Shown: positions 1 to 64,000 of the stretch, piece by piece | Position numbering within the stretch: position 1 is the first letter of the stretch | How the letters are laid out: every line of letters begins with the position of its first letter | Made by a program: the position numbers and the translations under genes | Virus record (IMG/VR): IMGVR_UViG_3300029305_005387 | From: a virus | Lineage: Duplodnaviria > Caudoviricetes | DNA length: 64,000 nucleotides | Reading direction: 5' to 3' (one strand) | Notes under the pieces: generated by a model | What the model was told of the DNA's origin: nothing | Databases searched by the model: none | The model's input: only the letters and a program-made list of their open reading frames with translations

Positions 1-307
1 AACCAGTAATGTGGAAGGTATAGTAAAAAGGTGTTAGGTAGAGAAAATCCGCAGCTAAGCATCTCTGAATAAGAGATGAAAGTTCAACGACTATCCCATT
101 AGGATCTGAATAAGATCAACAGGAGTAGGGCTGTAAGCTAATGACAGTGGGTGAGAATCCCTTAAATCGAAATGGAGGAACTCAGTGATGTATAATCACT
201 GGGAAGATATAGTCTCAACGTACTGCGAGAGCAGTAGAAGTTTAATTACGACTGTTAAAGGAGTAATAAGAACTGCACAGTGTTGCGAACTGTGTGAAGA
301 TAAATTG
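1..307 (+). mobile_element. Group I intron (3' portion, IA-like) in the RNA polymerase beta N-terminal subunit gene
   Basis: Q AATCCGCAGC (46-55), R GTTCAACGACTA (82-93), S AAGATATAGTCT (204-215); P7 GACTA/TAGTC; P8 hairpin 181-203; P9 TACTGC-GAGA-GCAGTA; terminal G at 307 restores the frame. Confidence 0.9.
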
Positions 308-853
308 GAAGATATTTTCATAACTAGATTATATTCTTCCGGGGTACTTAGATATGCAGAGAATGATTCTGATATGGATATGGGTATGAAATTGAAATAT
401 ACCGCAAAAGGTCCGAACAGTATCGGCAATGCGGACAATAGAAGAATCCCAATTCGTCAACGAACATTGCATCCTAGTATGGTGGGCTGGATTGACATCG
501 CAGACTCCTCATCTAGTGATCCTGGAAGATCTGGCTCATTGAGCCCATATAATGAAATGAAATCAATGTACTTTGATGAATCTCTTTATGAGAATGAAAT
601 GCATTATAAAATTGCTAAAATTCTTGATGAATGTCCTCTAGATGATGATTATGAGGAATTTAGAATCATTTGTGATAGTGAAGAAGAATATAATAAAGTA
701 TTAGATTCTTTATATCATTATGGAAATGATAAAATCAAAATCTTTGGAGTTACGAACAATCCAATGGAAATCATCATTGAGAAAGACCCTAGAGAAAATT
801 ATAGACAGTTTAATGAAGATGCATTTTTATTGTCAAAGGAAGAGAATAAATAA
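308..853 (+). CDS. 3' exon of split phage RNA polymerase beta subunit, N-terminal part (likely non-virion RNAP)
   Basis: KYTAKGPNSIG and HPSMVGWIDIADSSSSDPGRSGSLSPY align with RpoB SALGPGGL and [26 protein letters not shown]; the track start at 185 lies in the intron. Confidence 0.85.
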   Translation, partial: EDIFITRLYSSGVLRYAENDSDMDMGMKLKYTAKGPNSIGNADNRRIPIRQRTLHPSMVGWIDIADSSSSDPGRSGSLSPYNEMKSMYFDESLYENEMHYKIAKILDECPLDDDYEEFRIICDSEEEYNKVLDSLYHYGNDKIKIFGVTNNPMEIIIEKDPRENYRQFNEDAFLLSKEENK

Positions 854-868
854 CACGGAGGATATAGT

Positions 869-1558
869 ATGAAACAGATTGTGAGATATAGATTCATGAC
901 TATTCCTAGTAAGCTAACAGGAGAGTTAAGAATTACAATAGATGAAAGATCTGCTGAGTATAATTCTCAGTTTGATGGAGGTCGTTCAACTAATATTGCG
1001 TTGTTTCCTATCATAGCAGTTGCAATAACACGACCTAACGAAATAGATGAGAAAGGAAATAAAATCAGAGCACCTTGGAATCCGAATGATTCAATTGGTA
1101 TGACTAAGTTTACATTTCCTATTTTCATCAACGAATTAAAAGCAATGATGAGAGATATGAAGATTCCTGAACTGTATACATATCAAGGGAATCGTTTAGA
1201 ACTAAATACAAAGATTAGTGAAAAATATCGTCATGTATTTATGCTCGGTAATACAGCGATTGAATTTAGTCCGGTAGTAATCACTCAACCTGATGAAACA
1301 AAAGTAGAAGGTGTTAAACTGAAATTCAATAGAGAAGAATCTTCAGTTTTATTAACATTAAATGAATTGGAAGCTTTGTTATATAATCTCAATTCATTGA
1401 ATGTTGATTTACTATCTCTTCAATTGTATAAGACTTACATTACAAAAGTTTCTTACAGTGAAGGACGAGCTTATAGAAATCCTAATCCAGATAAATTGGT
1501 AGATGTTCCAAATAACAATCATCCTAAAGAAATGGATTTTCAAGAATTTGTAGATTAA
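869..1558 (+). CDS. Hypothetical protein (229 aa)
   Basis: ORF with GGAGG RBS, followed by palindrome/terminator. Confidence 0.8.
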   Translation: MKQIVRYRFMTIPSKLTGELRITIDERSAEYNSQFDGGRSTNIALFPIIAVAITRPNEIDEKGNKIRAPWNPNDSIGMTKFTFPIFINELKAMMRDMKIPELYTYQGNRLELNTKISEKYRHVFMLGNTAIEFSPVVITQPDETKVEGVKLKFNREESSVLLTLNELEALLYNLNSLNVDLLSLQLYKTYITKVSYSEGRAYRNPNPDKLVDVPNNNHPKEMDFQEFVD

Positions 1559-1569
1559 TAAAGATATAA

Positions 1570-1601
1570 GATTTAGGAGGATCAATTGATCCTCCTAAAT
1601 C
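1570..1601. terminator. Perfect 32-bp palindrome, probable intrinsic terminator
   Basis: GATTTAGGAGGATCAA|TTGATCCTCCTAAATC. Confidence 0.7.
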
Positions 1602-1647
1602 GTTTTATTATGAAAATAAAGTAGGATTAAATAACTACTATGAAATT

Positions 1648-1656
1648 ATATATTAT
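1648..1656 (+). promoter_or_regulatory. Early-type phage promoter motif ATATATTAT
   Basis: Recurrent oriented motif upstream of non-structural genes; resembles phiKZ early TATATTAC. Confidence 0.6.
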
Positions 1657-1701
1657 CTCTATAATAAAACATATCTAACAAATAAAAATGGAGGTAAAGA
1701 G

Positions 1702-2598
1702 ATGATTGGAGTTATTCCTAGTGGAAATAAAACATATGAAATACTCGGAAGTTTTGAATCAGAAAAATTAGTCGAAGGTAAATTGTATTATAGACCCAAA
1801 GACAATCGATTGTATTATTATTCAAAGATCGAAACTAGATCAAATCCAAATACTGGATATTTTCCTGTATGGAACGGTAGCAGAGTATTTGAATCAAATT
1901 TCTCAAATCGTAAATATTTCGATAAAGACACAATAATCACTGATGTAAATAATTTAGCAATATCAATCAACAATTCAGTTGCCAAAAATATTATTTATAA
2001 TCAAAGAAAAAGTACAAATGGTTCATTATTGAAACCAGAGATCAAAGATGAAGATAATATGTTTACTCAATGCATTAAAAGCGTAATATGTGCAATGGAT
2101 ATCACAATGGTAGATCTGTTTGATATGTGTGCTCCTAAACTTAGTGAGAAAGTAATTGAGAATTATTATTCTGCGTTAACAAAGATTTCTTTTATGAGAC
2201 TTGATAGATGGAATATATGGCTCAATACTATTCTACATATGTCATATGTTTTAGAAGTCTATAATGGTGATAGAAAACTATTGACATATTCATATCCATC
2301 AGATACATTCGATACTGGAATTGTTAAGTATGACAACATCATTCAAACAGCTGATGATCCATATAAGAAAATTGTTAAAGTATTAATGGTGATGGAAAAT
2401 ATTACAAAGTCTACATTAAAGACTGATGAAATTGATGATTATACCATCAATAACATGATGACTACATTGGGTAGTAAGAAACCATTATCAGCACAATTAT
2501 TTAGTAGATTCATTCGTATGGCTAATCTTGCATATACAATCACCATATATGACAAAGATAAAGTCATGTTTGAATATAAAGAACAGGGAGGAAATTAA
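1702..2598 (+). CDS. Hypothetical protein, possibly two tandem HTH-like domains
   Basis: Two similar helical units in the C-terminal two-thirds; GGAGG RBS. Confidence 0.6.
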   Translation: MIGVIPSGNKTYEILGSFESEKLVEGKLYYRPKDNRLYYYSKIETRSNPNTGYFPVWNGSRVFESNFSNRKYFDKDTIITDVNNLAISINNSVAKNIIYNQRKSTNGSLLKPEIKDEDNMFTQCIKSVICAMDITMVDLFDMCAPKLSEKVIENYYSALTKISFMRLDRWNIWLNTILHMSYVLEVYNGDRKLLTYSYPSDTFDTGIVKYDNIIQTADDPYKKIVKVLMVMENITKSTLKTDEIDDYTINNMMTTLGSKKPLSAQLFSRFIRMANLAYTITIYDKDKVMFEYKEQGGN

Positions 2599-2600
2599 AC

Positions 2601-2864
2601 ATGAAGAAATTAGGAAAGAAAGTATTATTAACAGGAGCAGTGTTAGCAGTAAGTGGTCTAGTGATGACTGGATGTAATAAACAGATTATCGATACTACAT
2701 TCAATTATGACTATGCGTATATCTCTATGCCGAATGGAGAAGTTGTAGAAGGAGAAATTGAGTCATGGAAAGATTTTGAAGACGGTGATCAGATCCAGGT
2801 AAAGATCGATGGAGATATGTATCTAGTACATTCTTCAAATATTATCATGATTGATAAAGATTAA
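2601..2864 (+). CDS. Small lipoprotein
   Basis: Basic N-terminus, hydrophobic stretch, lipobox MTGC. Confidence 0.8.
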   Translation: MKKLGKKVLLTGAVLAVSGLVMTGCNKQIIDTTFNYDYAYISMPNGEVVEGEIESWKDFEDGDQIQVKIDGDMYLVHSSNIIMIDKD

Positions 2865-2887
2865 AAAAAGAAAGGTAGGTAAAATAT

Positions 2888-3391
2888 ATGAAGTATTACG
2901 ATAAAGCAGGTAAAATTCATAATTCATTAGCAGGAGCAGCATTCAGTAATTTTCGAATCAAAGTAGACAAGACCATGAAGGATAAAATTCCTGGATATGG
3001 TTTAATGAAAGAGGCAAAGAAATATAATAACGAAAATATTGAAGACGATGTTATTGATGCTGAATTTGTAGAAGACAATACAGATGATTTGGAAGATAAT
3101 AATGTTGTTACAAACGTGACAGATGTAGAAATTGATTATGAAAATGGAAATCTTGTTTCTGTTGACGGTGATGGAAATGTAGTTGCAGAAGATCCTATTC
3201 CGGAGAATCTCCAGAGACAAACATGTACAGATCTTTTCATGGATGAAAGAGATCCTAATCCACGTAAAATTTATACAGTTCCTTACGAATATAGATGTCG
3301 CTGTGGACTGAAGAAATCTCCATATGTATTGGACGAGACTTGTAACATTTGCGGAACAAAGATTGATATTCAAAAAGAAATCACTGAATAA
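2888..3391 (+). CDS. Acidic hypothetical protein with C-terminal Zn ribbon
   Basis: CRCG...CNICG. Confidence 0.7.
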   Translation: MKYYDKAGKIHNSLAGAAFSNFRIKVDKTMKDKIPGYGLMKEAKKYNNENIEDDVIDAEFVEDNTDDLEDNNVVTNVTDVEIDYENGNLVSVDGDGNVVAEDPIPENLQRQTCTDLFMDERDPNPRKIYTVPYEYRCRCGLKKSPYVLDETCNICGTKIDIQKEITE

Positions 3392-3405
3392 AAAATATCT
3401 TAAAA

Positions 3406-3432
3406 GAAAGGAGGGAATTCATCCCTCCTTTC
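3406..3432. terminator. Bidirectional terminator between convergent genes
   Basis: GAAAGGAGGGA/TCCCTCCTTTC stem with A/T flanks. Confidence 0.75.
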
Positions 3433-3475
3433 CTTTTCCTCATATTTTCTTAATGATAATTATTTTTAATGATAA

Positions 3476-4315
3476 TTATTTTTTATCTTTGTCATCCGCT
3501 TTAACAGCTTCAAGACCTTCCAATTCAGAAGGAATCTTCTTGTCAACTACGATCATATAGCACTGACGAGCATCCTTCCAGCCGAAATGAGTGATGAACA
3601 TATCTTTTACACTCTGTGTAGTTTTAATGTAGAGAATCTTATATTCTCCAAGTTCATCTTTGAACTTCTCATTAGCATCGTCAACTAATTTAGAAATATT
3701 ACCTTCTTCAGTATCACAGATACCGATAACCTGCCATAATCTTGCCTGAAGAGCTCTAACTGCTGCAGGAGAGAAGATCAATGATTCGACACCAATAGGC
3801 ATAGTAATTGCACCAACAATCAATCTAGACCAAATCTTAGACTCTCTAAAAGGAATATCATTATTCTTCATGAATTTCTTGAAATCATCTTTGATCTTTT
3901 CAACAATATCTTTGATGTCTTTTTTGTCAGATTTATCAACTCTCTCAAACATAGGTCCACTGATAATAGAGTTGTAAATAGCTTCAGCTACAGCTGCTTC
4001 AGTGAATTCTTCCTGATCCTGTTCAGTTGTAGATTCAACAATTGTACAGCTCTGAAGAATACCTAAAAGTTCATAAGACTCTTTAAAGCTCTTCTGAAGA
4101 TCTGCAATTGCAGAATTGTATGCTTCTTTAGTAATAGTGGAACCTGCAGGAATAGAAGGACCAAATTCACCACCCTCAGGTTTTGCAGTAGGTTTTTCTG
4201 TGAGACCACCAGGTACAGATGGACCCATATTTTCTACACTTTCGTTCAATTGCATATTAAGAATGTCATCATCTTTCGCATTCTCAAAAATGCCTAAATT
4301 AAATAAACCATTCAT
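3476..4315 (-). CDS. Probable internal head/virion protein
   Basis: Acidic leader with LNE-S, IVE-S, FTE-A motifs; AACA-N6-TA upstream. Confidence 0.6.
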   Translation of the reverse strand: MNGLFNLGIFENAKDDDILNMQLNESVENMGPSVPGGLTEKPTAKPEGGEFGPSIPAGSTITKEAYNSAIADLQKSFKESYELLGILQSCTIVESTTEQDQEEFTEAAVAEAIYNSIISGPMFERVDKSDKKDIKDIVEKIKDDFKKFMKNNDIPFRESKIWSRLIVGAITMPIGVESLIFSPAAVRALQARLWQVIGICDTEEGNISKLVDDANEKFKDELGEYKILYIKTTQSVKDMFITHFGWKDARQCYMIVVDKKIPSELEGLEAVKADDKDKK

Positions 4316-4360
4316 ATTAACGTCTCCTTTACTTTAATAAATTTAATTGTTAGTCTAAGT

Positions 4361-4372
4361 TAACGACATGTT
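4361..4372 (-). promoter_or_regulatory. Late-type promoter AACA-N6-TA
   Basis: AACAtgtcgtTA, matches the AR9 nvRNAP consensus. Confidence 0.6.
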
Positions 4373-4379
4373 CTATTAT

Positions 4380-5921
4380 TTATCGTTCTGTAAACCCATA
4401 ATCTGTAGCAACAAATTCACCATTTTTTCTGATACCAATATTACCCCAATGGATATCAGTTAGTGATATCTTTAATCCTGCGTTAATTCTTGCATCATGA
4501 ATATCATCTAATAATTTATCATATTTCTTTTGGTGGCTAGAATCATGGCGATCTACAGTATCAGTATCTACCAATTCCATAGATATAACGCATTTATTTT
4601 TAGAAATGTTTTCAACTCTTGTCAACAAATGATCAGAATTATTCTTTTTGAATGCGTCAAATACCATTGCTTCAGCATTATTAGATCTAACACCATATTG
4701 AGATAATGCAACTTTAATAGCTACTGGTTCATTTAATGGGAATAACGCTAATCTTGTTTGACCCATTTTAGGTCTTCGTTGATCTGCATTTCCTCTCATA
4801 CGTTTACTACAAATTGCAAATGTATTCCAAGCAATATATTTTGGAGGAACATTTCCAGTTATACAACCTTCGACGAATTTAGATAAATCTTCATTATTGT
4901 CAATCATCTCTGCATACTTAGCATCTATCTCATAAATATGATTCATACATGTGGTGATAGCGTTAATACCGAATTGAAATCTCCAAGATACATCAGCAAT
5001 GAAATTTAGAGCTTCACGAACAATAACACTGTTTTCACCAGGAATGATACTAGGATCATCATAGAAAGATAATGCCTTATGAATATCTTGAATAACTTTA
5101 TTTACTTCTTCAATATTCTTTATATCTGCAACGAATTTGTTAGGTACAGAAGCACCAGTATTCCAATATTGTTTAAATTTATTCACTTTATTGACAAATT
5201 GAGTTTCATTAAAAATACCACCTTCATATTCTTTAGCATTTAATGAAGAGATAATATCTTTAAGTAGATTTAGTTTATCAGGATTGATAATCATATCAAA
5301 AGTGAATACAATAGCATTCCAAGAATTATTTAACGGAGCATGTCCAGGTACAGCATTTCTACCTCGGTTAACCATATTGGAATCTTGAACATAATTTACT
5401 CGAAATAAAAAAGAACTTCCATCTATTTTACATTGTAAATCTTTATATGCTAATGTGATATTTTCTGTATGATCCGTTTTATCATCACCAACAATTGGAT
5501 TGAATGGAATACTGATAGATTTTTGTTCACTTACACTTTTATTAGATTCCAAAGATTTATCATTTGCTGATATTAATGTCTTTTGTGATTTTATACTTTG
5601 ATTATTAGATGGAGATTTAAATACTTCATCAACAATTGCATCTACACTTTGAGTTTTTCGTTTAAATAAATTTTTAACCCAATTAGTGAAACGATTCCAC
5701 TGTTTTGCAATCCAAGTAAATATCTTTTTAATTGTCTCCATAATACGAGTTATAAGATTTTTCTTTGTAACTGGTTTGGAAGTAGCCTCTGATAAAACTT
5801 CTTCCATATATGATGTTCCATCTTCAAAATAATTAATGAAAACATCTTCCTTTAAAATGTTTTAACATTTTAAAGGATTAAAATCAAATTTTTCATTGAT
5901 TACTAAGTCAATATTATTCAT
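4380..5921 (-). CDS. Head-protein leader fused to C-terminal protein-kinase-like domain; in-frame TAA at 5862-5864 (open frame 4380-5807)
   Basis: GQTR loop, VAIKVA, alphaC Glu (NNAE), DIHWGN, DYG; AAGGAGG RBS and ATG at 5921 in frame; leader homologous to paralog 6771-8246. Confidence 0.75.
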
Positions 5922-5940
5922 TTTATCCTCCTTAAAATAT

Positions 5941-5975
5941 AAAAATAAAGGGATCTAAACAATCCCTTTATTTTT
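5941..5975 (-). terminator. Terminator after phosphatase gene
   Basis: 14-bp stem AAAAATAAAGGGAT/ATCCCTTTATTTTT, 7-nt loop. Confidence 0.65.
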
Positions 5976-6706
5976 TATGAATAGAATACTTCCATGTCAT
6001 CTAGACGAATACATGACAATCTACCACCATAATTAGGATAAGCTGCTCCACAATCAATTCCAATAATGTCGTTATCTTCATAGATTTCCATTGGAGAAAC
6101 TTTATTTTCATCCTGATGCAAATGGATTGTTGGTGTGTGACCAAATATAAACTTAACCTTTCCTTGTCCTGAATCTGCTAAATAATGTACTGCTTCACGA
6201 TCCCATACGCAGAAGAATGCTTTTGATTCTTTCAAATCGTCTCCAAGTGTTTTCTTGAATTCATTATAAATGATCTCTGGTGCCGCATGACATAAAACAA
6301 ATTTTTTATCTCCAGCTTCAGTAATGATGTTCAAAGGAAGTTTAAGTAGATAATTGATGATTTTAATCTGTTCGTCTTTATTCAGTTTTAACAACGATTT
6401 GTGAGTAATACCTCCTCCATTATGATACCATAGATCACGATCTTCTTTCAGGTTTATAACCTGATCTTTTTCGTATGGAAATCCTAATGAAGACAGCATC
6501 ATGTATTCGTGGTTACCCAAAATCATTTTTGCGTTTGGCATATTCATAATTCTTTGAAGAATATTAATGCCATATTTACCTCTGTCAACTACATCCCCAA
6601 GAATAAATAATTCATCTTCGTCAGAAAAGTTAATCTTCTTGAGAATAGAATTGAACGCCTCTAAGTTACCGTGGATATCTGATAAAACATATTTCATTTT
6701 ACACAT
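5975..6706 (-). CDS. Ser/Thr protein phosphatase (PPP / calcineurin-like metallophosphoesterase)
   Basis: SDIHG, GDVVDRG, GNHE, HA, FGHTP, IDCG motifs. Confidence 0.92.
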   Translation of the reverse strand: MCKMKYVLSDIHGNLEAFNSILKKINFSDEDELFILGDVVDRGKYGINILQRIMNMPNAKMILGNHEYMMLSSLGFPYEKDQVINLKEDRDLWYHNGGGITHKSLLKLNKDEQIKIINYLLKLPLNIITEAGDKKFVLCHAAPEIIYNEFKKTLGDDLKESKAFFCVWDREAVHYLADSGQGKVKFIFGHTPTIHLHQDENKVSPMEIYEDNDIIGIDCGAAYPNYGGRLSCIRLDDMEVFYS

Positions 6707-6731
6707 CTCCTTTTCTTATTATTCTATATTA

Positions 6732-6740
6732 ATAATATAT
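6732..6740 (-). promoter_or_regulatory. Early-type promoter motif ATATATTAT
   Basis: Upstream of the phosphatase RBS. Confidence 0.6.
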
Positions 6741-6770
6741 CTTTCTTAAGAAAAGAGATGCGTTAATCAA

Positions 6771-8246
6771 TTATTTGCTAATTGCTTTAAGAGAAGTTCT
6801 ATGAGTAAAACCATAATCCAGTGCAACTATTTTACCATTCTTTTTACCAACATTGAAAACGTGTAAATCTGTAATAAGGAATGGAATATTATGATCTGAA
6901 ATTAATTGTTGCATTTCTGTTTTCAATTTTGAAATATCGTCCTGTTTCACTTTCAGAGGATGGATAATCTCAACTCGTTCAGAATCAATTATTACATGAT
7001 CATTATAATCTTTATTACAAACTGCAATTAAATGGTCTCCATTATATTTCTTATACGCATCAGATATCTGATGTTCTGAGAAATTACTTCTAATTCCCCA
7101 ACCGGATAATGCAATCTTATGAACAATTGATTTATCTTCAGGGAAGAAAGTAACTCTAGACTGACCCCAGCAAGGTTTATTAGCTTCAGAATCGGTTCCT
7201 CGAATTTTCTTAGAACTAATCAGATATGTGTTATATGAAACATATTTTGAAGGAATACCATTATCAATCATTTTCTTTACAAATTTTGATAATGTTTCAA
7301 CAGAATCAATACTTCCATAATATGATCCATCGATTAAAGCAACTTCCTTCAAAGAACTAGTAATAGCATTCATACACATCTGCATAGCGGCCAATATACC
7401 TGATATTGCATTTAATGTAAGAATAATAAAACTGACATCTCTATCTTCTTTAAATGAAGAGAAAGGATCATCAATCTTTCTAATTATTTGATCTGCTTCA
7501 TTTAAACTTTTCTGAAATGTAATTAATTGATCAATTGTGTATTCAAATGTTTTATTCATTTGATCAAATTTCATTTGTTTATCTGAATACTCTTTAGTAA
7601 ACTTATTACATTTATCCTGTAATTCCTTTGTAATAACATCTGCGTTTACTATCTCATTTAACAGATCTTTGATTTTGTCAAATTCTGCAGGATTTTGAAT
7701 ATATTCCATACATGATAAAAATGGACCCATTGTCATTGGCGTATCCTTATGACCTTTAATTTTACCATGCATTTTATATCCCATTTTCACTGCATTCCAT
7801 ATAAAGTTAAATTTGATCTTTTTATTATCCATAAATTCAACTAGTACTGGTTTACATACTAATTCAATCTCTTCATCAATTTTAACTTCAGAATTATCAT
7901 GTGATGGAATTTTAATTCTCATATTGTTAGCGAAATTTTTATCAACTTCATGTCGAGGAATATTCATTTCTATTGCTAACTGGTCTACTGTCTTCATATT
8001 CTGTCTGAGAATTTTTGTCTTACAGAAGTTAATAAATTTTGTCCATTGTAATGATAGCCAACCAAAAAGTTTTTTGATTAATTCCCATAAACGTTTGAAG
8101 ATATTTTTCTTAGATACAGCTTGTGATGCTTCTGTAATCACATTTTCTAAGAATTGTACACCTTCAGAAAATGAACAAAAATCTTCACGTATCATATCTA
8201 ATGGATCACAGTTAAATGATTCCATAATAAATGCATTTTCGTACAT
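6771..8246 (-). CDS. Head-protein leader fused to C-terminal protein-kinase-like domain (paralog of 4380-5921)
   Basis: ITE-A then amphipathic helix KNIFKRLWELIKKLFGWL; GQSR, VHKIA, NFSE, DLHVFN, DYG. Confidence 0.8.
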   Translation of the reverse strand: MYENAFIMESFNCDPLDMIREDFCSFSEGVQFLENVITEASQAVSKKNIFKRLWELIKKLFGWLSLQWTKFINFCKTKILRQNMKTVDQLAIEMNIPRHEVDKNFANNMRIKIPSHDNSEVKIDEEIELVCKPVLVEFMDNKKIKFNFIWNAVKMGYKMHGKIKGHKDTPMTMGPFLSCMEYIQNPAEFDKIKDLLNEIVNADVITKELQDKCNKFTKEYSDKQMKFDQMNKTFEYTIDQLITFQKSLNEADQIIRKIDDPFSSFKEDRDVSFIILTLNAISGILAAMQMCMNAITSSLKEVALIDGSYYGSIDSVETLSKFVKKMIDNGIPSKYVSYNTYLISSKKIRGTDSEANKPCWGQSRVTFFPEDKSIVHKIALSGWGIRSNFSEHQISDAYKKYNGDHLIAVCNKDYNDHVIIDSERVEIIHPLKVKQDDISKLKTEMQQLISDHNIPFLITDLHVFNVGKKNGKIVALDYGFTHRTSLKAISK

Positions 8247-8262
8247 TTCATTTCCACTCCTT

Positions 8263-9588
8263 CTATTCTAGATTATATATCTCTTTGATCATATTGTTAA
8301 TATAATCATGTGATACTGTTATGAGAAGACGGTAAGTTCTATGTTGATCCGGATTAGTCAGATGCAACTCCCTTTTATACCAATCAATATAGAACATCTC
8401 ATCATCTAAAATTTTTCCATTCTCACGGAATTGAATTTTAATAAATCTATCCATTGGAATCCCATATTGTAGATGATAATCAATTACAGCATTTAATGAC
8501 TGATTTAAAATATTTTCAATTGAAATAGAACTTTCTTCCATTTTCAATTTGAATATAGGCCATCCTAAAATAGTCCATCCAACAGGGATTTCAAAATCAT
8601 CAAGATTAATTACGTCTGAAAACATTGGTACAATTGCTTTATTTTCATCATTATTATTTACTACCACAGATTTTTTCAAATCAGGAGAATTTAGTGTGAA
8701 ATAACCAATTGTATTAAACTCACAGCGTACAGTAAATGTGATATCAAAGTTCCTTCGTACTTGTCCATCTTTTACTCCAGGTCCTGCTTGAGGGTCTTGA
8801 ATAACTGTATCAATATCAGCAATGTAATACATAAAGAATTCATCTGAATTAGATCCCCCTTTGAGTTTATACGTAATAGGATGATAAAACATACTATTCA
8901 TCAATGTTAAGAAATCATAAACAGAATTATTTTCATCCTTTACTGGAACTTTAGATAGATTTCCAACTAATTCACAGAATCTCTCAGGAATATACAATTC
9001 TAATGGAGCTTTAATGAATTGATTATGTCCAATTGGAAGTGTATTGAATAAATAAGACATCCAATTGATTTGTTCTGAATAAGTATTAAACGATAATACT
9101 ACATCCACATACATAACAGCACGATTATAATGTCCATGAATATATAGATTCTTTTGACGATGTTTAGCTAATTCTATTAATGATCCATCTCCCCATAATG
9201 CATGAGTATTAGTAATTCTACTATTAAGTAGAGTATTTCCAAGAAAACGATTGTCTTCTTGACCAAATACAACTCTTGGAACTAATACCATCATAGGACA
9301 TTCTTTTTTGTGTAATTGATGAGGTAAATGATTTAACTGTCTACTTGCAAGTGTGGTACTAGCAGTAACTGTCTTAAATAAATCTGCTGGAAATACGTCT
9401 AATAAATACTTTTCTACTACACTTAACACATTTCCATATGTATGAGCAGCAGATGTATTACAGATAGCAGTTGTATTTCGTATATGCTCTCCATATGCAG
9501 CTCCGCTATTCTTTTCATATTGCATTCCAACTTCTCTTATTTCAGGATTCGATTTATTAGGATTTACCTGATAATCACGTGGTAACAT
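8263..9588 (-). CDS. Probable virion structural protein (tail/neck region)
   Basis: 441-aa ORF within the structural block; no diagnostic motif recognised. Confidence 0.45.
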   Translation of the reverse strand: MLPRDYQVNPNKSNPEIREVGMQYEKNSGAAYGEHIRNTTAICNTSAAHTYGNVLSVVEKYLLDVFPADLFKTVTASTTLASRQLNHLPHQLHKKECPMMVLVPRVVFGQEDNRFLGNTLLNSRITNTHALWGDGSLIELAKHRQKNLYIHGHYNRAVMYVDVVLSFNTYSEQINWMSYLFNTLPIGHNQFIKAPLELYIPERFCELVGNLSKVPVKDENNSVYDFLTLMNSMFYHPITYKLKGGSNSDEFFMYYIADIDTVIQDPQAGPGVKDGQVRRNFDITFTVRCEFNTIGYFTLNSPDLKKSVVVNNNDENKAIVPMFSDVINLDDFEIPVGWTILGWPIFKLKMEESSISIENILNQSLNAVIDYHLQYGIPMDRFIKIQFRENGKILDDEMFYIDWYKRELHLTNPDQHRTYRLLITVSHDYINNMIKEIYNLE

Positions 9589-9629
9589 ATTTTCTCACCT
9601 CTTTTCCGTTAATAAAACGTACGCAAATT

Positions 9630-9671
9630 AAATATAAAAGATTGGGGAATATTCCCCAATCTTTTATATTT
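9630..9671. terminator. Perfect 42-bp palindrome
   Basis: AAATATAAAAGATTGGGGAAT|ATTCCCCAATCTTTTATATTT. Confidence 0.7.
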
Positions 9672-9676
9672 TTCTT

Positions 9677-10063
9677 TTATATTTTTCTTTCTCTTTTAAA
9701 GAAGACTTTCATTATTTCTTTTAACATATTTGGATTATAAACTTTAATAATCGGATAACAAAATTCAGTTACATTTTTGAATCCATTAACTCGTAATAAT
9801 GCTAACCATAATTCTGTAGTTCCATATAATTCCAAACTTAATAACTTTGGTTTATAAAACATACTTTCTGGAACTGTATACCATTGAATAGTACTTTCGA
9901 GTTCTGCTTTATGCTTTAAGAAGAAATCATCAATTGGAATTCTGTATATATGATTTTCATCGTTAATATCTCCCACTAAAACTGTATCGTAGATGTTATG
10001 TAAAGATATTACTTCTTTTTTACCATCTGTAATATATCTATCTACATAAGTTGTATTTGCCAT
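9677..10063 (-). CDS. Baseplate wedge protein, T4 gp53/LysM-like
   Basis: YKPKLLSLELYGTTELWLALLRVN. Confidence 0.7.
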   Translation of the reverse strand: MANTTYVDRYITDGKKEVISLHNIYDTVLVGDINDENHIYRIPIDDFFLKHKAELESTIQWYTVPESMFYKPKLLSLELYGTTELWLALLRVNGFKNVTEFCYPIIKVYNPNMLKEIMKVFFKRERKI

Positions 10064-10065
10064 TA

Positions 10066-10518
10066 TTATTCACCTCCACCAGGTAGAGAAGAAGCATCAC
10101 CTGCATTTTTATTATGACCTCTGATAGCTGCTTCAGTACCAAAATATCTATATTTCATATTAGGATTACCACCTAAACATTTTAAAATGAATTGTCTGCC
10201 TTTTTTTGTATTATCCGTTCCGCCATAGAATTCTAATGGAGCTCTACCAATGAACTGTGTCGTTAGGTAATTTTGACACTTGGTAGTTTTAGCAAATGAT
10301 AATTTAGTTTCATCATCATTTAAAAATATAGTATTATCTATAACTTCAGGTATTTCTGAAGCTTCTTCGAATGGAATATTAGGCATTAAAGCGTTTGCAT
10401 GTATTTTATACATTCCAATATCAGTAAATTTATAATCCTTCGCAGAACGACATGTACTTTCTTCTGCAACTCTATTCACGGAATATGTTCCATTTATCAT
10501 TATATCAACTCCAATCAT
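10066..10518 (-). CDS. Hypothetical protein, likely structural
   Basis: Coupled to the gp53-like gene. Confidence 0.6.
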   Translation of the reverse strand: MIGVDIMINGTYSVNRVAEESTCRSAKDYKFTDIGMYKIHANALMPNIPFEEASEIPEVIDNTIFLNDDETKLSFAKTTKCQNYLTTQFIGRAPLEFYGGTDNTKKGRQFILKCLGGNPNMKYRYFGTEAAIRGHNKNAGDASSLPGGGE

Positions 10519-10558
10519 TTATCACTTATTAATTAGAATTGTTTATAATAAAAGAATA

Positions 10559-10598
10559 AAACAGATGCGTATGACCACTTGGTCATACGCATCTGTTT
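10559..10598. terminator. 19-bp inverted repeat with 2-nt spacer
   Basis: AAACAGATGCGTATGACCA-CT-TGGTCATACGCATCTGTTT. Confidence 0.7.
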
Positions 10599-10624
10599 GT
10601 AGCTTATCTACATTTTACAATGAA

Positions 10625-11683
10625 TTATGCCTTTTTGCCGTCCTTTGCACCAGAACCGATTTTAGTTTTGATGTAACCTTCTAATGCATTCAACATTCTC
10701 TTACGATAGCTCAGATATCTACTATATACACTAATTGTAGCTCCAACACAACCTACGATAGTTGTATAAGCTTCATTCATCTTAGCAATATCTTCTGCAT
10801 TAGGTGTTTCACCTTCAGCTGCTTCAGCAGGCTGTAACATCTTTTCGATTTCAGGTTCCAAAGCTTTAAGCTTGTCTACGAACTTCTGAATCTTATCATA
10901 ATTTGCCTGAATCATTAATCCGGAATGCTGTACATTCTTACTTGCACCCAAAATAAGATCTTTAACGTTGTCCATATGGTATTTCTTTTTACCCTTAACC
11001 ATCTTCTGGCAAACCTTGATCAAGTCTTCAATAGGAATAGCACAAACATCTGTACTACCACCAGAAGATCCATTCAACTTAACAAGTTCATTAGAAAGAA
11101 CTACACACATGTAGAATTCAAACAAACCTAAATCATTACCCTTAGGTGCATCAGCAGCATATTTCAACTTCAACTGATCTCTGAAAGGCTGATACTTTCC
11201 ATGATAAGGAACTGTATTATCCTGACCATCTGCTTTATCGTTCCAGATATCTCCCTGAATCTTATTGATTGTTTCAATATCTTCTCTAGTTAATTCAATA
11301 CCTCTTAAAGATTCAAGAACTTTGTTAGACTGCTTACCAACGTCCGTTAAAGAAGCTGCACATTTAGAGAAGAAGTTAATGACGTTTCTCCACAATTTTC
11401 TGAAACCATTTCTAATTTTTGTAATAATAGAAACTTTCTTAGCTTCTTTAGCTTCCATAATAGACTGAACAGTTGCATCATCAACAGATTCAGCAAAGAA
11501 GCTTTCAGTCAAAGTAATGTTTTCTTTGGTAATCTTTTCCTGCTGTTCCTGCATAAATTCCTGATTCTCTAAGAATCTTTCCATTACAGAAAGTTCAGAG
11601 CATTCTTTAAAAAGGTCGTACGCCTCATTGGAATGAGGATACATACTACATTCAACTACAAGGTCTTTGTAAGTCTGTGCCAT
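10625..11683 (-). CDS. Internal head protein (phiKZ-like head protein architecture)
   Basis: Acidic propeptide with LTE-S, FAE-S, IME-A followed by amphipathic IITKIRNGFRKLWRNVINFF. Confidence 0.7.
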   Translation of the reverse strand: MAQTYKDLVVECSMYPHSNEAYDLFKECSELSVMERFLENQEFMQEQQEKITKENITLTESFFAESVDDATVQSIMEAKEAKKVSIITKIRNGFRKLWRNVINFFSKCAASLTDVGKQSNKVLESLRGIELTREDIETINKIQGDIWNDKADGQDNTVPYHGKYQPFRDQLKLKYAADAPKGNDLGLFEFYMCVVLSNELVKLNGSSGGSTDVCAIPIEDLIKVCQKMVKGKKKYHMDNVKDLILGASKNVQHSGLMIQANYDKIQKFVDKLKALEPEIEKMLQPAEAAEGETPNAEDIAKMNEAYTTIVGCVGATISVYSRYLSYRKRMLNALEGYIKTKIGSGAKDGKKA

Positions 11684-11737
11684 AATAATTATCTCCTTTA
11701 CTTTTAAAATTTAATATTGTTATAGACTTGGATTACA

Positions 11738-12448
11738 TTAGTGTTGAGTCTGAGGCAATAGTTCACTTGCGGCATCTCTTGCCACTGAACTATTATTAGT
11801 AGTGGAAACCATTACTAAATATTTCTGAGCTAAGTTTTTAGCTTCATCATATTCCTCTTTCTGAATATTAACACTTGCTTGCTTTTTAATAGCAGCTGCT
11901 TTCTTAAACATCTGCCACTGTTCAGTATTCTTTTTCTGTGCAATTAATTTTGCACATACATTGATTAACTGAGACATTCTTGTTTCATCATCGAAACTAA
12001 TGATATTCTTTTCAGTTAATACAGCTGCTTCAGATAAAGCATCATTCTTCTGATCAGAAATATCTCTTTCAAACTTCTGAGAGACAAGTACTGGAGTGAA
12101 GATTTTATTGAGTTCATCCATCAGTTCTTTTTCATCATAAGATGAAGATTCTGGTGAATCATTACTCACAGGTAGATCCTCCATATTCTGATAGATTCTA
12201 GGATCTACCATATGTTCCATGATACAATTCATTGCTTCCAACATAGTAGTCCAAGTCATTAAGTTACTTTTCATGACTCCATTATCAGAAGTTGCAGAAA
12301 GATGATTAGGATTATTATGTGGAATATCAGAAAGATCTTTACCTTTACTATCCATACTATCAAGAGTGTCATCTAAAAGAGATTTATAATGTTTATTGAT
12401 CTGATCATCAGATGCTACTCCACCAGTCATAGAATCTTTAAAACTCAT
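11738..12448 (-). CDS. Probable head protein
   Basis: Next to portal; LSE-A motif; AACA-N6-TA upstream. Confidence 0.55.
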   Translation of the reverse strand: MSFKDSMTGGVASDDQINKHYKSLLDDTLDSMDSKGKDLSDIPHNNPNHLSATSDNGVMKSNLMTWTTMLEAMNCIMEHMVDPRIYQNMEDLPVSNDSPESSSYDEKELMDELNKIFTPVLVSQKFERDISDQKNDALSEAAVLTEKNIISFDDETRMSQLINVCAKLIAQKKNTEQWQMFKKAAAIKKQASVNIQKEEYDEAKNLAQKYLVMVSTTNNSSVARDAASELLPQTQH

Positions 12449-12485
12449 TTATGAATTTCCTCCCTTCCTTAGTTATTCCATAACT

Positions 12486-12497
12486 TATGAAAATGTT
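12486..12497 (-). promoter_or_regulatory. Late-type promoter AACA-N6-TA
   Basis: AACAttttcaTA. Confidence 0.6.
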
Positions 12498-12500
12498 TCA

Positions 12501-14837
12501 TTATTGTTCAACTTCCTTCAGATCTTTTTCTTCAATATTGAACTGATTTACTTTGTTCTGTAAAACGTCATCATTAGAATCAATATTAACCTTATTAATG
12601 ATCTCATCCAATTCATCGAAATCAAATTGAGCTAAATATTTCTTAGCCAACTCTCTTCTCAGATTAATTTGTTTCACAGTAGGATTTCCATCTTTGTCTT
12701 CCATTTCATTTTTAGGATAGTAAATCGCCATAACCATTTCAACCATACTATTGAAGTTTGTGATCATTTCGGATGTAATTACCAATTCTTGTTGTTTGAT
12801 CTCATTAAACTTAAATTTGAAACCATTGATGACCTCTGCAGGCATATCAGTACTACTTCTCATAATAGCTTGATATAATTTAGTTAAACCTCTATTCATA
12901 TCAATTTTATATGAAGATACAGTTGATAAGAATCTTGTATTTGCCATTTCCAGAGTTTTAGCAAAATCAACTTCATCTATTGCATTAATGATTAACAAGT
13001 GAGGTACACCTGTACCAGATAATGCCTGTCGTCTTTGTTGTTCTAGGAATTCAATGTTGATTGGATTTGGAACAGCTTCAATTGTATCAGTTTCTAATGC
13101 CTTATAATCGTTACGACCAGCAGGAAGAACCATTTCTCCCATACCACCGACTTTATTTAACACACCTGAATAGGAATAAATATCATCAATGGTAATTCTT
13201 CTCTGTTGGAACTTTCTCATAGTTCTCTGAATCTGGGAAGCATAATCTTTATTTAATCCAGATGATTTTAAGTAGTGAATTCTAGTCGTATTATTATTCA
13301 ATGTATAAAGCATATTATACATATTTAACATTAAATACATACGAGCTGGGAATAAACTAGGTTCAAGAACAGAATGTCCTCTTCCTTCTTCATCTTCATT
13401 AATAATGAGACGAATTACTTCATTTTCTGGGATATAAATAAAGGAAAGTTTTCCTTCAGAGAATTTATGTGCCATTATGATTTCAGCAATTTCATTCTTC
13501 AACTTAATGTTTCTTTCCAACATTTTCTTGTCGAATGACTTGATAATCATATTAGCTAATCTATCAACCATATTACGATCTCTCACATAATTCTGATATG
13601 ACAGATCAACTATACCATTTGGATTAGCAGAGTTTGTCTGTAAGTCCATTGTAGTAGAAATGTAATAATAACCAATTACACGTCTATCCATACGAATTGG
13701 AACAATTCTTAATCCGTCAAGATACTTTATATAACATCCTTTAATTTCAGAATATGAACTGAAATCAATTGCATCCTGATCAATATTAGCATATGTACCT
13801 TGATTAACTCTGCCATAGTTAGCTTGTGCTTCCATGAAGTGCTGTCCAGGATAATTGGAACTTTTTGTAGGTCGTGTTTCTTTATATTCTTTTAACACTA
13901 ACTCAGCAAATCCTTCTGGACCCATTTCTGACATCATTATTGAAGAATGATTATACACTTCAATATTTTCAAGAATGCATCGCATGTTATTCTTAGTAAC
14001 TTTATCAGGATTGAAATCATTTCCACTAATTCCAATTTCATTTTCAGAAACCTTTTTATCATCTGAAGAATCTACTTTACTAATGGATGATACAGATTCC
14101 ATTAAAATATTTAAATTTTCTTCAGAATACAAAGATTTCGAACCACTGAAACTACTCATCACGTGATTTGGTATACTTTCTCTAAAAGTTTCACCTAATG
14201 CAGAAACTTTTTTATTTTTATTTTTACCACCAGAAAATCTAGAATCATGTATAGATTCTAATTCTGCAAATAGTTTTGCATATGGAACTACTTGGATATA
14301 CATCTCTCCATGCATTAATGTTTTAGGAACAATAAAATTCTTAATAGCCATTAATAAATCATGACGAGTTTCAATTTCTTTAGCTTGTGTTTCAAAACTT
14401 TCATCATCTTCATGATTTTCAAATAATAAAGTTCTTGAAACTTCACCAGTTGAAACATTGCATTCAATGATTGAATCTCTTATAACATTTATAACATCAT
14501 GCATTTCAGGCATCTGAGTGCAGATATTATAAATATCTCTTCTTAACAACAATTCACTTTGATTCAATGTATCAGCTGACAAATAATCCGTTTTAATGTT
14601 ATTTAAAACATTCTTCATCATTGATTTATCATGTTTTTCATCGAGATCAATATCTCTCATCTTTTTGATAAATCCTTCATCATCAAATGTAGAAGAATTG
14701 AAAGTTTTTAAAGCTTTATTCAATGTACTTGTAAATGAAGATGAAATATTATCCAGATCATCTTCTTGTATATTACCAACATCCTTAGTTATATCTGCTG
14801 ATAATTTATCAATAAAATCATTTAAATTTGCAGGCAT
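12501..14837 (-). CDS. Portal protein (jumbo-phage type)
   Basis: 778 aa; KTLMHGEMYIQV and ALSGTGVP...EVDFAKTL segments typical of T4 gp20/phiKZ-like portals. Confidence 0.75.
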   Translation of the reverse strand: MPANLNDFIDKLSADITKDVGNIQEDDLDNISSSFTSTLNKALKTFNSSTFDDEGFIKKMRDIDLDEKHDKSMMKNVLNNIKTDYLSADTLNQSELLLRRDIYNICTQMPEMHDVINVIRDSIIECNVSTGEVSRTLLFENHEDDESFETQAKEIETRHDLLMAIKNFIVPKTLMHGEMYIQVVPYAKLFAELESIHDSRFSGGKNKNKKVSALGETFRESIPNHVMSSFSGSKSLYSEENLNILMESVSSISKVDSSDDKKVSENEIGISGNDFNPDKVTKNNMRCILENIEVYNHSSIMMSEMGPEGFAELVLKEYKETRPTKSSNYPGQHFMEAQANYGRVNQGTYANIDQDAIDFSSYSEIKGCYIKYLDGLRIVPIRMDRRVIGYYYISTTMDLQTNSANPNGIVDLSYQNYVRDRNMVDRLANMIIKSFDKKMLERNIKLKNEIAEIIMAHKFSEGKLSFIYIPENEVIRLIINEDEEGRGHSVLEPSLFPARMYLMLNMYNMLYTLNNNTTRIHYLKSSGLNKDYASQIQRTMRKFQQRRITIDDIYSYSGVLNKVGGMGEMVLPAGRNDYKALETDTIEAVPNPINIEFLEQQRRQALSGTGVPHLLIINAIDEVDFAKTLEMANTRFLSTVSSYKIDMNRGLTKLYQAIMRSSTDMPAEVINGFKFKFNEIKQQELVITSEMITNFNSMVEMVMAIYYPKNEMEDKDGNPTVKQINLRRELAKKYLAQFDFDELDEIINKVNIDSNDDVLQNKVNQFNIEEKDLKEVEQ

Positions 14838-14898
14838 AAATATCGATTAACTCCTTTCTTTCTAGATTTACAATGAAATGTCAATCTATTTAGTTGTT

Positions 14899-14932
14899 AT
14901 AATGGAGAGGACTGATCAGTCCTCTCCATTAT
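14899..14932. terminator. Perfect 34-bp palindrome
   Basis: ATAATGGAGAGGACTGA|TCAGTCCTCTCCATTAT. Confidence 0.7.
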
Positions 14933-14943
14933 CTTATTCAGAG

Positions 14944-15777
14944 TTAACGGATATTATCCATAACCATCTTCTTAGCATCCTCAACACTCTTTGTCAAAGC
15001 TCCAAGTTTCTTAAGAATTGCATCCCTTGCATCAGTTGTAGTTTCTCCACCAGCTGCTTCTGGTTCAGAGTCCATTTCAGCTACTTTATCTTTTACTGCT
15101 GAAGTGACTGGGTTATCATCCGGAGGTGTATCATCACCAACAGGTTCTGCAGGAACTTCCCCTTCATCTTTAGGAGGTTCTTCAGCACTAGTATCACCAG
15201 CAGGAGCTGGTTCTTCTCCAATGCTAATAGCCTCGCTTAGTAAATCAAAGTTATTATTCTCTAATTTAGGTTCACTCTCTTTAGGAGGTTCTTCAGCACC
15301 AGAATCTTCATCTTCAATTGGTTGATCCAAGATATCGTCAGTATCAGAACTACCAATAGGAGCTCCAACTTGTTCAGGTTCTCCATTACCTGCATCACCG
15401 AAGCCACTATCAATTTTCTGAGAAAGAATATCGTCGTCAGCAATTGCTTCTCCAGCATTTACAGGAGGAGTAGGTAATACATCTTTCTGAGTGTTTGTAG
15501 CAAGGTCTAATTCAATACCAAGAATATCATCAACACCTGCTTCAATAGGTTCACCAGTCTGTTTTCCAACAGGTTCTGGTAGATCATCGTTTCCAGGAAC
15601 GACTGGATTTTCTGGTTCATTCACAGGTTCTTCGTCTTTGATATCAGGATTTTCAATTTCTTCAGGTCCTTCATTTAAAATGATAGCATCATCAAGATCT
15701 TCATTTTCCAATAATAGATCAGCTGCTTCCTGATATACTTTCTGTTTTCCAATAAGCTCTTTAATCGTATTAAGCAT
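14944..15777 (-). CDS. Highly acidic Pro/Glu-rich protein, possible scaffold/core protein
   Basis: AAAGGAG RBS supports ATG 15777; YQE-A, LSE-A motifs; C-terminal coiled coil; upstream of portal. Confidence 0.55.
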   Translation of the reverse strand: MLNTIKELIGKQKVYQEAADLLLENEDLDDAIILNEGPEEIENPDIKDEEPVNEPENPVVPGNDDLPEPVGKQTGEPIEAGVDDILGIELDLATNTQKDVLPTPPVNAGEAIADDDILSQKIDSGFGDAGNGEPEQVGAPIGSSDTDDILDQPIEDEDSGAEEPPKESEPKLENNNFDLLSEAISIGEEPAPAGDTSAEEPPKDEGEVPAEPVGDDTPPDDNPVTSAVKDKVAEMDSEPEAAGGETTTDARDAILKKLGALTKSVEDAKKMVMDNIR

Positions 15778-15922
15778 TATAACTGCTCCTTTCATTTTAA
15801 AATGTGATTTTAGATTCATTGTATATATTCAGACACAAGGTTATTAGTAAGTCGTTATTATTTAATCCATTATTAATGTATATTTACTAAAATTTAATAA
15901 AAAATAAAAGGAGGTTAAGATT

Positions 15923-16036
15923 ATGATTAATCCTAGAGATATTGAAGGCAAATCCGATGAAGAATTAAAAGAACTCCTCGGAGAAGACTTTATGGACGAA
16001 GTGTCCAATAACAAAGGAGAGGAGGATGATGACTAA
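15923..16036 (+). CDS. 37-aa acidic peptide translationally coupled to the lysin (not in ORF track)
   Basis: AAGGAGG RBS; MINPRDIEGKSDEELKELLGEDFMDEVSNNKGEEDDD; TAATG overlap. Confidence 0.7.
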   Translation: MINPRDIEGKSDEELKELLGEDFMDEVSNNKGEEDDD

Positions 16037-17373
16037 TGGCTGCTACACAGAAATTCTCAAATAGTGGTTTAATCTGCTATACAAAACTTAGTCCAAATCA
16101 TTCTGGGCTCAGAACACATAATATCGAACAAATTGCAATTCATACGATGGCAGGAAACTGTAGTGTTGAAACTTGTGGAGAAATTTTTGCTCCAAAAAGT
16201 AGACAGGCTTCTTCCAACTACGGCATTGGATCAGATGGTAGAATTGCTATGTATGTAGAAGAAAAGAATAGAAGCTGGTGTACTTCTTCTTCTGCAGTAG
16301 ATCAGAGAGCTATTACGATCGAAGTAGCTAGTAGTGTAAACAGATCTCCATGGCCATGTACAGATGCTGCTTATGAGTCATTGATTGATCTCTGTGTGGA
16401 CATTTGTCAGCGTAATCCTCACATCAAGAAAATTATGTGGGTAGGGGATAAGAGTTTACTTAATAAAACTGATAAACAGAATCTTGTACCACACCGCTGG
16501 ACAGCAAACAAGAGTTGTCCAGGAGATTGGTTATATGAGAGATTTGATGATATCAGAGACGAAGTTAATAAGAGATTATCTTCTAATGGATCAAATGTCA
16601 GCTCTAATACAGCTACTGTTATTACAAAAGAATCCAATGAATCTTATATTTGGAACTTCTTAACAGAGAAAGGTTTAAATGCATATGCAGTTGCTGGTAT
16701 TATGGGTAACTTGTTTGCTGAATCAGCTTTAATTCCTAATAACTTACAGAATACTTATGAAAAGAAATTAAGTTTAAGCGATTCTGAATATACTTCTAGA
16801 GTAGATTCTGGTAAGTATACTAACTTTGTTAAAGATAGTGCAGGATATGGTTTAGCTCAGTGGACTTATTGGTCTAGAAAACAGGCTTTACTTAACTATG
16901 CGAAGAAAACTAAAAAATCAATTGGTGATCTTCAGATGCAGTGTGAATTCTTATGGACAGAAATGCAGGGTTATAAGAAAATGATGACTGTTCTCAAGAG
17001 TGCAAAATCTGTTAGAGAAGCTTCTAATATTTTCTTGACTGAATTTGAAAGACCTGCAAACATGGGTATAGAAGTACAGAATAAGAGAACCTCTTATGGA
17101 GAAAAGTATTATAAAAATAATGCCAATACTTCTACAAGTAAACCAGCATCTTCTACTACAAGTGGTGCTAAAGTTCCTTACTTAGTAAAAGTTACTGCAA
17201 GCTCTTTGAATATCCGTAAAGGTCCTGGTACAAACTATGGAATCAACAGAGCTATTACAGATCGCGGAACATACACAATTGTAGCTGAAAGCTCTGGTAA
17301 GGGTGCTAGTAAGTGGGGCAAACTTAAATCAGGAGCTGGTTGGATTAGTCTTGATTATTGTCAGAAACGATAA
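16036..17373 (+). CDS. Endolysin: Amidase_2 + phage tail lysozyme-like domain + SH3b
   Basis: IAIHTMAG/SSNYGIG/PHRW..KSCPG; GIMGNLFAES, GYGLAQWT, FERPA; LNIRKGPGTNY...GWISL. Confidence 0.92.
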   Translation: MAATQKFSNSGLICYTKLSPNHSGLRTHNIEQIAIHTMAGNCSVETCGEIFAPKSRQASSNYGIGSDGRIAMYVEEKNRSWCTSSSAVDQRAITIEVASSVNRSPWPCTDAAYESLIDLCVDICQRNPHIKKIMWVGDKSLLNKTDKQNLVPHRWTANKSCPGDWLYERFDDIRDEVNKRLSSNGSNVSSNTATVITKESNESYIWNFLTEKGLNAYAVAGIMGNLFAESALIPNNLQNTYEKKLSLSDSEYTSRVDSGKYTNFVKDSAGYGLAQWTYWSRKQALLNYAKKTKKSIGDLQMQCEFLWTEMQGYKKMMTVLKSAKSVREASNIFLTEFERPANMGIEVQNKRTSYGEKYYKNNANTSTSKPASSTTSGAKVPYLVKVTASSLNIRKGPGTNYGINRAITDRGTYTIVAESSGKGASKWGKLKSGAGWISLDYCQKR

Positions 17374-18139
17374 AATGACAAAAAAACAATAGGGATGGAA
17401 ATACCATCCCTATTGTTTTTTTTGTCATTTTATTTTTATTCTTTGGAGGATCATATTTCCAAGTTTTTGGAATAGATGTGGTTGATGGAACATATGATGG
17501 ATTGTCTTTATACTCTTTATCATACTTACCTAGAAAATATTCTCGCCGCTTAATATCGAAACCATATTCCATATTCCATAAGTAGCATGCCATTTCCCAG
17601 TTAGTATAATTTGGAAAATCTTCATGATAATCCATCAGTAAATTTCTAATTTTATTCAAATCAGTTTTTCTCACATACCAATCAATGTATTCATCCTTAT
17701 GATATTCCATTTTATTATCTAAGAAATGAAATCTGGCAACTTTTGTTTCGCCACTTTTTAATTTTGATGAATTGAATACTTTGAAGTATGGAACTCCTAT
17801 ACGTTTCCTATCAGGGTTAACTTGAATTCTGAAGTTATGTTTTCTATCAATTGTAACGGTAGCCATCTCTGTAAGATATTCAGCTGCTTCTAAATATCCT
17901 TCCGGTTGCAATGATAAAAACTCTTCTCTACTCATTAAATCTGTATATAATTCCAAACATGATTCTTTCTGAATACTAAAACGTTCTTCTTCATCATAAT
18001 CTACTGAAATTAAATAGTCAGATTCATAAAGTTTATCATAATATTCACCATTCAATTTTACAGATTCAACGATACCTATACAATCATGCCAATGATCACC
18101 AATTATTTTAACAATGTCTCCTTCTTTAAATTTTAACAT
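17345..18139 (-). CDS. SH3/KOW-like N-terminus plus DUF4160-like domain; paralog of 29304-30512
   Basis: FKEGDIVKII; LTEMA followed by IQVNPD..PYFKV..VARFHF. Confidence 0.5.
   Translation of the reverse strand: MLKFKEGDIVKIIGDHWHDCIGIVESVKLNGEYYDKLYESDYLISVDYDEEERFSIQKESCLELYTDLMSREEFLSLQPEGYLEAAEYLTEMATVTIDRKHNFRIQVNPDRKRIGVPYFKVFNSSKLKSGETKVARFHFLDNKMEYHKDEYIDWYVRKTDLNKIRNLLMDYHEDFPNYTNWEMACYLWNMEYGFDIKRREYFLGKYDKEYKDNPSYVPSTTSIPKTWKYDPPKNKNKMTKKTIGMVFPSLLFFCHFIVSDNNQD
17370..17432. terminator. Long bidirectional terminator
   Basis: ~29-bp arms, 5-nt loop, A7 versus T8 run. Confidence 0.75.
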
Positions 18140-18165
18140 TCATATCATCTCCTTTCTATAAAAAT

Positions 18166-18209
18166 AATATATCATCAATGGGATCATATGATCCCATTGA
18201 TGATATATT
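18166..18209. terminator. Perfect 44-bp palindrome overlapping an early motif (18164-18172, minus)
   Basis: AATATATCATCAATGGGATCAT|ATGATCCCATTGATGATATATT. Confidence 0.7.
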
Positions 18210-18215
18210 GATAAA

Positions 18216-20846
18216 TTAATTCTCTAATACAGCTACTCTTCGGAATAAACCACAATGACAAAGTCCTATCTCGTTACTTTCTCTAAACTCTTTACACATA
18301 CATTTTGTATCAGGAGTCTTTTCAATAACACAAGGACAATATCCATCGTTTTCTTTAAGCTTTTTCTTAATAAGTTCTACGTGTTCTTTATCTTCATTAG
18401 CAATAATTTTAGTTTTTACATTACCAGATACAGATTCTGCACTTATTTTGAAGGAATCTATAATTTTATTTAATCCTTCAAATACATGTAAAACTTTACC
18501 ATCAAGAGATGTTGATACTAATGTAGGGGTTTTTGTAACATTTAAAGCTCTTGCTAATTCGATATTTGCAGCTCCGATAATTACATCATATTCGGTTCCA
18601 TGGTTATCAAGGAACTTCTTAGCTTCTTTACAGTTAGGGCATGTAGAAGATACAAATAGAATATTTGATTTAAAGTTCTTGAAATAATCTTCAGATATTT
18701 CCAAAGTATTTTCTTCTTTTTTATCTTGATTTAATGGTCCTTCATGAGTTAACTTCGAAGTAGTAATGTTATAATTCTGACGATCATCAAATTCCTGTGT
18801 TTTACCATCATTCCAATTCTGTACAGGACGATAGTACCCAGTGATACGACTGTATACTTCTGTAGATTCACCGCAATGAGGACACTTATATTGTTCACCT
18901 ACTAGATATCCATGATTTTTACATACAGAATATGTTGGACTTAAAGTAATATATGGAAGTCTGTAATTATCGGTGATAGTTTTTACAAGTTTAGCAGCTG
19001 ATTTCCAATCAGATAATTTTTCTCCTAAGAAAGCATGGAATACAGTACCTGAAGTATATAGAACTTGTAATTCATCCTGTACATCAAGAGCTTCAAAAAT
19101 ATCATCTGTACATCCTACTGGTAAATGTGAAGAGTTTGTATAGTAAGGAGTACCATTTTCATTAGCACTGATAATATCAGGATATCTCTCTTTATCATGT
19201 TTTGCTAATCTGAAAGAAGTTGATTCTGCTGGTGTAGCTTCAAGGTTATACAGATCACCATATAATTCTTGATAATCAGATAATCTATCTCTCATAAAGT
19301 TAAGAACAGCTTTTGCAAATTCTTGAGATTCTTTATGAGTTAAATCTTTCTGAATCCATTTAGCATTTAAACAAGCTTCATTCATACCAACAATACCAAT
19401 CGTAGAGAAATGGTTATCTAATGTACCAAGATATCTCTTTGTGTATGGATATAATCCAGCTTCAAGAAGTTTAGTAATAATCGTTCTTTTCACATTTAAA
19501 CTTCTTGCTGCAAGATCCATCAAATTTTTTAGCTTTGCATAGAATTCATCTTTATTTTGTGATAAATATGCAATTTTAGGTAAATTCAGTGTTACTACAC
19601 CGATACTACCTGTAGACTCTCCACTTCCGAAAAATCCACCCTGTTTCTTTCGCAATTCTCTTAGATCGAGCAATAACCGGCAGCACATACTACGGATATC
19701 ACTAGGATTTAGGTCACTATTTACGTAATTTGTGAAATATGGAATTCCATACTTAGCAGCCATTTCAAATAGAAGCTTGTTATTTTCAGTTTCAGACCAA
19801 TCGAAATCTTTTGTAATAGAATAAGTCGGGATGGGATACTGGAATCCTCTTCCATTAGCGTCTCCTTCAATCATCAATTCAATAAATGCCTTATTAATCA
19901 TATCAATTTCTTTCTGACATTCACCATATGTGAAATCTTGTTGTTTTCCACCAACGATGGCAGGAAGATTTTTCATATCTTCAGGACAAGTCCAATCTAA
20001 TGTTACATTAGAAAACGGAGCTTGTGTTCCCCAACGAGAAGGAGTATTTACACCATAAATGAAACTCTGTAAACATTGTTTAGTTTCTTTATAAGAAAGA
20101 TTATCAATCTTTACAAATGGTGCGAGGTAAGTATCAAATGAAGAAAATGCTTGTGCACCAGCCCATTCATTCTGCATGATACCTAAAAAGTTTACCATTT
20201 GATTACATAAAGTTGATAAATGACTTGCAGGTGTAGATGTAATCTTTCCAGGAACACCACCTAGTCCTTCTTCAATTAACTGACGTAAAGACCAACCAGC
20301 ACAATATGCCGTTAACATACCAAGATCATGAATATGGAAATCACAATTTCTATGAGCATTTGCAATGTCTTGATCGTAAACCTCTGACAACCAATAGTTT
20401 GCTGTTACTGCACCAGAGTTAGAAAGAATTAATCCGCCAACTGAGTATGTTACTGTAGAATTCTCTTTAACTCGCCAGTCATTAATTTTCAAATACTTGT
20501 CAATTGTCTCTTTATAATCAATAAGAGTGTTGTTTACATTGCGTAATTTCTCTCGTTGTTTTCTATATAAAATGTAAGCCTTTGCTACTTCAGTATATCC
20601 AGTTTCAGAAAGCACATGTTCTACACTATCTTGAATATCTTCAACACTGATTTTGTTTTCAACAATCTTTTCTTCAAAATCAGAATTGACTCTGATAGTG
20701 ATCAATTCGACTGTAGTTGAATGTACCTTTTTATTTGTAGCATCGAATGCTTTAGTAATTGCAGAAATAATTTTATTGATATTGAAATCAACAATTTCTC
20801 CGCTACGTTTGACTACTTTAAAGTCGTTAGTTGAAAAATGTTCCAT
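18216..20846 (-). CDS. nrdD: Anaerobic ribonucleoside-triphosphate reductase (ATP cone) with fused glutaredoxin-like and FTR-like domains
   Basis: VVKRSG ATP cone, SMCCRL, CKNHG/CPHC, YSRITGYY glycyl-radical loop; CPNC; CPC/CMC/CHC. Confidence 0.95.
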   Translation of the reverse strand: MEHFSTNDFKVVKRSGEIVDFNINKIISAITKAFDATNKKVHSTTVELITIRVNSDFEEKIVENKISVEDIQDSVEHVLSETGYTEVAKAYILYRKQREKLRNVNNTLIDYKETIDKYLKINDWRVKENSTVTYSVGGLILSNSGAVTANYWLSEVYDQDIANAHRNCDFHIHDLGMLTAYCAGWSLRQLIEEGLGGVPGKITSTPASHLSTLCNQMVNFLGIMQNEWAGAQAFSSFDTYLAPFVKIDNLSYKETKQCLQSFIYGVNTPSRWGTQAPFSNVTLDWTCPEDMKNLPAIVGGKQQDFTYGECQKEIDMINKAFIELMIEGDANGRGFQYPIPTYSITKDFDWSETENNKLLFEMAAKYGIPYFTNYVNSDLNPSDIRSMCCRLLLDLRELRKKQGGFFGSGESTGSIGVVTLNLPKIAYLSQNKDEFYAKLKNLMDLAARSLNVKRTIITKLLEAGLYPYTKRYLGTLDNHFSTIGIVGMNEACLNAKWIQKDLTHKESQEFAKAVLNFMRDRLSDYQELYGDLYNLEATPAESTSFRLAKHDKERYPDIISANENGTPYYTNSSHLPVGCTDDIFEALDVQDELQVLYTSGTVFHAFLGEKLSDWKSAAKLVKTITDNYRLPYITLSPTYSVCKNHGYLVGEQYKCPHCGESTEVYSRITGYYRPVQNWNDGKTQEFDDRQNYNITTSKLTHEGPLNQDKKEENTLEISEDYFKNFKSNILFVSSTCPNCKEAKKFLDNHGTEYDVIIGAANIELARALNVTKTPTLVSTSLDGKVLHVFEGLNKIIDSFKISAESVSGNVKTKIIANEDKEHVELIKKKLKENDGYCPCVIEKTPDTKCMCKEFRESNEIGLCHCGLFRRVAVLEN

Positions 20847-20934
20847 TATTTTACATCTCCTTTTTTAATTTTGATTAATATATTGAAATGACTTTTTTAA
20901 GATTTAAAGTCATTATAATATACGAAAATAAAAT

Positions 20935-20966
20935 TGATAGGTGTGGGAAATTTCCCACACCTATCA
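20935..20966. terminator. Perfect 32-bp palindrome
   Basis: TGATAGGTGTGGGAAA|TTTCCCACACCTATCA. Confidence 0.7.
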
Positions 20967-20972
20967 TTATTC

Positions 20973-22475
20973 TTAAGATACAACGATGTTCGGTTTATTT
21001 TCTTCAGTAAATACCATTGGTTGTCCACCATCATAAAGGTAATATAACTGAAGTTTATCTTTGTGCTTATTGCCACTAAGCATAATGTTGACATTACTCA
21101 TGTTAGTAGTTGCAGCACCGTAAGGCTGTACTAATAGGATACCTGCATATTCAGGATATTCTTCATTCGTTTTGTAATATACATTGTTTTCAATATAGAT
21201 ATTACATTTTGCATCACCTTTGGTACCAACACGAACCGCGTTACTGGAATATTCAAATACATTATCACGGATGTAGATATTTGCATTATCTTCTACATCA
21301 TAGATGTTGATAATGTTGTTAGAACATACAGATTCTTCAAAGTAGTTATTAGAAATAGAACTTCCATCAGTTAATTTCTGAACAAGTTCCATACCGTTGT
21401 AATAGCTACCTACTTCAGAAGTAACATTTGTACCAAAATAACATCCTTCAATTACAAGTTTAACTGGTTCATTTCCTCTAGCTAAGCAAAGATAAGATTT
21501 TTCCTGATAAGGTTCAATGTCTTTGATTACACAGTTTTCAAGTGAAACTGTTCCAGCTCCTGAAGTAAGATTTAAATATGCTTCTTTAGTAAGTGTAATA
21601 CCTTTCAAAGAAACATTTACATTTTCAGCGATATTGAAAGATCCACTAAATACAGTACCAGTATCTTTACCCTTGAAAGCGACTGTGTTAACTTTGATAT
21701 CAGGATTGCTACCTAAAATCTCTACATCTTTAGTGATATTAATTTTACCACTGACATCACCAGTAGGAAGATTTACAATACCAGATTCGGAAGAAGTAAT
21801 AGCTTCTTCAATTGCAGTTGCACTCATCTGAGTTACAGGAATTTCTTTATCTGCAAATTTAACTAACTTGATATCAATTTCTTTCACAGATCCATCTTCA
21901 ATGAATACAACTTTCTGAGGAGTCAACATAGAATCAGAAGTGATTGCAACAATCTTTGCAGTTACGTTCTTATCAACGCCATTATCCAAATCAAGATAAA
22001 TAAACTGCTGATAAATACTTCCTTCAAACAGATCAAATTCATTCAATCCATTGTCAGAAAGTTCAACCTCCATATGTACACCATACTTCAAACCAACAGA
22101 CATACGTTTTACAACATCACCATCAGGTTTGAATTCAAGAATTTCTCTTACAGGAACATTGATAACTTTAGAATGATATTGTTCAGAACAGTCAAGTGAG
22201 ATAGACTGTAGGGTTACATCTTCATCAAAGTAACTCTTTACGTCATCAATAGAACTGTAAACGTGTTTTACATTTTTCTTAGTGAAGCTAATCTTATCTA
22301 ATCGACCACTCACTACAGCAATGTCACCATTAAGAGCATATCGTAAATTCTCAATAATGTCTTCTTTTTCAAAGGCATCTGTAGTGATATCACCATTTTC
22401 ATAGATAGTATTGATCATTAACTTCAGCTTCTGAGATAAATGTGTTTCAATTACTCTTGCCATTTTAATTGTCAT
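20973..22475 (-). CDS. Protein with C-terminal right-handed beta-helix (pectin-lyase-like)
   Basis: Repeats LENCVI, IEGCYF, ISNNYF, IRDNVF, IENNVY, LSGN; late motif upstream. Confidence 0.7.
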   Translation of the reverse strand: MTIKMARVIETHLSQKLKLMINTIYENGDITTDAFEKEDIIENLRYALNGDIAVVSGRLDKISFTKKNVKHVYSSIDDVKSYFDEDVTLQSISLDCSEQYHSKVINVPVREILEFKPDGDVVKRMSVGLKYGVHMEVELSDNGLNEFDLFEGSIYQQFIYLDLDNGVDKNVTAKIVAITSDSMLTPQKVVFIEDGSVKEIDIKLVKFADKEIPVTQMSATAIEEAITSSESGIVNLPTGDVSGKINITKDVEILGSNPDIKVNTVAFKGKDTGTVFSGSFNIAENVNVSLKGITLTKEAYLNLTSGAGTVSLENCVIKDIEPYQEKSYLCLARGNEPVKLVIEGCYFGTNVTSEVGSYYNGMELVQKLTDGSSISNNYFEESVCSNNIINIYDVEDNANIYIRDNVFEYSSNAVRVGTKGDAKCNIYIENNVYYKTNEEYPEYAGILLVQPYGAATTNMSNVNIMLSGNKHKDKLQLYYLYDGGQPMVFTEENKPNIVVS

Positions 22476-22509
22476 CCTTTCTTTTTAATTTACTATATTT
22501 ACTATAGGT

Positions 22510-22521
22510 TATCAGCTTGTT
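22510..22521 (-). promoter_or_regulatory. Late-type promoter AACA-N6-TA
   Basis: AACAagctgaTA. Confidence 0.6.
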
Positions 22522-22531
22522 TCACAGAAAT

Positions 22532-22561
22532 CGTCATGGACTGGAATTCCAGTCCATGACG
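22532..22561. terminator. Perfect 30-bp palindrome
   Basis: CGTCATGGACTGGAA|TTCCAGTCCATGACG. Confidence 0.65.
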
Positions 22562-22708
22562 TTACAGAACGAAACCAAAAATTTCAAGCATAATTTCAGT
22601 TATGTCATTAGCAGTCATCGGAATCAATCCATAGTCTGCTAAAGTTTTGTCACCTATTACAGTTACACCATTAAGTATTGGAAGTCCCAAAAGTTCATCA
22701 TAATTCAT
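22562..22708 (-). CDS. 48-aa protein (not in ORF track)
   Basis: GAGGAG RBS; MNYDELLGLPILNGVTVIGDKTLADYGLIPMTANDITEIMLEIFGFVL. Confidence 0.7.
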   Translation of the reverse strand: MNYDELLGLPILNGVTVIGDKTLADYGLIPMTANDITEIMLEIFGFVL

Positions 22709-22747
22709 ATATTGTAACTCCTCTCATTAATATTTTTATCAATGAGT

Positions 22748-23341
22748 TTATTTATTTAATACAGGAGCTATCTTTTCATACATCTCATCAATTAAATGAT
22801 GCTGACCGTCATTAGAAGCAGCAACTGCTAACTGATCTGCTCTTTCATTGAATTCGTGACCTGTATGTCCTTCTACATGATTCATGATCAAGTTAATATT
22901 CATTGATCTCAGCTGGTTCTGAATATTAATAATTTGCTCCCACAGATCTTTATTTTTCACATCTTTTGGTTTCTGACCATTGTAGTTAGATGTCAGCCAA
23001 TTATTTGATTGCCAGCGAGTAATCCAATTTTGTTTAATTGCTTTTACAAAATAATCAGAGTCAGAACTCAATGTAATCTGAGTTGGAATATCATTGATAA
23101 ATATACCATTCTTTATTTCATGAATGATTCTATTTAATCCATAAATTCCTGCCATGATTTCCATTCGATTGTTTGTACTCAAACGAAAACCTTGATTTCC
23201 TTCAATAGTCTTAGTTTCAGGCATTCCTTCAAAGTCATCATCTGAAAGCTCGGTATATTTGATAATATATCCAAGACCTGATGCTCCAGGGTTACGTAGA
23301 CTTGATCCATCTGTAAATAGTTCAATAGATTTATTAATCAT
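22748..23341 (-). CDS. rnhA: Ribonuclease HI
   Basis: FTDGS, STNNRME, SDSDY, VKNKDLW, HVEGH, NERADQLA. Confidence 0.95.
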   Translation of the reverse strand: MINKSIELFTDGSSLRNPGASGLGYIIKYTELSDDDFEGMPETKTIEGNQGFRLSTNNRMEIMAGIYGLNRIIHEIKNGIFINDIPTQITLSSDSDYFVKAIKQNWITRWQSNNWLTSNYNGQKPKDVKNKDLWEQIINIQNQLRSMNINLIMNHVEGHTGHEFNERADQLAVAASNDGQHHLIDEMYEKIAPVLNK

Positions 23342-23401
23342 AATTAATAAATACCTCCTTTGATTTATTATATTTTTATGTAATTTTATTTTCGTTAGTT
23401 T

Positions 23402-23433
23402 ATAATGGAGGAGAAAATTTTCTCCTCCATTAT
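23402..23433. terminator. Perfect 32-bp palindrome
   Basis: ATAATGGAGGAGAAAA|TTTTCTCCTCCATTAT. Confidence 0.7.
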
Positions 23434-23434
23434 T

Positions 23435-24865
23435 TTAGTACTGAGAAATTTGTTCGTTAATAGCCTTTTCTGCCTTGGTGACAAGTTTCTTGAATTTTGG
23501 ATTATTATTCAATTTAGTAATTCTCTGTAATAGTGCAGCTTCTGTCTTCTTATTCTGTTTAGCAACTTTCTTTCGTTCAGACTGTTGCATATTTTCAGTA
23601 GTCATATTCATCTTACGACGGAGTTCCATAACATTAATACCGTTGGACTCCATAAGTTTAAAGAATTCTTGAAGTTCTTTATCTCCATATGTCATATAAC
23701 GTTCACCAACAGGTCTCTGTTTAGCAATCTCTTCACTAACCACCAAATCATAGATAAATACGTCATCATCATTAGCCCAAGATCCATCGAATCGAAGATC
23801 ATCCCAGAAACTCTTCTCTTTCTTTTCAGGTTCAAAGATACTATTTGTAATTAACATAGTTCTAGGTGTATAACTATCACCCTCTCTATTGTTAGGATTA
23901 CTTTGAATCTTTCTGAGCATATCATGAAGACTTTCTTTAGCATATCTTTCTTTCTTACTAAGTTTCTTATTTTTCTTCTTAGAATTGAATGTCTTCCTAT
24001 CATAACCTTTAATCATTCTAGGTTTGATATCTTTAACTTTCATTTCAGGAGGAGAATCGACATTGTTCTGTAGGTATTCGGCCTCTTCAAGAGAAATAAG
24101 TCTAAAGAATTTATCTTCTTCAGATTCTTCTTCACATTCTTCTTCACATTCAATATCGTCGAATTGATCATACCAACTATCATATTGTTTCTTTGGATCT
24201 TCTTTTACTAAATCTTTTGGATCTAATTCTGGATTAGAAATATAATTGATAATTAAATCCATATTATATTTATCTAATCCTTTCATTCTTGGCATTATAA
24301 TAGAATTAGAATAAATAAATCCATCTGAAACCATTTCAAAAAATCTTTCTTTGCTATGCATATAGTTATCTTTAGATTCTAATAACTCCCATGCATCTAC
24401 AACTACTCGCATAGCTTCAATGTACTTATCAATCTGACGATATGTTTTCTTTAACCCATTGAGTTTCATTCGAAGTTCAGCCAATGTATCATTCTTTACT
24501 CTTTCTTCATCACTGATATGATATACATCATTTTCACCATAATCATGTACTATTGTAGTTTCACATGATTGGCGAATTGCATTCATCTCACTCTCAGTGT
24601 ATTTATATTCTCTTCTTTTCGTGTAACGTTTGAAATGGACATCTTCCTCAATTTCTATTGGACCTGTCGGAAGTACAAATCCATTTTCATCTGCCTCACC
24701 TTGATCTTGTTTCATTTTTACAATTTCACTACTTGTTAGGAAATCTTCATTATCTTCATCATCATAATTATATGAATTTCCAATAGTAGATGAATCTCCA
24801 AATGCTCCAAACAAAGCTTCTTGTTCGATCAAATCTTGATATTGTTCAAAAGTACTTTTAGCCAT
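23435..24865 (-). CDS. Hypothetical protein (476 aa)
   Basis: Long ORF with RBS; ATATATTAT at 24904-24912. Confidence 0.75.
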   Translation of the reverse strand: MAKSTFEQYQDLIEQEALFGAFGDSSTIGNSYNYDDEDNEDFLTSSEIVKMKQDQGEADENGFVLPTGPIEIEEDVHFKRYTKRREYKYTESEMNAIRQSCETTIVHDYGENDVYHISDEERVKNDTLAELRMKLNGLKKTYRQIDKYIEAMRVVVDAWELLESKDNYMHSKERFFEMVSDGFIYSNSIIMPRMKGLDKYNMDLIINYISNPELDPKDLVKEDPKKQYDSWYDQFDDIECEEECEEESEEDKFFRLISLEEAEYLQNNVDSPPEMKVKDIKPRMIKGYDRKTFNSKKKNKKLSKKERYAKESLHDMLRKIQSNPNNREGDSYTPRTMLITNSIFEPEKKEKSFWDDLRFDGSWANDDDVFIYDLVVSEEIAKQRPVGERYMTYGDKELQEFFKLMESNGINVMELRRKMNMTTENMQQSERKKVAKQNKKTEAALLQRITKLNNNPKFKKLVTKAEKAINEQISQY

Positions 24866-24928
24866 ATATTAGTCACCTATCCTTTCTTTATTTCATTATT
24901 TTAATAATATATAAACAAGAAAGAATTT

Positions 24929-24968
24929 AATATATTAGAGGAATCCAATTGGATTCCTCTAATATATT
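24929..24968. terminator. Perfect 40-bp palindrome
   Basis: AATATATTAGAGGAATCCAA|TTGGATTCCTCTAATATATT. Confidence 0.7.
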
Positions 24969-24976
24969 TTTTAATA

Positions 24977-27523
24977 TTAAATCTTTCGACCTTTACTATG
25001 TGCTTGCTGAATATAACGATACTGTGTTCTAATTGATCCAGTAATGATTTCAAATAATGTACCATATTGATTCTTAATAGCTAATTCGATTTTACTCAAA
25101 GCTAGCTGACTTAAATCAACCTGATTCAATACTTTATTTTCGTTATTATTTTGCTGTGTAGTTTGAGGTTGTTGTGTTTGATTTTCAGTTCCACCGGTTA
25201 ATGTAGGTGGTTTCTCATCAGGTTTTTGTTCTGTGCTTGGAGGATCAATCTTCTGTCCAACTATTTTAGATTTGATAGTTGTAAGAGCCTGATCAATTCT
25301 GTTATTCAATTCAGTAATTCCTTGACGAGTCTGATCACATTTAGCCACATTTTCAAACCAAACATTTGTTAATTCTGCTTTAATCTCTTCATGAGAATTC
25401 AAGGTTTTAGTTTTTAATTCAGTATTAGAACTACTAGGATCGATACCAAACAGAATCCAGTTTCTATATAATTCATTGATCTTCTTTGCTTCAATTTTGT
25501 CATTATTGAATATCTTGTTAAGATCCATTTTTTCAGTTACATACAAATTATGGATATATTTGTCCAGAGACTCCTGAGATTTCAATACATCAGAATTGAA
25601 AGCATTTAGTTTATTAATCAATGTATCAATATGACTGATGTATACAGAACTTTTATATGGAATAATATTTTCCATAGGAGGTGTAAAAGTCATCTGTGTT
25701 AATGAACTTTGATATTTCTTACACCATTCAATCGCTTCATTCAATTCTCTGTTTGTCCAGAAAGTATCCCATTTCTTTTTCAAACCAGCAAGCCACGCCA
25801 TAAGAGCGTTTGCAACATCTTTAATATTTACAGCTTCATTATAATACCAGAAGTCTTTCATACCTGGAAGAGATTCTACATATTCATCATACATAGTCAT
25901 TTCTTCTAAAGATGGTAAAGAATAATCATCAATAAGATCCAAAGGAATACGAGTTAATTCAGGAACACCACTCATCATATTATGACTAGAGCTGAAATCA
26001 GATTTCTCTCCACCAGGAATTTTTATTGTCAAATCATTTATTGTATTTGCAATTTTGATATTACGAATTTCATTGATCTTCATTTCAATATCTCTAGCTT
26101 TATATAAGAAAGCAACGTTCAGTTCTTTATAAAGTTCAAGAATGTTTTTAGCTAATTCTGTAGCTGTAGTTAATGCAGAATTGTTATGCTTCGGATTATT
26201 TGACTCGTGGTTCATAAAGTCTTCAATGATATGGAAAGACATTTTAAGTTTACTAAGCATCTGAATAATAAATTCACCTAAATCAGAAGCAAGTTTCTGA
26301 TATCCTTCAATAGTTTCTTTTTCAGGTTTAGTACCACGAATAACATGTAGCATTTCCTGTTTGGAAGTAGTAACATTTTCAATTGCATGTTTAGGTGATA
26401 AAGTCATTGCATTTAAAGAATCTTTAATTCTAACTAAATCTTGGAAATTTCTGCTATACAACTGATCAGCATATAATCTATTAGACAAGAATTCTCTTAG
26501 CTCATTAGAAATCAATTTAGATCCAAAATAGTTATTTTCTAACTCCGCAAGTTCAGGTACACCAGCCGGATTAAATGAATCTCTCTTATCTGCAAAGAAA
26601 TTGTATGATCCAATGGATTTTAAGAACTTTTCATAAACCTGAGATACTTCTACAAGTTTATGAATATCTTTAAAAATAATTTCATTTGCATCTCTCATAA
26701 CAGTAATCTCATTATCAGAAGGAACTGATTTAATATGAGATTTTACAGATTCATTATAACTTCTAAAGAAGATATAAGGACATACATATTGAGAGATTGT
26801 ATAAATACGTGTAGCATATGCAGTTAATACATAATTCATGTATTCAACTACATGATTGATTACGGAAATCATTAACTTTGGTTCAATTGATCTAATCTGT
26901 AAATGTTTATTCAAATCATAAATGATATATTCGGCTGTCTTCTCAATAGATTTGTAAATTTCTTTTACATCCATCTTTTCAAATAAATCTTTTCCAGAGA
27001 TAGATTTAAATAAAGCTGCTTCTGCTTTGCTGGCTTTCTTTCTTGGACTGAATTCATTACCTAATGTAAATACTTCATCAAGTAGACCTGCAACGCTATC
27101 TGCTCTACCTTTAAAAGCTTTATTCACAATATATTCAAAGTAATCTTCAATATCATCACTTTCTGTAAACTTATGATTTGTGATTCCTTTAAATATACCA
27201 TCTGCAAATAATATGATAGAAGCAAAATCATATTTACAATATAAATATGATTTAACATCTTTATATTCAATTGCATAAGGACCTTCAGAAGGATCACAAC
27301 TATTCATACCGTCAGTAATTTTATCAGCATATTCAGACCACATATTCAAGAAACTACTAACTTCTCCCATGTAATCTTTAATAACATCTTTATTGATGTC
27401 TTCTGACATAATAACAGCTTTGAATATGTTTTGCTTTAATTTAGAAGCAGCTTTTGTTATTTCATGAACAGATTTTCTGAGATCTGTATCATGCATCATT
27501 TTAAAATCATATTTAGAACTCAT
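24977..27523 (-). CDS. Large internal head protein / polyprotein
   Basis: YNE-S and YNE-A sites; the latter precedes amphipathic NALMAWLAGLKKKWDTFW; GACA-N6-TA at 27560-27571; RBS supports ATG 27523. Confidence 0.6.
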   Translation of the reverse strand: MSSKYDFKMMHDTDLRKSVHEITKAASKLKQNIFKAVIMSEDINKDVIKDYMGEVSSFLNMWSEYADKITDGMNSCDPSEGPYAIEYKDVKSYLYCKYDFASIILFADGIFKGITNHKFTESDDIEDYFEYIVNKAFKGRADSVAGLLDEVFTLGNEFSPRKKASKAEAALFKSISGKDLFEKMDVKEIYKSIEKTAEYIIYDLNKHLQIRSIEPKLMISVINHVVEYMNYVLTAYATRIYTISQYVCPYIFFRSYNESVKSHIKSVPSDNEITVMRDANEIIFKDIHKLVEVSQVYEKFLKSIGSYNFFADKRDSFNPAGVPELAELENNYFGSKLISNELREFLSNRLYADQLYSRNFQDLVRIKDSLNAMTLSPKHAIENVTTSKQEMLHVIRGTKPEKETIEGYQKLASDLGEFIIQMLSKLKMSFHIIEDFMNHESNNPKHNNSALTTATELAKNILELYKELNVAFLYKARDIEMKINEIRNIKIANTINDLTIKIPGGEKSDFSSSHNMMSGVPELTRIPLDLIDDYSLPSLEEMTMYDEYVESLPGMKDFWYYNEAVNIKDVANALMAWLAGLKKKWDTFWTNRELNEAIEWCKKYQSSLTQMTFTPPMENIIPYKSSVYISHIDTLINKLNAFNSDVLKSQESLDKYIHNLYVTEKMDLNKIFNNDKIEAKKINELYRNWILFGIDPSSSNTELKTKTLNSHEEIKAELTNVWFENVAKCDQTRQGITELNNRIDQALTTIKSKIVGQKIDPPSTEQKPDEKPPTLTGGTENQTQQPQTTQQNNNENKVLNQVDLSQLALSKIELAIKNQYGTLFEIITGSIRTQYRYIQQAHSKGRKI

Positions 27524-27675
27524 TATTAGCACTCTCCTTTTATTTTTATATTCATGAATTAACTTTCTGTCTTAATACGCATACTTTTCATACTATTATT
27601 AAAATACATATTACATGTATTATAAAAATTTCTGCAATACCAAGATTAAATCTATATTAAAGGGGTGGTTACCAT

Positions 27676-28425
27676 ATGAAAATATACAGATGTCAACATT
27701 GTAAATTCAGTGTCGCTGTTAATAAAAATAAAAAAGGTATTCATAGTGCTAAATATATAATGGGTCATCATTATGAAACTAAACATAAAAACCTGTTACC
27801 AGAAGGAATGAGTGGTTACAGATGGTTTTATTATTTATTAACAAAAAAAGACAGAGGAAGTTGTGTCGAGTGTAAAGGTGAAACTGATTTCAATGAGATC
27901 ACTATGAAATATTCCCGTTTTTGTAATAATCCACAATGTAAGCAAAAATATAAAGAAGAACGAGATCGTAGAATGATGGGTAAATATGGCAAACTATATT
28001 TACTTGATGATCCTGAAATGCAAAAGAAGATGCAACAAGGAAGAAAAATAGCTGGATCATATACATGGAGTGATGGAAAAACAAAGATACCTTATTTAGG
28101 CACATATGAATTAGACTTCTTGAAACATTTAGATATTAATTTACACTGGCCTGTTTCCGATATTATTTGTCCATCTCCTCATGTTTATACATATGAATAC
28201 AAAGGAGAATCTCATTTCTATATTCCTGATGCATTTATCCCATCAATGAATTTAGAAATTGAAATAAAAAGTACGGAACGTATGTACAATCAAAATCAAG
28301 AGAGTATGGAAAAAGAAAAAATAAAAGATGATTTAATGAAGTCCTGCTCTAATATGTTTAACTATTTAAGAATTGAAAATAAAAATTATGCTCCATTTGA
28401 AGCATTGATTATGAAGGAGGATTAA
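27676..28425 (+). CDS. Zn-finger PD-(D/E)XK nuclease (TnsA-N / T4 gp4-like)
   Basis: CQHC..H..H, CVEC..C..C, FYIPDAFIPSMNLEIEIKS. Confidence 0.75.
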   Translation: MKIYRCQHCKFSVAVNKNKKGIHSAKYIMGHHYETKHKNLLPEGMSGYRWFYYLLTKKDRGSCVECKGETDFNEITMKYSRFCNNPQCKQKYKEERDRRMMGKYGKLYLLDDPEMQKKMQQGRKIAGSYTWSDGKTKIPYLGTYELDFLKHLDINLHWPVSDIICPSPHVYTYEYKGESHFYIPDAFIPSMNLEIEIKSTERMYNQNQESMEKEKIKDDLMKSCSNMFNYLRIENKNYAPFEALIMKED

Positions 28426-28430
28426 GAGAC

Positions 28431-28640
28431 ATGATTCAGTATGATAAGAGTCAATATTATATTGACTTCAGTGATAGGGATAACTTAACTAATGATGAGA
28501 AGAAAGCATTAGAAAATATTCAGATGTTATATCGCCCAATAGAGAGAGTGGAGTACCTAATTGAATATCGGATCACTGGGAAGATTACATCTGATGAATT
28601 TGAAAAAATGACAGGATTACCATATGATTTCAATGGATAA
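28431..28640 (+). CDS. Hypothetical protein (69 aa)
   Basis: AGGAGG RBS, followed by palindrome. Confidence 0.7.
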   Translation: MIQYDKSQYYIDFSDRDNLTNDEKKALENIQMLYRPIERVEYLIEYRITGKITSDEFEKMTGLPYDFNG

Positions 28641-28642
28641 TT

Positions 28643-28686
28643 ATAAAAATAAAATGGGAGGTCATGACCTCCCATTTTATTTTTAT
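28643..28686. terminator. Perfect 44-bp palindrome between convergent genes
   Basis: ATAAAAATAAAATGGGAGGTCA|TGACCTCCCATTTTATTTTTAT. Confidence 0.75.
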
Positions 28687-28701
28687 TTTTCTAATGACAA
28701 G

Positions 28702-29238
28702 TTAATCTGTATAACAGTTAACCCACTTATATTTCCACATATTTCCAGCACCTGTGATCACTGCATAATCCTGATATGGATGTTCCTGATGTTCTCTTGT
28801 GTCATGATTATTTTCTTTCAAGAAATCGATAAATTCCTCACGAGTAATGTCTCTGTCGAATGTAAAATCAATCATTCGATATCCGTCTCCATAATGAATA
28901 TGTTTAACAGAAGTCTTTTCGTCAATTACCTTGAAAGGAATCTTTTCAGGAACAACTTTTTCATCTTTAATACACTCAGATGTAGGAATTAAACTGTACA
29001 CGTTAATGAGATCATAAATAGAACCGGACTCTGTAATGATAGTAATGCCATTTTGTAACTTTTCGACATGAACAACTTTTGTTGTCAACCAGATACATTC
29101 GTTGTTAGTAATATCGATAAAACCAGCACGTTTGTAGTAGTCATCATGAACTTTGCTATTGGATTTAACTTTAAACAGTTTACCATTGAGAATCGCTTTG
29201 TCACCACTGAGTGGATTTTTAAGTGTATAAATATTCAT
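28702..29238 (-). CDS. Hypothetical protein (178 aa)
   Basis: RBS; early motif at 29273-29281. Confidence 0.75.
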   Translation of the reverse strand: MNIYTLKNPLSGDKAILNGKLFKVKSNSKVHDDYYKRAGFIDITNNECIWLTTKVVHVEKLQNGITIITESGSIYDLINVYSLIPTSECIKDEKVVPEKIPFKVIDEKTSVKHIHYGDGYRMIDFTFDRDITREEFIDFLKENNHDTREHQEHPYQDYAVITGAGNMWKYKWVNCYTD

Positions 29239-29303
29239 ATTTTATACCTACCTTTCTTATTATTCTATATTAATAATATATTAGAGAATTATAAGAATAT
29301 ACG

Positions 29304-30512
29304 TTAATCAACGTTGAAGTTCATATTGTCAAATTGTTTAATGTCTGCATTTCCTTTACACATGATATTGTATAGATATTCATCTTTCTTATACTTCTTA
29401 ACCATTTTGAATCCACATTTATTATACAAATTCATTGCTACTTCGTTATCAGATTTTACAAACACATATAGTCCTTTATTTGGATTCATTTCAAGAATAA
29501 TATCTTTATAAATTTCATCCAATAATAAACTTGCTAATCCTTTGTGACGATATGCTAATTTTGTTTCAACATCATGAATCAATATCCAGTCAAATCCAGG
29601 CATATCATAATCAACAAATTCTATTTTACAAATAATTTCTTTATCTTTCTTATTTATGATATTATATTCTCGACGAAATTTCAATATCATAACATCTTCA
29701 GCAGTGACGCTTTCTTTCAACACATCTATTTTCTTTCTTGGAAAATCTGGATCTTCGTTATTATTCTCATGATAATTAATATTTAAACGTGTATAGTCAG
29801 GCATTACAAGGTTTCCATTTTTATATTTAAATACTTTATAAGGATCACCAAACGTTGAAATATAAGTGTCTGCAGCTCGCTCCCAACATGTTTCTGATTT
29901 ATTTAGAACACTTTTTATTGGCGTATTAAAGAATACTACTAATGCATCAATTTCATCTGGACTAAGAATTCTAGTATTCTTTAAATGATGTGCTGAATAA
30001 GTAGCACTATTGAGGGAAATATATGCAATTTTATTTTTACCATTAATGAATTCAATATGAACATGTGGATCATTAGTTCCTTCATTACGTTGCATAACCT
30101 TTATTCTGAAACCGAATCCTTTACGTTTATAATACTCATCACACTTATTCATATCAGGAATAATTTCAGCCATTTCACCAAAGAAGAAATCATATCCATC
30201 AATATATTCAACATCGTTACTATTATAATTTACAATTAATTCAGCATTCTCTTTTGCATTAATCATTGTAGATTCATAAACATCCAGAAATTCATTTACA
30301 TATTCCATCAATGCTTCATTCTCTGGAACTTTGAATATTTCACTTTGATAAAACCATTTACGAACACCATCTTCAAATTCTAATAAATAAGCAGGTTCAG
30401 TTGATACTGAAGTGAGTTGATGATTTACTTTCGAAATGATTCCATATTTATCAAATGATTTACCATTACTTTTAATAGCTACTTTGTCTTTTAAATTGTA
30501 TTCTACTTTCAT
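29304..30512 (-). CDS. Multidomain protein: SH3-like, DUF4160-like, C-terminal GNAT acetyltransferase
   Basis: NEGTNDPHVHIEF; YRHKGLASLLL (GNAT motif A), NEVAMNLYNKCGF (motif B). Confidence 0.75.
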   Translation of the reverse strand: MKVEYNLKDKVAIKSNGKSFDKYGIISKVNHQLTSVSTEPAYLLEFEDGVRKWFYQSEIFKVPENEALMEYVNEFLDVYESTMINAKENAELIVNYNSNDVEYIDGYDFFFGEMAEIIPDMNKCDEYYKRKGFGFRIKVMQRNEGTNDPHVHIEFINGKNKIAYISLNSATYSAHHLKNTRILSPDEIDALVVFFNTPIKSVLNKSETCWERAADTYISTFGDPYKVFKYKNGNLVMPDYTRLNINYHENNNEDPDFPRKKIDVLKESVTAEDVMILKFRREYNIINKKDKEIICKIEFVDYDMPGFDWILIHDVETKLAYRHKGLASLLLDEIYKDIILEMNPNKGLYVFVKSDNEVAMNLYNKCGFKMVKKYKKDEYLYNIMCKGNADIKQFDNMNFNVD

Positions 30513-30617
30513 TTTATTATCCCTCTCTTAAAATATTTTTAATCATATTTCCCTTTGCCCAAAAATAATCATTTAGGATATATAAGATATATAAATATAA
30601 TATATAATTTAAGAATA

Positions 30618-30652
30618 ATTAAAGAAGGAGGGAAATTCCCTCCTTCTTTAAT
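30618..30652. terminator. 17-bp inverted repeat with 1-nt spacer
   Basis: ATTAAAGAAGGAGGGAA-A-TTCCCTCCTTCTTTAAT. Confidence 0.7.
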
Positions 30653-30656
30653 CCTT

Positions 30657-31517
30657 TTATTTATTAAACCAGTCTTTTAGCATTGATTGTGTTTTATTAC
30701 GAATGAATCTATCATTGATAGGCTGAACGTAAGTATTAGCTCCTTCGGTGATTACGACTGAATTACCTGTTGAAGTTAAACCAACAATATCTTTTTCGTC
30801 TAAACCAAAAGATTCACATATCCAATTGGCTTCTCTTGAATTAGCAGCAGCCATTTTTGCAAGTTCAGGTAAAAAGATAATTGTGCAACCAAGCTGTTTA
30901 GAAGCTTCTTCTACAGACTCCTGAATTGGTTGATTAATTTTAGCTTGTGCGAGTTTATGTGAGGGGTACAATACCCAGTCATATCCGATTAATTTTCGGA
31001 CTCGGACCACTGGTTTTCCATAAGTATTGTCAAGAGAGCCTAATACCCTAGCACTAAAGCATGGAATGATTTTTCCATCAACAATTTTAATAGCCATATT
31101 CATACCTGCATCAGTACCTGAATCTGTTTGAATAGATGCTTCAAGAAGATTACCAACGAGACGAGGTCTTCTAATATAATGAGAAGATCTTGTCATATCT
31201 ATATTTGATATACGTTGAATAGTTAATTCTTCACCTTGATATGCTGGAGTAGGATGATCAATCTCACCCATCCATGAATTTTGTTTCAACATAGATTGAA
31301 TATAATCATCATTATTGATACAATCCATAATATTTTGAGCTTCATAAATACGTCTATTTCTATTTTGATCACCAAAAGATTGAAGAACAGCATCAAATGT
31401 AAGGTAGAATCTATTACCTCTATCATGGACTTCATATCCAAAATTTCCAGCGTAGTCATCATCAAAAGAAGTCTGCTCATGTATATAGCAAAGTGTATTT
31501 AAATCAAGTTTTTGCAT
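30657..31517 (-). CDS. Prohead protease (T4 gp21-like)
   Basis: LQSFGDQNRNRRIY, GEIDHP, SHYI, FSARVLG, YDWVLYPS. Confidence 0.88.
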   Translation of the reverse strand: MQKLDLNTLCYIHEQTSFDDDYAGNFGYEVHDRGNRFYLTFDAVLQSFGDQNRNRRIYEAQNIMDCINNDDYIQSMLKQNSWMGEIDHPTPAYQGEELTIQRISNIDMTRSSHYIRRPRLVGNLLEASIQTDSGTDAGMNMAIKIVDGKIIPCFSARVLGSLDNTYGKPVVRVRKLIGYDWVLYPSHKLAQAKINQPIQESVEEASKQLGCTIIFLPELAKMAAANSREANWICESFGLDEKDIVGLTSTGNSVVITEGANTYVQPINDRFIRNKTQSMLKDWFNK

Positions 31518-31535
31518 ATTTATACACCTTCTTTC

Positions 31536-33605
31536 TTAACAACAATCCCATGTGAACATTACATGATCAAATCTATTTCTTGCAAGATCTTCTTTACTGA
31601 TGAAGAAGTTAGCAATACCACAATCGCCCCACATCATACCTGCTTCAGAATCTAACTGAAGTAATAGAATGCTATGTTTCTTATCGCGAGGGTCGAATTG
31701 TGTGAAGCTTGGATAGCCACCAAGTCTGGTTCCATAAGATTCATTAAGTTCACAATAAATCTTCCAAGCTACTTTATCTACTTCATTTGGAATCTGAGAC
31801 CATGTCTTCCAATCAGTTCCAAACTCAGCATTCAAATACTTACAGAGAAGATCTGAATAACTTAATTTATCACATTTACCATCAATTGTATACTCCGTAG
31901 AGCTCTGAATACCAATCTTCTGAACAGATGCAGTTGGATAATAAACACCCTGAATAGGTGCGTAATCATCTTCATCATACTTGTTATTAGTATCCTTCAA
32001 TCCAATTGTGGATCTAGGAGGAATATCAAGTAGATCAGTTGCATCAGTTTCTGTGTGATGAATCACCATACAATTTTCTTCATCTTGCCAGCATTCATCA
32101 GAATAAATAAAGAACTGAAGTAAACCTGTACTTGGATATCCTTCCAACTTAGGAAGTTCGGAAAGGTTCAACTGTGCAAGACAGATCATTGGTTTATCCT
32201 TTCCATACATAGGCCATTCTTTATCTTTAGGCCAATAAGGAATACCACCAATCTTTGTTACTTTACGCTTTTTAGGATCATCCTGATCGTGTTTAGATCC
32301 AGGAGTTAATCTAATAGATTTTACTGCAGTATCATCGAACATTTTCTGCATTGCTCGTTTACACTTTTCTTCAATTTCTTTCTGACTAAATTCAGATTTC
32401 TTAGAAGTAGCATTTTTGGAAACAAAGTTATGTTCGATGACTACAGATCTTCGGATATCTTCAATATCTCCTTTGGATCTATTTGCTTTATTACGGAAGT
32501 GGAATTTAGATGGTTTCTTTCCTTCGGTCACATAACCAAATACGGAACTTTCCAAAACGAAATCATCATCTTCATGTTTACTACTGATCTTAGGATTTTC
32601 TTTCTTAATTTCAGTAGCAGCTGCTTTTTCAGTTTCACAAAGTTCGGCACGAAGTTTTTCTGCTTTCTTTCTGTACTGCTCACAAACAGCCTGCTGTTTC
32701 TTGATGATAATTTCTTTCTTCTTAGGATCCATATTTTTCATATTCTCAAGCTGCTCAATATTTCTCTGAATAAATTCTACCTGCTGTTCAAGAGAAAGAA
32801 TTGTATCAGCTTTCTTCTTATAACGAAGATAAATGATAGAACGAATCAAAGGAATAATACCAAACATTGTATTTTTAATAGATTTAAAAATGTTTGCTCC
32901 AGCTTTTACAATTTTACCAGTACTATTGAATAGAGCAGAGATCAGTTCAATAGTATCTCCAATGGAAGCTTCAGTAAAAGAAGTGTATTCATTTACAGAT
33001 ATCTCTTTATTATTAACAGCGTTAATTAATTCTTCCAAATAATCTCTGTGTTTACTGTCTGTAAGCTGTTTAGCAAGATCTTTCAATGTTTTAGGAATAA
33101 TTCCAAATGTCGTAGCAGATTTCTTTTGAATACGAATCTCTGTACCATTACTAACAACATCCATATTGTTTGCCATAATCATGGATAAAGAAGTTACTAA
33201 AAGATATACGGAGTTTTCATATTCCAGAACTACCAAACGCACATTCTTATCATATGCATCAGTATATAAAGACTGATACCTTTCTAAAGACTCAAAAACT
33301 TTATCACATTCTTTAACAGATTCAAGAGTTCCTAAATTCTTCTTAAGGAAAGATAAAGCACTCTTGATATTTTCATATGCAGAAAAGTTTCTAATATTAC
33401 CTCTGGATTTAGAGATTCTTTCATCTTTAACCACATCTTTAGAAGCAATCTTCTCAATATCTGTGATAAAATTCTTCAAGTATGTAAGTCCAGTTTTTGT
33501 ATCTTTATCAACATTACTAGCTGCTTCCATATAAGCTGGACTAATTCTATTGGAAGTACCAGCAATAATTTCAAGATAATTATTACAAATAGAATACTGT
33601 TCCAT
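31536..33605 (-). CDS. Head structural protein fused to C-terminal YwqG/DUF1963 domain
   Basis: TKIGGIPYWP, LAQLNLSELP, GLLQFFI, LGGYPSFTQFDPR, LLQLDS, MWGDCGIANFFI, WDCC. Confidence 0.8.
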   Translation of the reverse strand: MEQYSICNNYLEIIAGTSNRISPAYMEAASNVDKDTKTGLTYLKNFITDIEKIASKDVVKDERISKSRGNIRNFSAYENIKSALSFLKKNLGTLESVKECDKVFESLERYQSLYTDAYDKNVRLVVLEYENSVYLLVTSLSMIMANNMDVVSNGTEIRIQKKSATTFGIIPKTLKDLAKQLTDSKHRDYLEELINAVNNKEISVNEYTSFTEASIGDTIELISALFNSTGKIVKAGANIFKSIKNTMFGIIPLIRSIIYLRYKKKADTILSLEQQVEFIQRNIEQLENMKNMDPKKKEIIIKKQQAVCEQYRKKAEKLRAELCETEKAAATEIKKENPKISSKHEDDDFVLESSVFGYVTEGKKPSKFHFRNKANRSKGDIEDIRRSVVIEHNFVSKNATSKKSEFSQKEIEEKCKRAMQKMFDDTAVKSIRLTPGSKHDQDDPKKRKVTKIGGIPYWPKDKEWPMYGKDKPMICLAQLNLSELPKLEGYPSTGLLQFFIYSDECWQDEENCMVIHHTETDATDLLDIPPRSTIGLKDTNNKYDEDDYAPIQGVYYPTASVQKIGIQSSTEYTIDGKCDKLSYSDLLCKYLNAEFGTDWKTWSQIPNEVDKVAWKIYCELNESYGTRLGGYPSFTQFDPRDKKHSILLLQLDSEAGMMWGDCGIANFFISKEDLARNRFDHVMFTWDCC

Positions 33606-33627
33606 TTATGTTTCCTCCTTTCTCGAC

Positions 33628-35418
33628 TTAACGATTCACCATTTTATTCAATTCTTTCATAATCTGACTATTGTCAGTTTTAGCAAGCTCAGCATCGATT
33701 GCTGCAAGAGACTGAACATCCCAGTCGTTATCACTGTCAGGGAATAATATTCTCATAGAACCTGCAGATCCATCTACAATTACGATACCAATCAAGAATA
33801 ACGTTTTTGCAAGTTTCTTAGCATTAGAAACTACACTCAAGTCAATACCTGTCTGATTGGTTAATGTGGTAACATCAGTCTGTGCAAGTACTAAAGTACC
33901 ATTTGGAATAGGTACGTGTCCATCAGTGAGTAATTGAGTAGGTTTCTTTAATAGTGAACCATGCGTTTTGTCATATTCACCAAGACGCTTTAATGTATTG
34001 ATCCAACGCTTATTGTAGTTAATATGTTTAGCAGCATCTGCTTTGAGACCTTTGATATTAAACATGTAATCCATGAAATCAATTTCTCCAGTTTTATAAC
34101 GTACTTTCTGAAGAGATTTGATATTACCAGTTACAAGTTCACGAAGATCTTCAGCTAAATCCTGAGTACGAATTAGATGCATAACACTCTTGATACCAAT
34201 GATGAATCTAACATCTCTTTCTAGTCCACCATTATTGGATTTAATGCGGAAAGTTGCTTCAATAGTGTAAGGAAGCATGTTGTTAATCTTCTTAATATCA
34301 CCGTCTCGAAGCATTTTAGGAGCATCAACAGCTTTAATTACGTCAGGAGCTTTTTTGATGAATTCTTTAGTAGAAGTAGTAACATCCTCACTTTTTTCTA
34401 ATCTACGAATTCGTCCAGCTGGATCAACATCATAATTTTTGATTTTACCATCTTTAATGTCAGCTTTTAATTTATCCAATTCTCTCTTTAATTTTTCTTC
34501 AGCATCATGCTTCTGTCTTAAACGACGTTCAATGGCTTCACGAACTTTTCTCTGATGAACAGCATCATCCTTATCTCCAGGCATAGATGCTTCTACTTCT
34601 GATTTAATATCACGAGCACTCATATCGATTGTTTTCCACTCACGATCAGTGAATCCGGCACGTTCACGAGCCATTTCTTCCAGTTCTTTCTCACTGACAA
34701 TTACCCCTTTAACGGTAACTTTTTTGCTTCTATCAGTAGTGGTATCTACATTATCAGCTTCTTTAAGATATCTGAAACCAGTAAGAGGTTCGTTCATTAA
34801 ACGAGCATTTTCCATGATAAGATTCTTATCTGTAGTAGGAACTCTACGAAATTCTACATTACAGATAGGACTGATCTGTTCAGAATAAAAAGCAGCTTCT
34901 TTCATAATGGAATCGATTTCATCAATTGGTTGATAAAATTCATTCATTAAAACAAAATCTGCAGATTCTTTAAGATTGGTATGGAACTTTTTCAAGAATA
35001 CAAGGTTATTAGCCTCATCCTCATCCAAAATAGGATTCTGAGAAAGAACTGTCTGAACAAGAGTTGTGTAAACTCTCTCAAACAATCCTGCAATAATTTG
35101 AGCTTCGTTAACTCTCAATGTTTGTGTTACATAAATAGGGAACTGAAGAACAGAGTTTCTGGATCTAGCGATAATGGATTTATTATCAATTCGATGTTTG
35201 TTCATACTTTGATCCAAATCACTAATTCTGTTAGCAACCTTATCAACACCATGATCCTGAACGGCTTTAGCTTTATCATATATGCCTTTATCCGCATCAT
35301 TCCATACGTCTTTGATTGCATCAACGTCTACATTACTAGCAGATTTTAGTACATCCCCAACCATTCCTTCAGAAAATACTTCAGTAGGTTGAGATGCATT
35401 ACCAAATAAAATAGCCAT
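33628..35418 (-). CDS. Probable head/virion structural protein
   Basis: First gene of the protease operon; FSE-G, LKE-S, LKE-A motifs; late promoter. Confidence 0.6.
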   Translation of the reverse strand: MAILFGNASQPTEVFSEGMVGDVLKSASNVDVDAIKDVWNDADKGIYDKAKAVQDHGVDKVANRISDLDQSMNKHRIDNKSIIARSRNSVLQFPIYVTQTLRVNEAQIIAGLFERVYTTLVQTVLSQNPILDEDEANNLVFLKKFHTNLKESADFVLMNEFYQPIDEIDSIMKEAAFYSEQISPICNVEFRRVPTTDKNLIMENARLMNEPLTGFRYLKEADNVDTTTDRSKKVTVKGVIVSEKELEEMARERAGFTDREWKTIDMSARDIKSEVEASMPGDKDDAVHQRKVREAIERRLRQKHDAEEKLKRELDKLKADIKDGKIKNYDVDPAGRIRRLEKSEDVTTSTKEFIKKAPDVIKAVDAPKMLRDGDIKKINNMLPYTIEATFRIKSNNGGLERDVRFIIGIKSVMHLIRTQDLAEDLRELVTGNIKSLQKVRYKTGEIDFMDYMFNIKGLKADAAKHINYNKRWINTLKRLGEYDKTHGSLLKKPTQLLTDGHVPIPNGTLVLAQTDVTTLTNQTGIDLSVVSNAKKLAKTLFLIGIVIVDGSAGSMRILFPDSDNDWDVQSLAAIDAELAKTDNSQIMKELNKMVNR

Positions 35419-35465
35419 ATTTACATCTCCTTTACGTGAATTACTTACTTATTTTAGTACAGTAT

Positions 35466-35477
35466 TAAGCTTCTGTT
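35466..35477 (-). promoter_or_regulatory. Late-type promoter AACA-N6-TA
   Basis: AACAgaagctTA. Confidence 0.6.
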
Positions 35478-35520
35478 TGATCCTATATTTTATAAAAGAA
35501 AAAAAATATAAAAGAAAAAT

Positions 35521-35550
35521 AAATGGGTCCATTAAATGATGGACCCATTT
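35521..35550 (-). terminator. Intrinsic terminator
   Basis: AAATGGGTCCAT/ATGGACCCATTT stem with T-rich tail on the minus strand. Confidence 0.7.
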
Positions 35551-35555
35551 TATTA

Positions 35556-36257
35556 TTAATTATGAAATACCTGATCATCTTCAGCACACCATTCTTCCAA
35601 TAGCATACTGTCTAGATCCTTCATATCCTCTTTACGAACATCAATACCATATTCTTTTAATCGTCGAATCTTTTCTTTCTTTGTCATCATTCTGATGATA
35701 GATTCTTTACCGTCTCTGGTAGTTGATTTAGTCTCCAACTCTTCTTTAGCAGCTGCTCTACGAATATCAACAGCATTATCCCAAATAATGTCTCTATCAA
35801 TATAAATTGATCCAGTTCTTCCTTTTGAAAATAACTCATTGAGATCAATCACTTCTATATCAAATTTTTTCTTCATATGTTTACATAAAACATCGATATA
35901 GAAATTTTCATTTTGATCACATATCATCATCACGTCATAATGATTAAGTAATGGATTGATTAATGCTTGATATATTAAGACGTCATAATGATTAACATGT
36001 TTCAATATTGTCCTATCTTCATCATTTAACATCTCTAAATACATCTTTTCAAAAAGAGTCTTATCTTGTGTTTCAGCATATATCATTATAGCTTCACTTT
36101 CAGGATATAGCTCACTCAATTTAACAACATTTCGTTGTTTACCTTGATTAGACACCTTAGCAGAAATAATAGCATATTGAATATTTCGCAATTCCATATC
36201 AGTAAAATGATCAATAGCATGAATTAAAAAATGTTGCCAGTCTATCCTATATATCAT
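35556..36257 (-). CDS. Hypothetical protein (233 aa)
   Basis: GGAGG RBS. Confidence 0.75.
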   Translation of the reverse strand: MIYRIDWQHFLIHAIDHFTDMELRNIQYAIISAKVSNQGKQRNVVKLSELYPESEAIMIYAETQDKTLFEKMYLEMLNDEDRTILKHVNHYDVLIYQALINPLLNHYDVMMICDQNENFYIDVLCKHMKKKFDIEVIDLNELFSKGRTGSIYIDRDIIWDNAVDIRRAAAKEELETKSTTRDGKESIIRMMTKKEKIRRLKEYGIDVRKEDMKDLDSMLLEEWCAEDDQVFHN

Positions 36258-36278
36258 TTACTACCTCCAATTTTATAA

Positions 36279-36314
36279 AAATACAAGGCAACCAATATTG
36301 GTTGCCTTGTATTT
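36279..36314. terminator. Perfect 36-bp palindrome
   Basis: AAATACAAGGCAACCAAT|ATTGGTTGCCTTGTATTT. Confidence 0.7.
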
Positions 36315-36329
36315 AGAAATTATTTTGTT

Positions 36330-39300
36330 TTAATTTTCTCGATTACCCTTACGACGGATAGGTGCGAAAGTTCTATGACCATCTGCTTCTGCTTCATCAA
36401 TCATACGCTGTGCTGCTGGAGAAATATTCATATTTTGATTATCTTCTTCCACCTGTACTGATTCAGCAGTTTCAACCTTATTACTATCATTGGATACATT
36501 AGGAACTACTACAGCAGGACGTCCAGGTGTTCCGAGAAGTGCCTCAATAGCAGCCTGTTCTGCAGCATTCATCTGTTCATCTGAACTGGTAACAAATTCT
36601 TCGCCCATTTCTTCTTCACCATCCTCATCATCACTTTCCATTACTTGAACGAAATCTTTGACATAATCTTCATCATGTACAAGATCAGGCATTGATAGTG
36701 TACGTCTAAGATGTGAAATTGCTCCATTGCCGATCTCATCACAAATAACAGTATTGATGCGATTAAGAGTTTCTTCATCATCAACAAGTTCATAGTCTCC
36801 ATCATTATCGATAACAAAGATTCCCATGAGATAATAAACACCAATGATTGCTTCACCAGTCTCTTCATTCATATCAAGAATAACCATATGAATCTGCTCT
36901 TCTTCAATTTCATCATCGTTAGCAGCATTCAACCAATACTCCGGATTTTTAGTTCTGAACATAATGTCTGGAGTAAAGTGAATCAACCAATCCCATTTAC
37001 CGTTACGATCGTCAGCAAGACTAGGAAGCTTCTTAGATGGATCAATCTCAGCAATGTTTACATACAGTGGAATGTTAATATCACCAGATGATTCAGATGA
37101 AATGATCTTTACAATATCCATACCGTCATCATCAGGATAAATTTCTACTGTCAAACTCTGAGCTGGCATTGTATCTTCATCATCTTCTTCAGACTCAACT
37201 TCTTCATCGAATTCATTCACTGCATTTGTGATCATCTCTGCTGAAAATGCCATCTGATCATCTTCAATGGCCTGTTTCATGACAGATTCATCAATGATCG
37301 TAGCATTGTTATTTACTTTACCAGCCTCAGCTAACATTGCATGAATAGATGCTTCATCTGCATTTTCTACAGGATTCTGTTGAATTTCTTCCTGAAGACT
37401 TTCTTCCTGAAGACTTTCTCTTAATTCTGTAGAAATGTATTCTTCCTCAGGTAAACACCATGTTTCCAATCCTCTTGCAACGATTTCTGCACCTGATTTA
37501 GAAATACTAAACTTCAGGCACAAACGATCTACAAATGTAGGAAGCCATTCTCTCTGGATACCTCTGTAATCAGGGAACATCTGATCATACTTTTCCATAA
37601 TGGATTTACAATCATCTGTCTGATTCAGATTACGATTATTCCAGAATCGTTCAATGAATACAAGTGTTGGGAAATAGTCAGCTGTGTAAATATCATCCTT
37701 CTTCAATATCCATTCTGTATGAGTGCCTGGTTTCTTAGGATTATTATTGGGAACTTCTACAGTATCACAATCCACGAAAGCTACCAAAGAACGGAAAATT
37801 GCATTCTGACATGCTCTATAGAATTTTTCCGGTAACAGCTTCTTATCTTTACAATAAGATTTCACATCATCGAACATTTCTGTTTGATGAAGATACTCAC
37901 TCATCTTGTTGGATAATTTACTTGTTGCATAATGAAATTTATCAATGAAATTATCAGGAAATACGATTTCTTCTTCCACAGGTTCTTCAGCTTCCAATTC
38001 AGCTGTTACAACAGTAGCTTCGATAAATTCTTCTTCTACTTCTACAGGTTCTTCTTCATTTTCTTCTACCTGTACTGATGGTGCAACAGTTTCTGTCGTT
38101 ACAGGATTTTCCACAAATTCATCTTCATCACCTGAATCTTCTGCTAAATCTTCAATGGACATATCAAAATGGTTTTCAGCTGGAATATGTTCTTCAGACT
38201 TACCATCATAAATCACATGTTCTTCTTCCTGTGGAACTTGAACCACTTCAGCTTCAACTACAGTTGCTTCTACAACTGTTGCCTGGATTACGTCATCACC
38301 CATTGTTCCTGCAAATGCAAGTCCATCATCAGATTCTTTAACAGCAGGCTCCTGTTGATCTGCCATCCATACCTTTACATTGATTGCTCTCTGGTTATTC
38401 ATTCTTTCCTGCACCATTCTTTGTGCGATTGTTGCTCTAACATCTTTAGCCATGTTATTATCCTCCTTATTGTTAATATATAAATTTTCATTTATACCAT
38501 TCATAGTGAAAGTATCTGGACCAATATTGATTACTTCTTCTTTCGGTTTTTCAACTACTTTCTTTTTAGTGACAAGATAATTACTCTTATTTGGATCCAA
38601 TGTTCTTAATACATTAGATTCTGTCATTTCATATCCCTCATCACTAAGGTCGCCAATTTCATGACGATGCATATCATTACCAATTCTTCCTCGTATGTCC
38701 TCAAACTTATATTTCTTCCCACATGAGGAACAATATAATTCTGTGAAATCCTTATTAGGAACTAACATCGAATTATTTTTGCAGCTGTGACATAATAGAA
38801 GATCAGAACCTACGTCATAGACATATGCGAAGTCTAGACATACAGGTTCTTCAGAACCAACTCGTTGGCCCCAGTTGGCATAGTTATTTGGTGTGATACC
38901 AACATCACCAATCAGGTATACTGAGCTTAATGACTGAAGTATTTCTCGAATTTCATCAGCATACTTATACATTTCAGTATACGAGTTAAATGGTTGAATA
39001 TACTCAGCCACTAACAATGTACCAGAAGTTGAAACTTCATATATCTTTGTTACATGTGGATATAGACGTTTCGCCATCTTGAATTCTTTAAGGTTATCAA
39101 TCTTTCCATCGTGGTCCGTTGCAACCTTAATAACATAACCATCTAACCTGAAAGCATAACGATTTGTTCCAGGTCCTAAAAGAACTACATCACTGATGTG
39201 AAACTCTCTCAGCAGGTTAATGATTTCGGATTGTTTTTCTTTATTACTGATATCCCTTCGCCTACTGAGAAGTTCGAACTTCACACGTAATTCAAAAGGT

Positions 39301-39341
39301 AATCTTTCGTGTAACAAAGATCGCAAAAATTTCTCTGCCAA
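36330..39341 (-). CDS. Large protein: N-terminal kinase-like domain, Zn ribbon, long acidic regions
   Basis: LGPGTNR, YVIKVA, NLKE, GDVG...NWG, LDFAY; CHSC/CSSC; TTG start with GGAGGAG RBS; early motif 39369-39377. Confidence 0.75.
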   Translation of the reverse strand: MAEKFLRSLLHERLPFELRVKFELLSRRRDISNKEKQSEIINLLREFHISDVVLLGPGTNRYAFRLDGYVIKVATDHDGKIDNLKEFKMAKRLYPHVTKIYEVSTSGTLLVAEYIQPFNSYTEMYKYADEIREILQSLSSVYLIGDVGITPNNYANWGQRVGSEEPVCLDFAYVYDVGSDLLLCHSCKNNSMLVPNKDFTELYCSSCGKKYKFEDIRGRIGNDMHRHEIGDLSDEGYEMTESNVLRTLDPNKSNYLVTKKKVVEKPKEEVINIGPDTFTMNGINENLYINNKEDNNMAKDVRATIAQRMVQERMNNQRAINVKVWMADQQEPAVKESDDGLAFAGTMGDDVIQATVVEATVVEAEVVQVPQEEEHVIYDGKSEEHIPAENHFDMSIEDLAEDSGDEDEFVENPVTTETVAPSVQVEENEEEPVEVEEEFIEATVVTAELEAEEPVEEEIVFPDNFIDKFHYATSKLSNKMSEYLHQTEMFDDVKSYCKDKKLLPEKFYRACQNAIFRSLVAFVDCDTVEVPNNNPKKPGTHTEWILKKDDIYTADYFPTLVFIERFWNNRNLNQTDDCKSIMEKYDQMFPDYRGIQREWLPTFVDRLCLKFSISKSGAEIVARGLETWCLPEEEYISTELRESLQEESLQEEIQQNPVENADEASIHAMLAEAGKVNNNATIIDESVMKQAIEDDQMAFSAEMITNAVNEFDEEVESEEDDEDTMPAQSLTVEIYPDDDGMDIVKIISSESSGDINIPLYVNIAEIDPSKKLPSLADDRNGKWDWLIHFTPDIMFRTKNPEYWLNAANDDEIEEEQIHMVILDMNEETGEAIIGVYYLMGIFVIDNDGDYELVDDEETLNRINTVICDEIGNGAISHLRRTLSMPDLVHDEDYVKDFVQVMESDDEDGEEEMGEEFVTSSDEQMNAAEQAAIEALLGTPGRPAVVVPNVSNDSNKVETAESVQVEEDNQNMNISPAAQRMIDEAEADGHRTFAPIRRKGNREN

Positions 39342-39382
39342 ACCTATTCTCCTCCTTTCTCTATATTAATAATATATAAGGT

Positions 39383-39919
39383 TTAGTCGCCAAAATGCTC
39401 TGGAAATGATTCATATAAAATCATCAATTCATCTAACATAAATTCTTCAATCAGTTTATTTCTAGTATTATAAACAATATGTTTCATGATTATTTCAAAG
39501 AAAATATCTTTCAATGCTTTCTGATATTTATTTTTCAAATATGGAAAAGCTTCGTTAGCATATCCATAGTTAATCCTTGTCAATAAGAAATTCTTTGCTT
39601 CATCATTAATCATCATACTCTCTGTACTAGTTAATGGAGCAACTAAATATTTTGCTTCTTTACCTCTCTTATGATTTGGATTTTTCACTGTTAGATTATA
39701 TAGACTAATTTCATCATTAGTGTTCTCATCCAATATAGGAAGAATATTACGCATAACATCAGTCATTGATTTTAATTTGAAATTTCTACATTTATGGAAT
39801 TCCATATATGCTTTTACATATTCCTTATTGTCACTCCATGCTTGTACTTGTTGACGATCTCCTAAATCATGTATAACGAAATATATCGTTACTTGATCAT
39901 CTCTATCATATCTTTCCAT
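39383..39919 (-). CDS. Hypothetical protein, paralog of 39934-40632
   Basis: QAWSDNKEYVKAYMEFH versus YGWTSNKNILKAFFSQR. Confidence 0.7.
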   Translation of the reverse strand: MERYDRDDQVTIYFVIHDLGDRQQVQAWSDNKEYVKAYMEFHKCRNFKLKSMTDVMRNILPILDENTNDEISLYNLTVKNPNHKRGKEAKYLVAPLTSTESMMINDEAKNFLLTRINYGYANEAFPYLKNKYQKALKDIFFEIIMKHIVYNTRNKLIEEFMLDELMILYESFPEHFGD

Positions 39920-39933
39920 GTCTTTCCTCCATG

Positions 39934-40632
39934 TTATAAATCTTCTCTCAAAATCATTATGAAACTTTCTAATGAATATAATATTTTCTTAGCAGGTAAT
40001 GTAAATGTTGATAAACCTGGAATTTCATCTTTTCGATGATATTCTTCTTCAGGATAATCATACATCGAGTATGCACCCTCTATTTCCATATTTATCATAT
40101 CTTCACTAGAAGTACACTCATGATATCCACATACATCATACAATGCTTCTATCTCTGGTGGTTCAAATCCTAGATATAATAAGGCATCTGCATAATATTC
40201 ATCTAAATTATTAAACATATTCAGATGTTTAATTCCGCACTTACCTCGATCCACAATAGATGATAAATTTCTAAAATATGCTTGAATTTTCTTTTCAGTT
40301 TCCATCATCTCATGTTTAGTTATAAAGAATTCAATTTCCTCACCAGTAGAAGCTATTTTTAATGTTAAGAAATCAATCATTATATCCATACTTAGGTCAG
40401 TATCAGAATAGTAATAAGCTAAGTCTTCAGTACTTACTTTCTTCACTCTATATTTGTCTTTATTTCTTTGACTGAAGAAAGCTTTTAAAATATTTTTATT
40501 ACTAGTCCAACCATAAAGAACGATTCTTTCTTCAGGAGATGAAATATCAGGTCGTTCATTTTCCATATAAGTACGGAATACTAAATATTTTGTATCACTC
40601 ACGTTTACCCTCACTTTCCTGATATTTATCAC
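39934..40632 (-). CDS. Hypothetical protein (start uncertain)
   Basis: Tandem paralog of the downstream gene. Confidence 0.7.
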   Translation of the reverse strand: MINIRKVRVNVSDTKYLVFRTYMENERPDISSPEERIVLYGWTSNKNILKAFFSQRNKDKYRVKKVSTEDLAYYYSDTDLSMDIMIDFLTLKIASTGEEIEFFITKHEMMETEKKIQAYFRNLSSIVDRGKCGIKHLNMFNNLDEYYADALLYLGFEPPEIEALYDVCGYHECTSSEDMINMEIEGAYSMYDYPEEEYHRKDEIPGLSTFTLPAKKILYSLESFIMILREDL

Positions 40633-40804
40633 CGAATATTTCTTTCATGAAATCTTCATAATTATAAATGGAATCATACTGATCAAAATCTTTACATTCA
40701 TAACAAGGTGAGTGATTTGATACACATAAAACATTTATGCAAGTTTCACATTTATTTCGTTTCTCTCCGGTAATAAAACCAATTATTGTTTTTATAATTC
40801 CCAT
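40595..40804 (-). CDS. Small Cys-rich protein
   Basis: CETC..C..CYEC; GAGG RBS. Confidence 0.6.
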   Translation of the reverse strand: MGIIKTIIGFITGEKRNKCETCINVLCVSNHSPCYECKDFDQYDSIYNYEDFMKEIFGDKYQESEGKRE

Positions 40805-40806
40805 TA

Positions 40807-41520
40807 TTATACCTCTCTTCCTACGATATGAATTAAAGGTATAATGATGTTCTGAAAATTGAATAATGGATTGATTTTATTACTTGTATTATTGAATTCT
40901 AAATAATATCCTTCATCCAATTCTCCAGCTTTATATGCATCTATAAATTGGATCAAATATCTCTTGACTCTAGAATTCTTTGTTTCCATCATAGATATTA
41001 TATTCTTCAAAAATTCCATCATATATAATCTATGACGATTAACCGCACTATCACTCATACCTTTAACATCAATTCCCATATAAGAATAATATATTTCTAT
41101 ATTTTGAATATTTGGAAATCTAATATAAGAAGTATAATTGTTTTTAGGACTAAATTGTACTTGTCCAAATTTCAATCGCTTACAACTTCCTATTGTATAT
41201 ATTGCATCCTTCTTGACACTTAGAATGTTATTATCATTCAAATTATTAAACTCTATAAAGAATCCACGAACTTCTGCAAACTTTTCTCCTAGACGATTTG
41301 AGAATTCTTTATCTTTGCCTTGCAACTTACCAACTGCTATATGTCGTTCAAGTCCTTTATCAAGTCGCTCTAACTCCCGAATTTGTTCGGGAGAGAGCAA
41401 CTTAAATTGTTTTATCAAACTAAATCCAGCATCTTTCATATCATATTCAATAATTTCATCATTAAACAAATACTCTATATTTGGATTTAGATAAGTGCTT
41501 CGTTTCGGATCATATGACAT
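40807..41520 (-). CDS. Small family-B DNA-polymerase-palm-like protein
   Basis: IIEYDMKDAGFS (motif A-like) and ILSVKKDAIY (motif C-like). Confidence 0.55.
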   Translation of the reverse strand: MSYDPKRSTYLNPNIEYLFNDEIIEYDMKDAGFSLIKQFKLLSPEQIRELERLDKGLERHIAVGKLQGKDKEFSNRLGEKFAEVRGFFIEFNNLNDNNILSVKKDAIYTIGSCKRLKFGQVQFSPKNNYTSYIRFPNIQNIEIYYSYMGIDVKGMSDSAVNRHRLYMMEFLKNIISMMETKNSRVKRYLIQFIDAYKAGELDEGYYLEFNNTSNKINPLFNFQNIIIPLIHIVGREV

Positions 41521-41521
41521 A

Positions 41522-43279
41522 TTAATCCTCCTTTATATATTTACCACCTCTAATCATCTTCCAAGATCCTTCAGTCGATGTAATATATCTGTTAAGATAA
41601 TTACAAATTTCAATTAATACATTTGGATCCTTAATTCTGACTAATGTTTCAATTCTCTTATTGAGTTTATTTGATACAAGATCTAGAGATCCAATATAAA
41701 TAGTAGGATTCATTCTTCCAAATGCATATAATCTTGAATGTTCTAATTTATCCCATACAACTGATTTGATTTTCACATTATCATTGATTTCTTCTGGTAT
41801 CCATGTACATACTCCGCGAATAATCAAATCAATGTTACATCCTGCAATTGCAGCTCTGTTCAGATAACTAATTATTTCTTCATCATCTAAAGCATTGCAT
41901 TTGATACAGATATATCCGTCTTCTTCCTTATCAGTTTCTTCTTTTATTAGTTGAATTAATCTATCCCTTGCATTATATCTGGTCACCAGAAGATCATTAC
42001 TAAATTCTTCATATTCTTCTGCATTCTTCGATAAAAGGTTGAATAATTTTTCAACCTGTCTACATATATCAGGATCAGCAGTCATCAACGAAAGATCTGT
42101 ATACTGAGAAGTGGTTTTAGTGTGATAATTTCCTGTACCGATTTGTACTATCGAATTACCATTATTAAATTTTACTAAAGTTAATTTGGCATGTACTTTT
42201 AATCTACCAGCTTCAAATGTGTATACTTTCACGCCGAGATTTTTTAACTCATTCATCCATAATTTATTAATTTTTTCACCAGTTGCAAATAATTCAATAT
42301 TAACATAAACTTTGATACCTTTTTCAATTGCCTCCTTAAGAACATAGAAAATCGAAGGATCTTTTCCAATTCTATAAAGAGTGAGATAAATCTTTTTTGT
42401 TTCCTTATTATCAACAGCTGATTTCAAGAAACTTAAATAATCATCAAATGAGTCATTAGGGAATTGAATTAACTTATCTTCATTGATTATATCCAGCATA
42501 TTAATGTTCTGAATCTTTTGTGTTTCTTTCTCTTTATTTTGAATATATCTTCCAATCATTTGAGAAATATCGCCAGTATAAATAAATGGATTAGAAATCA
42601 TTAAACAACTGCGACCAAATATAGCAGCTACACGTTTCATAGTTTCCGTAGGTCCATTATATTCAACTTTCGTTACAATGGTTGGATTTTTCAAAGCAGT
42701 AGTGACTTTTACAGCTACGACATCTTCTAAATCTAAATCACTCTTAATAAAATCTCGAATACAGTCATCGGTTTTATAAACGATTAATTGCTCTCCATTT
42801 TGGTATGTGATGGGATTATTGTAAACTTCTCGTTTAGGATCGACATGAGATACTGAAATACAATTATCTTTTATACCAATATAATATAATTGACCACTTT
42901 CAAATGGATAATTAAACATTCTGATATCTGGATAATATTGAGTAATTACTTGATTTTCAAGAGTTGTATTAATTGCAAATCTTCTTTCAAAACTATCCTG
43001 ACGAGTAAAAAATAGTTCTCTCTTTACTGAAATTGCATGTTGAATAATCATACTTACATTAGAAATATATTTATTCAAACATTTTACATAGTCATCCAGG
43101 ATTTCTGTAGTTCTATGCTTTTCAAATATTTCATTAGTATTAGACATGAATACCTCATTGAAGAATAATATTTCTTTCAGACTTTTCATATCATAAACAA
43201 TACCGTTCCTAGGTGTACCTTGATATAGAACTCGTTTATCGAATTCCATAAGGCTTTTAATAAATGAAATGTGATACAT
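41522..43279 (-). CDS. ppk1: Divergent polyphosphate kinase 1
   Basis: EFDKRVL, TLYR, LKVHAKL, IGTGNY, YTDLSLMT, IIRGVC, LEHSR, IGSLD...RIETL; early motif 43305-43313. Confidence 0.88.
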   Translation of the reverse strand: MYHISFIKSLMEFDKRVLYQGTPRNGIVYDMKSLKEILFFNEVFMSNTNEIFEKHRTTEILDDYVKCLNKYISNVSMIIQHAISVKRELFFTRQDSFERRFAINTTLENQVITQYYPDIRMFNYPFESGQLYYIGIKDNCISVSHVDPKREVYNNPITYQNGEQLIVYKTDDCIRDFIKSDLDLEDVVAVKVTTALKNPTIVTKVEYNGPTETMKRVAAIFGRSCLMISNPFIYTGDISQMIGRYIQNKEKETQKIQNINMLDIINEDKLIQFPNDSFDDYLSFLKSAVDNKETKKIYLTLYRIGKDPSIFYVLKEAIEKGIKVYVNIELFATGEKINKLWMNELKNLGVKVYTFEAGRLKVHAKLTLVKFNNGNSIVQIGTGNYHTKTTSQYTDLSLMTADPDICRQVEKLFNLLSKNAEEYEEFSNDLLVTRYNARDRLIQLIKEETDKEEDGYICIKCNALDDEEIISYLNRAAIAGCNIDLIIRGVCTWIPEEINDNVKIKSVVWDKLEHSRLYAFGRMNPTIYIGSLDLVSNKLNKRIETLVRIKDPNVLIEICNYLNRYITSTEGSWKMIRGGKYIKED

Positions 43280-43327
43280 AATTATTACCTCCTTTTATAA
43301 ATTAATAATATATAAATAAAAAGAAAA

Positions 43328-43358
43328 TGATACAGGAGTCCAATGGACTCCTGTATCA
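43328..43358. terminator. 15-bp inverted repeat with 1-nt spacer
   Basis: TGATACAGGAGTCCA-A-TGGACTCCTGTATCA. Confidence 0.7.
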
Positions 43359-43364
43359 ACAATA

Positions 43365-43844
43365 TTATTTATTTGCTTCTTTATTCATTGATTCAAGTTT
43401 GATATTTTTTTCGATTGTACCTAGTTTAGATTTATATACTTCAAGTACACTATTATGAGCATTTACAATACCGATACACTCATTCAATGCTTTACCATAA
43501 TGATCAAATTGTTTTGTCAATTCTTCCTTTAGTAAAGAATCATACATCAGGATTGCATTGTGAGCTGATTGTGTCATTGCAATAACCATCATTTCTGACA
43601 ATTCTTTTGCACAATCTTCTCCAAATTTATCTGCAATATGATTAAAGCCTTTAACAAATGAAGGAAGCTTCATAATTTCTATACTTGTTTCTACAATTGC
43701 ATTGTATAATACGTAAGCAGGTTCCTGTTGTTCTTCTTCTGCTGTAGATCTTCCCTCTTTAACATCATCGGTTTGCTCTGAACTCTGTTTCATTTTATCT
43801 TTAAAAGATTCTAGATCTTTTATACTATCTTCTAGATTTGGCAT
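43365..43844 (-). CDS. Hypothetical helical protein (159 aa)
   Basis: Overlaps the end of the RNAP gene. Confidence 0.7.
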   Translation of the reverse strand: MPNLEDSIKDLESFKDKMKQSSEQTDDVKEGRSTAEEEQQEPAYVLYNAIVETSIEIMKLPSFVKGFNHIADKFGEDCAKELSEMMVIAMTQSAHNAILMYDSLLKEELTKQFDHYGKALNECIGIVNAHNSVLEVYKSKLGTIEKNIKLESMNKEANK

Positions 43845-45978
43845 TTTTCAGTTTTCTCCTTTCTTGTACTTTCTTAGCTAATTCTTTAAGATGTGTAGTA
43901 TCAATCTTTTCTGCATACATGTGATCAAGATAAGAAGATCCATCTTTTTCCTCATATAAAGCGTCACTCAAGATCTGTCGTTTAAGTTCTTGATACGAGA
44001 AACCAATAGTAGGAGCCTTAGTATTCAGTAATGCTTGATTTAATGTAAGAATCTTGTACTCTGGTTTCTCAAATTTCAAGAAATCTGGTCTATGATAAAT
44101 ATCATTTGCATCACGGATAAGTCGGTTAAGAATTACTTCAGCTTGTACACAACGACAACGAATACCTGCACTGATCAATGTTTCAAAGAAATCCTGTGCA
44201 AGTTTACTGTAATCATCATATTTAGATGCATCCTTATTAAGAAGATTCATAATCATATAAAGATTATCTGTAAGACCATTATTCTTGATATCTATATTCA
44301 TCAAACGACCTTCAAGTTCACTTGATAATACATCAAATGGAATTTCATAATATTTCTTTCCACCCTCAGATTTCTTCTCTGCAACGATTTTAAATAACTT
44401 AATAGAAGCAGCATCAATAAACATAGATTCATAGTTAATAATCTCAATTGCTTCATAAGTTTTCGTTCTGGAATCATAGACATAGAAAGGACTTTCAATA
44501 TGATTACCAAATGTATTGTATTCTTGCATGTCATTATCATTAATAGCAAGAACGTTTCCTTCCTCAATACGAATACTAAGATGACCAGTGTTCAACTGCT
44601 GAGTATCATCAAATTCATCTTTGTCTTTAAGATAAATATCTCCAGAGGAATATTTAAAATACTTATGGAATGATTCAGAAAATCCAATCTTATTTGCTGC
44701 AGTGAATAATAAGTGTTTGGTAGAAAGAATATTTTGTGATACTGGTTCTGAATATACTTCAGTATTGAAAATTGCCATACCTGGCATATTCATTACAAGA
44801 TGACTATCTTTACCATAACATACGTGGCATACTTCATCCCCACATGCACACGTTAACAAAGATCTGATATGAATTTGTTTACCTATCAAATGTTTACAAT
44901 CTTCATAGTGAATGAGTTTCAATGGTTCACCGAGGTGTTCACAATACCATCTATTTTCAAGTCTATGTAAGAATGAGCTATCTGTTACAGTTAATGGTAG
45001 TAAATGTTTAGTACCACAATCAAATACAGTTTTAGACAGTGTTAGAGTTCTACTTGATAAAATTAAGTTACGAGAAAGATAACCAGCTTCACCCATATGA
45101 GCTTTATTCATAATTGCAGATAGACGAGCACCTGTAGCTGCAACATAATAGGTAGTCGCATCAATATAGCCTGTGGAGAATCCATTACCCTGCATTGTAT
45201 ATGGAATAACATTACCAGATACATCAGGAATCTGTCCATAAGACAAGAATAATTCTTGAACTTGTTTAGGTTTAATATGATTACCTGCTTTGGAAATATA
45301 CCAAATAGGATTTTTCGTTTCACCCAATGCAGAAATCAATTCATTCGTTTTCTGACGTAATAAATCTTCTACTTCTGCTGTTTGCAATGATTGAGGAATT
45401 TCCAGATTATTTAATTCTCTAATCTTTTCAGAATTCTTATAGTCATTTAAGAATACTGATTCAAATGTCATTATACTTGCACTTGATGTTAGAGAAAATT
45501 CAATTGATGCTTCTTGATATCTTTCAATCATTACTTTTAACAACTCTGAACATCTCTCAAACGGAATGCCGTATTCATTTAGTACGGCTAATACTTTAGA
45601 TTCCAAACCAACACGAAGTTTATCACTCATCATAATACCAATGATGAATGATTCATCCAAGACTTCAATTTGTTTTCGATAATATTTCTGAACTTCATTC
45701 AATTCAATAAGTGGACGCCAAGCATTCAAATTAAGCATGAACTTAGGCATTGATAACTCAAAGATTTGATCATCCTCTTGATAAAATTTAAATTTGATTT
45801 TGTGACTAACACATTCAGGAATTTCAATACATGCACAAATAGCATAGTATACTTTGTAATACAAGTCATCGAATTCTTCATATGTTCTGAGTTTTGATAT
45901 TACTATCAAATCAGGAAACTCTCGTTCACAATCTGCTACTGTCCTGATAACTGGTAATTGATACATTACTGATTCCAT
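43825..45978 (-). CDS. Split phage RNA polymerase beta' subunit, C-terminal part (likely non-virion RNAP)
   Basis: Bridge helix ATGARLSAIMNKAHMGEAGYLSRNL, DCGT, RSLLTC..VCHVCYG Zn site, trigger-loop SEPVSQNILSTKH. Confidence 0.9.
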   Translation of the reverse strand: MESVMYQLPVIRTVADCEREFPDLIVISKLRTYEEFDDLYYKVYYAICACIEIPECVSHKIKFKFYQEDDQIFELSMPKFMLNLNAWRPLIELNEVQKYYRKQIEVLDESFIIGIMMSDKLRVGLESKVLAVLNEYGIPFERCSELLKVMIERYQEASIEFSLTSSASIMTFESVFLNDYKNSEKIRELNNLEIPQSLQTAEVEDLLRQKTNELISALGETKNPIWYISKAGNHIKPKQVQELFLSYGQIPDVSGNVIPYTMQGNGFSTGYIDATTYYVAATGARLSAIMNKAHMGEAGYLSRNLILSSRTLTLSKTVFDCGTKHLLPLTVTDSSFLHRLENRWYCEHLGEPLKLIHYEDCKHLIGKQIHIRSLLTCACGDEVCHVCYGKDSHLVMNMPGMAIFNTEVYSEPVSQNILSTKHLLFTAANKIGFSESFHKYFKYSSGDIYLKDKDEFDDTQQLNTGHLSIRIEEGNVLAINDNDMQEYNTFGNHIESPFYVYDSRTKTYEAIEIINYESMFIDAASIKLFKIVAEKKSEGGKKYYEIPFDVLSSELEGRLMNIDIKNNGLTDNLYMIMNLLNKDASKYDDYSKLAQDFFETLISAGIRCRCVQAEVILNRLIRDANDIYHRPDFLKFEKPEYKILTLNQALLNTKAPTIGFSYQELKRQILSDALYEEKDGSSYLDHMYAEKIDTTHLKELAKKVQERRKLKNAKSRR

Positions 45979-46067
45979 ATACCATCAACCTCCTATGTTA
46001 AATATTTCATATAAAGTATATAAATTTCGTTATACACCTAGTAAAAATATATCATTAAAATAAAACA

Positions 46068-46100
46068 ATAAAGGAGTGGGTATAATACCCACTCCTTTAT
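46068..46100. terminator. 16-bp inverted repeat with 1-nt spacer
   Basis: ATAAAGGAGTGGGTAT-A-ATACCCACTCCTTTAT. Confidence 0.7.
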
Positions 46101-46101
46101 C

Positions 46102-46581
46102 TTATTTGCTATTCGGATTATTAATAGGCTTGAAAGATTGATTGGATTTCTGTTCAGTTTTGTTTTCTACCTGTGTTTCTTTTGTTTCTTCTTTTTTTGT
46201 AGAGTTGTCACTTTTGACTTCCTCCTTTGTTTCAACAGTTTCTACCTGTTTATTTTTATTCTGCTGAACAGGAGGTACCGGATTACTTACAGGAACATTA
46301 CGTACTTCTGGAGTTACCGGAGAAGATTTTACTGGCTGAGTAACAGTTGGTTTACTTGCAACTTTTTTCTGCACTCCATATGTATTCCACATCTTCTGAA
46401 GATTACCATTCGTCAATGGAATTAATTTTCCTGTAGCTGGATTTAACATATTTACTTTGAAAGTACCAGTAGCAAGAATTAACTTGATGAGATTTAGATC
46501 AGCATCAAATGGGGTTTTACGAGGTGCAATACCATGACCTCTTGGAATAAGTCCTTTACCTAAAACTTGAATTTTTAACAT
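46102..46581 (-). CDS. Hypothetical protein with low-complexity C-terminus
   Basis: AAAGGAG RBS. Confidence 0.75.
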   Translation of the reverse strand: MLKIQVLGKGLIPRGHGIAPRKTPFDADLNLIKLILATGTFKVNMLNPATGKLIPLTNGNLQKMWNTYGVQKKVASKPTVTQPVKSSPVTPEVRNVPVSNPVPPVQQNKNKQVETVETKEEVKSDNSTKKEETKETQVENKTEQKSNQSFKPINNPNSK

Positions 46582-46599
46582 TGTAATTATCTCCTTTCA

Positions 46600-47325
46600 T
46601 TATTCAAATAATTCTGCAGATGTTTTTGGCAAAATATAAGTAGGTGTAACAAGATCTGAATGTAGTCCCATTGATAATAAAAAGGTATTGACAGTATTAA
46701 GGGTGATTTTATTCGTAGGAAGATTCTCTAATTCATCCAACATAACATAACCTTTATCAGCAATACTTTTATTCATTTGACGTTTCATAACAGGGTCATC
46801 TGATCTTGGTCCATGAAGTTCTTGAAGAATTTTATCTGCTCCTAAAGCAACAAGCATTGATGCTTCGATATCACTATCTCTAGCATTCTTATCTTTATTA
46901 ACAACCTGACCTGTTAATGCAGATGTCTTTTCATTAGAAGTAGATAGTCCATTCTTCTTATGCAAAAGTTGTTGTGTACGTTTAACGTTAATATATCCAA
47001 CTAAACACTTCTCTTTAGAAACAACCACTCGTTTTTTGTCCATAGTTAAATGAGGCATGTATATATATTCCATGAGTGGGAATCCAATTACTTTAGCAGC
47101 TTTTTCACAATATTCCATTTTTAGATCATGTTCAAATTCTACTATATCTAATGAGAAATTTTCATTCTCATCTTTTAAAAAGTCTTTCATAAACTTTTCA
47201 AATTGTGTGTCATTCATATCACTAAACATAGCCCGATATTTATCACTATTAGTCCCAGATGGATCTAATGCATCAAATGTATCATAAATAAGTTTTTCAA
47301 TATAAGCACGATTAGTTACAGCCAT
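46600..47325 (-). CDS. Split phage RNA polymerase beta subunit, C-terminal part (likely virion RNAP)
   Basis: VGYINVKRTQQ, ALTGQV, DIEASMLVALGADKILQELHGPRSDD align with RpoB GYMYMLKL...[26 protein letters not shown]. Confidence 0.85.
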   Translation of the reverse strand: MAVTNRAYIEKLIYDTFDALDPSGTNSDKYRAMFSDMNDTQFEKFMKDFLKDENENFSLDIVEFEHDLKMEYCEKAAKVIGFPLMEYIYMPHLTMDKKRVVVSKEKCLVGYINVKRTQQLLHKKNGLSTSNEKTSALTGQVVNKDKNARDSDIEASMLVALGADKILQELHGPRSDDPVMKRQMNKSIADKGYVMLDELENLPTNKITLNTVNTFLLSMGLHSDLVTPTYILPKTSAELFE

Positions 47326-47351
47326 AAACTACTTCCTCCTTTCTTCATTTA

Positions 47352-47819
47352 CTATTGTGCAGTAACATTATAAATCATTTCATTCATTTCATCATATGTT
47401 ATACCAATTAAATACCTATTTGAATATGCAAGTTTATCACTCTTATATCCAACTGGGTATTGCTCTTTACCCTCAATATGAATCATTAATGATGGTTGAT
47501 GATTATAAATTGTTTTTCTAATATCAAGTGTACCAGCACTCATATAAGTTCCCAGCATAGCACATTGTTCTGTAATCTGAGATTTTAAATCATCTTCATT
47601 TATTTCATCATAAAAAGAATAAAGCTTGGTTTCAATATCTAAACCAATTTGAGGGATTGATGGATATGAACCAGGCTTTGAAAATAAAACAAATAAGAGT
47701 ACATCTTTAATTGTTTCGATCTCGCTTCTAATTCTAGGTTCATTAAATTTATTAAGTTCAAAAGTTGTATCATAACCAACAGAACCAATTGCATAGTTGG
47801 CACCCATTAAATATCCCAC
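47352..47819 (-). CDS. Baseplate wedge protein, T4 gp25-like
   Basis: TIKDVLLFVLFSKPGSYPSIPQIGLDI. Confidence 0.75.
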   Translation of the reverse strand: MGYLMGANYAIGSVGYDTTFELNKFNEPRIRSEIETIKDVLLFVLFSKPGSYPSIPQIGLDIETKLYSFYDEINEDDLKSQITEQCAMLGTYMSAGTLDIRKTIYNHQPSLMIHIEGKEQYPVGYKSDKLAYSNRYLIGITYDEMNEMIYNVTAQ

Positions 47820-47883
47820 CTTTCTTAATCTTTTATAAAAACTTATATCCTAGTTTCTCATGTTACTAAATCAAAAAATAAAA

Positions 47884-47919
47884 AAAATAAAGAGGTGGAA
47901 ATTTCCACCTCTTTATTTT
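47884..47919. terminator. Perfect 36-bp palindrome
   Basis: AAAATAAAGAGGTGGAAA|TTTCCACCTCTTTATTTT. Confidence 0.7.
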
Positions 47920-47936
47920 ACAGATATTTTATTAAA

Positions 47937-48647
47937 TTAGTCAGCAGAGAACATACTCATGTCATCAAGATCAACAGTATCAGGAATGTCATCATTGATT
48001 TCATTTACATCATCGATATCTACATTTACATCTACATCAACATTATCGTCATCCTTCTTCTTATTGTAAATATAGATACCAGCTGCAACTCCACCTACTA
48101 CCAGAACTGTTACGCCACCAATGATAAGAGTCTTCTTAAAGTTGTAATCCTTTCTTGCATCTTCGCCCATTGCGGCAAGAGTGATACAGTCCATAGCAGT
48201 GAGAGGAATGTCAAGAATAGTTGCATTGTCTCCAGCAAAGATATTCTTCAGTTCCTTGTTTTTTGCTTTAGTAATCATAGGAACTACCCCATTTACTCTA
48301 AGACCATTTGCAGGAATACCCATATCATCATCTGTAGCAACCTGAGCTGCTTCAAGTGCTTCAAGATACACATTTTCTACATTTCTGATAAAATCATCAA
48401 CGATTGTACAAATTTCACTAACCTGCTTCTTAGAAGGAAGAGGTTTGTTGAACTTGATCTTAGTTTCATTCTTCTTATTGGTGGTAAACTCTGCACCACA
48501 AAGAGTTTCAACTAAGACCATGTTCAGTTGATAACGCTTTGCGTCATAAGCCTGATTGTTTACGCCTGCAGGATTGGAAACCATTGTTTTGATTTCGTTA
48601 ACGATGTTACTAATAGTTGTGATTCTTTCTTTTACAGTATTTTTCAT
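47937..48647 (-). CDS. Single-pass membrane protein with acidic C-terminal tail
   Basis: TM LIIGGVTVLVVGGVAAGIYIY then KKK and D-rich tail; AAAGGAG RBS supports ATG 48647. Confidence 0.75.
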   Translation of the reverse strand: MKNTVKERITTISNIVNEIKTMVSNPAGVNNQAYDAKRYQLNMVLVETLCGAEFTTNKKNETKIKFNKPLPSKKQVSEICTIVDDFIRNVENVYLEALEAAQVATDDDMGIPANGLRVNGVVPMITKAKNKELKNIFAGDNATILDIPLTAMDCITLAAMGEDARKDYNFKKTLIIGGVTVLVVGGVAAGIYIYNKKKDDDNVDVDVNVDIDDVNEINDDIPDTVDLDDMSMFSAD

Positions 48648-48666
48648 AATAAATACATCTCCTTTT

Positions 48667-49032
48667 TTAAATAAATTCTTTGACAATTGTAATGATCTCA
48701 GCAATATGATCCATACTCTGAGAAATTTTCTTTTCCCTAACTTTTCCTTCTATATTCCATTTTTTCTTAATGAAATTATAACCCAGGTCAAGTTTAAATG
48801 TATCTGAACTCAGCATTTCTCTACCTCGTATCGATACACGTATGTTGCTCAGACCATCTAAGCTTGGGAAAGTATATTTATCGATAACAAGGTCAATCGG
48901 TTTCTCAACATTTTCATTGAGAACTTTCATTTTTAATCTAGCCTGCTGGTTTGGTGCTAGATTAATTCGTAGATCTGAAATCAACGGTTTCTTATCTACT
49001 TGAATAACTCCAGAGGGGAAATCAATAAGCAT
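48667..49032 (-). CDS. Hypothetical protein (121 aa)
   Basis: AAAGGAG RBS; early motif 49098-49106. Confidence 0.75.
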   Translation of the reverse strand: MLIDFPSGVIQVDKKPLISDLRINLAPNQQARLKMKVLNENVEKPIDLVIDKYTFPSLDGLSNIRVSIRGREMLSSDTFKLDLGYNFIKKKWNIEGKVREKKISQSMDHIAEIITIVKEFI

Positions 49033-49129
49033 AATACATCATCTCCTTTCTCCATATTTTATTAATTTTGAGATTATTCTTATTCCCTTCTACGCTAATA
49101 ATATATCTCTGAAAAAGTGAGATATGCGT

Positions 49130-49882
49130 TTATGCATATGATTTTAAACAATCATAAATTTTCTGTACAACAGGAATATCATCTACATAACCACCAACAC
49201 ATCTAACATCTTTATTCTTCTTAATATTATTGATAAATAAAACGAAGATATTATAAATTTCAGTATATAAATCCACCATTTTATTCGTACTACGATAATG
49301 TCCAAGTGATAGTAGATGTTGTGAATTGAAATCTTTATCCTTTGAAGTGATTCCATTAGATATAGCTAATTCATTAAGAAACTGGAAATCAGGATCTTTA
49401 TCAAAACCAGCACATGTCATAATATGCATTATAGCTTCATGAATACTTAAAGATTCTCCGATGTAAAGGTTAATTACATTATTAATGTTTTCACATACGA
49501 TAGTATTATGATTATTAAATTTCTGATATGACTGTAATCTTTCAATAGCATCATTTGGATTAATAAATCTACATATCTCAGTAATAAACCCATTATCAAG
49601 AAGATTAATTACATAAAATTTATTATCTTCTATACTTAGTACATATTTTGGTTGATTACTTAATTTTTTACTAACAGGAACATCACCCAGGTAAAATTTT
49701 CCTTCTTTGTCAGTAATACAGAATAATACATTTGGATCTCGTGGAACCTCCATCCGATCATAGAAATTCTGTGGCATAAATGCAGTTCTTTTAACATAGT
49801 GACCGGCACTCATTAACGAGTTACTAATATCAATACCAGTTATTCTTAATGGATTATTAATATCATTATCAGTTGATTTCAT
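49130..49882 (-). CDS. Hypothetical protein (250 aa)
   Basis: RBS; early motif 49922-49930. Confidence 0.75.
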   Translation of the reverse strand: MKSTDNDINNPLRITGIDISNSLMSAGHYVKRTAFMPQNFYDRMEVPRDPNVLFCITDKEGKFYLGDVPVSKKLSNQPKYVLSIEDNKFYVINLLDNGFITEICRFINPNDAIERLQSYQKFNNHNTIVCENINNVINLYIGESLSIHEAIMHIMTCAGFDKDPDFQFLNELAISNGITSKDKDFNSQHLLSLGHYRSTNKMVDLYTEIYNIFVLFINNIKKNKDVRCVGGYVDDIPVVQKIYDCLKSYA

Positions 49883-50026
49883 ATATGTATCCTACCTTTC
49901 ATATTAATTAATTTCAATAGTATAATATATCATTTTGTCAGAAATAAACATTAATTATATATTCTTAGAATAATGAAATAACAAAAGAATGATAACAATT
50001 CTTTTTAGAAAAGGAGATGTAAAATT

Positions 50027-52378
50027 ATGCAATTTAGCGAAAAATTTATTGACAAGAATATCTCTGACTTAGTCAAGATGTATGACCTTGTCCACAGTAG
50101 TAATGTAAATCTGGCACGTACCAGTACTGATCTTATAGATGGTCTGAAACTAGTACAACGAAGGACATTGTACATCATGTATCTGAAAGATCAAGGAAAG
50201 AAATTCCGTAAAGTAGAAACTATCGGTGGTGATGTATTAGGTAGAGCACATCCTCACTCTTCTGATAGTATTAAAGATGCATTAGTCATTATTGCTCAAG
50301 AATGGAAAAATATTATTCCTCTTATTGAATCTTATGGAAATTTTGGTAGCCCTTCAGGTGACCCAGCAGGTGCAGGTCGTTATATTCAGGCTAGATTATC
50401 AGATTATGCTCAGGCATGTTTCTTTGATGATTGGAAAGATTCCATTGTTGATATGGAAATGTCTTATGATGAAGAAACAATGTTACCTAAATATTTACCT
50501 GCTAAGTATCCTAATGTCTTACTAAACGGATGTCTTGGCATTGGCCATATGGGTATTTCATTTAATATACCTGCATACAATTTCAGAGAAGTAGTTGAAG
50601 CAACTATCAATCTGATGATGAATCCAAATGCAAAGATTGTGTTAATTCCGGATAGTCCTACAGGTGCTGATATTATTGAAACTGACTTTGTTTCTTTATG
50701 TGATAGAGGTAATGGTTCATATATGCAGAGATGTACATATGACATTGATGCTGAAAATAATATTATTACCATCACAAGTCTTCCTCATCTTGTAACAGCT
50801 TTTGCAGTAAGAGAAAAGATTTCTGATATTAAAGAATCTGGAGGGTTACATGAACTTCTTGATATGAATGATTTATCTGGAAAGAGTATTGAAATCCAAT
50901 TAGTAATCAGAGATGATGTTAATCCATATAAATTCATGAAGAAGTTAATATCTATGATTCCTGGCTTAGAAAGATCTTATCCAGTAAATATTACAGTAAC
51001 AAACAATCTTCGATCTGTAGATTATTCTATCAAACAGCTTTTACTGGATTGGATTCAGTGGAGAAGAGAACAAAAGAGAACTGTCGTAAGTAATAAACGT
51101 ACGACTCTTTTATCAGAGCAGCGTGTAAACGATGTTAAAATCTTTATTATGAATCCGGAAAATAGAGACGCAACTTTGAAGATTTATTCTGGAGGTAAAA
51201 ATGGTGCAACTATTGAAAAGGAACTGATTGAAAGATATAAAAATACTGAAATCAGAATGGATTCTTTACAAGCAAGAGCATTATCTAATATGAGACTTGT
51301 AGACTTCTGTCAAGAGGCATATGAGAAATGTTTGGAAAAGAAAGAAGAACTTGATAAAGAGCTGAAAAACATTGATGCAACTTTAAATACAGAAAATGGC
51401 ATCGATAAACTTATCATTGCAGAGTTGCGTGATGGTATGAAACGTTTTGGAACACCTCGTCGTTCTAATGTAGTACCTCATAAGATTTCTGTAAAGAATG
51501 AAACTGAAGGATTCTGTATTTTACAATTATCTTCTGATGGAATGATTATTCGTAAAACGGCTACTAATGCTGAAGAAGAACCTATTCCAACTGACAGTAA
51601 TGGATTTGCATGTTTAGTAGACAATGACAGCTCATTTATTCTTGTAGACTCGAATGGATATCATACATTTATTCGTGTTAATGAATTACCAATAGATTCT
51701 GAAGTACCTGTATGGAGATATTCTAAGAGACCCCTTGAAGGAAATATTGTTGCTATGTTGCCTGCAGAAATTGAATCTGACAGATATTGTACTTTGATTT
51801 CTAAGAAAGGTATTGTAAAGAGAGTAATGATTTCTGATATTGGTCCTTCTAAGAAACCAATTATTGCAATGGATAAAGATGATAAGTTGATAAGAGGAGT
51901 TATCTTAAGATCTAAATCTAAAAAGGAATTATTAGTATATACCAAAAATGGAATGGGTCAAAGATTGGATCCTAATTCTATTAGAATCACATCTCCATCA
52001 GCAAAAGGTGTAAGTGGATTTAAACTCACAAAAGATGATGAGATCGTTGGTGTATATGCAATATCTCCAGAAGCAAATGCATATCTATTGTATGTAACCA
52101 CAAAGGGTAAAATGAGATTAAACGTAATTAATTATTTACCAACAAGAAATTCTAAACATGATTCTATGTTGCAGTTAATTTCTCTCAATGATCGTGATAA
52201 GTTGGTAGCAGTAGTAGGTTGTAATAAACTTGATAAGGTTTGTGTATTTTATGATGATCAAACATCAGAAATTGTTGATCTCTCTTTAATGGAAGAATCC
52301 ACAATGAGTAGCGAACCTAAGAAAGTTACAACCAAAAATGCTGTAAGTAATAACATCATTAAAGTAAAACTTGTATAA
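50027..52378 (+). CDS. gyrA: Type IIA topoisomerase subunit A (GyrA-like, with C-terminal pinwheel repeats)
   Basis: DGLKLVQRR, HPHS, GNFGS, AGAGRYI catalytic Tyr, PNVLLNG, PDSPTG. Confidence 0.92.
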   Translation: MQFSEKFIDKNISDLVKMYDLVHSSNVNLARTSTDLIDGLKLVQRRTLYIMYLKDQGKKFRKVETIGGDVLGRAHPHSSDSIKDALVIIAQEWKNIIPLIESYGNFGSPSGDPAGAGRYIQARLSDYAQACFFDDWKDSIVDMEMSYDEETMLPKYLPAKYPNVLLNGCLGIGHMGISFNIPAYNFREVVEATINLMMNPNAKIVLIPDSPTGADIIETDFVSLCDRGNGSYMQRCTYDIDAENNIITITSLPHLVTAFAVREKISDIKESGGLHELLDMNDLSGKSIEIQLVIRDDVNPYKFMKKLISMIPGLERSYPVNITVTNNLRSVDYSIKQLLLDWIQWRREQKRTVVSNKRTTLLSEQRVNDVKIFIMNPENRDATLKIYSGGKNGATIEKELIERYKNTEIRMDSLQARALSNMRLVDFCQEAYEKCLEKKEELDKELKNIDATLNTENGIDKLIIAELRDGMKRFGTPRRSNVVPHKISVKNETEGFCILQLSSDGMIIRKTATNAEEEPIPTDSNGFACLVDNDSSFILVDSNGYHTFIRVNELPIDSEVPVWRYSKRPLEGNIVAMLPAEIESDRYCTLISKKGIVKRVMISDIGPSKKPIIAMDKDDKLIRGVILRSKSKKELLVYTKNGMGQRLDPNSIRITSPSAKGVSGFKLTKDDEIVGVYAISPEANAYLLYVTTKGKMRLNVINYLPTRNSKHDSMLQLISLNDRDKLVAVVGCNKLDKVCVFYDDQTSEIVDLSLMEESTMSSEPKKVTTKNAVSNNIIKVKLV

Positions 52379-52381
52379 ACA

Positions 52382-52411
52382 AAACAGGAGGGAAATATTT
52401 CCCTCCTGTTT
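52382..52411. terminator. Perfect 30-bp palindrome
   Basis: AAACAGGAGGGAAAT|ATTTCCCTCCTGTTT. Confidence 0.7.
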
Positions 52412-52444
52412 ATATATTCTAAATGAAGAAAGGAGATTAACAAA

Positions 52445-54559
52445 ATGACATTTCAGAAAATTTTAAATGATCTTTCAATGGATCTTTTATCAGTTAAAGA
52501 TGCATATAGTGAAATGAGTTCAAAAGAAAAGATGAAACGAATCAATTTTTATAGTCATATTAATGATATCCGAAAGGATCCATTAACAGATGGACAGCTT
52601 CAAGAACTGGAGTCTATTGTAAATGTTTTACAGATTCTTTACAATTCTGCAGTAGGTTCACCAGTGAGTGACTATACGTACGATATTTTACAAGAAATTT
52701 TAGTAGACATGGGTATTCCTCGACTAACAGGATCAATTGAAATTAATGATTCTAAGAAGTTGAGTCACACTTATAAAAACTTAAGAGGTACATTGGATAA
52801 AGTTTATTATCTATCAAAAGAAGAGCCTAGGACTAACAAATCACGAAAATATTTAGATGAATGGATTAATTCAATTGACTCCATTTATTATAAAGCTACT
52901 GGTAAAAAGATCGATTTCAACAACGTGAAAGTTTTATGTCAGCCAAAATTTGATGGAACTTCTGCTATTATGGAATGGGATGGTAAACATGCAGTATGGT
53001 TAAATAGAGGAGATACTGCTAAAAATAGAGCATCTGAAATTACTCATATTATGAAAATCTTCAATGATCTATTTTGTGATGAAGATCCTGTTGGAATTAA
53101 ATTCGAAGTAATGATGACAGAAGAAAACAAAGATCGAATCAATGAACTATATAGACATCGTCAATACAAAAATTCTAGACAGATAGTTACGGCTACTTTG
53201 AATTCTAATGAAGCTGATTTTAAAGCAGATTATCTGTATCCGGTACCATTAAGAATTATTAGACCAGGTGATGATATTGAACAGATTCATCCAATGTTAT
53301 TAGAAAAATTTCCGACAATTATTTGCACTATTGGAGAAAGAGAAAAGATACGTTCTTATGCAAATTCAATTAGATATGTAAATATTAATGGAATGAGATT
53401 ACGTACTGATGGTGTTGTATTAACTATTCTTGATCCAGATATCCAGAGAATACTTGGGCGAGAAAATGATATTAATAAATTCGAAGTTGCTTTTAAATTT
53501 ACTGAAGAGACTGCGTATAGTAAAGTAAAAGACATTGAATTTTATGTCTCTGAATTCGGATACATTACACCAGTACTTGTTGTAAATGATGTAATCATGA
53601 AAGGTAACACAGTAAATCATATTTCATTATCCAATAAAGAAAGATTTGACGAACTTGGATTATGCTATGGAGATACTGTGAAAGTATTATATGATATTAT
53701 TCCATATGCAACAATTGATGAATCTTGTGTACGACAGAAAACTGGAAGAAAAATTGAATTTGTAACACATTGTCCTCGATGTCATGAAGAACTTGATTTA
53801 AATGCAACTGAAGTTCAATGTAAAAATCCTATTTGTCCTTCACGTGTAGTTGGTCGCGTAATGAATTATTGTAGCTGCTTAAGAATTAAGAATATTGGCT
53901 TCCAAACTCTCGATATGTTATATTCCGCAGGTTTACTAAATAACGGAATAAGAAGCCTATATAAGCTAAAAGGAAAAGGCAATAAAATTGAAGATCTAGA
54001 AGGATTTGGTAAACTGAAAACCCGTAAAATGATTAGTGAGATTGAAGCAAAAAGAAGATTAAAAGATTATGAATTCTTCGGAGCAATTGGTATTGAAGGT
54101 TTATCAACAAAAACATTCCAAGGAATATTTGAAAAGATTAAATTAAGCGATTTCATGGATATGTTTAAATTGAAGAATTTTGATTTACTACATGCTAGAT
54201 TAGTTTCAATAAATGGTATTGGTGCTTCAAAAGCTGATCTTCTAATTAACTTCTTCAAAGATCCTAAAAATAGGAATGAAATTGAAAAACTTCTAAATGA
54301 AATAACATTATATGAAACATTTAACAAAAATTTACAGTCAAAAGGAAGAATTGTATTTACGGGATGTAGACCAAGCGACGAACTTGAAACATTTATATCT
54401 TCTAAAGGTTTTGAACCATCTGATTCTTGGACGAATAATGCAAAATGTTTAGTTGTACCTCATAACAGTTATGAATCTTCTAAAGTAGGAAAAGCTCAAT
54501 CTAAAAACATTCCGATTATTACAATTTCTGAAGTTTATAATTACATTACTAAACTATAG
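52445..54559 (+). CDS. ligA: NAD-dependent DNA ligase
   Basis: QPKFDG adenylation site, DGVV, VAFKF, CPRC..C..C Zn finger, HhH repeats, BRCT IVFTG. Confidence 0.93.
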   Translation: MTFQKILNDLSMDLLSVKDAYSEMSSKEKMKRINFYSHINDIRKDPLTDGQLQELESIVNVLQILYNSAVGSPVSDYTYDILQEILVDMGIPRLTGSIEINDSKKLSHTYKNLRGTLDKVYYLSKEEPRTNKSRKYLDEWINSIDSIYYKATGKKIDFNNVKVLCQPKFDGTSAIMEWDGKHAVWLNRGDTAKNRASEITHIMKIFNDLFCDEDPVGIKFEVMMTEENKDRINELYRHRQYKNSRQIVTATLNSNEADFKADYLYPVPLRIIRPGDDIEQIHPMLLEKFPTIICTIGEREKIRSYANSIRYVNINGMRLRTDGVVLTILDPDIQRILGRENDINKFEVAFKFTEETAYSKVKDIEFYVSEFGYITPVLVVNDVIMKGNTVNHISLSNKERFDELGLCYGDTVKVLYDIIPYATIDESCVRQKTGRKIEFVTHCPRCHEELDLNATEVQCKNPICPSRVVGRVMNYCSCLRIKNIGFQTLDMLYSAGLLNNGIRSLYKLKGKGNKIEDLEGFGKLKTRKMISEIEAKRRLKDYEFFGAIGIEGLSTKTFQGIFEKIKLSDFMDMFKLKNFDLLHARLVSINGIGASKADLLINFFKDPKNRNEIEKLLNEITLYETFNKNLQSKGRIVFTGCRPSDELETFISSKGFEPSDSWTNNAKCLVVPHNSYESSKVGKAQSKNIPIITISEVYNYITKL

Positions 54560-54570
54560 GAGGTTTACAA

Positions 54571-55173
54571 ATGATACATCCTGCTACAAATGTTCATGTC
54601 CTCTCTACAGAAGGAGGAAATAATATTGAAGGAGCTATAGAAAGTGTTATTCGTATCTATAGCTCCATTATTGATTATCATGATATAAATGACGGAGTAG
54701 ATTTCAGTTTGATATTAGCTCAACCAAATATTGGATCTAAGTTAAAGATTACAGATTGGACTGGTTGGACAGATATATTCAGCATCGAACGTCATAAGTA
54801 TAATGGTAAATGGTATGAAATAACAATTGAAAATGGTAATAACAAGATTTATGTAACTGAAGATGAATTAATTCCAGTATACAAAACAGAAGATGTTAAA
54901 CGAGGATTCCATGGTGAGATAAAATACTCTTATATTTTGAAATCCCCTTCTAAGATTGAATCCAGCGATTACATGAGATTTAGAAAAGTATACAATGATG
55001 ATCCTGATTATTCTTATGATTTAACATTTGAACCAGTCATCATTAAAGAATGCAAAGGTCCTGAATATGCATATAAAATTATTACACGATCTAAATTTTA
55101 TAATGCATTTGGAATGCATTTGTGGGGATGTAATGATATCCCTGTAACCGAAGTTCAAAAATGGTATAAATAG
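54571..55173 (+). CDS. Stand-alone degenerate Hint (intein-like) domain protein
   Basis: MIHPATNV (block A), IYVTEDELIPV (block B), YAYKIIT.SKFYNAFGMHLWG (blocks F/G). Confidence 0.6.
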   Translation: MIHPATNVHVLSTEGGNNIEGAIESVIRIYSSIIDYHDINDGVDFSLILAQPNIGSKLKITDWTGWTDIFSIERHKYNGKWYEITIENGNNKIYVTEDELIPVYKTEDVKRGFHGEIKYSYILKSPSKIESSDYMRFRKVYNDDPDYSYDLTFEPVIIKECKGPEYAYKIITRSKFYNAFGMHLWGCNDIPVTEVQKWYK

Positions 55174-55188
55174 AGTAATTTTAAAATG

Positions 55189-55197
55189 ATATATTAT
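55189..55197 (+). promoter_or_regulatory. Early-type promoter motif ATATATTAT
   Basis: Recurrent oriented motif. Confidence 0.55.
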
Positions 55198-55286
55198 GTA
55201 AATGACATCGCATAAATCTATACATAATATGTGATATCGTTCTCTACTTATATCTGTAAAATACAATACAAGGAGGATTATTTACA

Positions 55287-56291
55287 ATGGCTAAGAAGGA
55301 TAAGATTAAAATTCCAAAATCAGTCCTTGATCTACGTCACAGTCCTAAGAAGTTTGCTAAGAAGCATAATATTAGGATTAACGGGAAAGGATTAAGCAAA
55401 GGCGAAAAGAAGAGAAATAAGAAAAGACTTAAGGAAGAATATTCCGAACATGCAATTGAGGGTCTAAATAAGGCAGTTAAGATTCTCGCTGAACATCCTG
55501 ATCACAAGAAGACTGAAAAGGTCAAAGCAGGTGTTGATAATATCATCAATAACGATGTTGTTATGAAACGTATTGTGAAGTTGTATAAGAAGGATCCATC
55601 TAGTTATCCTAACATGATCTATCTTCCTAACATGATCATGAATACGTTAGCATATTACAATTCTGATACTATTACAGATGAAGAGAAAGCGATCGGAGCA
55701 GAGCTCGATACAGAAGGACTTATCAAATTCTGCGAAAAGATTCTTAAAAAGGAAATTAAGCGTTATGAAAATGCTGGTATCGCACCTGAAGTTAGTTTCC
55801 AGCTTGCCGTGACGATTCCTACCACAAAGTTATTCAAGAATCGTAAATGGTACAAGCATCTGATCTCAACTCTTTATGATATTGCTGAAAAGAGTGATGT
55901 TGATGTAGATGCAGTTCTGCGTGCAGTTACTAAGGTTGATAAGAAGAAAGGTATTAAGAAACAGGAATTCCTTGAAGGATTCTTCTCTGAATTCATTCTT
56001 CAGAAGAATACCAACAGAATCGCTAAGTTTAATGATTCTCAGAAGCAGTTACATGAAGATCTTATCGAAAGATCTCTTGTATATCTTGATAATCTGAAGA
56101 AATCTAAACTTCGTGATGTACTTAAGCAGTATATTAAGAGAAGAAAGAACGCAGAAGAATACAAGAATGATTCTAAACGTGTAATCAAGTTTACAGAGCA
56201 TGCTAATAGCAATTCTCCTTACGCAAATATCAAAACAGTTGTACAGGATTTGATTGCTGATAATGCATCAAATGAGCTCTACCTTTCTTAA
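55287..56291 (+). CDS. Basic hypothetical protein (334 aa)
   Basis: Lys-rich N-terminus; AGGAGG RBS. Confidence 0.8.
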   Translation: MAKKDKIKIPKSVLDLRHSPKKFAKKHNIRINGKGLSKGEKKRNKKRLKEEYSEHAIEGLNKAVKILAEHPDHKKTEKVKAGVDNIINNDVVMKRIVKLYKKDPSSYPNMIYLPNMIMNTLAYYNSDTITDEEKAIGAELDTEGLIKFCEKILKKEIKRYENAGIAPEVSFQLAVTIPTTKLFKNRKWYKHLISTLYDIAEKSDVDVDAVLRAVTKVDKKKGIKKQEFLEGFFSEFILQKNTNRIAKFNDSQKQLHEDLIERSLVYLDNLKKSKLRDVLKQYIKRRKNAEEYKNDSKRVIKFTEHANSNSPYANIKTVVQDLIADNASNELYLS

Positions 56292-56315
56292 ATTATGAAA
56301 TAGGAGGATTTTATC

Positions 56316-56849
56316 ATGGCTAAGAAGTCTAAGAAAGTTGAAAAAGAGACTAGACGTCTCATGGAAAGTATTGCCGATCTTGTAAAGAAGAAAGGTGACA
56401 AATATAAGTTTAAATCTAAGAATAAGAAAGTGATCAAGAAAGTTAAGAAGACTTGTGTTCACTGGATTTATCGCAAAGGTAAGGAAGTACCTACAGTTAT
56501 TCAGGATCCTAATCGTTCCGGATATTGGAAATGTAAGATCTGCGGTGCATCTTTCCCTATTAAGCCTCTTCCAACAGAAAAAGATTCCAAACGTAATGGT
56601 TATGAAATCGCTGCAGATGATATGCTTGGTTTAGTTAATCAGATGCAGTTCTGGTCTGTAGAACTTGGTGGCGACGCAGATGACACTAAGATGTTCATCC
56701 GTTTAAAGGAAGACCTTCCTAGATTCGCAAAGGTTTCTAAGCAGATTCTGAAGAATGTTAACAAGCGTGATGAAATGGAAAATAACAGAGCTAGAACAGA
56801 TGCAATGAGCCAGTTCGATGCATACTCTGGTTTCGGTTATAGAAATTAA
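56316..56849 (+). CDS. Basic Zn-binding hypothetical protein
   Basis: CVH...CKIC; AGGAGG RBS. Confidence 0.8.
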   Translation: MAKKSKKVEKETRRLMESIADLVKKKGDKYKFKSKNKKVIKKVKKTCVHWIYRKGKEVPTVIQDPNRSGYWKCKICGASFPIKPLPTEKDSKRNGYEIAADDMLGLVNQMQFWSVELGGDADDTKMFIRLKEDLPRFAKVSKQILKNVNKRDEMENNRARTDAMSQFDAYSGFGYRN

Positions 56850-56860
56850 TCAGTGTTAAA

Positions 56861-56898
56861 AATTATGGAAGGTGATATTATCATCACCTTCCATAATT
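56861..56898 (+). terminator. Terminator hairpin
   Basis: 16-bp stem, 6-nt loop. Confidence 0.65.
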
Positions 56899-57004
56899 AA
56901 AATAAAAACTTATAACGTCATATACATTTAATAGTAATAGGGTGAAATAATAAAAGATGAGAGAACATCAATTAAAATTTCATTGAATTAATCTATCTGA
57001 TTCA

Positions 57005-57097
57005 AATTCTCAACTTAGTTGGTTATTCAAGATATCTAACAGCAGTCTGATAAACTGTGAATATAAATTGATAGATAATTTATATTGGTTGAGAATT
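57005..57097 (+). ncRNA. Oversized tRNA-like cloverleaf with Ile-GAT anticodon loop; no TTCG T-loop, no CCA
   Basis: 10-11-bp closing stem, GTTGG/CTAAC arm, GCAGT-CTGATAA-ACTGT arm, 10-bp arm with 7-nt loop. Confidence 0.55.
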
Positions 57098-57107
57098 CCT
57101 ATATTAT

Positions 57108-57184
57108 GGGCCTTTAGCTCAGTTGGTTAGAGCATCCGGCTCATAACCGGACGGTCCCGGGTTCGAATCCCCGAAGGCCCACCA
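57108..57184 (+). tRNA. tRNA-Ile2 (CAT)
   Basis: Canonical cloverleaf GGGCCTT...AAGGCCCACCA, loop CTCATAA; acceptor resembles Firmicute Ile2 rather than Met. Confidence 0.9.
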
Positions 57185-57193
57185 TTAATATCA

Positions 57194-57303
57194 AAGTCAC
57201 ATACAGCAACTAATAAAACAAAATTGCTTATAGCTTCATGAGTTCGAATCTCATACTATTAAACTTTAATAGTTATCCAAGTGGCCAAAGGAACAAGTGA
57301 CTT
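57194..57303 (+). ncRNA. Circularly permuted, anticodon-less tRNA mimic (YrlA Y-RNA-like topology)
   Basis: Order T arm, loop-closed acceptor stem, D arm, all enclosed by AAGTCAC/GTGACTT. Confidence 0.75.
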
Positions 57304-57321
57304 ATGGATATATTAAAATAT

Positions 57322-57406
57322 GCCGGTATGATGGAATTGGCAGACATGACTGACTCAAAATCAGTTTCCATTAGGAGTAGCGGTTCGAGTCCGCTTACCG
57401 GCACCA
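57322..57406 (+). tRNA. tRNA-Leu (CAA)
   Basis: GCCGGTA...TACCGGCACCA, loop CTCAAAA, long variable arm. Confidence 0.93.
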
Positions 57407-57409
57407 TAT

Positions 57410-57485
57410 GCGTCTTTAGCTCAGTAGGAAGAGCAATGCACTTTTAATGCATGGGTCTGGAGTTCGAGCCTCCAAAGACGCACCA
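57410..57485 (+). tRNA. tRNA-Lys (TTT)
   Basis: GCGTCTT...AAGACGCACCA, loop CTTTTAA. Confidence 0.93.
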
Positions 57486-57745
57486 CTTCTCCGTATCGTG
57501 GGAGATTAATAAAATACACGAGCATCTTATATCAGTGAATAAGATGAGCCCAGTAAAATCTGACGTAATACCAAGCGGTATGAATGTAGTAAATAATCGG
57601 GGCTAATCTCTATAGTGATATAGAGCAGTTCATAAGAGAACGGGCTAAGATTAGCGACCTTAGTCGAATATTATTAAACCTTAGCACTCCTCGTGCGAGA
57701 GGCATCCTAGCCACAGGGAGTTGGAAGGATGAAAAAAAAGAGGGC
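57486..57745 (+). ncRNA. Unassigned multi-hairpin structured RNA
   Basis: GC-enriched non-coding stretch with about nine stems, between tRNA-Lys and a terminator. Confidence 0.5.
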
Positions 57746-57749
57746 AATT

Positions 57750-57795
57750 AATAAATTACCCAGAGGAGCTATGATGCTCCTCTGGGTAATTTATT
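57750..57795 (+). terminator. Terminator of the tRNA/ncRNA cluster
   Basis: 20-bp stem, 6-nt loop, T tail. Confidence 0.75.
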
Positions 57796-57819
57796 TTTAC
57801 TAAAAGGAGGGATTAATTT

Positions 57820-58677
57820 ATGTTTGAAGGATTCAATAATCATGAAAAGAAAACAATCGCAGATGTTATTATGTGGACAATTCATCACGATGTAATTTCA
57901 TCCTCATTAATGATGAAAACTTTTCAAATTGAAAAATTCGTAGCACAAAGCACATTGGAGATGTTGTCTAAGATTGAAGTAATTGAAGAAAATGATCAAC
58001 AACCGGAACTGTATTATGTATTAATTAATGAGGTAGAAAACTTACTTCCAGAAGTTTTAGATCTTCTCATTAATTGTGATTATAGTTTATCTGATATTAA
58101 GAAAGCCGTACAAGGTGTACCTAAAGAAGAAAAATATGTTTCATCAAATATCTTATCTGATAAGAGTAGAGATTGGATACCATTCAATGAAACTAAACCA
58201 AAACTAAATACACCTATACTGATTCGTTTTACGGATGAATCTACCGTATTAATGGAATCCAAAACAGAAATCGTTTATTCTGAGGATTTAAAAATTGCTA
58301 TGTGGGATGGTATAGAATTCCATATTATGGCCCCATATCCTAAGTATGATTTTAGTCCATTATCAAATAAAGAATATTTAAATGATGGAGTATTTGTAAC
58401 ACACTGGTCCAATATTAATAGGAAAGATTTGGAAGGATGGCAGACTCGTTTCAATCCTATCAATAAATATAAACATTTGGAATTATCTGTTTCTAGAGAA
58501 CAAGAGGAGGAGGTTTATAAGGCATTAATTCTTGCAGCCGCCTGCATCATGCGAACTGTGAATGATTGTGCTGCTAATGATCCTACTAGAGATAAACTAG
58601 TAAAGGCTCATTCAGTTATGTGTGATCTTCAAAGTGCAATTGACTATGGTATAATTCAAAATTCGGAAGGAGAATAA
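57820..58677 (+). CDS. FtsK-gamma-like winged helix plus DUF551-like domain
   Basis: ISSSLMMKTFQIEKFVAQSTLEMLSKIEVI...VLI; WIPFNETKP...VTHW. Confidence 0.55.
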   Translation: MFEGFNNHEKKTIADVIMWTIHHDVISSSLMMKTFQIEKFVAQSTLEMLSKIEVIEENDQQPELYYVLINEVENLLPEVLDLLINCDYSLSDIKKAVQGVPKEEKYVSSNILSDKSRDWIPFNETKPKLNTPILIRFTDESTVLMESKTEIVYSEDLKIAMWDGIEFHIMAPYPKYDFSPLSNKEYLNDGVFVTHWSNINRKDLEGWQTRFNPINKYKHLELSVSREQEEEVYKALILAAACIMRTVNDCAANDPTRDKLVKAHSVMCDLQSAIDYGIIQNSEGE

Positions 58678-58681
58678 AATC

Positions 58682-59392
58682 ATGCCTTGGATCAGAAACA
58701 TAAACAATGAGAAAGTTTACAAACCATCAATTTATACTAAGGAGGAACTGCCAACATGGTCAGAAGTCTATGAAGAGTTTTATCTAAAGAAATATTATGA
58801 TAAGACTGTCATCAAAAAGAATAGGAAGTTATTTGAGGAGATTAATATTTATTGGAAGATTCCTCATTATAATTTCTTATTAGCAACAGTATGTAATCAA
58901 TTTAATAAATCTTTATTTGAAGATGAGTCTTTACCTCAGGTAATTAAAGAACTTCTTTCAACTAAACGATTTGAAGAGATTGATAATATAATTGATATTA
59001 AATTCGTCTGTCACCCAATAGATGATACTCAGAAGATGATAGAAGAAACTTATCTTGGATTATGTTGTGCTCCTCCAATCTATACCATTCCTCTTCCGAA
59101 TGGAAATGAAAATCCTTTCATTAGTGATTATACCAGAATCAATATTAAAGACATACAAGAAGAATTAGAATTCCATATTTTGATTTATTGCAGAATTGAA
59201 GATAATTTTACAGCATATGATATAGACGTTGAAAGTGATCTATTCAATGAAGTAATGGATGTAATGATATCTAAATACTGTGAATATTTCGAAGGTGATG
59301 ATATTCCTGGATGGAAAAATCAACATGGAAAAGTAGATAAAAGTACTTATACGCATGAAAGATGTTTAGCAGGTTATGATCCTGCATTGTAA
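58682..59392 (+). CDS. Hypothetical protein (236 aa)
   Basis: AGGAG RBS. Confidence 0.75.
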   Translation: MPWIRNINNEKVYKPSIYTKEELPTWSEVYEEFYLKKYYDKTVIKKNRKLFEEINIYWKIPHYNFLLATVCNQFNKSLFEDESLPQVIKELLSTKRFEEIDNIIDIKFVCHPIDDTQKMIEETYLGLCCAPPIYTIPLPNGNENPFISDYTRINIKDIQEELEFHILIYCRIEDNFTAYDIDVESDLFNEVMDVMISKYCEYFEGDDIPGWKNQHGKVDKSTYTHERCLAGYDPAL

Positions 59393-59436
59393 AAAAATAT
59401 AGGGAGGTGGAATTCCACCTCCCTATATTTTTTTAC
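59389..59436. terminator. Perfect 48-bp palindrome between convergent genes
   Basis: GTAAAAAAATATAGGGAGGTGGAA|TTCCACCTCCCTATATTTTTTTAC; contains both stop codons. Confidence 0.75.
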
Positions 59437-59732
59437 TTTTTACCCGTAGCCGTGATCACATCACCATTTACTGTAACAGAATCATTTGTATTAGATTCTT
59501 TTATCTTCTCCATAGTTTCTTTGTCTGTAGAAACTTTTACACTCAATGAGTTATTATCAGGCGTACTGGGAGTTGTTAATGATGTAATCGTGTCAATCTT
59601 TGCAGCTTGATTTTTACACGTATCGTACACCTGAGAAAATGCATCATATTTATTTGTAACGAAATCTGTCAGTTTAGCTTGATCATCGGCTGGTAGAACT
59701 TTGCCCATAAATTCGGGCTTATACTTCTGCAT
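59433..59732 (-). CDS. Hypothetical protein (99 aa)
   Basis: RBS; end of the baseplate-hub operon. Confidence 0.7.
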   Translation of the reverse strand: MQKYKPEFMGKVLPADDQAKLTDFVTNKYDAFSQVYDTCKNQAAKIDTITSLTTPSTPDNNSLSVKVSTDKETMEKIKESNTNDSVTVNGDVITATGKK

Positions 59733-59755
59733 AAATTACTACCTGCCTTTCTTTT

Positions 59756-59905
59756 TTATAATAAATCTGTGAGTTGTGGATTCTTCTCTATATTGATCTT
59801 ACGCAATTCAACAATCTTCAGAAAATGAGATTTTGGTAAGTGATTAAAAATATAATCAAAAGTTGGATCATTCCTGAAAAGTCTGCCCAATTCCTCTATG
59901 AACAT
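59756..59905 (-). CDS. 49-aa protein coupled to the hub-assembly gene (not in ORF track)
   Basis: TAATG overlap; MFIEELGRLFRNDPTFDYIFNHLPKSHFLKIVELRKINIEKNPQLTDLL fills the gap. Confidence 0.65.
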   Translation of the reverse strand: MFIEELGRLFRNDPTFDYIFNHLPKSHFLKIVELRKINIEKNPQLTDLL

Positions 59906-61800
59906 TAGATTCTTTTCAATGTTACTTGAACGCTCGATAGGGATCGGGCTACAATAAAAAGCAATCTAGTCATACTGTCAATAGGAATCATTGATCTGTT
60001 TTTACACTTAGGACACACGATATCACGAAGAGAGAATCTAAACTGATAAGGTTCAAGCATCAGACGAGTGATTTCAGAAATAGTCTGCCAGTCAACTTCA
60101 TCAAGAGTATCAAGTACTTTAACTAAGTTATCAGCACCTGTGATTCTGTGGTTAATACCAGTAATTTTATCTTCAATAATGAAAGCTTTAATTGTACTGA
60201 GAGTAGCATAAGACATACCTCGAGATACAATTGAAGGATCTATATTTTTAGGATTTTCTAATTCTTTCATCTTAGAATAAATACTATCAAGATATTCATA
60301 TGCAGAAATATGACCATAAACTGCTTTGAATCCAGATGTATGTAATGTTACAAAATCATTAGATGCTACTGGAGAAGTTTTATAAACTCTCATAATTTCT
60401 TCTGTAGTAGAAGCTTCTCCTGTTTCTTTCATTTCTTCAAGAACTGTAGGAGAAATTGTATCCATAGAAAGTAATTCACTAGGACTATAGATCCAGTCAT
60501 AACTGTGACCACATTCTTTACCATTGTTACCTTTAGAATGACAATCAATAGAAACTACTTCTTTGTCCATTGCAGTCGCACAAAGGATCTTCCAAAGAAT
60601 GAATTCAAGATCCATGAAAGAAGTCTTGCGTAAGAAGTCTTCAAACTTGGTAACATGATGAACAATTGCATCAGGAACATAATCAGGAAGTTCTACTCCT
60701 ACTGGAGACTTAACAGTTTTCTTAGTCTTAGGATCTTTATAAAGTAGATATTCTTCCCAAGCACCAATAGACTGATTTTTGATGTGATTGAACGCAATAG
60801 ACCATTTCTTACGTTCACCATCCAATGTATTCATTTCATTAGAAGAAGAAAGATCAATTACTTCAGGATATGTCAAACCAGTAAATGTAGCTCTATATTT
60901 AGATGCAGGAAGAGCTGCAACTACATCATTGGACTTTCTTTCATACTGAGATAGCAGGGCATCAATATTAGATGTATCTGCCTCCTGAATAGATCCAAAT
61001 TCGAGATCAGAACCTTCAACAATATTCAATTCAATTGTTCTAGATTTCTTAATCTTATCTACTTCTTCCTGACTCCATGCAACCTGATCAAGATTTCTTT
61101 TATCAATAACGATTTTTGTATCAATTCCTTCAATACTGTCGCCTACGACCATTTTAGGTTTAATAGGTTCTGCAGAAGGAGTTCCCACTACGTTTTCTGT
61201 ATTTTCTTCTGTAATTTCAGAAGCATTATCTTCTTCAATAATTTCACTTTCAGTGGATTGAACTTCTTCATTGTATTCGATGAAGGAAGGATAAATTTCT
61301 TTAATTTCTTCAAGAATTTTATCCAGACCTTCTTGTGCACGTTTATGATCTGTATCACCTGCACAAATCAACATTCTAACCTGTTCATTTCCAGGTGGAA
61401 TATGAAGGTTTTTAATATTATGACGCTGCTTAGCCTCTTCAATATTTGCGAGTTTGCGGTTCATGTCGTCCATCGATTCTCTAGACTCCTGAACTGCCAT
61501 GTCATCAGCAATGTTATGAAGCATCTTATCTTCAGTGAGTTTAACTTCATCCTTATCATATACTGCACCAGGCTGATTAAACTCTGACATTCCTTCTGTT
61601 AATTTAGGATCAGGCATCCATGCCTTCTTCTCCTTTTTAACAGGTGCTTCTTCCTGCGGTTCTTCTTTAGTTTCTTCATCAAATTCACGTTTTACATTGC
61701 CAGAAACAGGATGTTTACGAAAGATCTCTGCAGGATCAATTTCATGTTCATCTGCATAATCATTCATCATATCCATTACACTAAACTTATTATCAGACAT
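59905..61800 (-). CDS. Baseplate hub assembly protein (T4 gp26/gp51-like) with acidic N-terminal extension
   Basis: DLEFILWKILCAT..IDC..CGH and terminal CPKC Zn motifs. Confidence 0.6.
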   Translation of the reverse strand: MSDNKFSVMDMMNDYADEHEIDPAEIFRKHPVSGNVKREFDEETKEEPQEEAPVKKEKKAWMPDPKLTEGMSEFNQPGAVYDKDEVKLTEDKMLHNIADDMAVQESRESMDDMNRKLANIEEAKQRHNIKNLHIPPGNEQVRMLICAGDTDHKRAQEGLDKILEEIKEIYPSFIEYNEEVQSTESEIIEEDNASEITEENTENVVGTPSAEPIKPKMVVGDSIEGIDTKIVIDKRNLDQVAWSQEEVDKIKKSRTIELNIVEGSDLEFGSIQEADTSNIDALLSQYERKSNDVVAALPASKYRATFTGLTYPEVIDLSSSNEMNTLDGERKKWSIAFNHIKNQSIGAWEEYLLYKDPKTKKTVKSPVGVELPDYVPDAIVHHVTKFEDFLRKTSFMDLEFILWKILCATAMDKEVVSIDCHSKGNNGKECGHSYDWIYSPSELLSMDTISPTVLEEMKETGEASTTEEIMRVYKTSPVASNDFVTLHTSGFKAVYGHISAYEYLDSIYSKMKELENPKNIDPSIVSRGMSYATLSTIKAFIIEDKITGINHRITGADNLVKVLDTLDEVDWQTISEITRLMLEPYQFRFSLRDIVCPKCKNRSMIPIDSMTRLLFIVARSLSSVQVTLKRI

Positions 61801-61851
61801 AAGACTGACCTCCTTTAATATTTCATTACGATAGTAGTTTACTGAATTTAA

Positions 61852-63186
61852 TTAATTATAGTGAGCAATCATAAAGATTGTATAATTGAATATTGCCCTT
61901 GTGTAACTAATGATAGTTGCTTCTCGCTGATATTGAGATCTGATATCAATAATATCAAACATCCAAATGTTTAGGATATCTCTGATTTCCTTTAACAATG
62001 GATCTTTAGATGTACCTATGGATCTATATAAAGATAGTCCAAAATTAATGAATTCACCAGATCCAACAGACATACTCGTTGGATTCTTAGAAAAATAAAC
62101 AGTAATAATATTTTCAATTATCTTATTAATTCTATTATTTTTTGAGCCATTAATTTGAGCAATATACCCAGCTAAATTATCTTTATCAACTTTACTGTGA
62201 TCAGCAGCAACTCTAATCATTGATTTATTAATTTCTCCAGTTGCAAACTTATTTGTAGTTTTATCTACGACCTGAGCAATATTAGTTGTAACTCCTTCCT
62301 GATCAGCTATTTCGCCATCATCGAAAGTAGAAACATTATTATGCTGAGTAGCATTCTTTTCTACATTATCATAGTAAGCATTTGCAATATTACGTATCTT
62401 AGATTTAATCTGATTATTCATTCTTTGCATCAAATCCATATACGTATTATCAGCTCCTATTTTCAATTCTTCTGTGAAGAATGATACAGCAGCATGAGCA
62501 TCATATTTCAATAATTCCTGGAGATTATTCATACTCTTAATCTTAGATTTATTATTTAGATGCTCTATTGTATAATTCATTACATCTTCTTTTACACCAG
62601 TTTTCCAGAATTCTCGATATATCGTAGGATATTCACAAAACGCCCAAATATATTCACAGCATGTAACAATATCTTCATATCCTTTCTGAACGGCTTCCAT
62701 GAGAATAGACGTAATTAAGATTTTATGCGGGGCATTGTAAACCCAACCAGTGAAAAATTTACTAATTTTTCCATAATATGCTTCTTGAACCATTACATCA
62801 TAGAACTGTTTGATTTGATCAGGTCCAATATTAAATGTTGAATAAAAGAAATTAGCTTCTTTTTCACCAAATGTAAACATATATACCGGTCCAGATGTAC
62901 TTAACTGTGTATGATGGTCATCAATGAATTTTCCAGTGAAGTCAATAATTGCATCCTGAATTTTCCTACTTGATAGTGGTTTAGAAACGAATGGTATTTG
63001 TAAATTATTTCTAAAATAGAAATTCTGTTTATAAACATCATCTCTCACTGCTTCATCAAATTCCATTTCTTCTTGAAATAGTTCTGCGAGTTCTGGGTTA
63101 TTCTCAACAAAATGATCTCTCATAAATCGTAAATAATTTCTCATTAATATTCTCCTTTCAATAACTTCACTTATATTTATTGACAC
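61852..63186 (-). CDS. Hypothetical protein (444 aa, start uncertain)
   Basis: Long ORF, no recognised motif. Confidence 0.75.
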   Translation of the reverse strand: MSINISEVIERRILMRNYLRFMRDHFVENNPELAELFQEEMEFDEAVRDDVYKQNFYFRNNLQIPFVSKPLSSRKIQDAIIDFTGKFIDDHHTQLSTSGPVYMFTFGEKEANFFYSTFNIGPDQIKQFYDVMVQEAYYGKISKFFTGWVYNAPHKILITSILMEAVQKGYEDIVTCCEYIWAFCEYPTIYREFWKTGVKEDVMNYTIEHLNNKSKIKSMNNLQELLKYDAHAAVSFFTEELKIGADNTYMDLMQRMNNQIKSKIRNIANAYYDNVEKNATQHNNVSTFDDGEIADQEGVTTNIAQVVDKTTNKFATGEINKSMIRVAADHSKVDKDNLAGYIAQINGSKNNRINKIIENIITVYFSKNPTSMSVGSGEFINFGLSLYRSIGTSKDPLLKEIRDILNIWMFDIIDIRSQYQREATIISYTRAIFNYTIFMIAHYN

Positions 63187-63196
63187 ATCAGAAATG

Positions 63197-63205
63197 ATAT
63201 ATTAT
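63197..63205 (+). promoter_or_regulatory. Early-type promoter motif ATATATTAT
   Basis: Upstream of the SbcC-like gene RBS. Confidence 0.6.
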
Positions 63206-63244
63206 TCTAATAATGAAATAAACACAAGGGAGGAATTTTCTTAT

Positions 63245-64000
63245 ATGAAAGTAACATATCTAAGATTAGAAAACGTAGCTGGATTAATAGTAGGATCTAA
63301 TAAAGATATTCTTGAAATATCATTTGAGAAATCTATAAATAAAATCATTGCAATTGTTTCTGAAAATGGTAGAGGTAAATCGGTATTGATTTCGTCCATT
63401 AATCCTTTTGCATATCCAACATCAGTTGATGAAAGATCAACTTTACCTTATATAGCTCCACATAAGAATGGATATAAAGAAATCCATTATGTTGATGGAC
63501 CTGATAAATATGTTATTAAGCATTATTATAAAGCCAATAAAGACAGTCACAGTGTGAAAAGTTACTTCATGAAAAATGATGAAGAATTAAATGAAAATGG
63601 AAATGTTCGTTCATTTGATTCTTTAGTAGAATTACACTTTGGACTAACTCAAGAAATGATGAGATTAATACGTATAGGTACTAACGTTAATTCTTTTATT
63701 TCATTAACACCTGCAAGAAGAAAAGAATACATAGGAAAGTTAATTGAGGAAATAGAATTATATTTAAATATCTATAAAAAGGTTAATGAAGATATTCGAG
63801 TAGTACGTACAATGATTCAGGCAAATAATACGAATCTTTATAACTGTCATATCACTGATCCAGTAGTAGAAGATGAAAAACTTTCTAAATTAAAAAAAGA
63901 TATTAGAAAATATGAACAAGAACGAGATCAAATCATTGCTAAAATTTCTAAAATTAATGCTCTTATGAAGGATAATGACATTGATGATTTACGAAGAAAA
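63245..64000 (+). CDS. SbcC/Rad50-like SMC ATPase (5' part, runs off the window)
   Basis: MKVTYLRLEN, Walker A SENGRGKS, start of coiled coil; GGGAGG RBS. Confidence 0.88.
   Translation, partial: MKVTYLRLENVAGLIVGSNKDILEISFEKSINKIIAIVSENGRGKSVLISSINPFAYPTSVDERSTLPYIAPHKNGYKEIHYVDGPDKYVIKHYYKANKDSHSVKSYFMKNDEELNENGNVRSFDSLVELHFGLTQEMMRLIRIGTNVNSFISLTPARRKEYIGKLIEEIELYLNIYKKVNEDIRVVRTMIQANNTNLYNCHITDPVVEDEKLSKLKKDIRKYEQERDQIIAKISKINALMKDNDIDDLRRK

Follow-up and report, generated by a model that had tools for sequence, protein, structure and literature searches.

A 64,000-nucleotide stretch of DNA from an uncultured gut jumbo phage (the window; IMG/VR record IMGVR_UViG_3300029305_005387) encodes two unusually short kinase-like proteins, K1 and K2, with N-termini that, by sequence comparison, belong with the phage's own internal head proteins, and between them a phosphatase gene with a candidate early promoter. 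Together, the head-protein leader on the kinases and the flanked phosphatase with its early-type promoter suggest that the phage may inject the kinases with its DNA, and we assign a probability of about 0.5 to the joint reading of packaged, trimmed and injected head-family kinases and a separate early phosphatase cassette. Packaging, cleavage, injection, the substrate and the kinase–phosphatase link are the elements of this reading that we infer. An earlier note had described a kinase–phosphatase–kinase locus with head-protein-like N-termini, which is confirmed except for the start of K1; of its interpretation, the kinase fold, the head-protein module, the protease and the early motif stand, and the phosphatase as a reset partner is weakened.

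All three ORFs lie on the minus strand, with the coordinates at which they were first noted. K2 (positions 6771 to 8246, 491 residues) consists of an acidic leader, a cleavage-type site, an amphipathic helix, a variable middle domain and a truncated kinase core; it matches the family profile with E = 5e-191, and its full-length AF2 model has a pLDDT of 78.8 and a pTM of 0.78. K1, called as an open frame of 475 residues (positions 4380 to 5807; family profile E = 7e-150), is a paralog of K2 (29% identity, E = 3e-52). The family comprises at least 252 metagenomic clusters at the 50% identity level, all from uncultured gut and rumen-type jumbo phages and all lacking annotation; tblastn with four queries against GenBank phages retrieved no family member, and no cultured phage was found with one. 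Residue conservation and leader statistics given below were computed over 138 family representatives. K2 starts 16 nt downstream of a virion structural gene (positions 8263 to 9588, minus strand; phrog_21946) that matches phiR1-37 g272, annotated as "phage structural protein," in tblastn (21% identity, 88% query coverage, E = 8e-10). The kinase genes in the window sit between structural genes, and those of a related locus, L003, sit beside head-protein paralogs.

A kinase-like core that ends at the DFG motif

The final ≈190 residues of K1 and K2 adopt a predicted kinase-like fold. The domain model of K2 residues 300 to 491 is of high confidence (pLDDT 95.6, pTM 0.90), and in an exhaustive fold search its top match is RIO2 (Z 10.2, 155 residues aligned, rmsd 4.3), followed by Bud32 (Z 9.9) and Rio1 (Z 9.8); each of the top 50 matches belongs to the PKL fold or to the SAICAR-synthase fold related to it, and 54 chains score Z ≥ 8. 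Foldseek returns 34 kinases at E ≤ 1e-3 (best E = 1.7e-5), and the minimal effector kinases NleH and OspG are among the matches of both searches. A sequence profile run against the PDB gives 19 matches, all kinases aligned over the catalytic loop and DFG, with the K2 catalytic loop and DYG placed on the HRD..N and DFG of KSR and PknB-type kinases. No Pkinase match was found in a Pfam search of the window kinases and family members.

The K2 core (residues 345 to 485, positions 6792 to 7214, minus strand) retains Lys377 of strand 3, invariant in all 138 members, and Glu391 of helix C, present in 127 and replaced by Asp in the other 11; both sit in the expected elements of the K2 models. The catalytic loop, Asp460-x-His-x-x-Asn465, and the Asp477-Tyr-Gly motif are comparably conserved (Asp460 in 134/138, Asn465 in 130/138, Asp477 in 138/138 and Tyr478 in 134/138), and K1 has the same Lys, Glu, D-x-H-x-x-N and DYG. 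These findings bear out the earlier claim of a compact kinase fold with a VAIK-type Lys, an αC Glu, DxHxxN and DYG, and we conclude from the models that the C-terminal domains of K1 and K2 are PKL-fold domains with intact catalytic residues and predicted kinase activity.

This core is nonetheless incomplete by the standard of eukaryotic-type kinases: it lacks the canonical GxGxxG, the APE-bearing activation segment, and helices F to I. The Gly-rich loop position instead reads W-G-Q-S-R, with invariant Gly and Arg, and the chain stops a median of 10 residues after the DYG Asp and so lacks the C-lobe helices with which protein kinases bind substrates; conserved helices stand ahead of the N-lobe. 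Because the core ends at DFG and lacks a canonical Gly-rich loop, its predicted activity may require a partner or be unusual. RIO1/RIO2, Bud32/PRPK, NleH and OspG, the best fold matches, likewise lack an activation loop and share Lys, Glu, D-x-x-x-x-N and D-(F/Y)-G with the phage core, but they keep helices after DFG. The fold searches support a kinase but do not separate a protein kinase from an RNA or small-molecule kinase, since the RNA kinase ArkI (Z 9.9, 120 aligned) and the aminoglycoside kinase APH(2'') (Z 9.8) tie with the protein kinases.

The head-protein module and the interrupted start of K1

The K2 leader (residues 1 to 39, positions 8130 to 8246, minus strand) ends in V-I-T-E/A, where the slash marks the cleavage-type position, and contains a second, earlier I-M-E/S site at residue 9. 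Of the 138 family members, 120 carry Glu at P1, 119 have Ala, Ser or Gly at P1' and 130 have a hydrophobic residue at P3; their leaders, all of negative net charge (median −9), measure 42 residues at the median. Just past this site, the model places a helix over K2 residues 49 to 82, within a Lys/Trp/Phe-rich amphipathic segment (residues 46 to 82, positions 8001 to 8111, minus strand) that would form the N-terminus of the mature protein. The acidic propeptide, hydrophobic-x-Glu-Ala site and helix noted previously are thus complete in K2, but the K1 ORF begins in mid-leader.

The proposed likeness of the kinase helix to that of head protein 10625-11683 (minus strand), a phiKZ_IP-type internal head protein (PF12699, E = 2.7e-9; score 37.2 bits, cutoff 27), is upheld by profile comparison. 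Hhalign pairs the kinase and head-protein families over 65 columns (92%, E = 6.8e-7). The cleavage Glu residues coincide in this alignment, K2 Glu39 falling on Glu65, which is invariant among the head proteins. A jackhmmer search seeded with the head protein picks up the kinases and, reciprocally, an HMM of the kinase N-termini alone retrieves head-protein paralogs with E-values down to 7e-8. PF12699 is also the commonest Pfam match among family members (12/90), all below threshold with a best E-value of 1e-4; neither window kinase reaches that threshold (K1, E = 0.35, 10.5 bits versus 27; K2, no match). On this sequence evidence, the kinases and the phage's phiKZ_IP-type head proteins have homologous N-terminal modules, and we propose that K2 and K1 belong to the internal head protein family, the variable C-terminal part of which has here become a minimal kinase.

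The window also encodes a candidate enzyme for processing this module. Gene 30657-31517 (minus strand) matches Pfam Peptidase_S80 above cutoff (6.2e-15), Peptidase_S77 (7e-6) and phrog_3014, a head maturation protease (3e-25), which identifies it by similarity as a prohead maturation protease of the gp175/gp21 type. Relatives of the S80 prohead protease cleave after A-x-E (PMC10052503).

The nearest known counterparts are the phiKZ inner-body proteins (PF12699; gp93, gp95, gp97 and others), to which the leader and helix are homologous by way of this phage's PF12699-type proteins, and which likewise form a paralog family in the head gene cluster of a phage with an S80 prohead protease. They have no assigned enzyme activity, whereas the C-terminal part of K1 and K2 is a kinase core; P3 is Ser, Ala or Gly in phiKZ but hydrophobic in K1 and K2, as in T4. 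Part of the phiKZ inner-body proteins enters the cell with the genome (PMC13282480), a step that in this phage we infer from genes. T4 Alt and IPI-III follow the same logic, in that a short N-terminal peptide ending in hydrophobic-x-Glu takes diverse cargo into the prohead and is cleaved, and the cargo is delivered to the next cell with the DNA; Alt, however, modifies host RNA polymerase by ADP-ribosylation, and the predicted chemistry of K1 and K2 is phosphorylation. The first residues of head protein 10625-11683 resemble MKTYQEFIAE, the capsid-targeting sequence of T4 (bioRxiv 10.1101/2021.01.19.427310), and its paralogs start with MKTYxELxxE or MAQTYKDLVVE; the start common to head proteins of this phage group is M-(K/A)-x-T-Y-x-(E/D)-L-x-x-E. 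The kinases instead start M-x-x-D-x-I-L-E/S, with Glu at residues 6 to 9 in 75 of 138 members; the ending is T4-like, but the first ten residues are otherwise unlike the T4 peptide, and the leader runs to ≈40 residues with two candidate sites.

The K1 ORF opens with M-E-E-V-L-S-E/A, that is, within the family leader. Upstream, a detached start (positions 5862 to 5921, minus strand) consists of 19 codons, beginning with an ATG at 5921 that is preceded by AAGGAGG, and then an in-frame TAA (5864-5862), which a hairpin search places in the 4-nt loop of a perfect 13-bp hairpin (positions 5848 to 5877, minus strand). With the stop translated as X, the extended K1 matches the family profile from its position 2 onward, which identifies ATG 5921, from the sequence, as the ancestral K1 start, now severed by the TAA. 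With these 19 leader codons lost to the stop, K1 may be unpackaged or poorly expressed. That K1 is decaying into a pseudogene in this phage, leaving K2 as the sole functional kinase, is a tentative alternative to which we give appreciable weight: K1 lies directly 3' of a terminator with no recognizable promoter, and the TAA recurs without differences in contigs of two runs, X1 and X5. Against decay, the 475 codons past the stop are open with all conserved residues intact, the internal ATG retains the L-S-E/A site, and the ortholog of K1 in locus L004, the kinase downstream of the phosphatase there (L004_Kb; 44% identity, tree support 100/100), is intact.

The phosphatase cassette

The ORF between the kinases (positions 5975 to 6706, minus strand, 243 residues) encodes a lambda-phosphatase/NinI-like PPP metallophosphatase (Pfam Metallophos 8.6e-14, above cutoff; phrog_246, 5.4e-49). 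It matches lambda phosphatase 1G5B over residues 6 to 195 (E = 3e-13), and its S-D-I-H-G, G-D-V-V-D-R-G, G-N-H-E, C-H-A and G-H-T-P segments align with the 1G5B motifs. The best full-length matches (≈190 residues) are the protein phosphatases lambda PP and PrpA/PrpB, and the N-terminal part (residues 5 to 74) also matches the Ap4A hydrolase ApaH (E = 8e-18); all fall short of the NCBIfam equivalog cutoffs (PrpA/PrpB, 58 and 53 bits versus 332 and 326; ApaH, 65 versus 176). By sequence similarity it belongs to the lambda phosphatase type, as a putative protein phosphatase. Unlike lambda NinI and E. coli PrpA/PrpB, with which it shares the PPP motifs and full-length similarity, this phosphatase forms an early-type cassette within a structural operon, adjoining kinases. 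An intrinsic terminator, with a stem of 15 pairs and then a run of T (positions 5941 to 5975, minus strand), lies 3' of the gene, and terminators occur at the same position in L003 and L004.

Upstream of the gene, ATATATTAT (positions 6732 to 6740, minus strand), 26 nt ahead of the start codon, is a candidate early promoter core of putative virion-RNA-polymerase type. The experimentally defined AR9 early-promoter consensus is AAATATATATTAT-(6N)-G (PMC5312081), of which ATATATTAT is the core. The window contains 14 exact copies versus 5.3 expected, a number reached in none of 100 shuffles, and 11 of the 14 are correctly placed; copies with one mismatch are at chance level (118 versus 114 expected). 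As in early promoters of the AR9/phiKZ group, the core found here is identical, lies 20 to 60 nt ahead of start codons and is sensitive to a single mismatch, but the upstream AAAT is not conserved here and the G follows the core at 8 nt rather than the 7 nt of AR9. ATATATTAT also precedes the phosphatase in L003 and L004, each time as the sole plus-strand copy (in 18 kb and 21 kb, respectively). No exact copy lies upstream of the window kinase genes, including the gap between 8263-9588 and K2, and of 13 kinase genes in relatives, 12 lack the motif in the preceding 200 nt, the exception being that of L009, with a copy 75 nt ahead of its kinase ORF. The earlier description of a PPP phosphatase with its own motif and terminator therefore agrees with the Metallophos match, the 1G5B motifs and the 15-pair stem, and its suggested early expression gains sequence support from identity to the AR9 core and conservation before the phosphatase in relatives.

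A phosphatase lies near a kinase gene in 4 of 11 distinct related loci and, where present, directly abuts one (4/4), in the orders K-PP-K (the window and L004), PP-K-K and PP-K. This adjacency has been kept despite divergence to 44 to 55% protein identity, and the L004 cassette contains an extra small ORF; the four phosphatase-bearing loci may trace to a single ancestral insertion. Two complete jumbo-phage genomes, G002 and G003, have one and three kinase genes, respectively, and no phosphatase homolog, which weakens the earlier idea of a timed switch in which the phosphatase resets the kinase signal. The reset-partner idea is further weakened by the presence of the phosphatase at no more than 4 of the 11 loci and by the stop that interrupts the K1 leader in this phage.

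Proposed course of infection and its alternatives

In the reading that we favor, the kinases would be produced alongside other head proteins, enter the prohead by way of the acidic leader and amphipathic helix, be cut after hydrophobic-x-Glu by the S80-type prohead protease, and exit the capsid together with the DNA. In the new cell, they would phosphorylate host targets from ATP ahead of any phage gene expression. The phosphatase would be a separate cassette within the structural operon, and we propose that its own virion-RNA-polymerase-type early promoter and terminator give it a timing different from that of the kinases; in the phosphatase-bearing lineage, it may erase phosphate marks, whether those set by the kinases or others. 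The full scheme, in which capsid-loaded kinases of a new minimal, DFG-ending type are fired in with the DNA and followed by an early dedicated phosphatase, as a two-step switch that needs no host transcription, is in our estimate unlikely. T7 gp0.7 is likewise a phage kinase thought to target host proteins at the onset of infection, but it has no detected sequence similarity to K1 and K2; it is the product of an early gene expressed after DNA entry and is not known to be carried in the virion.

A further alternative, to which we give the same weight as to decay of K1 and less than to the favored reading, is that no functional tie exists between phosphatase and kinases. The phosphatase would then be a self-contained early cassette that entered the structural operon once, at a permissive site, and it could, for example, counter kinase-based or nucleotide-based host defence. 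Its own candidate promoter and terminator, its presence at only 4 of 11 loci and absence from both complete kinase-bearing genomes, its varied placement relative to the kinases and the additional ORF in L004 fit such a cassette, and its unfailing contact with a kinase gene, maintained over long divergence, speaks for a tie. We regard as unlikely that the kinases, packaged or late, act on something other than a host protein (RNA, a small molecule or an envelope component), with the phosphatase acting on the product or on nucleotides. The tie of ArkI and APH(2'') with RIO2, the ApaH match and the missing C-lobe helices favor this; archaeal ArkI is reported to be a small kinase-fold enzyme that works on tRNA (PMC9095486), to which it adds a 2'-phosphate. 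The full-length phosphatase matches are to protein phosphatases, however, minimal protein kinases of the effector class (NleH, OspG) match too, and no feature specific to RNA or aminoglycoside kinases was found in the sequence.

Least probable among these, in our judgment, is that the kinases act solely in the producing cell or the assembling head, phosphorylating head or scaffold proteins or serving as ATP-binding parts of the inner body, with no role after injection. RIO kinases, the best structural match, are chiefly ATPases in assembly, the N-terminal module is that of abundant head-internal proteins, and the truncation of the core hints at a limited capacity to handle substrates; yet the catalytic Asp, Asn and Asp are nearly invariant, as expected of phosphotransfer chemistry, and packaged T4 enzymes and some phiKZ head proteins do reach the next cell.

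Injected phage proteins work before phage gene expression, at the time of greatest exposure to host defences, and the known cases include T4 Alt, the T4 internal proteins, virion RNA polymerases and the phiKZ inner-body proteins. A 2026 review of jumbo phages mentions neither kinases nor phosphatases. By stopping just past DFG, the kinase core falls below the length of the smallest kinases described so far and so is of structural interest in its own right. If the favored reading is correct, kinase cargo would add phosphorylation to the toolkit of the first minutes of infection, and the inner-body protein family would gain its first predicted enzymatic member.

Locus context and extent of the kinase-like family

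The window derives from an uncultured jumbo phage whose G+C content is ≈31%. It carries genes for a subunit of a phiKZ-type multisubunit RNA polymerase, for an anaerobic ribonucleotide reductase, and for a topoisomerase II. The ribonucleotide reductase, an 876-aa ORF (18216–20846), consists of NrdD fused with a thioredoxin-like segment and a short C-terminal domain, and fits an anaerobic gut host. Megablast found no near relative of the window among GenBank phages; DNA near-identical to it occurs in at least 13 metagenomic studies of animal faeces and gut. Five consecutive minus-strand genes make up the local gene order: a structural gene (8263–9588), the kinase-like gene K2 (6771–8246; 491 aa), a phosphatase gene (5975–6706; 243 aa), the second kinase-like gene K1 (4380–5807; 475 aa), and a 279-aa gene that follows K1. 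The structural protein is distantly matched by phiR1-37 g272 (21% identity, E 8e-10); g271 of that phage, at the position corresponding to the kinase, was rejected as a homolog.

K1 and K2 share 29% identity over their full length (E 3e-52) and are, on sequence grounds, members of one large uncharacterised family. A word-indexed search returned only 12 relatives. Searching 1.84 billion cluster representatives with a profile gave 518 matches at E ≤ 1e-3, of which 252 reached E ≤ 1e-30; almost all are 450 to 580 aa long and aligned end to end. No member was found in 50,697 GenBank phage records by tblastn with K2, K1, the query P0007, and the kinase of the related locus L007, and AR9 has none. 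A single-sequence scan of viral contigs likewise gave no relatives, these being recovered only by an alignment-based scan. Of two complete IMG/VR jumbo genomes, that of 231 kb has a single copy and that of 294 kb has three. The literature searched gives no description of the family or of its architecture.

A truncated kinase fold that keeps the full catalytic set

An earlier note, made from the sequence alone, had proposed that both proteins end in a compact kinase fold with a VAIK-type Lys, an αC Glu, DxHxxN, and DYG, a proposal that structure prediction and residue conservation now bear out. Over 138 family representatives (K2 numbering), Gly361, Arg364, Lys377, and Asp477 of the DYG motif are each invariant; Asp460 and Tyr478 are each conserved in 134 sequences and Asn465 in 130, and position 391 is Glu in 127 and Asp in the other 11. 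The K2 domain model (residues 300–491, from an alignment of 76 sequences) has a pLDDT of 95.6 and a pTM of 0.90, with a pLDDT of 78.8 for the whole-protein model. An exhaustive structural search with this domain placed RIO2 at Z 10.2 (155 aligned residues, rmsd 4.3), with further matches to Bud32 and the ArkI RNA kinase (9.9 each) and to APH(2'') and Rio1 (9.8 each), and all of the top 50 matches have a kinase-like fold. The AlphaFold-Foldseek comparison that the note had called for yielded 34 kinases at E ≤ 1e-3, among them RIO2, PRPK, VRK2, NleH, OspG, and Lpg2603. When the domain sequence profile was compared with the PDB, 19 of 19 matches were kinases; their E-values are weak, yet the catalytic loop and DFG are aligned.

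Several features of this domain are unusual. The glycine-rich loop reads W-G-Q-S-R, and conserved helices preceding the N-lobe (residues 316–343) align with the RIO-specific N-terminal helices. The distance from the DYG Asp to the C terminus has a median of 10 residues across the family, which therefore lacks an activation segment and all of the post-DFG helices found in even the smallest known kinases. The kinase fold is well supported; its catalytic residues are all in place, and its body is truncated. Matches in Pfam to ABC1 and YrbL are below threshold, the PHROGs match is phrog_4301 (function unknown), and many small stand-alone phage proteins in BFVD share the kinase-like fold. No assignment was obtained for the middle domain (residues 95–305), for which Atlas scores are low (0.75–0.78); full-length sequence and profile matches in the PDB were discarded as coiled-coil noise from this region.

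The phosphatase cassette and its linkage to the kinases

The gene between K2 and K1 encodes a PPP enzyme of the lambda-phosphatase/NinI type with all metal-binding motifs present, which scores under the PrpA/PrpB and ApaH equivalog cutoffs. That it would carry its own motif and terminator, as claimed earlier, holds up. The motif ATATATTAT lies 26 nt upstream of the start and matches exactly the core of the early promoter described for AR9, AAATATATATTAT-(6N)-G. The AR9 promoter is recognised by the virion polymerase that enters with the phage, and one mismatch suffices to abolish it (PMC5312081). The exact word occurs 14 times in the window against 5.3 expected, with 11 of these copies 20 to 75 nt upstream of a same-strand start codon, and copies with one mismatch are not enriched (118 versus 114 expected). 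Because such copies are at chance level, the near-match ATATATAAT upstream of K2 was dismissed. In each of the three phages examined, the cassette is followed by a terminator. In the related loci L003 and L004 the sole plus-strand copy of the motif in about 20 kb directly precedes the phosphatase; at the corresponding place L010 carries a copy with one mismatch. On these sequence features the candidate early-type promoter is well supported, and the phosphatase appears to be a separately regulated early-type cassette.

Upstream of the relatives' kinase genes, the early motif is absent within 200 nt in 12 of 13 cases. The exception is L009, a distant relative, in which an exact copy lies 75 nt before a kinase ORF with an N-terminal extension (L009 2488–2563); here the kinase is possibly an early gene. 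The AR9 late consensus AACA-N6-TA, a motif too short for reliability, occurs on the minus strand at 4372, 11745, 12497, 14898, 22521, and 35477, in each case 45 to 62 nt before the start codon of one of several structural genes (4315, 11683, 12448, 14837, 22475, and 35418); none lies directly upstream of K2 or K1. Near-identity over about 60 nt, comprising TTGATTAACG, a spacer, and ATATATTATTAATATAGAATAATAAGAAA, relates the phosphatase promoter region (6741–6770) to that of a 178-aa gene (28702–29238; region 29282–29311), and looks like a duplicated early-promoter cassette. In L004, an additional ORF of ≈90 aa (12284–12556) lies inside the early cassette between phosphatase gene and terminator. 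An early motif is also found at 43305 in the window, upstream of a gene (41522–43279) for a 585-aa phage protein with both polyphosphate kinase 1 C-terminal domains (PP_kinase_C_1, 5e-38; PP_kinase_C, 3e-33).

The earlier suggestion that the phosphatase resets or limits the kinases' signal fares less evenly. With the window as its own locus, and L004 with L005 and L007 with L013 each counted as one, the order kinase–phosphatase–kinase recurs in L004/L005, L003 has phosphatase–kinase–kinase, and L010 has phosphatase–kinase; the kinase stands alone in L001, L002, L006, L007/L013, L008, L009, L011, and L012. In the tree, K1 groups with the L004 kinase 3' of the phosphatase (100/100) and K2 with the kinase of L001, a phosphatase-less locus (99/99), pairings which place the kinase duplication and the arrangement before the split of these phages; both may nevertheless reflect a single ancestral event. 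No phosphatase homolog was found in the two complete kinase-carrying genomes. The distribution among relatives weakens the proposed relationship and makes the phosphatase an accessory of one lineage rather than an obligate partner.

The N-terminal head-protein module and predicted packaging

The kinase leaders are acidic without exception (median 42 residues, median net charge −9) and end in hydrophobic-x-Glu, the next residue being Ala, Ser, or Gly; a Lys/Trp/Phe-rich helix comes after this cleavage-type site. The likeness claimed between this helix and that of the head protein encoded at 10625–11683 (minus strand), a PF12699 phiKZ_IP member scoring over threshold, is confirmed by hhalign of the two families (92%, E 6.8e-7), in which the cleavage Glu residues coincide. 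Reciprocally, an HMM built from kinase N termini alone retrieves head-protein paralogs of relatives (best E 7e-8), and jackhmmer seeded with the head protein recovers paralogs with differing C termini and then the kinases. PF12699 is the commonest Pfam match among kinase members (12 of 90), and in complete relatives the module also occurs alone on other ORFs. A weak N-terminal-module match in phiR1-37 (E 1.3e-3), at the end of g144 and running across a stop, was judged spurious. These comparisons give good support to reading the kinase N-terminal part as a head-protein module.

The head-protein paralogs of the window and L001–L004 begin M-(K/A)-x-T-Y-x-(E/D)-L-x-x-E, and these starts, M-K-T-Y-x-E-L-x-x-E among them, closely resemble the T4 capsid-targeting sequence MKTYQEFIAE, whereas the kinase starts, M-x-x-D-x-I-L-E|S, are like it in length and ending only. 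The phage with these T4-like starts has polymerases of the phiKZ type and a protease of the S80 family.

In K1, an ATG at 5921, preceded by AAGGAGG, starts a 19-codon piece of the leader that ends at an in-frame TAA in the loop of a perfect 13-bp hairpin (region 5848–5921), with a weak T run downstream. The sequence is identical in contigs of two runs, the L004 ortholog is intact, and K1, read with X in place of the stop, matches the family profile starting at position 2. Given this stop, K1 may be translated from the ATG at 5807 without the first part of its leader, or may be decaying; the TAA-bearing hairpin resembles either a lesion left by template switching or a regulatory element.

A matching prohead protease, itself well supported, is encoded in the window (30657–31517, minus strand): it matches Peptidase_S80 at E 6.2e-15 and S77 (T4 gp21) more weakly, and SPN3US relatives of the S80 protease cleave after A-x-E (PMC10052503). 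Its gene adjoins that of a 689-aa protein (31536–33605) in which a DUF1963/YwqG domain (3e-51) forms the C terminus. From the parallel with T4 Alt, T4 internal proteins, and phiKZ inner-body proteins, we infer that the kinases would be packaged, cleaved, and injected.

What the first reader, a model, noticed from the sequence alone, without database searches (positions are those of the whole stretch)
18216..20846. NrdD fused to both a glutaredoxin-like and a ferredoxin:thioredoxin-reductase-like domain
Seen: after the glycyl-radical loop the frame continues into a CPNC redoxin (~18450-18670) and a ~60-aa domain with CPC, CMC and CHC (~18216-18410). Established: the FTR catalytic subunit uses CPC/CPC/CHC to hold a 4Fe-4S cluster and a disulfide, and some class III RNRs use redoxins instead of formate. 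Inference: a single-chain electron relay (ferredoxin to FTR to redoxin to RNR) that frees phage dNTP synthesis from host formate or NADPH systems.
Basis: partly seen in the sequence, partly recalled or inferred. Interest (0 to 1): 0.7.

Follow-up and report, generated by a model that had tools for sequence, protein, structure and literature searches.

The report
Phage ribonucleotide reductase with built-in reductant chain
A giant gut phage encodes an oxygen-sensitive DNA-precursor enzyme (class III ribonucleotide reductase) fused to a small thiol-redox domain and a 60-residue iron-sulfur-type disulfide reductase domain, so parts that hundreds of other phages encode as separate neighbouring genes sit on one protein, probably letting it draw electrons from ferredoxin.

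Summary
ORF 18216-20846 (-) encodes 876 aa: ATP-cone, NrdD, a CPNC thioredoxin-fold domain and a 66-aa CPC/CMC/CHC domain. Contigs from two other studies bridge both junctions without any difference, so the fusion is real.

The NrdD core has the thiol-dependent (NrdD2-like) set: beta-A Cys182, MCCR finger loop and Glu536. The last domain belongs to the ferredoxin:thioredoxin/disulfide reductase catalytic family. Its family profile hits 4TPU (E 1e-5). Its AF2 model (pLDDT 96) matches only 7PWE, 4TPU and 1DJ7 (Z 6.4, 6.3, 4.9) among 48,161 chains. All six Cys and the His are conserved in 131 relatives.

The same parts occur unfused as grx-nrdD-nrdG-miniFTR in Clostridium phage c-st, in most of 63 IMG/VR loci and in 46 of 66 metagenome loci. 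Cellular NrdD::Grx relatives (about 70% identical) usually carry a TrxB-like reductase gene downstream instead.

No other triple fusion appeared in three large protein and contig searches. The likely mechanism is a relay from ferredoxin (donor unproven) to the Fe-S/disulfide domain, then the redoxin, then NrdD. This matches the M. barkeri NrdD/NrdH/FDR system and is untested here. No nrdG lies in the window. The scan has already noted related two-part versions on other DNA. This is a new variant of a known kind.

The parts
18216..20846 (-). Whole gene nrdD::grx::miniFTR, 876 codons plus stop (stop at 18216-18218)
   Evidence: junctions bridged by independent contigs
20550..20819 (-). ATP-cone (residues 10-99), allosteric activity site
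   Evidence: Pfam PF03477, 74 bits
18771..20465 (-). Class III RNR catalytic domain (residues 128-692)
   Evidence: PF13597 626 bits; NF006126 1129.8 bits against a cut-off of 548; PDB 8P23, 4COI and 4U3E
20301..20303 (-). Beta-A Cys182, aligned to T. maritima Cys125
19677..19688 (-). Finger loop M387-C388-C389-R390 (double-Cys motif with Met)
   Evidence: motif classes from PMC9669993
19239..19241 (-). Glu536, aligned to T. maritima Glu495 (proton donor of thiol-dependent NrdD)
18873..18884 (-). CPHC of the C-terminal zinc ribbon of the glycyl-radical domain
   Evidence: aligned to the CPxC of 8P23 and 4COI
18837..18839 (-). Gly670 in RITGYY, the glycyl radical site
18693..18770 (-). Linker, residues 693-718, mostly low-confidence (pLDDT under 50 for 693-706, about 52 for 703-712) in the AF2 model
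18432..18692 (-). Thioredoxin-fold (glutaredoxin-like) domain, residues 719-805, with CPNC at 18630-18641 and cis-Pro774 at 18525-18527
18219..18416 (-). Mini FTR/FDR catalytic-like domain, residues 811-876, with CPC at 18330-18338, CMC at 18294-18302 and CHC at 18252-18260
18166..18209 (-). Terminator-like hairpin (20-bp stem plus T run) 7 nt after the stop codon
20935..20966 (-). Terminator-like hairpin between the upstream gene and the nrdD start; with the downstream hairpin it suggests the gene is its own transcription unit

Best explanation
The gene encodes a class III (glycyl-radical) ribonucleoside-triphosphate reductase of the thiol-dependent type. Its reductant chain is fused to its C-terminus. 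The proposed path has four steps. (1) A low-potential one-electron donor of the host, most likely ferredoxin or possibly flavodoxin, reduces a [4Fe-4S] cluster. The cluster would be held by four of the six Cys of the 66-aa FTR/FDR-like domain (first Cys of CPC, both Cys of CMC, first Cys of CHC, by homology to FTR). (2) The cluster-assisted disulfide, formed by the second Cys of CPC and the second Cys of CHC (C839 and C865), is reduced. (3) That dithiol reduces the CPNC disulfide of the adjacent thioredoxin-fold domain. (4) The tethered redoxin domain starts about 50 residues after the glycyl-radical loop. It reduces the active-site disulfide between Cys182 and a finger-loop Cys (C388/C389) after each turnover, with Glu536 as proton donor. 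Shown here: the domain identities, the conserved residues, the reality of the fusion and the recurrent gene linkage. Inferred: cluster binding, the donor, the direction of electron flow and activity. The enzyme still needs an NrdG activase, which is not in the window and must come from elsewhere in the >190-kb phage genome or from the host.
For: The NrdD core carries the thiol-type set. Cys182 aligns to Tm Cys125, Glu536 to Tm Glu495, and the finger loop is MCCR. The redoxin domain passes Pfam Glutaredoxin above its cut-off. CPNC and the cis-Pro are invariant in the alignment with 33 relatives, and the model has a Trx fold. For the FTR-like domain, the profile of 131 relatives hits M. acetivorans FDR 4TPU at E 1.1e-5 and D. 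psychrophila Grx/FDR 7PWE at E 1.3e-3. C27, C39 and C41 are invariant, and P28, C29, C53, H54 and C55 are at least 90% conserved. The AF2 model has pLDDT 96.3. The Foldseek top 7 are all FTR/FDR. VIA-align against 48,161 chains gives only 7PWE (Z 6.4), 4TPU (Z 6.3) and 1DJ7 (Z 4.9), with the next hit at 2.3. The best PDB hit of the whole tail model is the Grx/FDR fusion 7PWE across both domains (E 1.9e-5). Linkage is strong. Phage c-st has miniFTR/NrdD/NrdG/Grx as neighbouring genes, and its miniFTR is 55% identical to the window domain. Most of 63 dereplicated IMG/VR loci show grx-nrdD-nrdG-miniFTR, and the middle ORF is Fer4_12 in 41 of 42. All 58 NrdDs in these cassettes have the beta-A Cys, the CC loop and the Glu, and 54 of 58 lack Met. 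In the metagenome set, 46 of 66 loci have NrdD and NrdG beside the miniFTR. Independent of RNR, the miniFTR sits next to a canonical WCGPC thioredoxin in 5 loci, and Trx::miniFTR fusions exist. Non-orthologous displacement also fits. NrdD::Grx relatives are 71% identical over 785 aa, and 25 of 39 such cellular loci have a TrxB-like reductase gene directly downstream. Precedent exists: NrdD3 uses a glutaredoxin-like NrdH and a ferredoxin disulfide reductase in M. barkeri (Wei et al. 2015, as cited in PMC9176816 Table 1, and PMC6262447).
Against: The FeThRed_B score of the window domain itself is just below Pfam's cut-off (18.5 and 21.6 against 22). The domain has only about 60 of the roughly 110 residues of FTRc, no variable subunit and no rubredoxin, so ferredoxin docking is unsupported. 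The middle motif is CMC, not CPC. No ferredoxin gene and no nrdG were found in the 64-kb window. The finger loop keeps Met387, so formate use is not excluded. The most frequent fused partner of the miniFTR elsewhere is NrdG, not a redoxin. The relative orientation of the two tail domains is not confidently predicted (pTM 0.51; rmsd about 11 A to 7PWE).
Confidence: 0.7

Rival explanations
1. The mini FTR-like domain serves the activase rather than turnover. Its Fe-S cluster would pass an electron to the radical-SAM cluster of NrdG for glycyl-radical generation, and its fusion to NrdD::Grx here would be incidental.
For: In the cassette the miniFTR gene directly follows nrdG. NrdG::miniFTR fusions (Fer4_12 + FeThRed_B) are the commonest fused form, about 35 of the best 120 long proteins.
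Against: The window gene has no nrdG beside it and appears to be monocistronic. The domain is joined to the redoxin, as in 7PWE. The two Cys that form the redox disulfide in FTR, and the His, are as conserved as the cluster ligands. MiniFTR pairs or fuses with thioredoxins where no NrdG is present. Adjacent genes fuse easily, so NrdG::FTR fusions may reflect gene order alone.
Confidence: 0.12
2. The enzyme runs on formate like NrdD1. The C-terminal Cys-rich module would be a zinc-binding, structural or redox-sensing appendage rather than an electron relay.
For: The finger loop is MCCR with Met387, and PMC9669993 says such enzymes appear to hold the components for either formate or thioredoxin. 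Six Cys plus His could bind zinc. The Pfam score is under the cut-off.
Against: The fold and profile match only FTR/FDR enzymes. The cellular relatives of this NrdD::Grx keep a dedicated disulfide reductase gene downstream. 54 of 58 cassette NrdDs lack the Met but keep the miniFTR.
Confidence: 0.1
3. The fusion is an assembly or sequencing artefact, or a decaying gene, and the domains are really separate genes.
For: The triple fusion was found nowhere else.
Against: Contigs from two other studies cover 18180-18906 and 18180-18945 with 0 differences and 0 gaps. No indels were reported in four runs, and a diverged variant keeps the frame. There is no in-frame ATG, GTG or TTG at the start of the FTR-like domain (read from the sequence).
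Confidence: 0.02

Closest known systems
Methanosarcina barkeri class III RNR system: NrdD3 + glutaredoxin-like NrdH + ferredoxin:disulfide reductase (Wei et al. 2015, Biochemistry 54:7019)
   Same: It uses the same three functional parts (class III RNR, small Grx-like redoxin, FTR-catalytic-like Fe-S disulfide reductase) and the same proposed electron path from ferredoxin.
   Different: There the parts are separate proteins, and the NrdD is the NrdD3 type (no Glu, no Met). The window protein has Glu536 and Met387 (NrdD2-like with Met), its FDR-like part is a 60-aa minimal domain, and everything is one polypeptide in a phage. The paper itself could not be read here. It is cited through PMC9176816, PMC5704485 and PMC6262447.
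Desulfotalea psychrophila glutaredoxin/ferredoxin disulfide reductase fusion protein (PDB 7PWE)
   Same: It has the same domain order (Grx then FDR). It is the best structural match of the mini domain (Z 6.4, 63 residues, rmsd 2.7) and of the whole tail model (E 1.9e-5).
   Different: It is a free-standing 196-aa protein, not attached to an RNR. Its FDR part is longer (chain residues 101-178 align to 63 window residues). Sequence identity is only 19-25%.
NrdD2: thioredoxin-dependent class III RNR (Neisseria bacilliformis; Thermotoga maritima 4COI/4U3E)
   Same: It shares the beta-A Cys, the double-Cys finger loop and the active-site Glu (PMC4493059; PMC9669993).
   Different: Those enzymes have SCCR (no Met), no ATP-cone in Tm, and use a free thioredoxin. 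There is no fused redoxin or reductase.
NrdG - NrdD::Grx - TrxB-like operon of gut Clostridia and Bacilli (e.g. MT835493; 39 of 54 closest genome loci)
   Same: The NrdD::Grx part is 60-76% identical (71% for MT835493 over 785 aa). It has the same ATP-cone, MCCR loop and CPNC redoxin.
   Different: The reductase is a separate 302-aa flavoprotein (Pyr_redox_2) downstream, and nrdG is adjacent. In the window the flavoprotein is replaced by an in-frame Fe-S-type mini domain, and nrdG is missing nearby.
Phage cassette grx-nrdD-nrdG-miniFTR (Clostridium phage c-st CST074-CST077; most of 63 IMG/VR loci) and crAss001 gp5
   Same: The miniFTR is homologous (55% identity to CST077, 44-67% to the IMG/VR copies, 36% to crAss001 gp5). 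The small CPxC redoxin is homologous too (29-33%).
   Different: The genes are separate. The NrdD belongs to another subgroup (about 25% identical, mostly NCCR). crAss001 has the miniFTR but no NrdD, and there it was read as an auxiliary gene unrelated to replication (PMC6235969).
Plant/cyanobacterial ferredoxin:thioredoxin reductase catalytic subunit (PDB 1DJ7, 2PU9, 7BZK)
   Same: It shares the CPC...CxC...CHC(xLF) signature and the core fold (Z 4.9, 59 residues).
   Different: FTRc is about 110 aa and works as a heterodimer with a variable subunit. The window domain is 66 aa, has CMC in place of the second CPC, and has no variable subunit.

Membership tests
Class III ribonucleotide reductase NrdD | Match to the curated family models above their cut-offs | tested here: met
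   PF13597 626 bits (cut-off 26.2); NF006126 1129.8 bits (cut-off 548); TIGR02487 521.8 bits (cut-off 326)
Class III ribonucleotide reductase NrdD | C-terminal glycyl-radical motif (RxxGY) preceded by a Cys-rich zinc ribbon | tested here: met
   RITGYY with Gly670 and CPHC at 655-658, aligned to 8P23 and 4COI. Gly is conserved in 58 of 58 phage NrdDs.
Class III ribonucleotide reductase NrdD | Cognate radical-SAM activase NrdG | tested here: not met
   No ORF of 60 aa or more has CxxxCxxC. There is no tblastn match to c-st NrdG or to 67 phage NrdG-like ORFs. No Fer4_12 or Radical_SAM family appears among 52 window ORFs. This holds for the 64-kb window only; the rest of the >190-kb genome could not be searched.
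Thiol-dependent NrdD (NrdD2 of Wei et al. 2014) | Third Cys (double-Cys finger loop) plus beta-A Cys plus active-site Glu | tested here: met
   C388/C389, C182 and E536 align to Tm SCCR, C125 and E495. Definitions come from PMC4493059 and PMC9669993.
Thiol-dependent NrdD (NrdD2 of Wei et al. 2014) | Absence of the finger-loop Met (the mark of thioredoxin-only enzymes) | tested here: not met
   The motif is MCCR, so Met387 is present. PMC9669993 says 83% of double-Cys enzymes have it and may use either reductant.
Glutaredoxin / thioredoxin-fold redoxin | CxxC at the start of helix 1, a conserved cis-Pro, and a Trx fold | tested here: met
   CPNC at 736-739 and Pro774 fall in invariant columns of A5. 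PF00462 scores 24.4 and 26.7 against 22.9. The AF2 tail model gives a beta-alpha-beta-alpha-beta-beta-alpha fold at pLDDT about 90 and many thioredoxin hits.
NrdH-redoxin (TIGR02194) | Family model score above the cut-off | tested here: not met
   TIGR02194 scores 14.2 bits against a cut-off of 85.75. It is a Grx/Trx-like redoxin, not an NrdH in the strict sense.
FTR catalytic subunit / ferredoxin:disulfide reductase (PF02943) | Pfam model above the gathering score | tested here: inconclusive
   The window domain scores 18.5 bits (whole protein) and 21.6 bits (tail) against 22. Close relatives pass with 24.5 and 28.7 bits. The family profile hits 4TPU at E 1.1e-5 and 7PWE at E 1.3e-3.
FTR catalytic subunit / ferredoxin:disulfide reductase (PF02943) | Six Cys in three CxC motifs (four cluster ligands plus the redox disulfide) with His in the last motif | tested here: met
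   CPC 837-839, CMC 849-851 and CHC 863-865 are invariant or at least 90% conserved in 131 relatives and align to the CPC/CPC/C[YH]C of 4TPU and 7PWE. The assignment of which Cys binds iron rests on established FTR structures, not on a test here.
FTR catalytic subunit / ferredoxin:disulfide reductase (PF02943) | FTRc core fold | tested here: met
   The AF2 model has pLDDT 96.3. The only matches with Z>=2.5 among 48,161 chains are 7PWE, 4TPU and 1DJ7. The Foldseek top 7 are all FTR/FDR, with TMq 0.56-0.71.
FTR catalytic subunit / ferredoxin:disulfide reductase (PF02943) | Binds a [4Fe-4S] cluster and accepts electrons from ferredoxin | not testable with these tools
   This needs anaerobic purification, spectroscopy and an activity assay.
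FTR catalytic subunit / ferredoxin:disulfide reductase (PF02943) | Electron-input partner: variable subunit (FTR) or rubredoxin domain (M. acetivorans FDR) | tested here: not met
   The domain ends 11 residues after CHC, and Pfam shows no further domain on the protein. The alignment covers profile positions 33-85 of 106.

The most novel reading that the evidence does not exclude
The 60-residue CPC/CMC/CHC module may be the smallest self-sufficient ferredoxin-linked disulfide reductase. If so, it is a general and so far unrecognised device by which hundreds of gut phages wire their own thiol-dependent class III RNR to the host's reduced-ferredoxin pool. This window would then hold its end-state: a single polypeptide that carries the whole path from Fe-S cluster to nucleotide, possibly also feeding the NrdG activase. 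That would give a one-protein system in which redoxin access to the buried glycyl-radical active site can be studied.
Probability: 0.35. Interest if true: 0.75.

Novelty: new variant of a known kind. Interest (0 to 1): 0.55.

Why it matters
How thiol-dependent class III RNRs receive electrons is known biochemically for only two systems: N. bacilliformis with thioredoxin, and M. barkeri with NrdH and FDR. How a redoxin reaches an active site capped by the glycyl-radical domain is not known.

A natural single-chain NrdD-redoxin-reductase fixes the stoichiometry and proximity of all partners. That makes it a convenient object for structural and kinetic work.

The survey behind it shows that a 60-aa FTR-like gene is tightly linked to thiol-type class III RNR genes in very many gut phages. 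In crAss001 this gene was annotated as an auxiliary gene unrelated to replication. The linkage suggests that these phages tie anaerobic dNTP supply to ferredoxin rather than to NADPH or formate. If true, this bears on phage replication in fermenting hosts and on the minimal requirements of FTR-type chemistry.

Tried and rejected
Complex prediction. Complex prediction on the redoxin domain (A5) with the miniFTR domain (A3) scored 0.22 and 0.21 against a mark of 0.32. The verdict was 'no answer', so it counts neither for nor against.

Expression. No RNA holder was listed among the sequencing runs, so nothing can be said about expression.

No whole genome is held for the window. The rest of the phage genome could therefore not be searched for nrdG or ferredoxin.

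Searches that found nothing. An exact 41-nt pattern from the Grx-FTR linker found nothing in IMG/VR. Absence of the triple fusion there is therefore weak evidence.

Alignments. MAFFT put the Grx-like ORFs onto the FTR region when many miniFTR rows were included (A2 and A7). Those alignments were discarded. A6, with only 3 miniFTR rows, was used for the tail model, so its FTR part and the inter-domain geometry are less reliable.

Weak scores. The Foldseek E-values for the 66-aa model are weak (0.2-1.6), so the fold call rests on the rank pattern and on VIA-align. phmmer of the tail against the PDB found only thioredoxins and glutaredoxins, not FTR. The family profile was needed.

Papers not held. 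Wei 2015, Wei 2014 and Prakash 2018 could not be read. No paper linking phage FTR-like genes to class III RNR was found.

Artefact reading. Rejected on the contig evidence.
Full report
OBSERVATION

The minus strand carries one uninterrupted ORF, 18216..20846, of 876 codons. Pfam and NCBIfam place four elements on it:
- an ATP-cone at residues 10-99;
- the class III RNR catalytic domain at 128-692 (PF13597, 626 bits; equivalog NF006126, 1129.8 bits against a cut-off of 548);
- a glutaredoxin-type match around CPNC (24.4 bits on the whole protein and 26.7 on the tail, cut-off 22.9);
- a match to the ferredoxin:thioredoxin reductase catalytic chain at 825-868 (18.5 and 21.6 bits, cut-off 22, so just under).

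Translation of the exact coordinates confirms each motif. MCCR lies at 19677-19688, Gly670 of RITGYY at 18837-18839, CPNC at 18630-18641, CPC at 18330-18338, CMC at 18294-18302 and CHC at 18252-18260.

IS THE FUSION REAL?

Twenty public runs hold part of 18150-19000, seven of them half or more of its sampled words. Four runs were laid on 18100-20900. Two of them, from different studies and not the likely source sample, each have a contig with no differences and no gaps (X2: 18180-18945; X3: 18180-18906). These contigs span the stop codon, both extra domains, the linker and the glycyl-radical region. No insertion or deletion was reported in any run. A diverged variant in X7 has 8 substitutions over 18256-18490 and keeps the frame. 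A truncated, identical copy (P0002, 767 aa, cut by a contig end inside the redoxin domain) is on record separately. The start of the FTR-like domain has no in-frame ATG, GTG or TTG (sequence), so it is not a hidden separate gene. Strong terminator-like hairpins lie just upstream (20935-20966) and 7 nt downstream (18166-18209) of the ORF. The gene therefore looks like its own transcription unit.

THE NrdD CORE

The HMMER alignment to T. maritima NrdD (4COI) puts Cys182 on Tm Cys125 (beta-A) and Glu536 on Tm Glu495. The finger loop reads S-M-C-C-R. By the published criteria this is the NrdD2-like, thiol-capable type: a third Cys plus Glu defines NrdD2, and some members also have the Met (PMC4493059). 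[quoted passage not shown] Thiol use is therefore expected, and formate use is not excluded.

THE REDOXIN DOMAIN (residues about 719-805)

An alignment with 33 relatives shows CPxC and the cis-Pro (Pro774) as invariant columns. The AF2 tail model gives a thioredoxin fold at pLDDT about 90 for this part, and many thioredoxins appear among its PDB matches. The NrdH model scores far under its cut-off (14 against 86 bits). 'Grx/Trx-like redoxin' is therefore the safe name.

THE LAST DOMAIN (residues 811-876)

The exhaustive search of 1.84 billion representatives found 949 homologues at E<=1e-3. The best 150 are all 61-271 aa, and none matches both the redoxin and the FTR-like part of the tail. In an alignment of 131 of them, C27, C39 and C41 are invariant. 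G25, Y26, P28, C29, F44, G51, C53, H54 and C55 are at least 90% conserved. This covers all six Cys and the His of CPC...CMC...CHC.

The profile hits the solved M. acetivorans ferredoxin-dependent disulfide reductase 4TPU (E 1.1e-5) and the D. psychrophila Grx/FDR fusion 7PWE (E 1.3e-3), with the three Cys pairs in register. The AF2 model is very confident (pLDDT 96.3). The seven best Foldseek matches are all FTR or FDR chains (TMq 0.56-0.71), after which the probability collapses. A Foldseek-independent comparison with 48,161 representative chains gives only 7PWE (Z 6.4, 63 residues, 2.7 A), 4TPU (Z 6.3) and spinach/Synechocystis-type FTR 1DJ7 (Z 4.9), and the next hit scores 2.3.

The domain is therefore a minimal FTR/FDR catalytic core. 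It lacks about 30 N-terminal and 20 C-terminal residues of FTRc and has no variable subunit or rubredoxin. The whole tail model finds 7PWE as its best PDB match over both domains (E 1.9e-5), but the domain orientation does not superpose (rmsd about 11 A; pTM 0.51).

COMPARATIVE CONTEXT

1. Clostridium phage c-st carries neighbouring genes annotated as a 63-aa protein 'weakly similar to ferredoxin-thioredoxin reductase', NrdD, an NrdG-like protein and a glutaredoxin. The 63-aa protein is 55% identical to the window domain.

2. In IMG/VR, 192 loci encode a relative of the mini domain. In almost all of the 80 kept, it lies 0.4-3 kb downstream of an nrdD on the same strand. The dereplicated set of 63 typically shows a CPxC redoxin of about 70 aa, then NrdD of about 640 aa, then a protein of about 160 aa, then the miniFTR of about 65 aa. 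The 160-aa protein is Fer4_12 (NrdG-type) in 41 of 42 cases. The small redoxins are 29-33% identical to the window's redoxin domain. All 58 distinct NrdDs of these cassettes have the beta-A Cys, the CC loop and the Glu, and 54 lack the Met (NCCR 50, SCCR 4). That is the pattern ascribed to thioredoxin-only enzymes.

3. Of 66 distinct metagenome loci, 46 have NrdD and NrdG beside the miniFTR and 10 more have NrdG. Five have no RNR genes but a canonical WCGPC thioredoxin directly adjacent.

4. Among longer proteins that contain the module, the best 120 include about 35 NrdG::miniFTR fusions and about 8 Trx::miniFTR fusions. They also include fusions to dUTPase, ThyX and others, but none to NrdD (L078 checked).

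5. The window's NrdD::redoxin part is 71% identical over 785 residues to an 802-aa NrdD::Grx in MT835493. There it sits between nrdG and a 302-aa TrxB-like flavoprotein. Of the 54 closest loci in species-representative genomes (gut Clostridia and Bacilli MAGs, 53-76% identity), 39 have the redoxin at the NrdD C-terminus, and 25 of those have the TrxB-like gene within 1.5 kb downstream. Only 3 of the 54 have a miniFTR nearby.

6. L207, with an NrdD 74% identical to the window's, has a separate grx upstream and a miniFTR ORF abutting the nrdD stop.

Three searches that could have found another NrdD::redoxin::miniFTR protein found none. These searches have known limits (word sharing, top-150 and top-120 listing). 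'Rare' is justified; 'unique' is not.

MECHANISM

The best-supported reading is an intramolecular version of the ferredoxin to FDR to redoxin to NrdD path. The homology to FTR/FDR assigns four Cys to a [4Fe-4S] cluster and two Cys (the second of CPC and the second of CHC) to the redox-active disulfide. This assignment is established knowledge of FTR, not tested here. That dithiol would reduce CPNC. The tethered redoxin begins about 50 residues after the glycyl-radical loop that plugs the active site. It would re-reduce the Cys182-Cys388/389 disulfide after each turnover.

Three lines of evidence support a disulfide-reductase role for the mini domain:
- the conservation of the non-ligand Cys pair and the His;
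- its pairing and fusion with thioredoxins in the absence of RNR genes;
- its position in the slot that a TrxB-like reductase fills in the closest cellular operons.

Precedent comes from the M. barkeri system (cited) and from the solved Grx/FDR fusion. I put this reading at about 0.7.

RIVALS

A. The module could feed NrdG's radical-SAM cluster instead. NrdG::miniFTR fusions are the most frequent fused form. However, nrdG and the miniFTR gene are neighbours, so they fuse easily. The window gene also has no nrdG at all. I put this at about 0.12, and a dual role is possible.

B. The enzyme could use formate with a zinc-binding or sensing appendage (Met387 is present), at about 0.1.

C. An artefact is essentially excluded.

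GAPS

No nrdG-like ORF and no ferredoxin were found in the 64-kb window. The CxxxCxxC scan alone would miss the phage NrdG type, whose Cys spacing differs, but the homology and Pfam tallies cover that case. Earlier notes place further windows of the same genome more than 110 kb beyond this one, so the phage exceeds 190 kb. The activase may lie elsewhere in the phage genome or be supplied by the host. The window has phiKZ-like head proteins and protease, gyrase A, polyphosphate kinase and NAD ligase. Its endolysin has an amidase_2, lysozyme and SH3 architecture. The runs that hold it are animal faecal and gut metagenomes.

NOVELTY

Each pairwise link is known or annotated:
- FDR with NrdH and NrdD in M. 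barkeri;
- Grx::FDR in 7PWE;
- NrdD::Grx in gut Firmicutes;
- a 'weakly FTR-like' ORF beside nrdD in phage c-st;
- gp5 'ferredoxin-thioredoxin reductase' in crAss001, which is a 65-aa homologue (36% identity) in a phage without NrdD, read there as unrelated to replication.

Full-text searches found no paper linking phage FTR-like genes to class III RNR. Earlier notes of this scan describe sister arrangements on other DNA: NrdD::Grx with a separate miniFTR, and an FTR::Grx fusion between nrdD and nrdG. The triple fusion is therefore a new variant of a known kind. It is interesting mainly as a natural single-chain model system and as the clearest 'Rosetta stone' for a widespread phage module.

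Noticed in passing
L077:1917-2585 and L078:5512-6180; P0155-P0268: NrdG::miniFTR fusion proteins of about 220-250 aa (Fer4_12 + FeThRed_B, 28.7 bits in L078) are the most common fused form of the module, about 35 of the best 120 long hits.
   Followed up: partly
L118:1269-1833, L138:8464-8994, also L120, L156, L160: In bacterial-looking contigs the 65-69-aa miniFTR sits directly beside a canonical WCGPC thioredoxin with no nrdD or nrdG nearby. Trx::miniFTR fusions of 176-215 aa also exist (P0168, P0171, P0173, P0182, P0209, P0245 from Agathobacter).
   Followed up: partly
P0003, P0004: The miniFTR module forms the N-terminus of 488-491-aa proteins whose remainder is HNH_3 homing-endonuclease-like with repeated Cys-rich units. 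The cluster has 158 member sequences. It is unclear whether this is a real fusion or a gene-calling read-through.
   Followed up: no
P0169, P0184, P0191, P0196, P0234, P0255, P0269, P0270, P0163, P0206, P0237: The miniFTR is also listed fused to dUTPase, ThyX (PF02511, 138 members), SHMT and URO-D-like proteins. In phage c-st the dUTPase gene is the miniFTR's neighbour. The module travels with phage nucleotide-metabolism genes.
   Followed up: no
L163:2271-2465 (Bacteroides phage crAss001 gp5): gp5 is a 65-aa miniFTR (CPC, CPC, CHC; 36% identical to the window domain) embedded in a tRNA array. crAss001 has no NrdD (0 matches to PF13597), so its target there must be a host protein.
   Followed up: partly
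L207:4109-7663; L017:3204-5156; L031:2839-5902; L003:4402-5064: Several phage nrdD genes are split into two or three ORFs, with a gap of about 0.9 kb in L207. In L003 a GIY-YIG-like ORF lies between nrdD and nrdG. These look like intron, intein or homing-endonuclease insertions.
   Followed up: no
L082 (MT835493.1 44500-52500): This record is deposited as 'UNVERIFIED: Bacteriophage sp.'. The region has a cellular-type operon, nrdG - nrdD::grx (802 aa) - trxB-like (302 aa), and by eye a much higher G+C than the window. It may be bacterial DNA.
   Followed up: partly
window 18288-18381: Summed contig depth in runs X3 and X4 jumps to 150-175 over the miniFTR domain, against about 5-7 over the redoxin domain and linker beside it. 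This fits contigs of many other organisms that share this conserved module at 90% identity or more.
   Followed up: no
window 1-64000; tRNAs at 57108-57485: The window is from a phiKZ-like jumbo phage (phiKZ_IP, Peptidase_S80). It carries gyrase A, a polyphosphate kinase, NAD-dependent ligase, a GNAT, a PLD-like nuclease and tRNA-Met, tRNA-Leu and tRNA-Lys. The endolysin at 16036-17373 has amidase_2, lysozyme and SH3, which suggests a Gram-positive host.
   Followed up: no
window 17345-18139 (-) and 20973-22475 (-): Neither gene flanking nrdD (264 aa and 500 aa) has a Pfam match at E<=0.01. Neither is an activase or a redox protein by sequence.
   Followed up: partly

What the first reader, a model, noticed from the sequence alone, without database searches (positions are those of the whole stretch)
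57005..57097. Oversized cloverleaf displaying a canonical Ile-GAU anticodon loop but lacking the tRNA elbow and CCA
Seen: closing stem AATTCTCAAC/GTTGAGAATT, a TA linker like U8-A9, arm GTTGG/CTAAC, one A, the 5-bp stem GCAGT/ACTGT with 7-nt loop CTGATAA, and a 10-bp arm with 7-nt loop stacked on the closing stem. The connectivity is that of tRNA, but the arms are elongated and the GG/TTCG elbow motifs are gone. It is the complement of the 57194-57303 element, which keeps the elbow and lacks the anticodon. Inference: a decoy for anticodon nucleases or modification enzymes, or a T-box ligand.
Basis: partly seen in the sequence, partly recalled or inferred. Interest (0 to 1): 0.75.

Follow-up and report, generated by a model that had tools for sequence, protein, structure and literature searches.

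The report
Handle-less tRNA-Ile anticodon-arm mimic RNA
At the head of a gut jumbo phage's tRNA operon sits a folded, tRNA-derived RNA that keeps only a perfect isoleucine-tRNA anticodon hairpin; the same hairpin is carried by Ro60-partner "Y-like" RNAs in other phages, so it is probably a bait for proteins that read or cut tRNA anticodons, though a decayed gene relic is not excluded.

Summary
The described cloverleaf is really there (57005-57097, + strand), and it folds much better than shuffles (z -4.2). Cloverleaf-shaped folds are not rare in this AT-rich DNA, so the shape alone proves little.

- **Origin:** it derives from a tRNA. It keeps a D-loop relic (AGTTGGTTA) and a canonical Ile-GAU anticodon stem-loop (ASL). 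It has no T arm, no CCA and no 7-bp acceptor stem. ARAGORN and Rfam do not see it.
- **Key result:** 24 nt of the ASL recur unchanged in permuted tRNA-like RNAs of other phages. Twenty of these nt recur in a small RNA next to a bacterial DUF2828 (Ro60-like)-RtcB operon. The loop is kept on two other stems.
- **Those relatives** belong to a large "clamp helix + CAGCAA" Y-like RNA family that is not in Rfam. This scan has already found it in at least 17 genomes. Neighbour 57194-57304 is a member.
- **Membership:** the element lacks that handle, and a covariance model matches only its ASL. No full-length homologue was found.

Best reading (about 0.4): a free-standing anticodon-arm mimic, acting as bait or decoy. 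Main rival (about 0.3): a rearranged relic. The T-box-ligand idea is rejected. I rate it a new variant of a known kind, of moderate interest.

The parts
56984..57004 (+). 5' hairpin directly abutting the closing stem: 7 bp, with 7-nt loop AUCUAUC (56991-56997).
   Evidence: Fold of 56960-57107. The loop is 7/7 complementary to the AT-hairpin loop (pair I3). Shuffles of the 105 nt upstream contain that 7-mer in 2.3% of cases.
57005..57014 (+). 5' strand of the closing ('acceptor-like') stem.
   Evidence: 10/10 complementary to 57088-57097 (pair I4). Pair probabilities 0.9-1.0.
57014..57040 (+). TA linker and D-like arm. It contains a relic of a canonical D loop (AGTTGGTTA, with the GG), now predicted to pair as GTTGG/CTAAC around a small inner hairpin.
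   Evidence: 11 of 12 positions match the D arm of tRNA-Met at 57118-57129 (repeat D1).
57041..57059 (+). A26-like base, anticodon stem-loop GCAGU-CUGAUAA-ACUGU (anticodon GAU, Ile), and G44-like base.
   Evidence: -.
- The 24 nt at 57040-57063 are identical in L007, L008 and L125. Twenty of them are identical in L123.
- The only CTGATAA hairpin in the 64 kb window.
57060..57086 (+). 10-bp all-A/U hairpin with loop GAUAGAU. It sits in the place of the variable and T arms.
   Evidence: pair I5 (100% complementary). Analogous AAUAAA-type hairpins follow the same anticodon arm in L007, L008, L125 and L031.
57087..57097 (+). 3' strand of the closing stem. It is followed by CCUAUAUUAU and then tRNA-Met. 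No CCA is present.
57108..57184 (+). Context: tRNA (CAU anticodon) 10 nt downstream. It would be co-transcribed, and RNase P cleavage at its 5' end would release the element.
   Evidence: ARAGORN and Rfam. The processing step is inferred.
57194..57304 (+). Context: canonical member of the handle+CAGCAA Y-like family. It is a permuted tRNA body with T arm, sealed acceptor and D arm, but no anticodon arm.
   Evidence: Model R1 gives 22.7 bits, E 0.003.

Best explanation
The element is a small non-decoding RNA of about 93-114 nt, derived from a tRNA-Ile(GAU)-type gene. It is made from the + strand as the first unit of the phage's inserted tRNA operon. It keeps one tRNA part intact, the anticodon stem-loop, and mounts it on long A/U helices. 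It has lost the T arm, the elbow and the CCA end, so it cannot be charged or decode.

It most likely works as an anticodon-arm mimic. It would offer a protein that reads or cuts the anticodon loop of tRNA-Ile (a host anticodon nuclease, or an anticodon-loop modifying or repair factor) a look-alike substrate that competes with the real tRNA.

Its relatives carry the same hairpin on a 'clamp helix + CAGCAA' handle, which is thought to dock on a Ro60-like protein. This copy has no such handle and would act free-standing.

**Shown:** the fold, its strand specificity, the tRNA ancestry, conservation of the hairpin, and the absence of tRNA and handle features.

**Inferred:** transcription, processing, any binding partner, and the decoy function.
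For: **Structure**
- Strong strand-specific four-helix fold: -24.0 kcal/mol, z -4.2, against -17.2 on the other strand. Pair probabilities are at least 0.9.
- Two perfect 10-bp helices are not expected in a decaying pseudogene.

**tRNA ancestry**
- D-loop relic (repeat D1).
- tRNA-like spacing: 2-nt linker, single A26, 5-bp stem with 7-nt loop C-U-GAU-A-A.

**Conservation of the anticodon arm only**
- 24/24 nt identical in L007, L008 and L125, although the flanking arms are unrelated and the tRNA genes of these phages are only about 74% identical.
- 20/20 nt identical in L123, inside a handle+CAGCAA RNA that lies just upstream of DUF2828/DUF7788 and RtcB genes.
- The loop is kept on stems ACTGT/ACAGT (L020) and AATGA/TCATT (L031). 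In L031 an A/U hairpin follows it in the same four-way topology.

**Family context**
- Model R1 finds 175 handle units in 832 kb of phage tRNA-cluster DNA.
- 48 of 135 distinct units carry anticodon-form loops: Lys UUU 17, then Arg, Asn, Tyr, Phe and Ser.
- A DUF2828-type gene lies within the few kb held for about 38 loci.

**Position:** no ORF overlaps the element. It lies after a hairpin that closes the upstream gene and 10 nt before a tRNA.
Against: - No full-length homologue exists in any collection searched. The scaffold therefore has no covariation support.
- Relatives of this phage lack the whole tRNA cluster at this site.
- Cloverleaf-shaped folds arise in 0.4% of background windows.
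- G+C is only 27%, close to intergenic DNA and below the neighbouring RNAs.
- The handle that defines its functional relatives is absent.
- The hairpin matches no phage tRNA-Ile(GAU) in 120 loci. It also matches no tRNA in one genome per species of 185,579 species. So no specific tRNA is shown to be mimicked.
- There are no expression data, and no anticodon nuclease for tRNA-Ile is identified in this system.
Confidence: 0.4

Rival explanations
1. Evolutionary relic. The element would be the leftover 5' half (acceptor strand, D arm, anticodon arm, variable hairpin) of a composite permuted tRNA-like gene of the L008 type, or of a tRNA-Ile gene. Rearrangement within the mobile tRNA cluster left it behind, and it has no function of its own.
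For: - Its order of parts equals the 3' portion of the L008-type unit, with everything from the handle to the T arm missing.
- The D arm is visibly degraded (repeat D1).
- Low G+C of 27%.
- No homologue of the whole element.
- The cluster is a lineage-specific insertion.
Against: - A relic should not hold two perfect 10-bp helices plus an intact 5-bp/7-nt anticodon arm.
- The identity with L008 is confined to the anticodon arm while both flanks differ. This looks like selection on that arm, not recent copying of a block.
- The G-U pairs are strand-specific.
Confidence: 0.3
2. A divergent partner RNA of the phage's Ro60-like (DUF2828) protein. A cryptic, shortened handle would be formed by the mini-hairpin UAUU-CAA-GAUA followed by UCUAA-CAGCAG (57024-57044), as in the non-permuted family members where a hairpin handle sits inside a tRNA body.
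For: - AAGAUAU...CAGCAG resembles the handle 5' strand plus motif. L086 has a unit with exactly AAGATAT-gta-CAGCAA.
- Non-permuted members with hairpin handles exist.
- Earlier notes say this genome has a Ro60-like gene with a five-unit array about 32-34 kb beyond the window (not checkable here).
Against: - Model R1 aligns only the anticodon arm: 11.2 bits, E 2.7, no handle. That is no better than the anticodon arm of the real tRNA-Lys.
- A 4-bp hairpin followed by CAGCA(A/G) occurs 16 more times in this window by the same scan.
- CAGCAG is simply part of this anticodon stem, and L123 has it in addition to a proper CAGCAA motif.
- Real hairpin handles have 5-7 bp.
Confidence: 0.1
3. A cis-acting leader of the tRNA operon. 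It would be a 5' structure that protects the polycistronic precursor, guides its processing, or holds protein-binding inverted repeats at the DNA level.
For: - It is the first structured unit after the upstream gene's closing hairpin, 10 nt before the first tRNA.
- Weak promoter-like matches overlap its 3' part.
- An 11-12-nt imperfect inverted repeat spans it: 56986-56997 with 57070-57081 (pair I3).
Against: - Promoter-like matches are no more frequent than in shuffles.
- A leader role does not explain why exactly this anticodon hairpin recurs in unrelated RNAs elsewhere.
Confidence: 0.1
4. A working but bizarre tRNA-Ile, or a T-box ligand.
For: Canonical anticodon loop and cloverleaf connectivity.
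Against: - No T loop, no NCCA, and an 11-bp closing stem.
- No score with ARAGORN or the Rfam tRNA model.
- No T-box found.
- RNase P, the CCA-adding enzyme, EF-Tu and T-box stem I all need the acceptor/T-arm stack or the elbow (established knowledge).
Confidence: 0.02

Closest known systems
Handle+CAGCAA phage Y-like RNAs (unnamed; absent from Rfam; noted repeatedly in this scan), especially units whose cargo is an isolated anticodon stem-loop
   Same: - Carries the very same Ile anticodon hairpin as family members L123 RNA B, L007/L008/L125, and (loop only) L020 and L031 unit 1.
- Lies in a phage tRNA cluster beside a canonical member.
- Has the same four-way topology as L031 unit 1: closing helix, D-like hairpin, anticodon arm, A/U hairpin.
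   Different: It lacks the defining 7-bp clamp helix, the CAGCAA motif and the 3' G. A 10-11-bp unrelated stem closes it instead, and the family model does not recognise it.
YrlA, the tRNA-like Y RNA bound by bacterial and phage Ro60/Rsr (Rfam RF02553; Chen et al. 2014, PMC4201824)
   Same: It is a tRNA-derived, non-decoding RNA that presents tRNA parts. The neighbouring family has YrlA's stem-V-T-acceptor-D-stem layout, and RF02553 hits it below threshold at 31-39 bits against a gathering score of 69.
   Different: YrlA mimics the D arm, T arm and acceptor stem and has no anticodon arm. This element is the inverse: anticodon arm kept, T arm lost. No RF02553 hit here, and no GNCGAAN0-1G motif.
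Ordinary tRNA-Ile(GAU) and tRNA pseudogenes in phage tRNA clusters
   Same: Anticodon arm of canonical form, a D-loop relic, U8-A9-like linker and a single A26.
   Different: No T arm or T loop, no NCCA, an 11-bp 'acceptor' and only a 1-nt variable region before a 10-bp A/U hairpin. The anticodon stem is unlike any of 40+ phage tRNA-Ile(GAU) genes examined.
Phage RNA decoys such as RNA anti-CRISPRs (solitary repeat units that mimic crRNA; from my own knowledge, not checked here)
   Same: The proposed logic is the same: a phage-encoded RNA copy of a host-enzyme substrate that titrates a defence protein.
   Different: A different target system. For this element the decoy activity is only inferred.

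Membership tests
tRNA (Rfam RF00005; ARAGORN) | Detected by tRNA covariance and heuristic models | tested here: not met
   ARAGORN finds only Met, Leu and Lys in the window. cmscan at E up to 10 gives no tRNA hit over 57005-57097.
tRNA (Rfam RF00005; ARAGORN) | T arm with GTTCRA-type loop, and D-loop GG free to form the elbow | tested here: not met
   No T-loop motif is present. The arm in that place is a 10-bp A/U hairpin with loop GAUAGAU. The GG is present as a relic but paired in the predicted fold.
tRNA (Rfam RF00005; ARAGORN) | 7-bp acceptor stem with discriminator and (addable) CCA end | tested here: not met
   The closing stem has 10-11 bp and is followed by CCUAUAUUAU.
tRNA (Rfam RF00005; ARAGORN) | 5-bp anticodon stem with 7-nt loop, pyrimidine-U-NNN-purine-N | tested here: met
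   GCAGU-CUGAUAA-ACUGU at 57042-57058.
Handle+CAGCAA Y-like RNAs (model R1, built here from alignment A2) | 7-bp clamp helix formed by the RNA ends, then 2-4 nt and CAGCAA on the 5' side, with an unpaired G at the 3' end | tested here: not met
   With filters off, R1 gives 57194-57304 22.7 bits (E 0.003). This element gets only a local match of model positions 14-57 at 57028-57069: 11.2 bits, E 2.7.
Handle+CAGCAA Y-like RNAs (model R1, built here from alignment A2) | Cargo made of tRNA parts, such as an anticodon-form hairpin | tested here: met
   The hairpin is identical to that of L123 RNA B and of the L007/L008/L125 units.
Handle+CAGCAA Y-like RNAs (model R1, built here from alignment A2) | A Ro60-like (DUF2828/DUF7788) gene in the same genome | not testable with these tools
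   There is no tblastn hit in the 64 kb window and no whole genome is held. Earlier notes place such a gene about 32-34 kb beyond the window.
YrlA (Rfam RF02553) | Score with the family covariance model; T, acceptor and D modules on a Ro-binding stem | tested here: not met
   No RF02553 match in 56000-58500 at E up to 10. The T and acceptor modules are absent.
T-box ligand (uncharged tRNA) | Elbow for the stem I platform, and a free NCCA end for the antiterminator | tested here: not met
   Neither feature is present, and no T-box leader is found in the region. The requirement itself is from established knowledge.

The most novel reading that the evidence does not exclude
The phage splits tRNA mimicry between two RNAs that flank one tRNA gene. 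One is a Ro60-docked tRNA body without an anticodon (57194-57304). The other is a free-standing anticodon arm of tRNA-Ile (56984-57097), a dedicated RNA decoy that neutralises a host anticodon nuclease or another anticodon-loop enzyme specific for tRNA-Ile. Its loop-loop contact (AUCUAUC with GAUAGAU) would replace the lost D/T elbow.
Probability: 0.15. Interest if true: 0.8.

Novelty: new variant of a known kind. Interest (0 to 1): 0.45.

Why it matters
Bacteria often stop phages by cutting tRNA anticodon loops. The known phage answers are replacement tRNAs and RNA repair enzymes.

RNA copies of anticodon arms, either docked on a Ro60-like protein or free-standing as here, would be a third answer: substrate mimicry by RNA. 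This element shows that the same Ile anticodon hairpin is kept unchanged across two phage lineages and a bacterial DUF2828-RtcB locus while its scaffold is freely exchanged. That points to the hairpin itself as the functional unit.

It also gives a natural handle-less control for testing what the handle does. The larger family has already been seen many times in this scan, so the added value here is the variant, not the family.

Tried and rejected
1. **Known RNA families.** Rfam at E up to 10 gave nothing over the element or over the L123 RNAs.
2. **Known phages.** Only the tRNA-Met matches. MT835495, which has the closest tRNA-Met, has no such element upstream.
3. **Full-length homologues.**
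   - The exact 20-mer gave only L007/L008 in viral contigs, and L123/L125 plus duplicates in metagenome contigs.
   - A 19-mer search of 185,579 species genomes gave one chance hit inside a coding region.
   - A degenerate pattern (CA-N5-CTGATAA-N5-GAATAWA) gave 73 loci. Apart from L007/L008, only two had a stem at all, both in A/T-rich non-RNA context.
   - A tRNA-Leu 22-mer, used to fish close relatives of this phage, gave nothing.
   - The scan's own index holds no look-alike.
4. **Syntenic relatives.** L001-L005 lack the whole tRNA cluster.
5. **Cryptic handle.** Rejected as within noise.
6. **Exact mimicry of a phage tRNA-Ile anticodon stem.** Not found.
7. **T4 stable RNAs C and D.** Read as possible relatives, but no shared motif was seen.
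8. **Generic scan for closed stems around anticodon-like hairpins.** Too noisy in A/T-rich DNA to be useful.
9. **Caveat on selection.** The units in alignment A2 were chosen for perfect pairing, so its 100% paired cells are partly circular. The independent support is the 175 R1 hits, the roughly two-fold excess over decoy motifs, and the RNAalifold covariation on alignment A1.

Full report
**1. What is there**

The window is A/T-rich phage DNA. It holds an NAD-dependent DNA ligase, and its relatives are IMG/VR contigs of up to 292 kb.

- Gene 56316-56849 ends with a closing hairpin. Between it and the next gene at 57820 lies a 970-bp non-coding block.
- ARAGORN and Rfam find three tRNAs in that block: CAU at 57108-57184, Leu-CAA at 57322-57406 and Lys-UUU at 57410-57485.
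- Relatives that share the flanking genes have only a terminator, or a small ORF, at this place. The whole RNA cluster is therefore a lineage-specific insertion.

**2. The observation**

- The minimum-free-energy fold of 57005-57097 is the described four-way cloverleaf: -24.0 kcal/mol, z -4.23, and none of 200 shuffles is as stable.
- All helices have high pair probabilities.
- The complementary strand folds worse, at -17.2 kcal/mol. Four or five pairs are G-U only on the + strand, so an RNA read in the direction of the tRNAs is the sensible reading.

There are two corrections.

- First, 57014-57025 is a relic of a canonical D loop with its GG. It matches the D arm of the next tRNA at 11 of 12 positions. 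The element is therefore visibly tRNA-derived, and only the T-loop motif is missing.
- Second, cloverleaf shape alone is weak evidence. 85 of 21,304 background windows of the same length (0.4%) give a three-branch cloverleaf with a closing stem of at least 6 bp, and two of them are more stable.

The unusual features are the tRNA-exact spacing, the canonical CUGAUAA arm (the only such hairpin in 64 kb), the position, and the comparative result in section 3.

A further 7-bp hairpin (56984-57004) abuts the closing stem. Its loop AUCUAUC is a perfect complement of the A/U-hairpin loop GAUAGAU. Shuffles of the upstream 105 nt contain that 7-mer in 2.3% of cases, so this is suggestive only.

**3. 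Relatives of the anticodon arm**

A 20-mer spanning the arm occurs in the following places:

- two IMG/VR contigs, L007 and L008;
- their metagenome duplicates;
- L125;
- L123.

With L007, L008 and L125 the identity runs 24 nt and stops there. The flanks are unrelated, and the tRNA genes of those phages are only about 74% identical to the window's.

In those phages the arm is part of a circularly permuted tRNA-like unit. Its order is: clamp-helix strand, AUACAGCAA, variable hairpin, T arm, acceptor stem sealed by a loop, U8-A9, D arm, A, the Ile anticodon arm, G, a short A/U hairpin, and the other clamp strand.

The window splits this between two RNAs.

- 57194-57304 has the clamp, motif, T arm, sealed acceptor and D arm, but no anticodon arm.
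- 57005-57097 has the acceptor-like strand, D relic, anticodon arm and A/U hairpin, but no T arm and no clamp.

In L123, a bacterial-looking contig, the arm sits in a short RNA: clamp AAGGCAC, AACAGCAA, arm, clamp. That RNA lies directly upstream of genes with DUF2828/DUF7788 and RtcB domains and downstream of WYL regulators.

The loop CUGAUAA is also kept on other stems.

- In L020 the stem is ACTGT/ACAGT.
- In L031 unit 1 the stem is AATGA/TCATT. There an A/U hairpin again follows, and the topology is the same four-way junction, but closed by a clamp with UACAGCAA.

**4. The family behind these relatives**

- The pattern AUACAGCAA...GTTCGAWTC hit more than 113 viral contigs. Most are units of the permuted layout.
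- In alignment A1, 18 of 19 predicted pairs have compensatory changes.
- Rfam's YrlA model reaches them only below threshold, at 31-39 bits against a gathering score of 69. Their order of modules is that described for YrlA: stem, V, T, acceptor stem-loop, D, stem (Chen et al. 2014, PMC4201824).
- Many shorter units carry only a hairpin as cargo.
- A model of these, R1, finds 175 hits at E of 0.01 or less in 832 kb.
- 48 of 135 distinct hits carry a 5-bp stem with an anticodon-form loop. Lys UUU leads with 17; Arg UCU, Asn GUU and Tyr GUA have 4 each; Phe GAA and Ser GCU have 3 each.
- DUF2828-type genes lie within the few kb held for about 38 loci.
- Non-permuted forms also exist, in which a hairpin clamp sits where the anticodon arm would be.

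Earlier notes of this scan describe the same family in at least 17 genomes. They also place a five-unit array with a Ro60-like gene about 32-34 kb beyond this window in the same genome. I could not check that gene, because no genome is held.

**5. Is the element a member?**

No, on the defining feature.

- With filters off, R1 scores 57194-57304 at 22.7 bits (E 0.003). It aligns only the anticodon arm of this element, at 11.2 bits and E 2.7. That is no better than the arm of the real tRNA-Lys.
- A possible cryptic handle exists: a 4-bp hairpin followed by CAGCAG. But 16 more such combinations occur in the window, and CAGCAG is simply part of this particular stem.
- It is not a tRNA either: no T loop, no CCA, an 11-bp closing stem, and no model hit.
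- Its stem matches none of the phage tRNA-Ile(GAU) genes in the loci.
- It matches no tRNA in 185,579 species genomes; the single hit there is a chance match in a coding region.

**6. How it most likely works**

The only part under evident constraint is the anticodon arm. It is unchanged in two phage lineages and a bacterial DUF2828-RtcB locus, while the scaffolds differ.

I therefore read the element as an anticodon-arm mimic of tRNA-Ile(GAU). It would be co-transcribed with the tRNAs and released by RNase P cleavage 10 nt downstream; both steps are inferred. It would then present the arm to a protein that recognises or cuts that loop.

The context supports this reading. Its relatives are tied to a Ro60-like protein and RtcB, which are known components of RNA repair in biological conflicts (PMC7824862). 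Because it lacks the handle, it would act free-standing.

I give this 0.4.

- The main rival is a rearranged relic of a composite unit, at 0.3. Low G+C (27%), the decayed D arm and the absence of any orthologue favour it. The two perfect 10-bp helices and the sharply bounded identity speak against it.
- A divergent Ro60 partner and a cis-acting operon leader get about 0.1 each.
- A working tRNA or a T-box ligand is excluded for practical purposes.

**7. Novelty**

The handle+CAGCAA family and its anticodon-arm cargo are already on record in this scan, though I found them in neither Rfam nor the papers searched. What is new here is a handle-less, cloverleaf-mounted copy of the same Ile arm beside a canonical member. 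That makes it a new variant of moderate interest, and a natural control for what the handle does.

Noticed in passing
L008:3960-4110 (+); L007 about 9270-8700 (-); L125 about 1510-1600 (+): The gene after the composite unit is a class II-looking tRNA with a good acceptor, D and T arm. It is interrupted by about 60 nt in L008 and by more than 450 nt with an ORF in L007, while L125 looks uninterrupted. It is a candidate tRNA intron with and without a homing-type ORF.
   Followed up: no
L123:1-4700 (-): A bacterial-looking contig carries, in order, two WYL-domain regulators, two handle+CAGCAA RNAs, a DUF2828/DUF7788 (Ro60-like plus vWA-like) gene, and RtcB. It looks like a cellular version of the phage RNA-protein pairing. 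Rfam recognises neither RNA.
   Followed up: partly
L031:3750-4280 (-): Four tandem handle units follow a DUF2828-like gene directly, in a contig where ARAGORN finds no tRNA. The first carries the CUGAUAA hairpin. The fourth has a motif variant, UUCUGCAA.
   Followed up: partly
L011:499-569; L046 near 9880; L065:2773-2846: tRNA-Ile(GAU)-like genes have an unusual T loop, GCGUUAC. ARAGORN misses the L011 copy, but the Rfam tRNA model scores it at 56 bits.
   Followed up: no
window 56991-56997, 57049-57052 and 57070-57076: The 5' hairpin loop AUCUAUC reads as two Ile codons (AUC). It is complementary to the GAUAGAU loop over 7 bp, and also to GAUA of the anticodon loop over 4 bp. The two could therefore be alternative partners.
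   Followed up: partly
window 57486-57800: A non-coding stretch of about 260 nt with raised G+C follows tRNA-Lys. It ends in a strong hairpin at 57747-57795, which is probably the operon terminator. It has no Rfam family and no handle motif.
   Followed up: no
L029:1908-1994 (-): This is the minimal non-permuted family member. It has a tRNA body in which a 7-bp hairpin with a 4-nt loop replaces the anticodon arm, and AUACAGCAA fills the variable region. It shows plainly where the handle sits in tRNA terms.
   Followed up: partly
window 4985-5090 (+): A weak full-length R1 match (13.2 bits, E 0.78; AAGAUA...CAGCAA...UAUCUUG) lies inside a region that is coding on the opposite strand. It is probably chance.
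   Followed up: no
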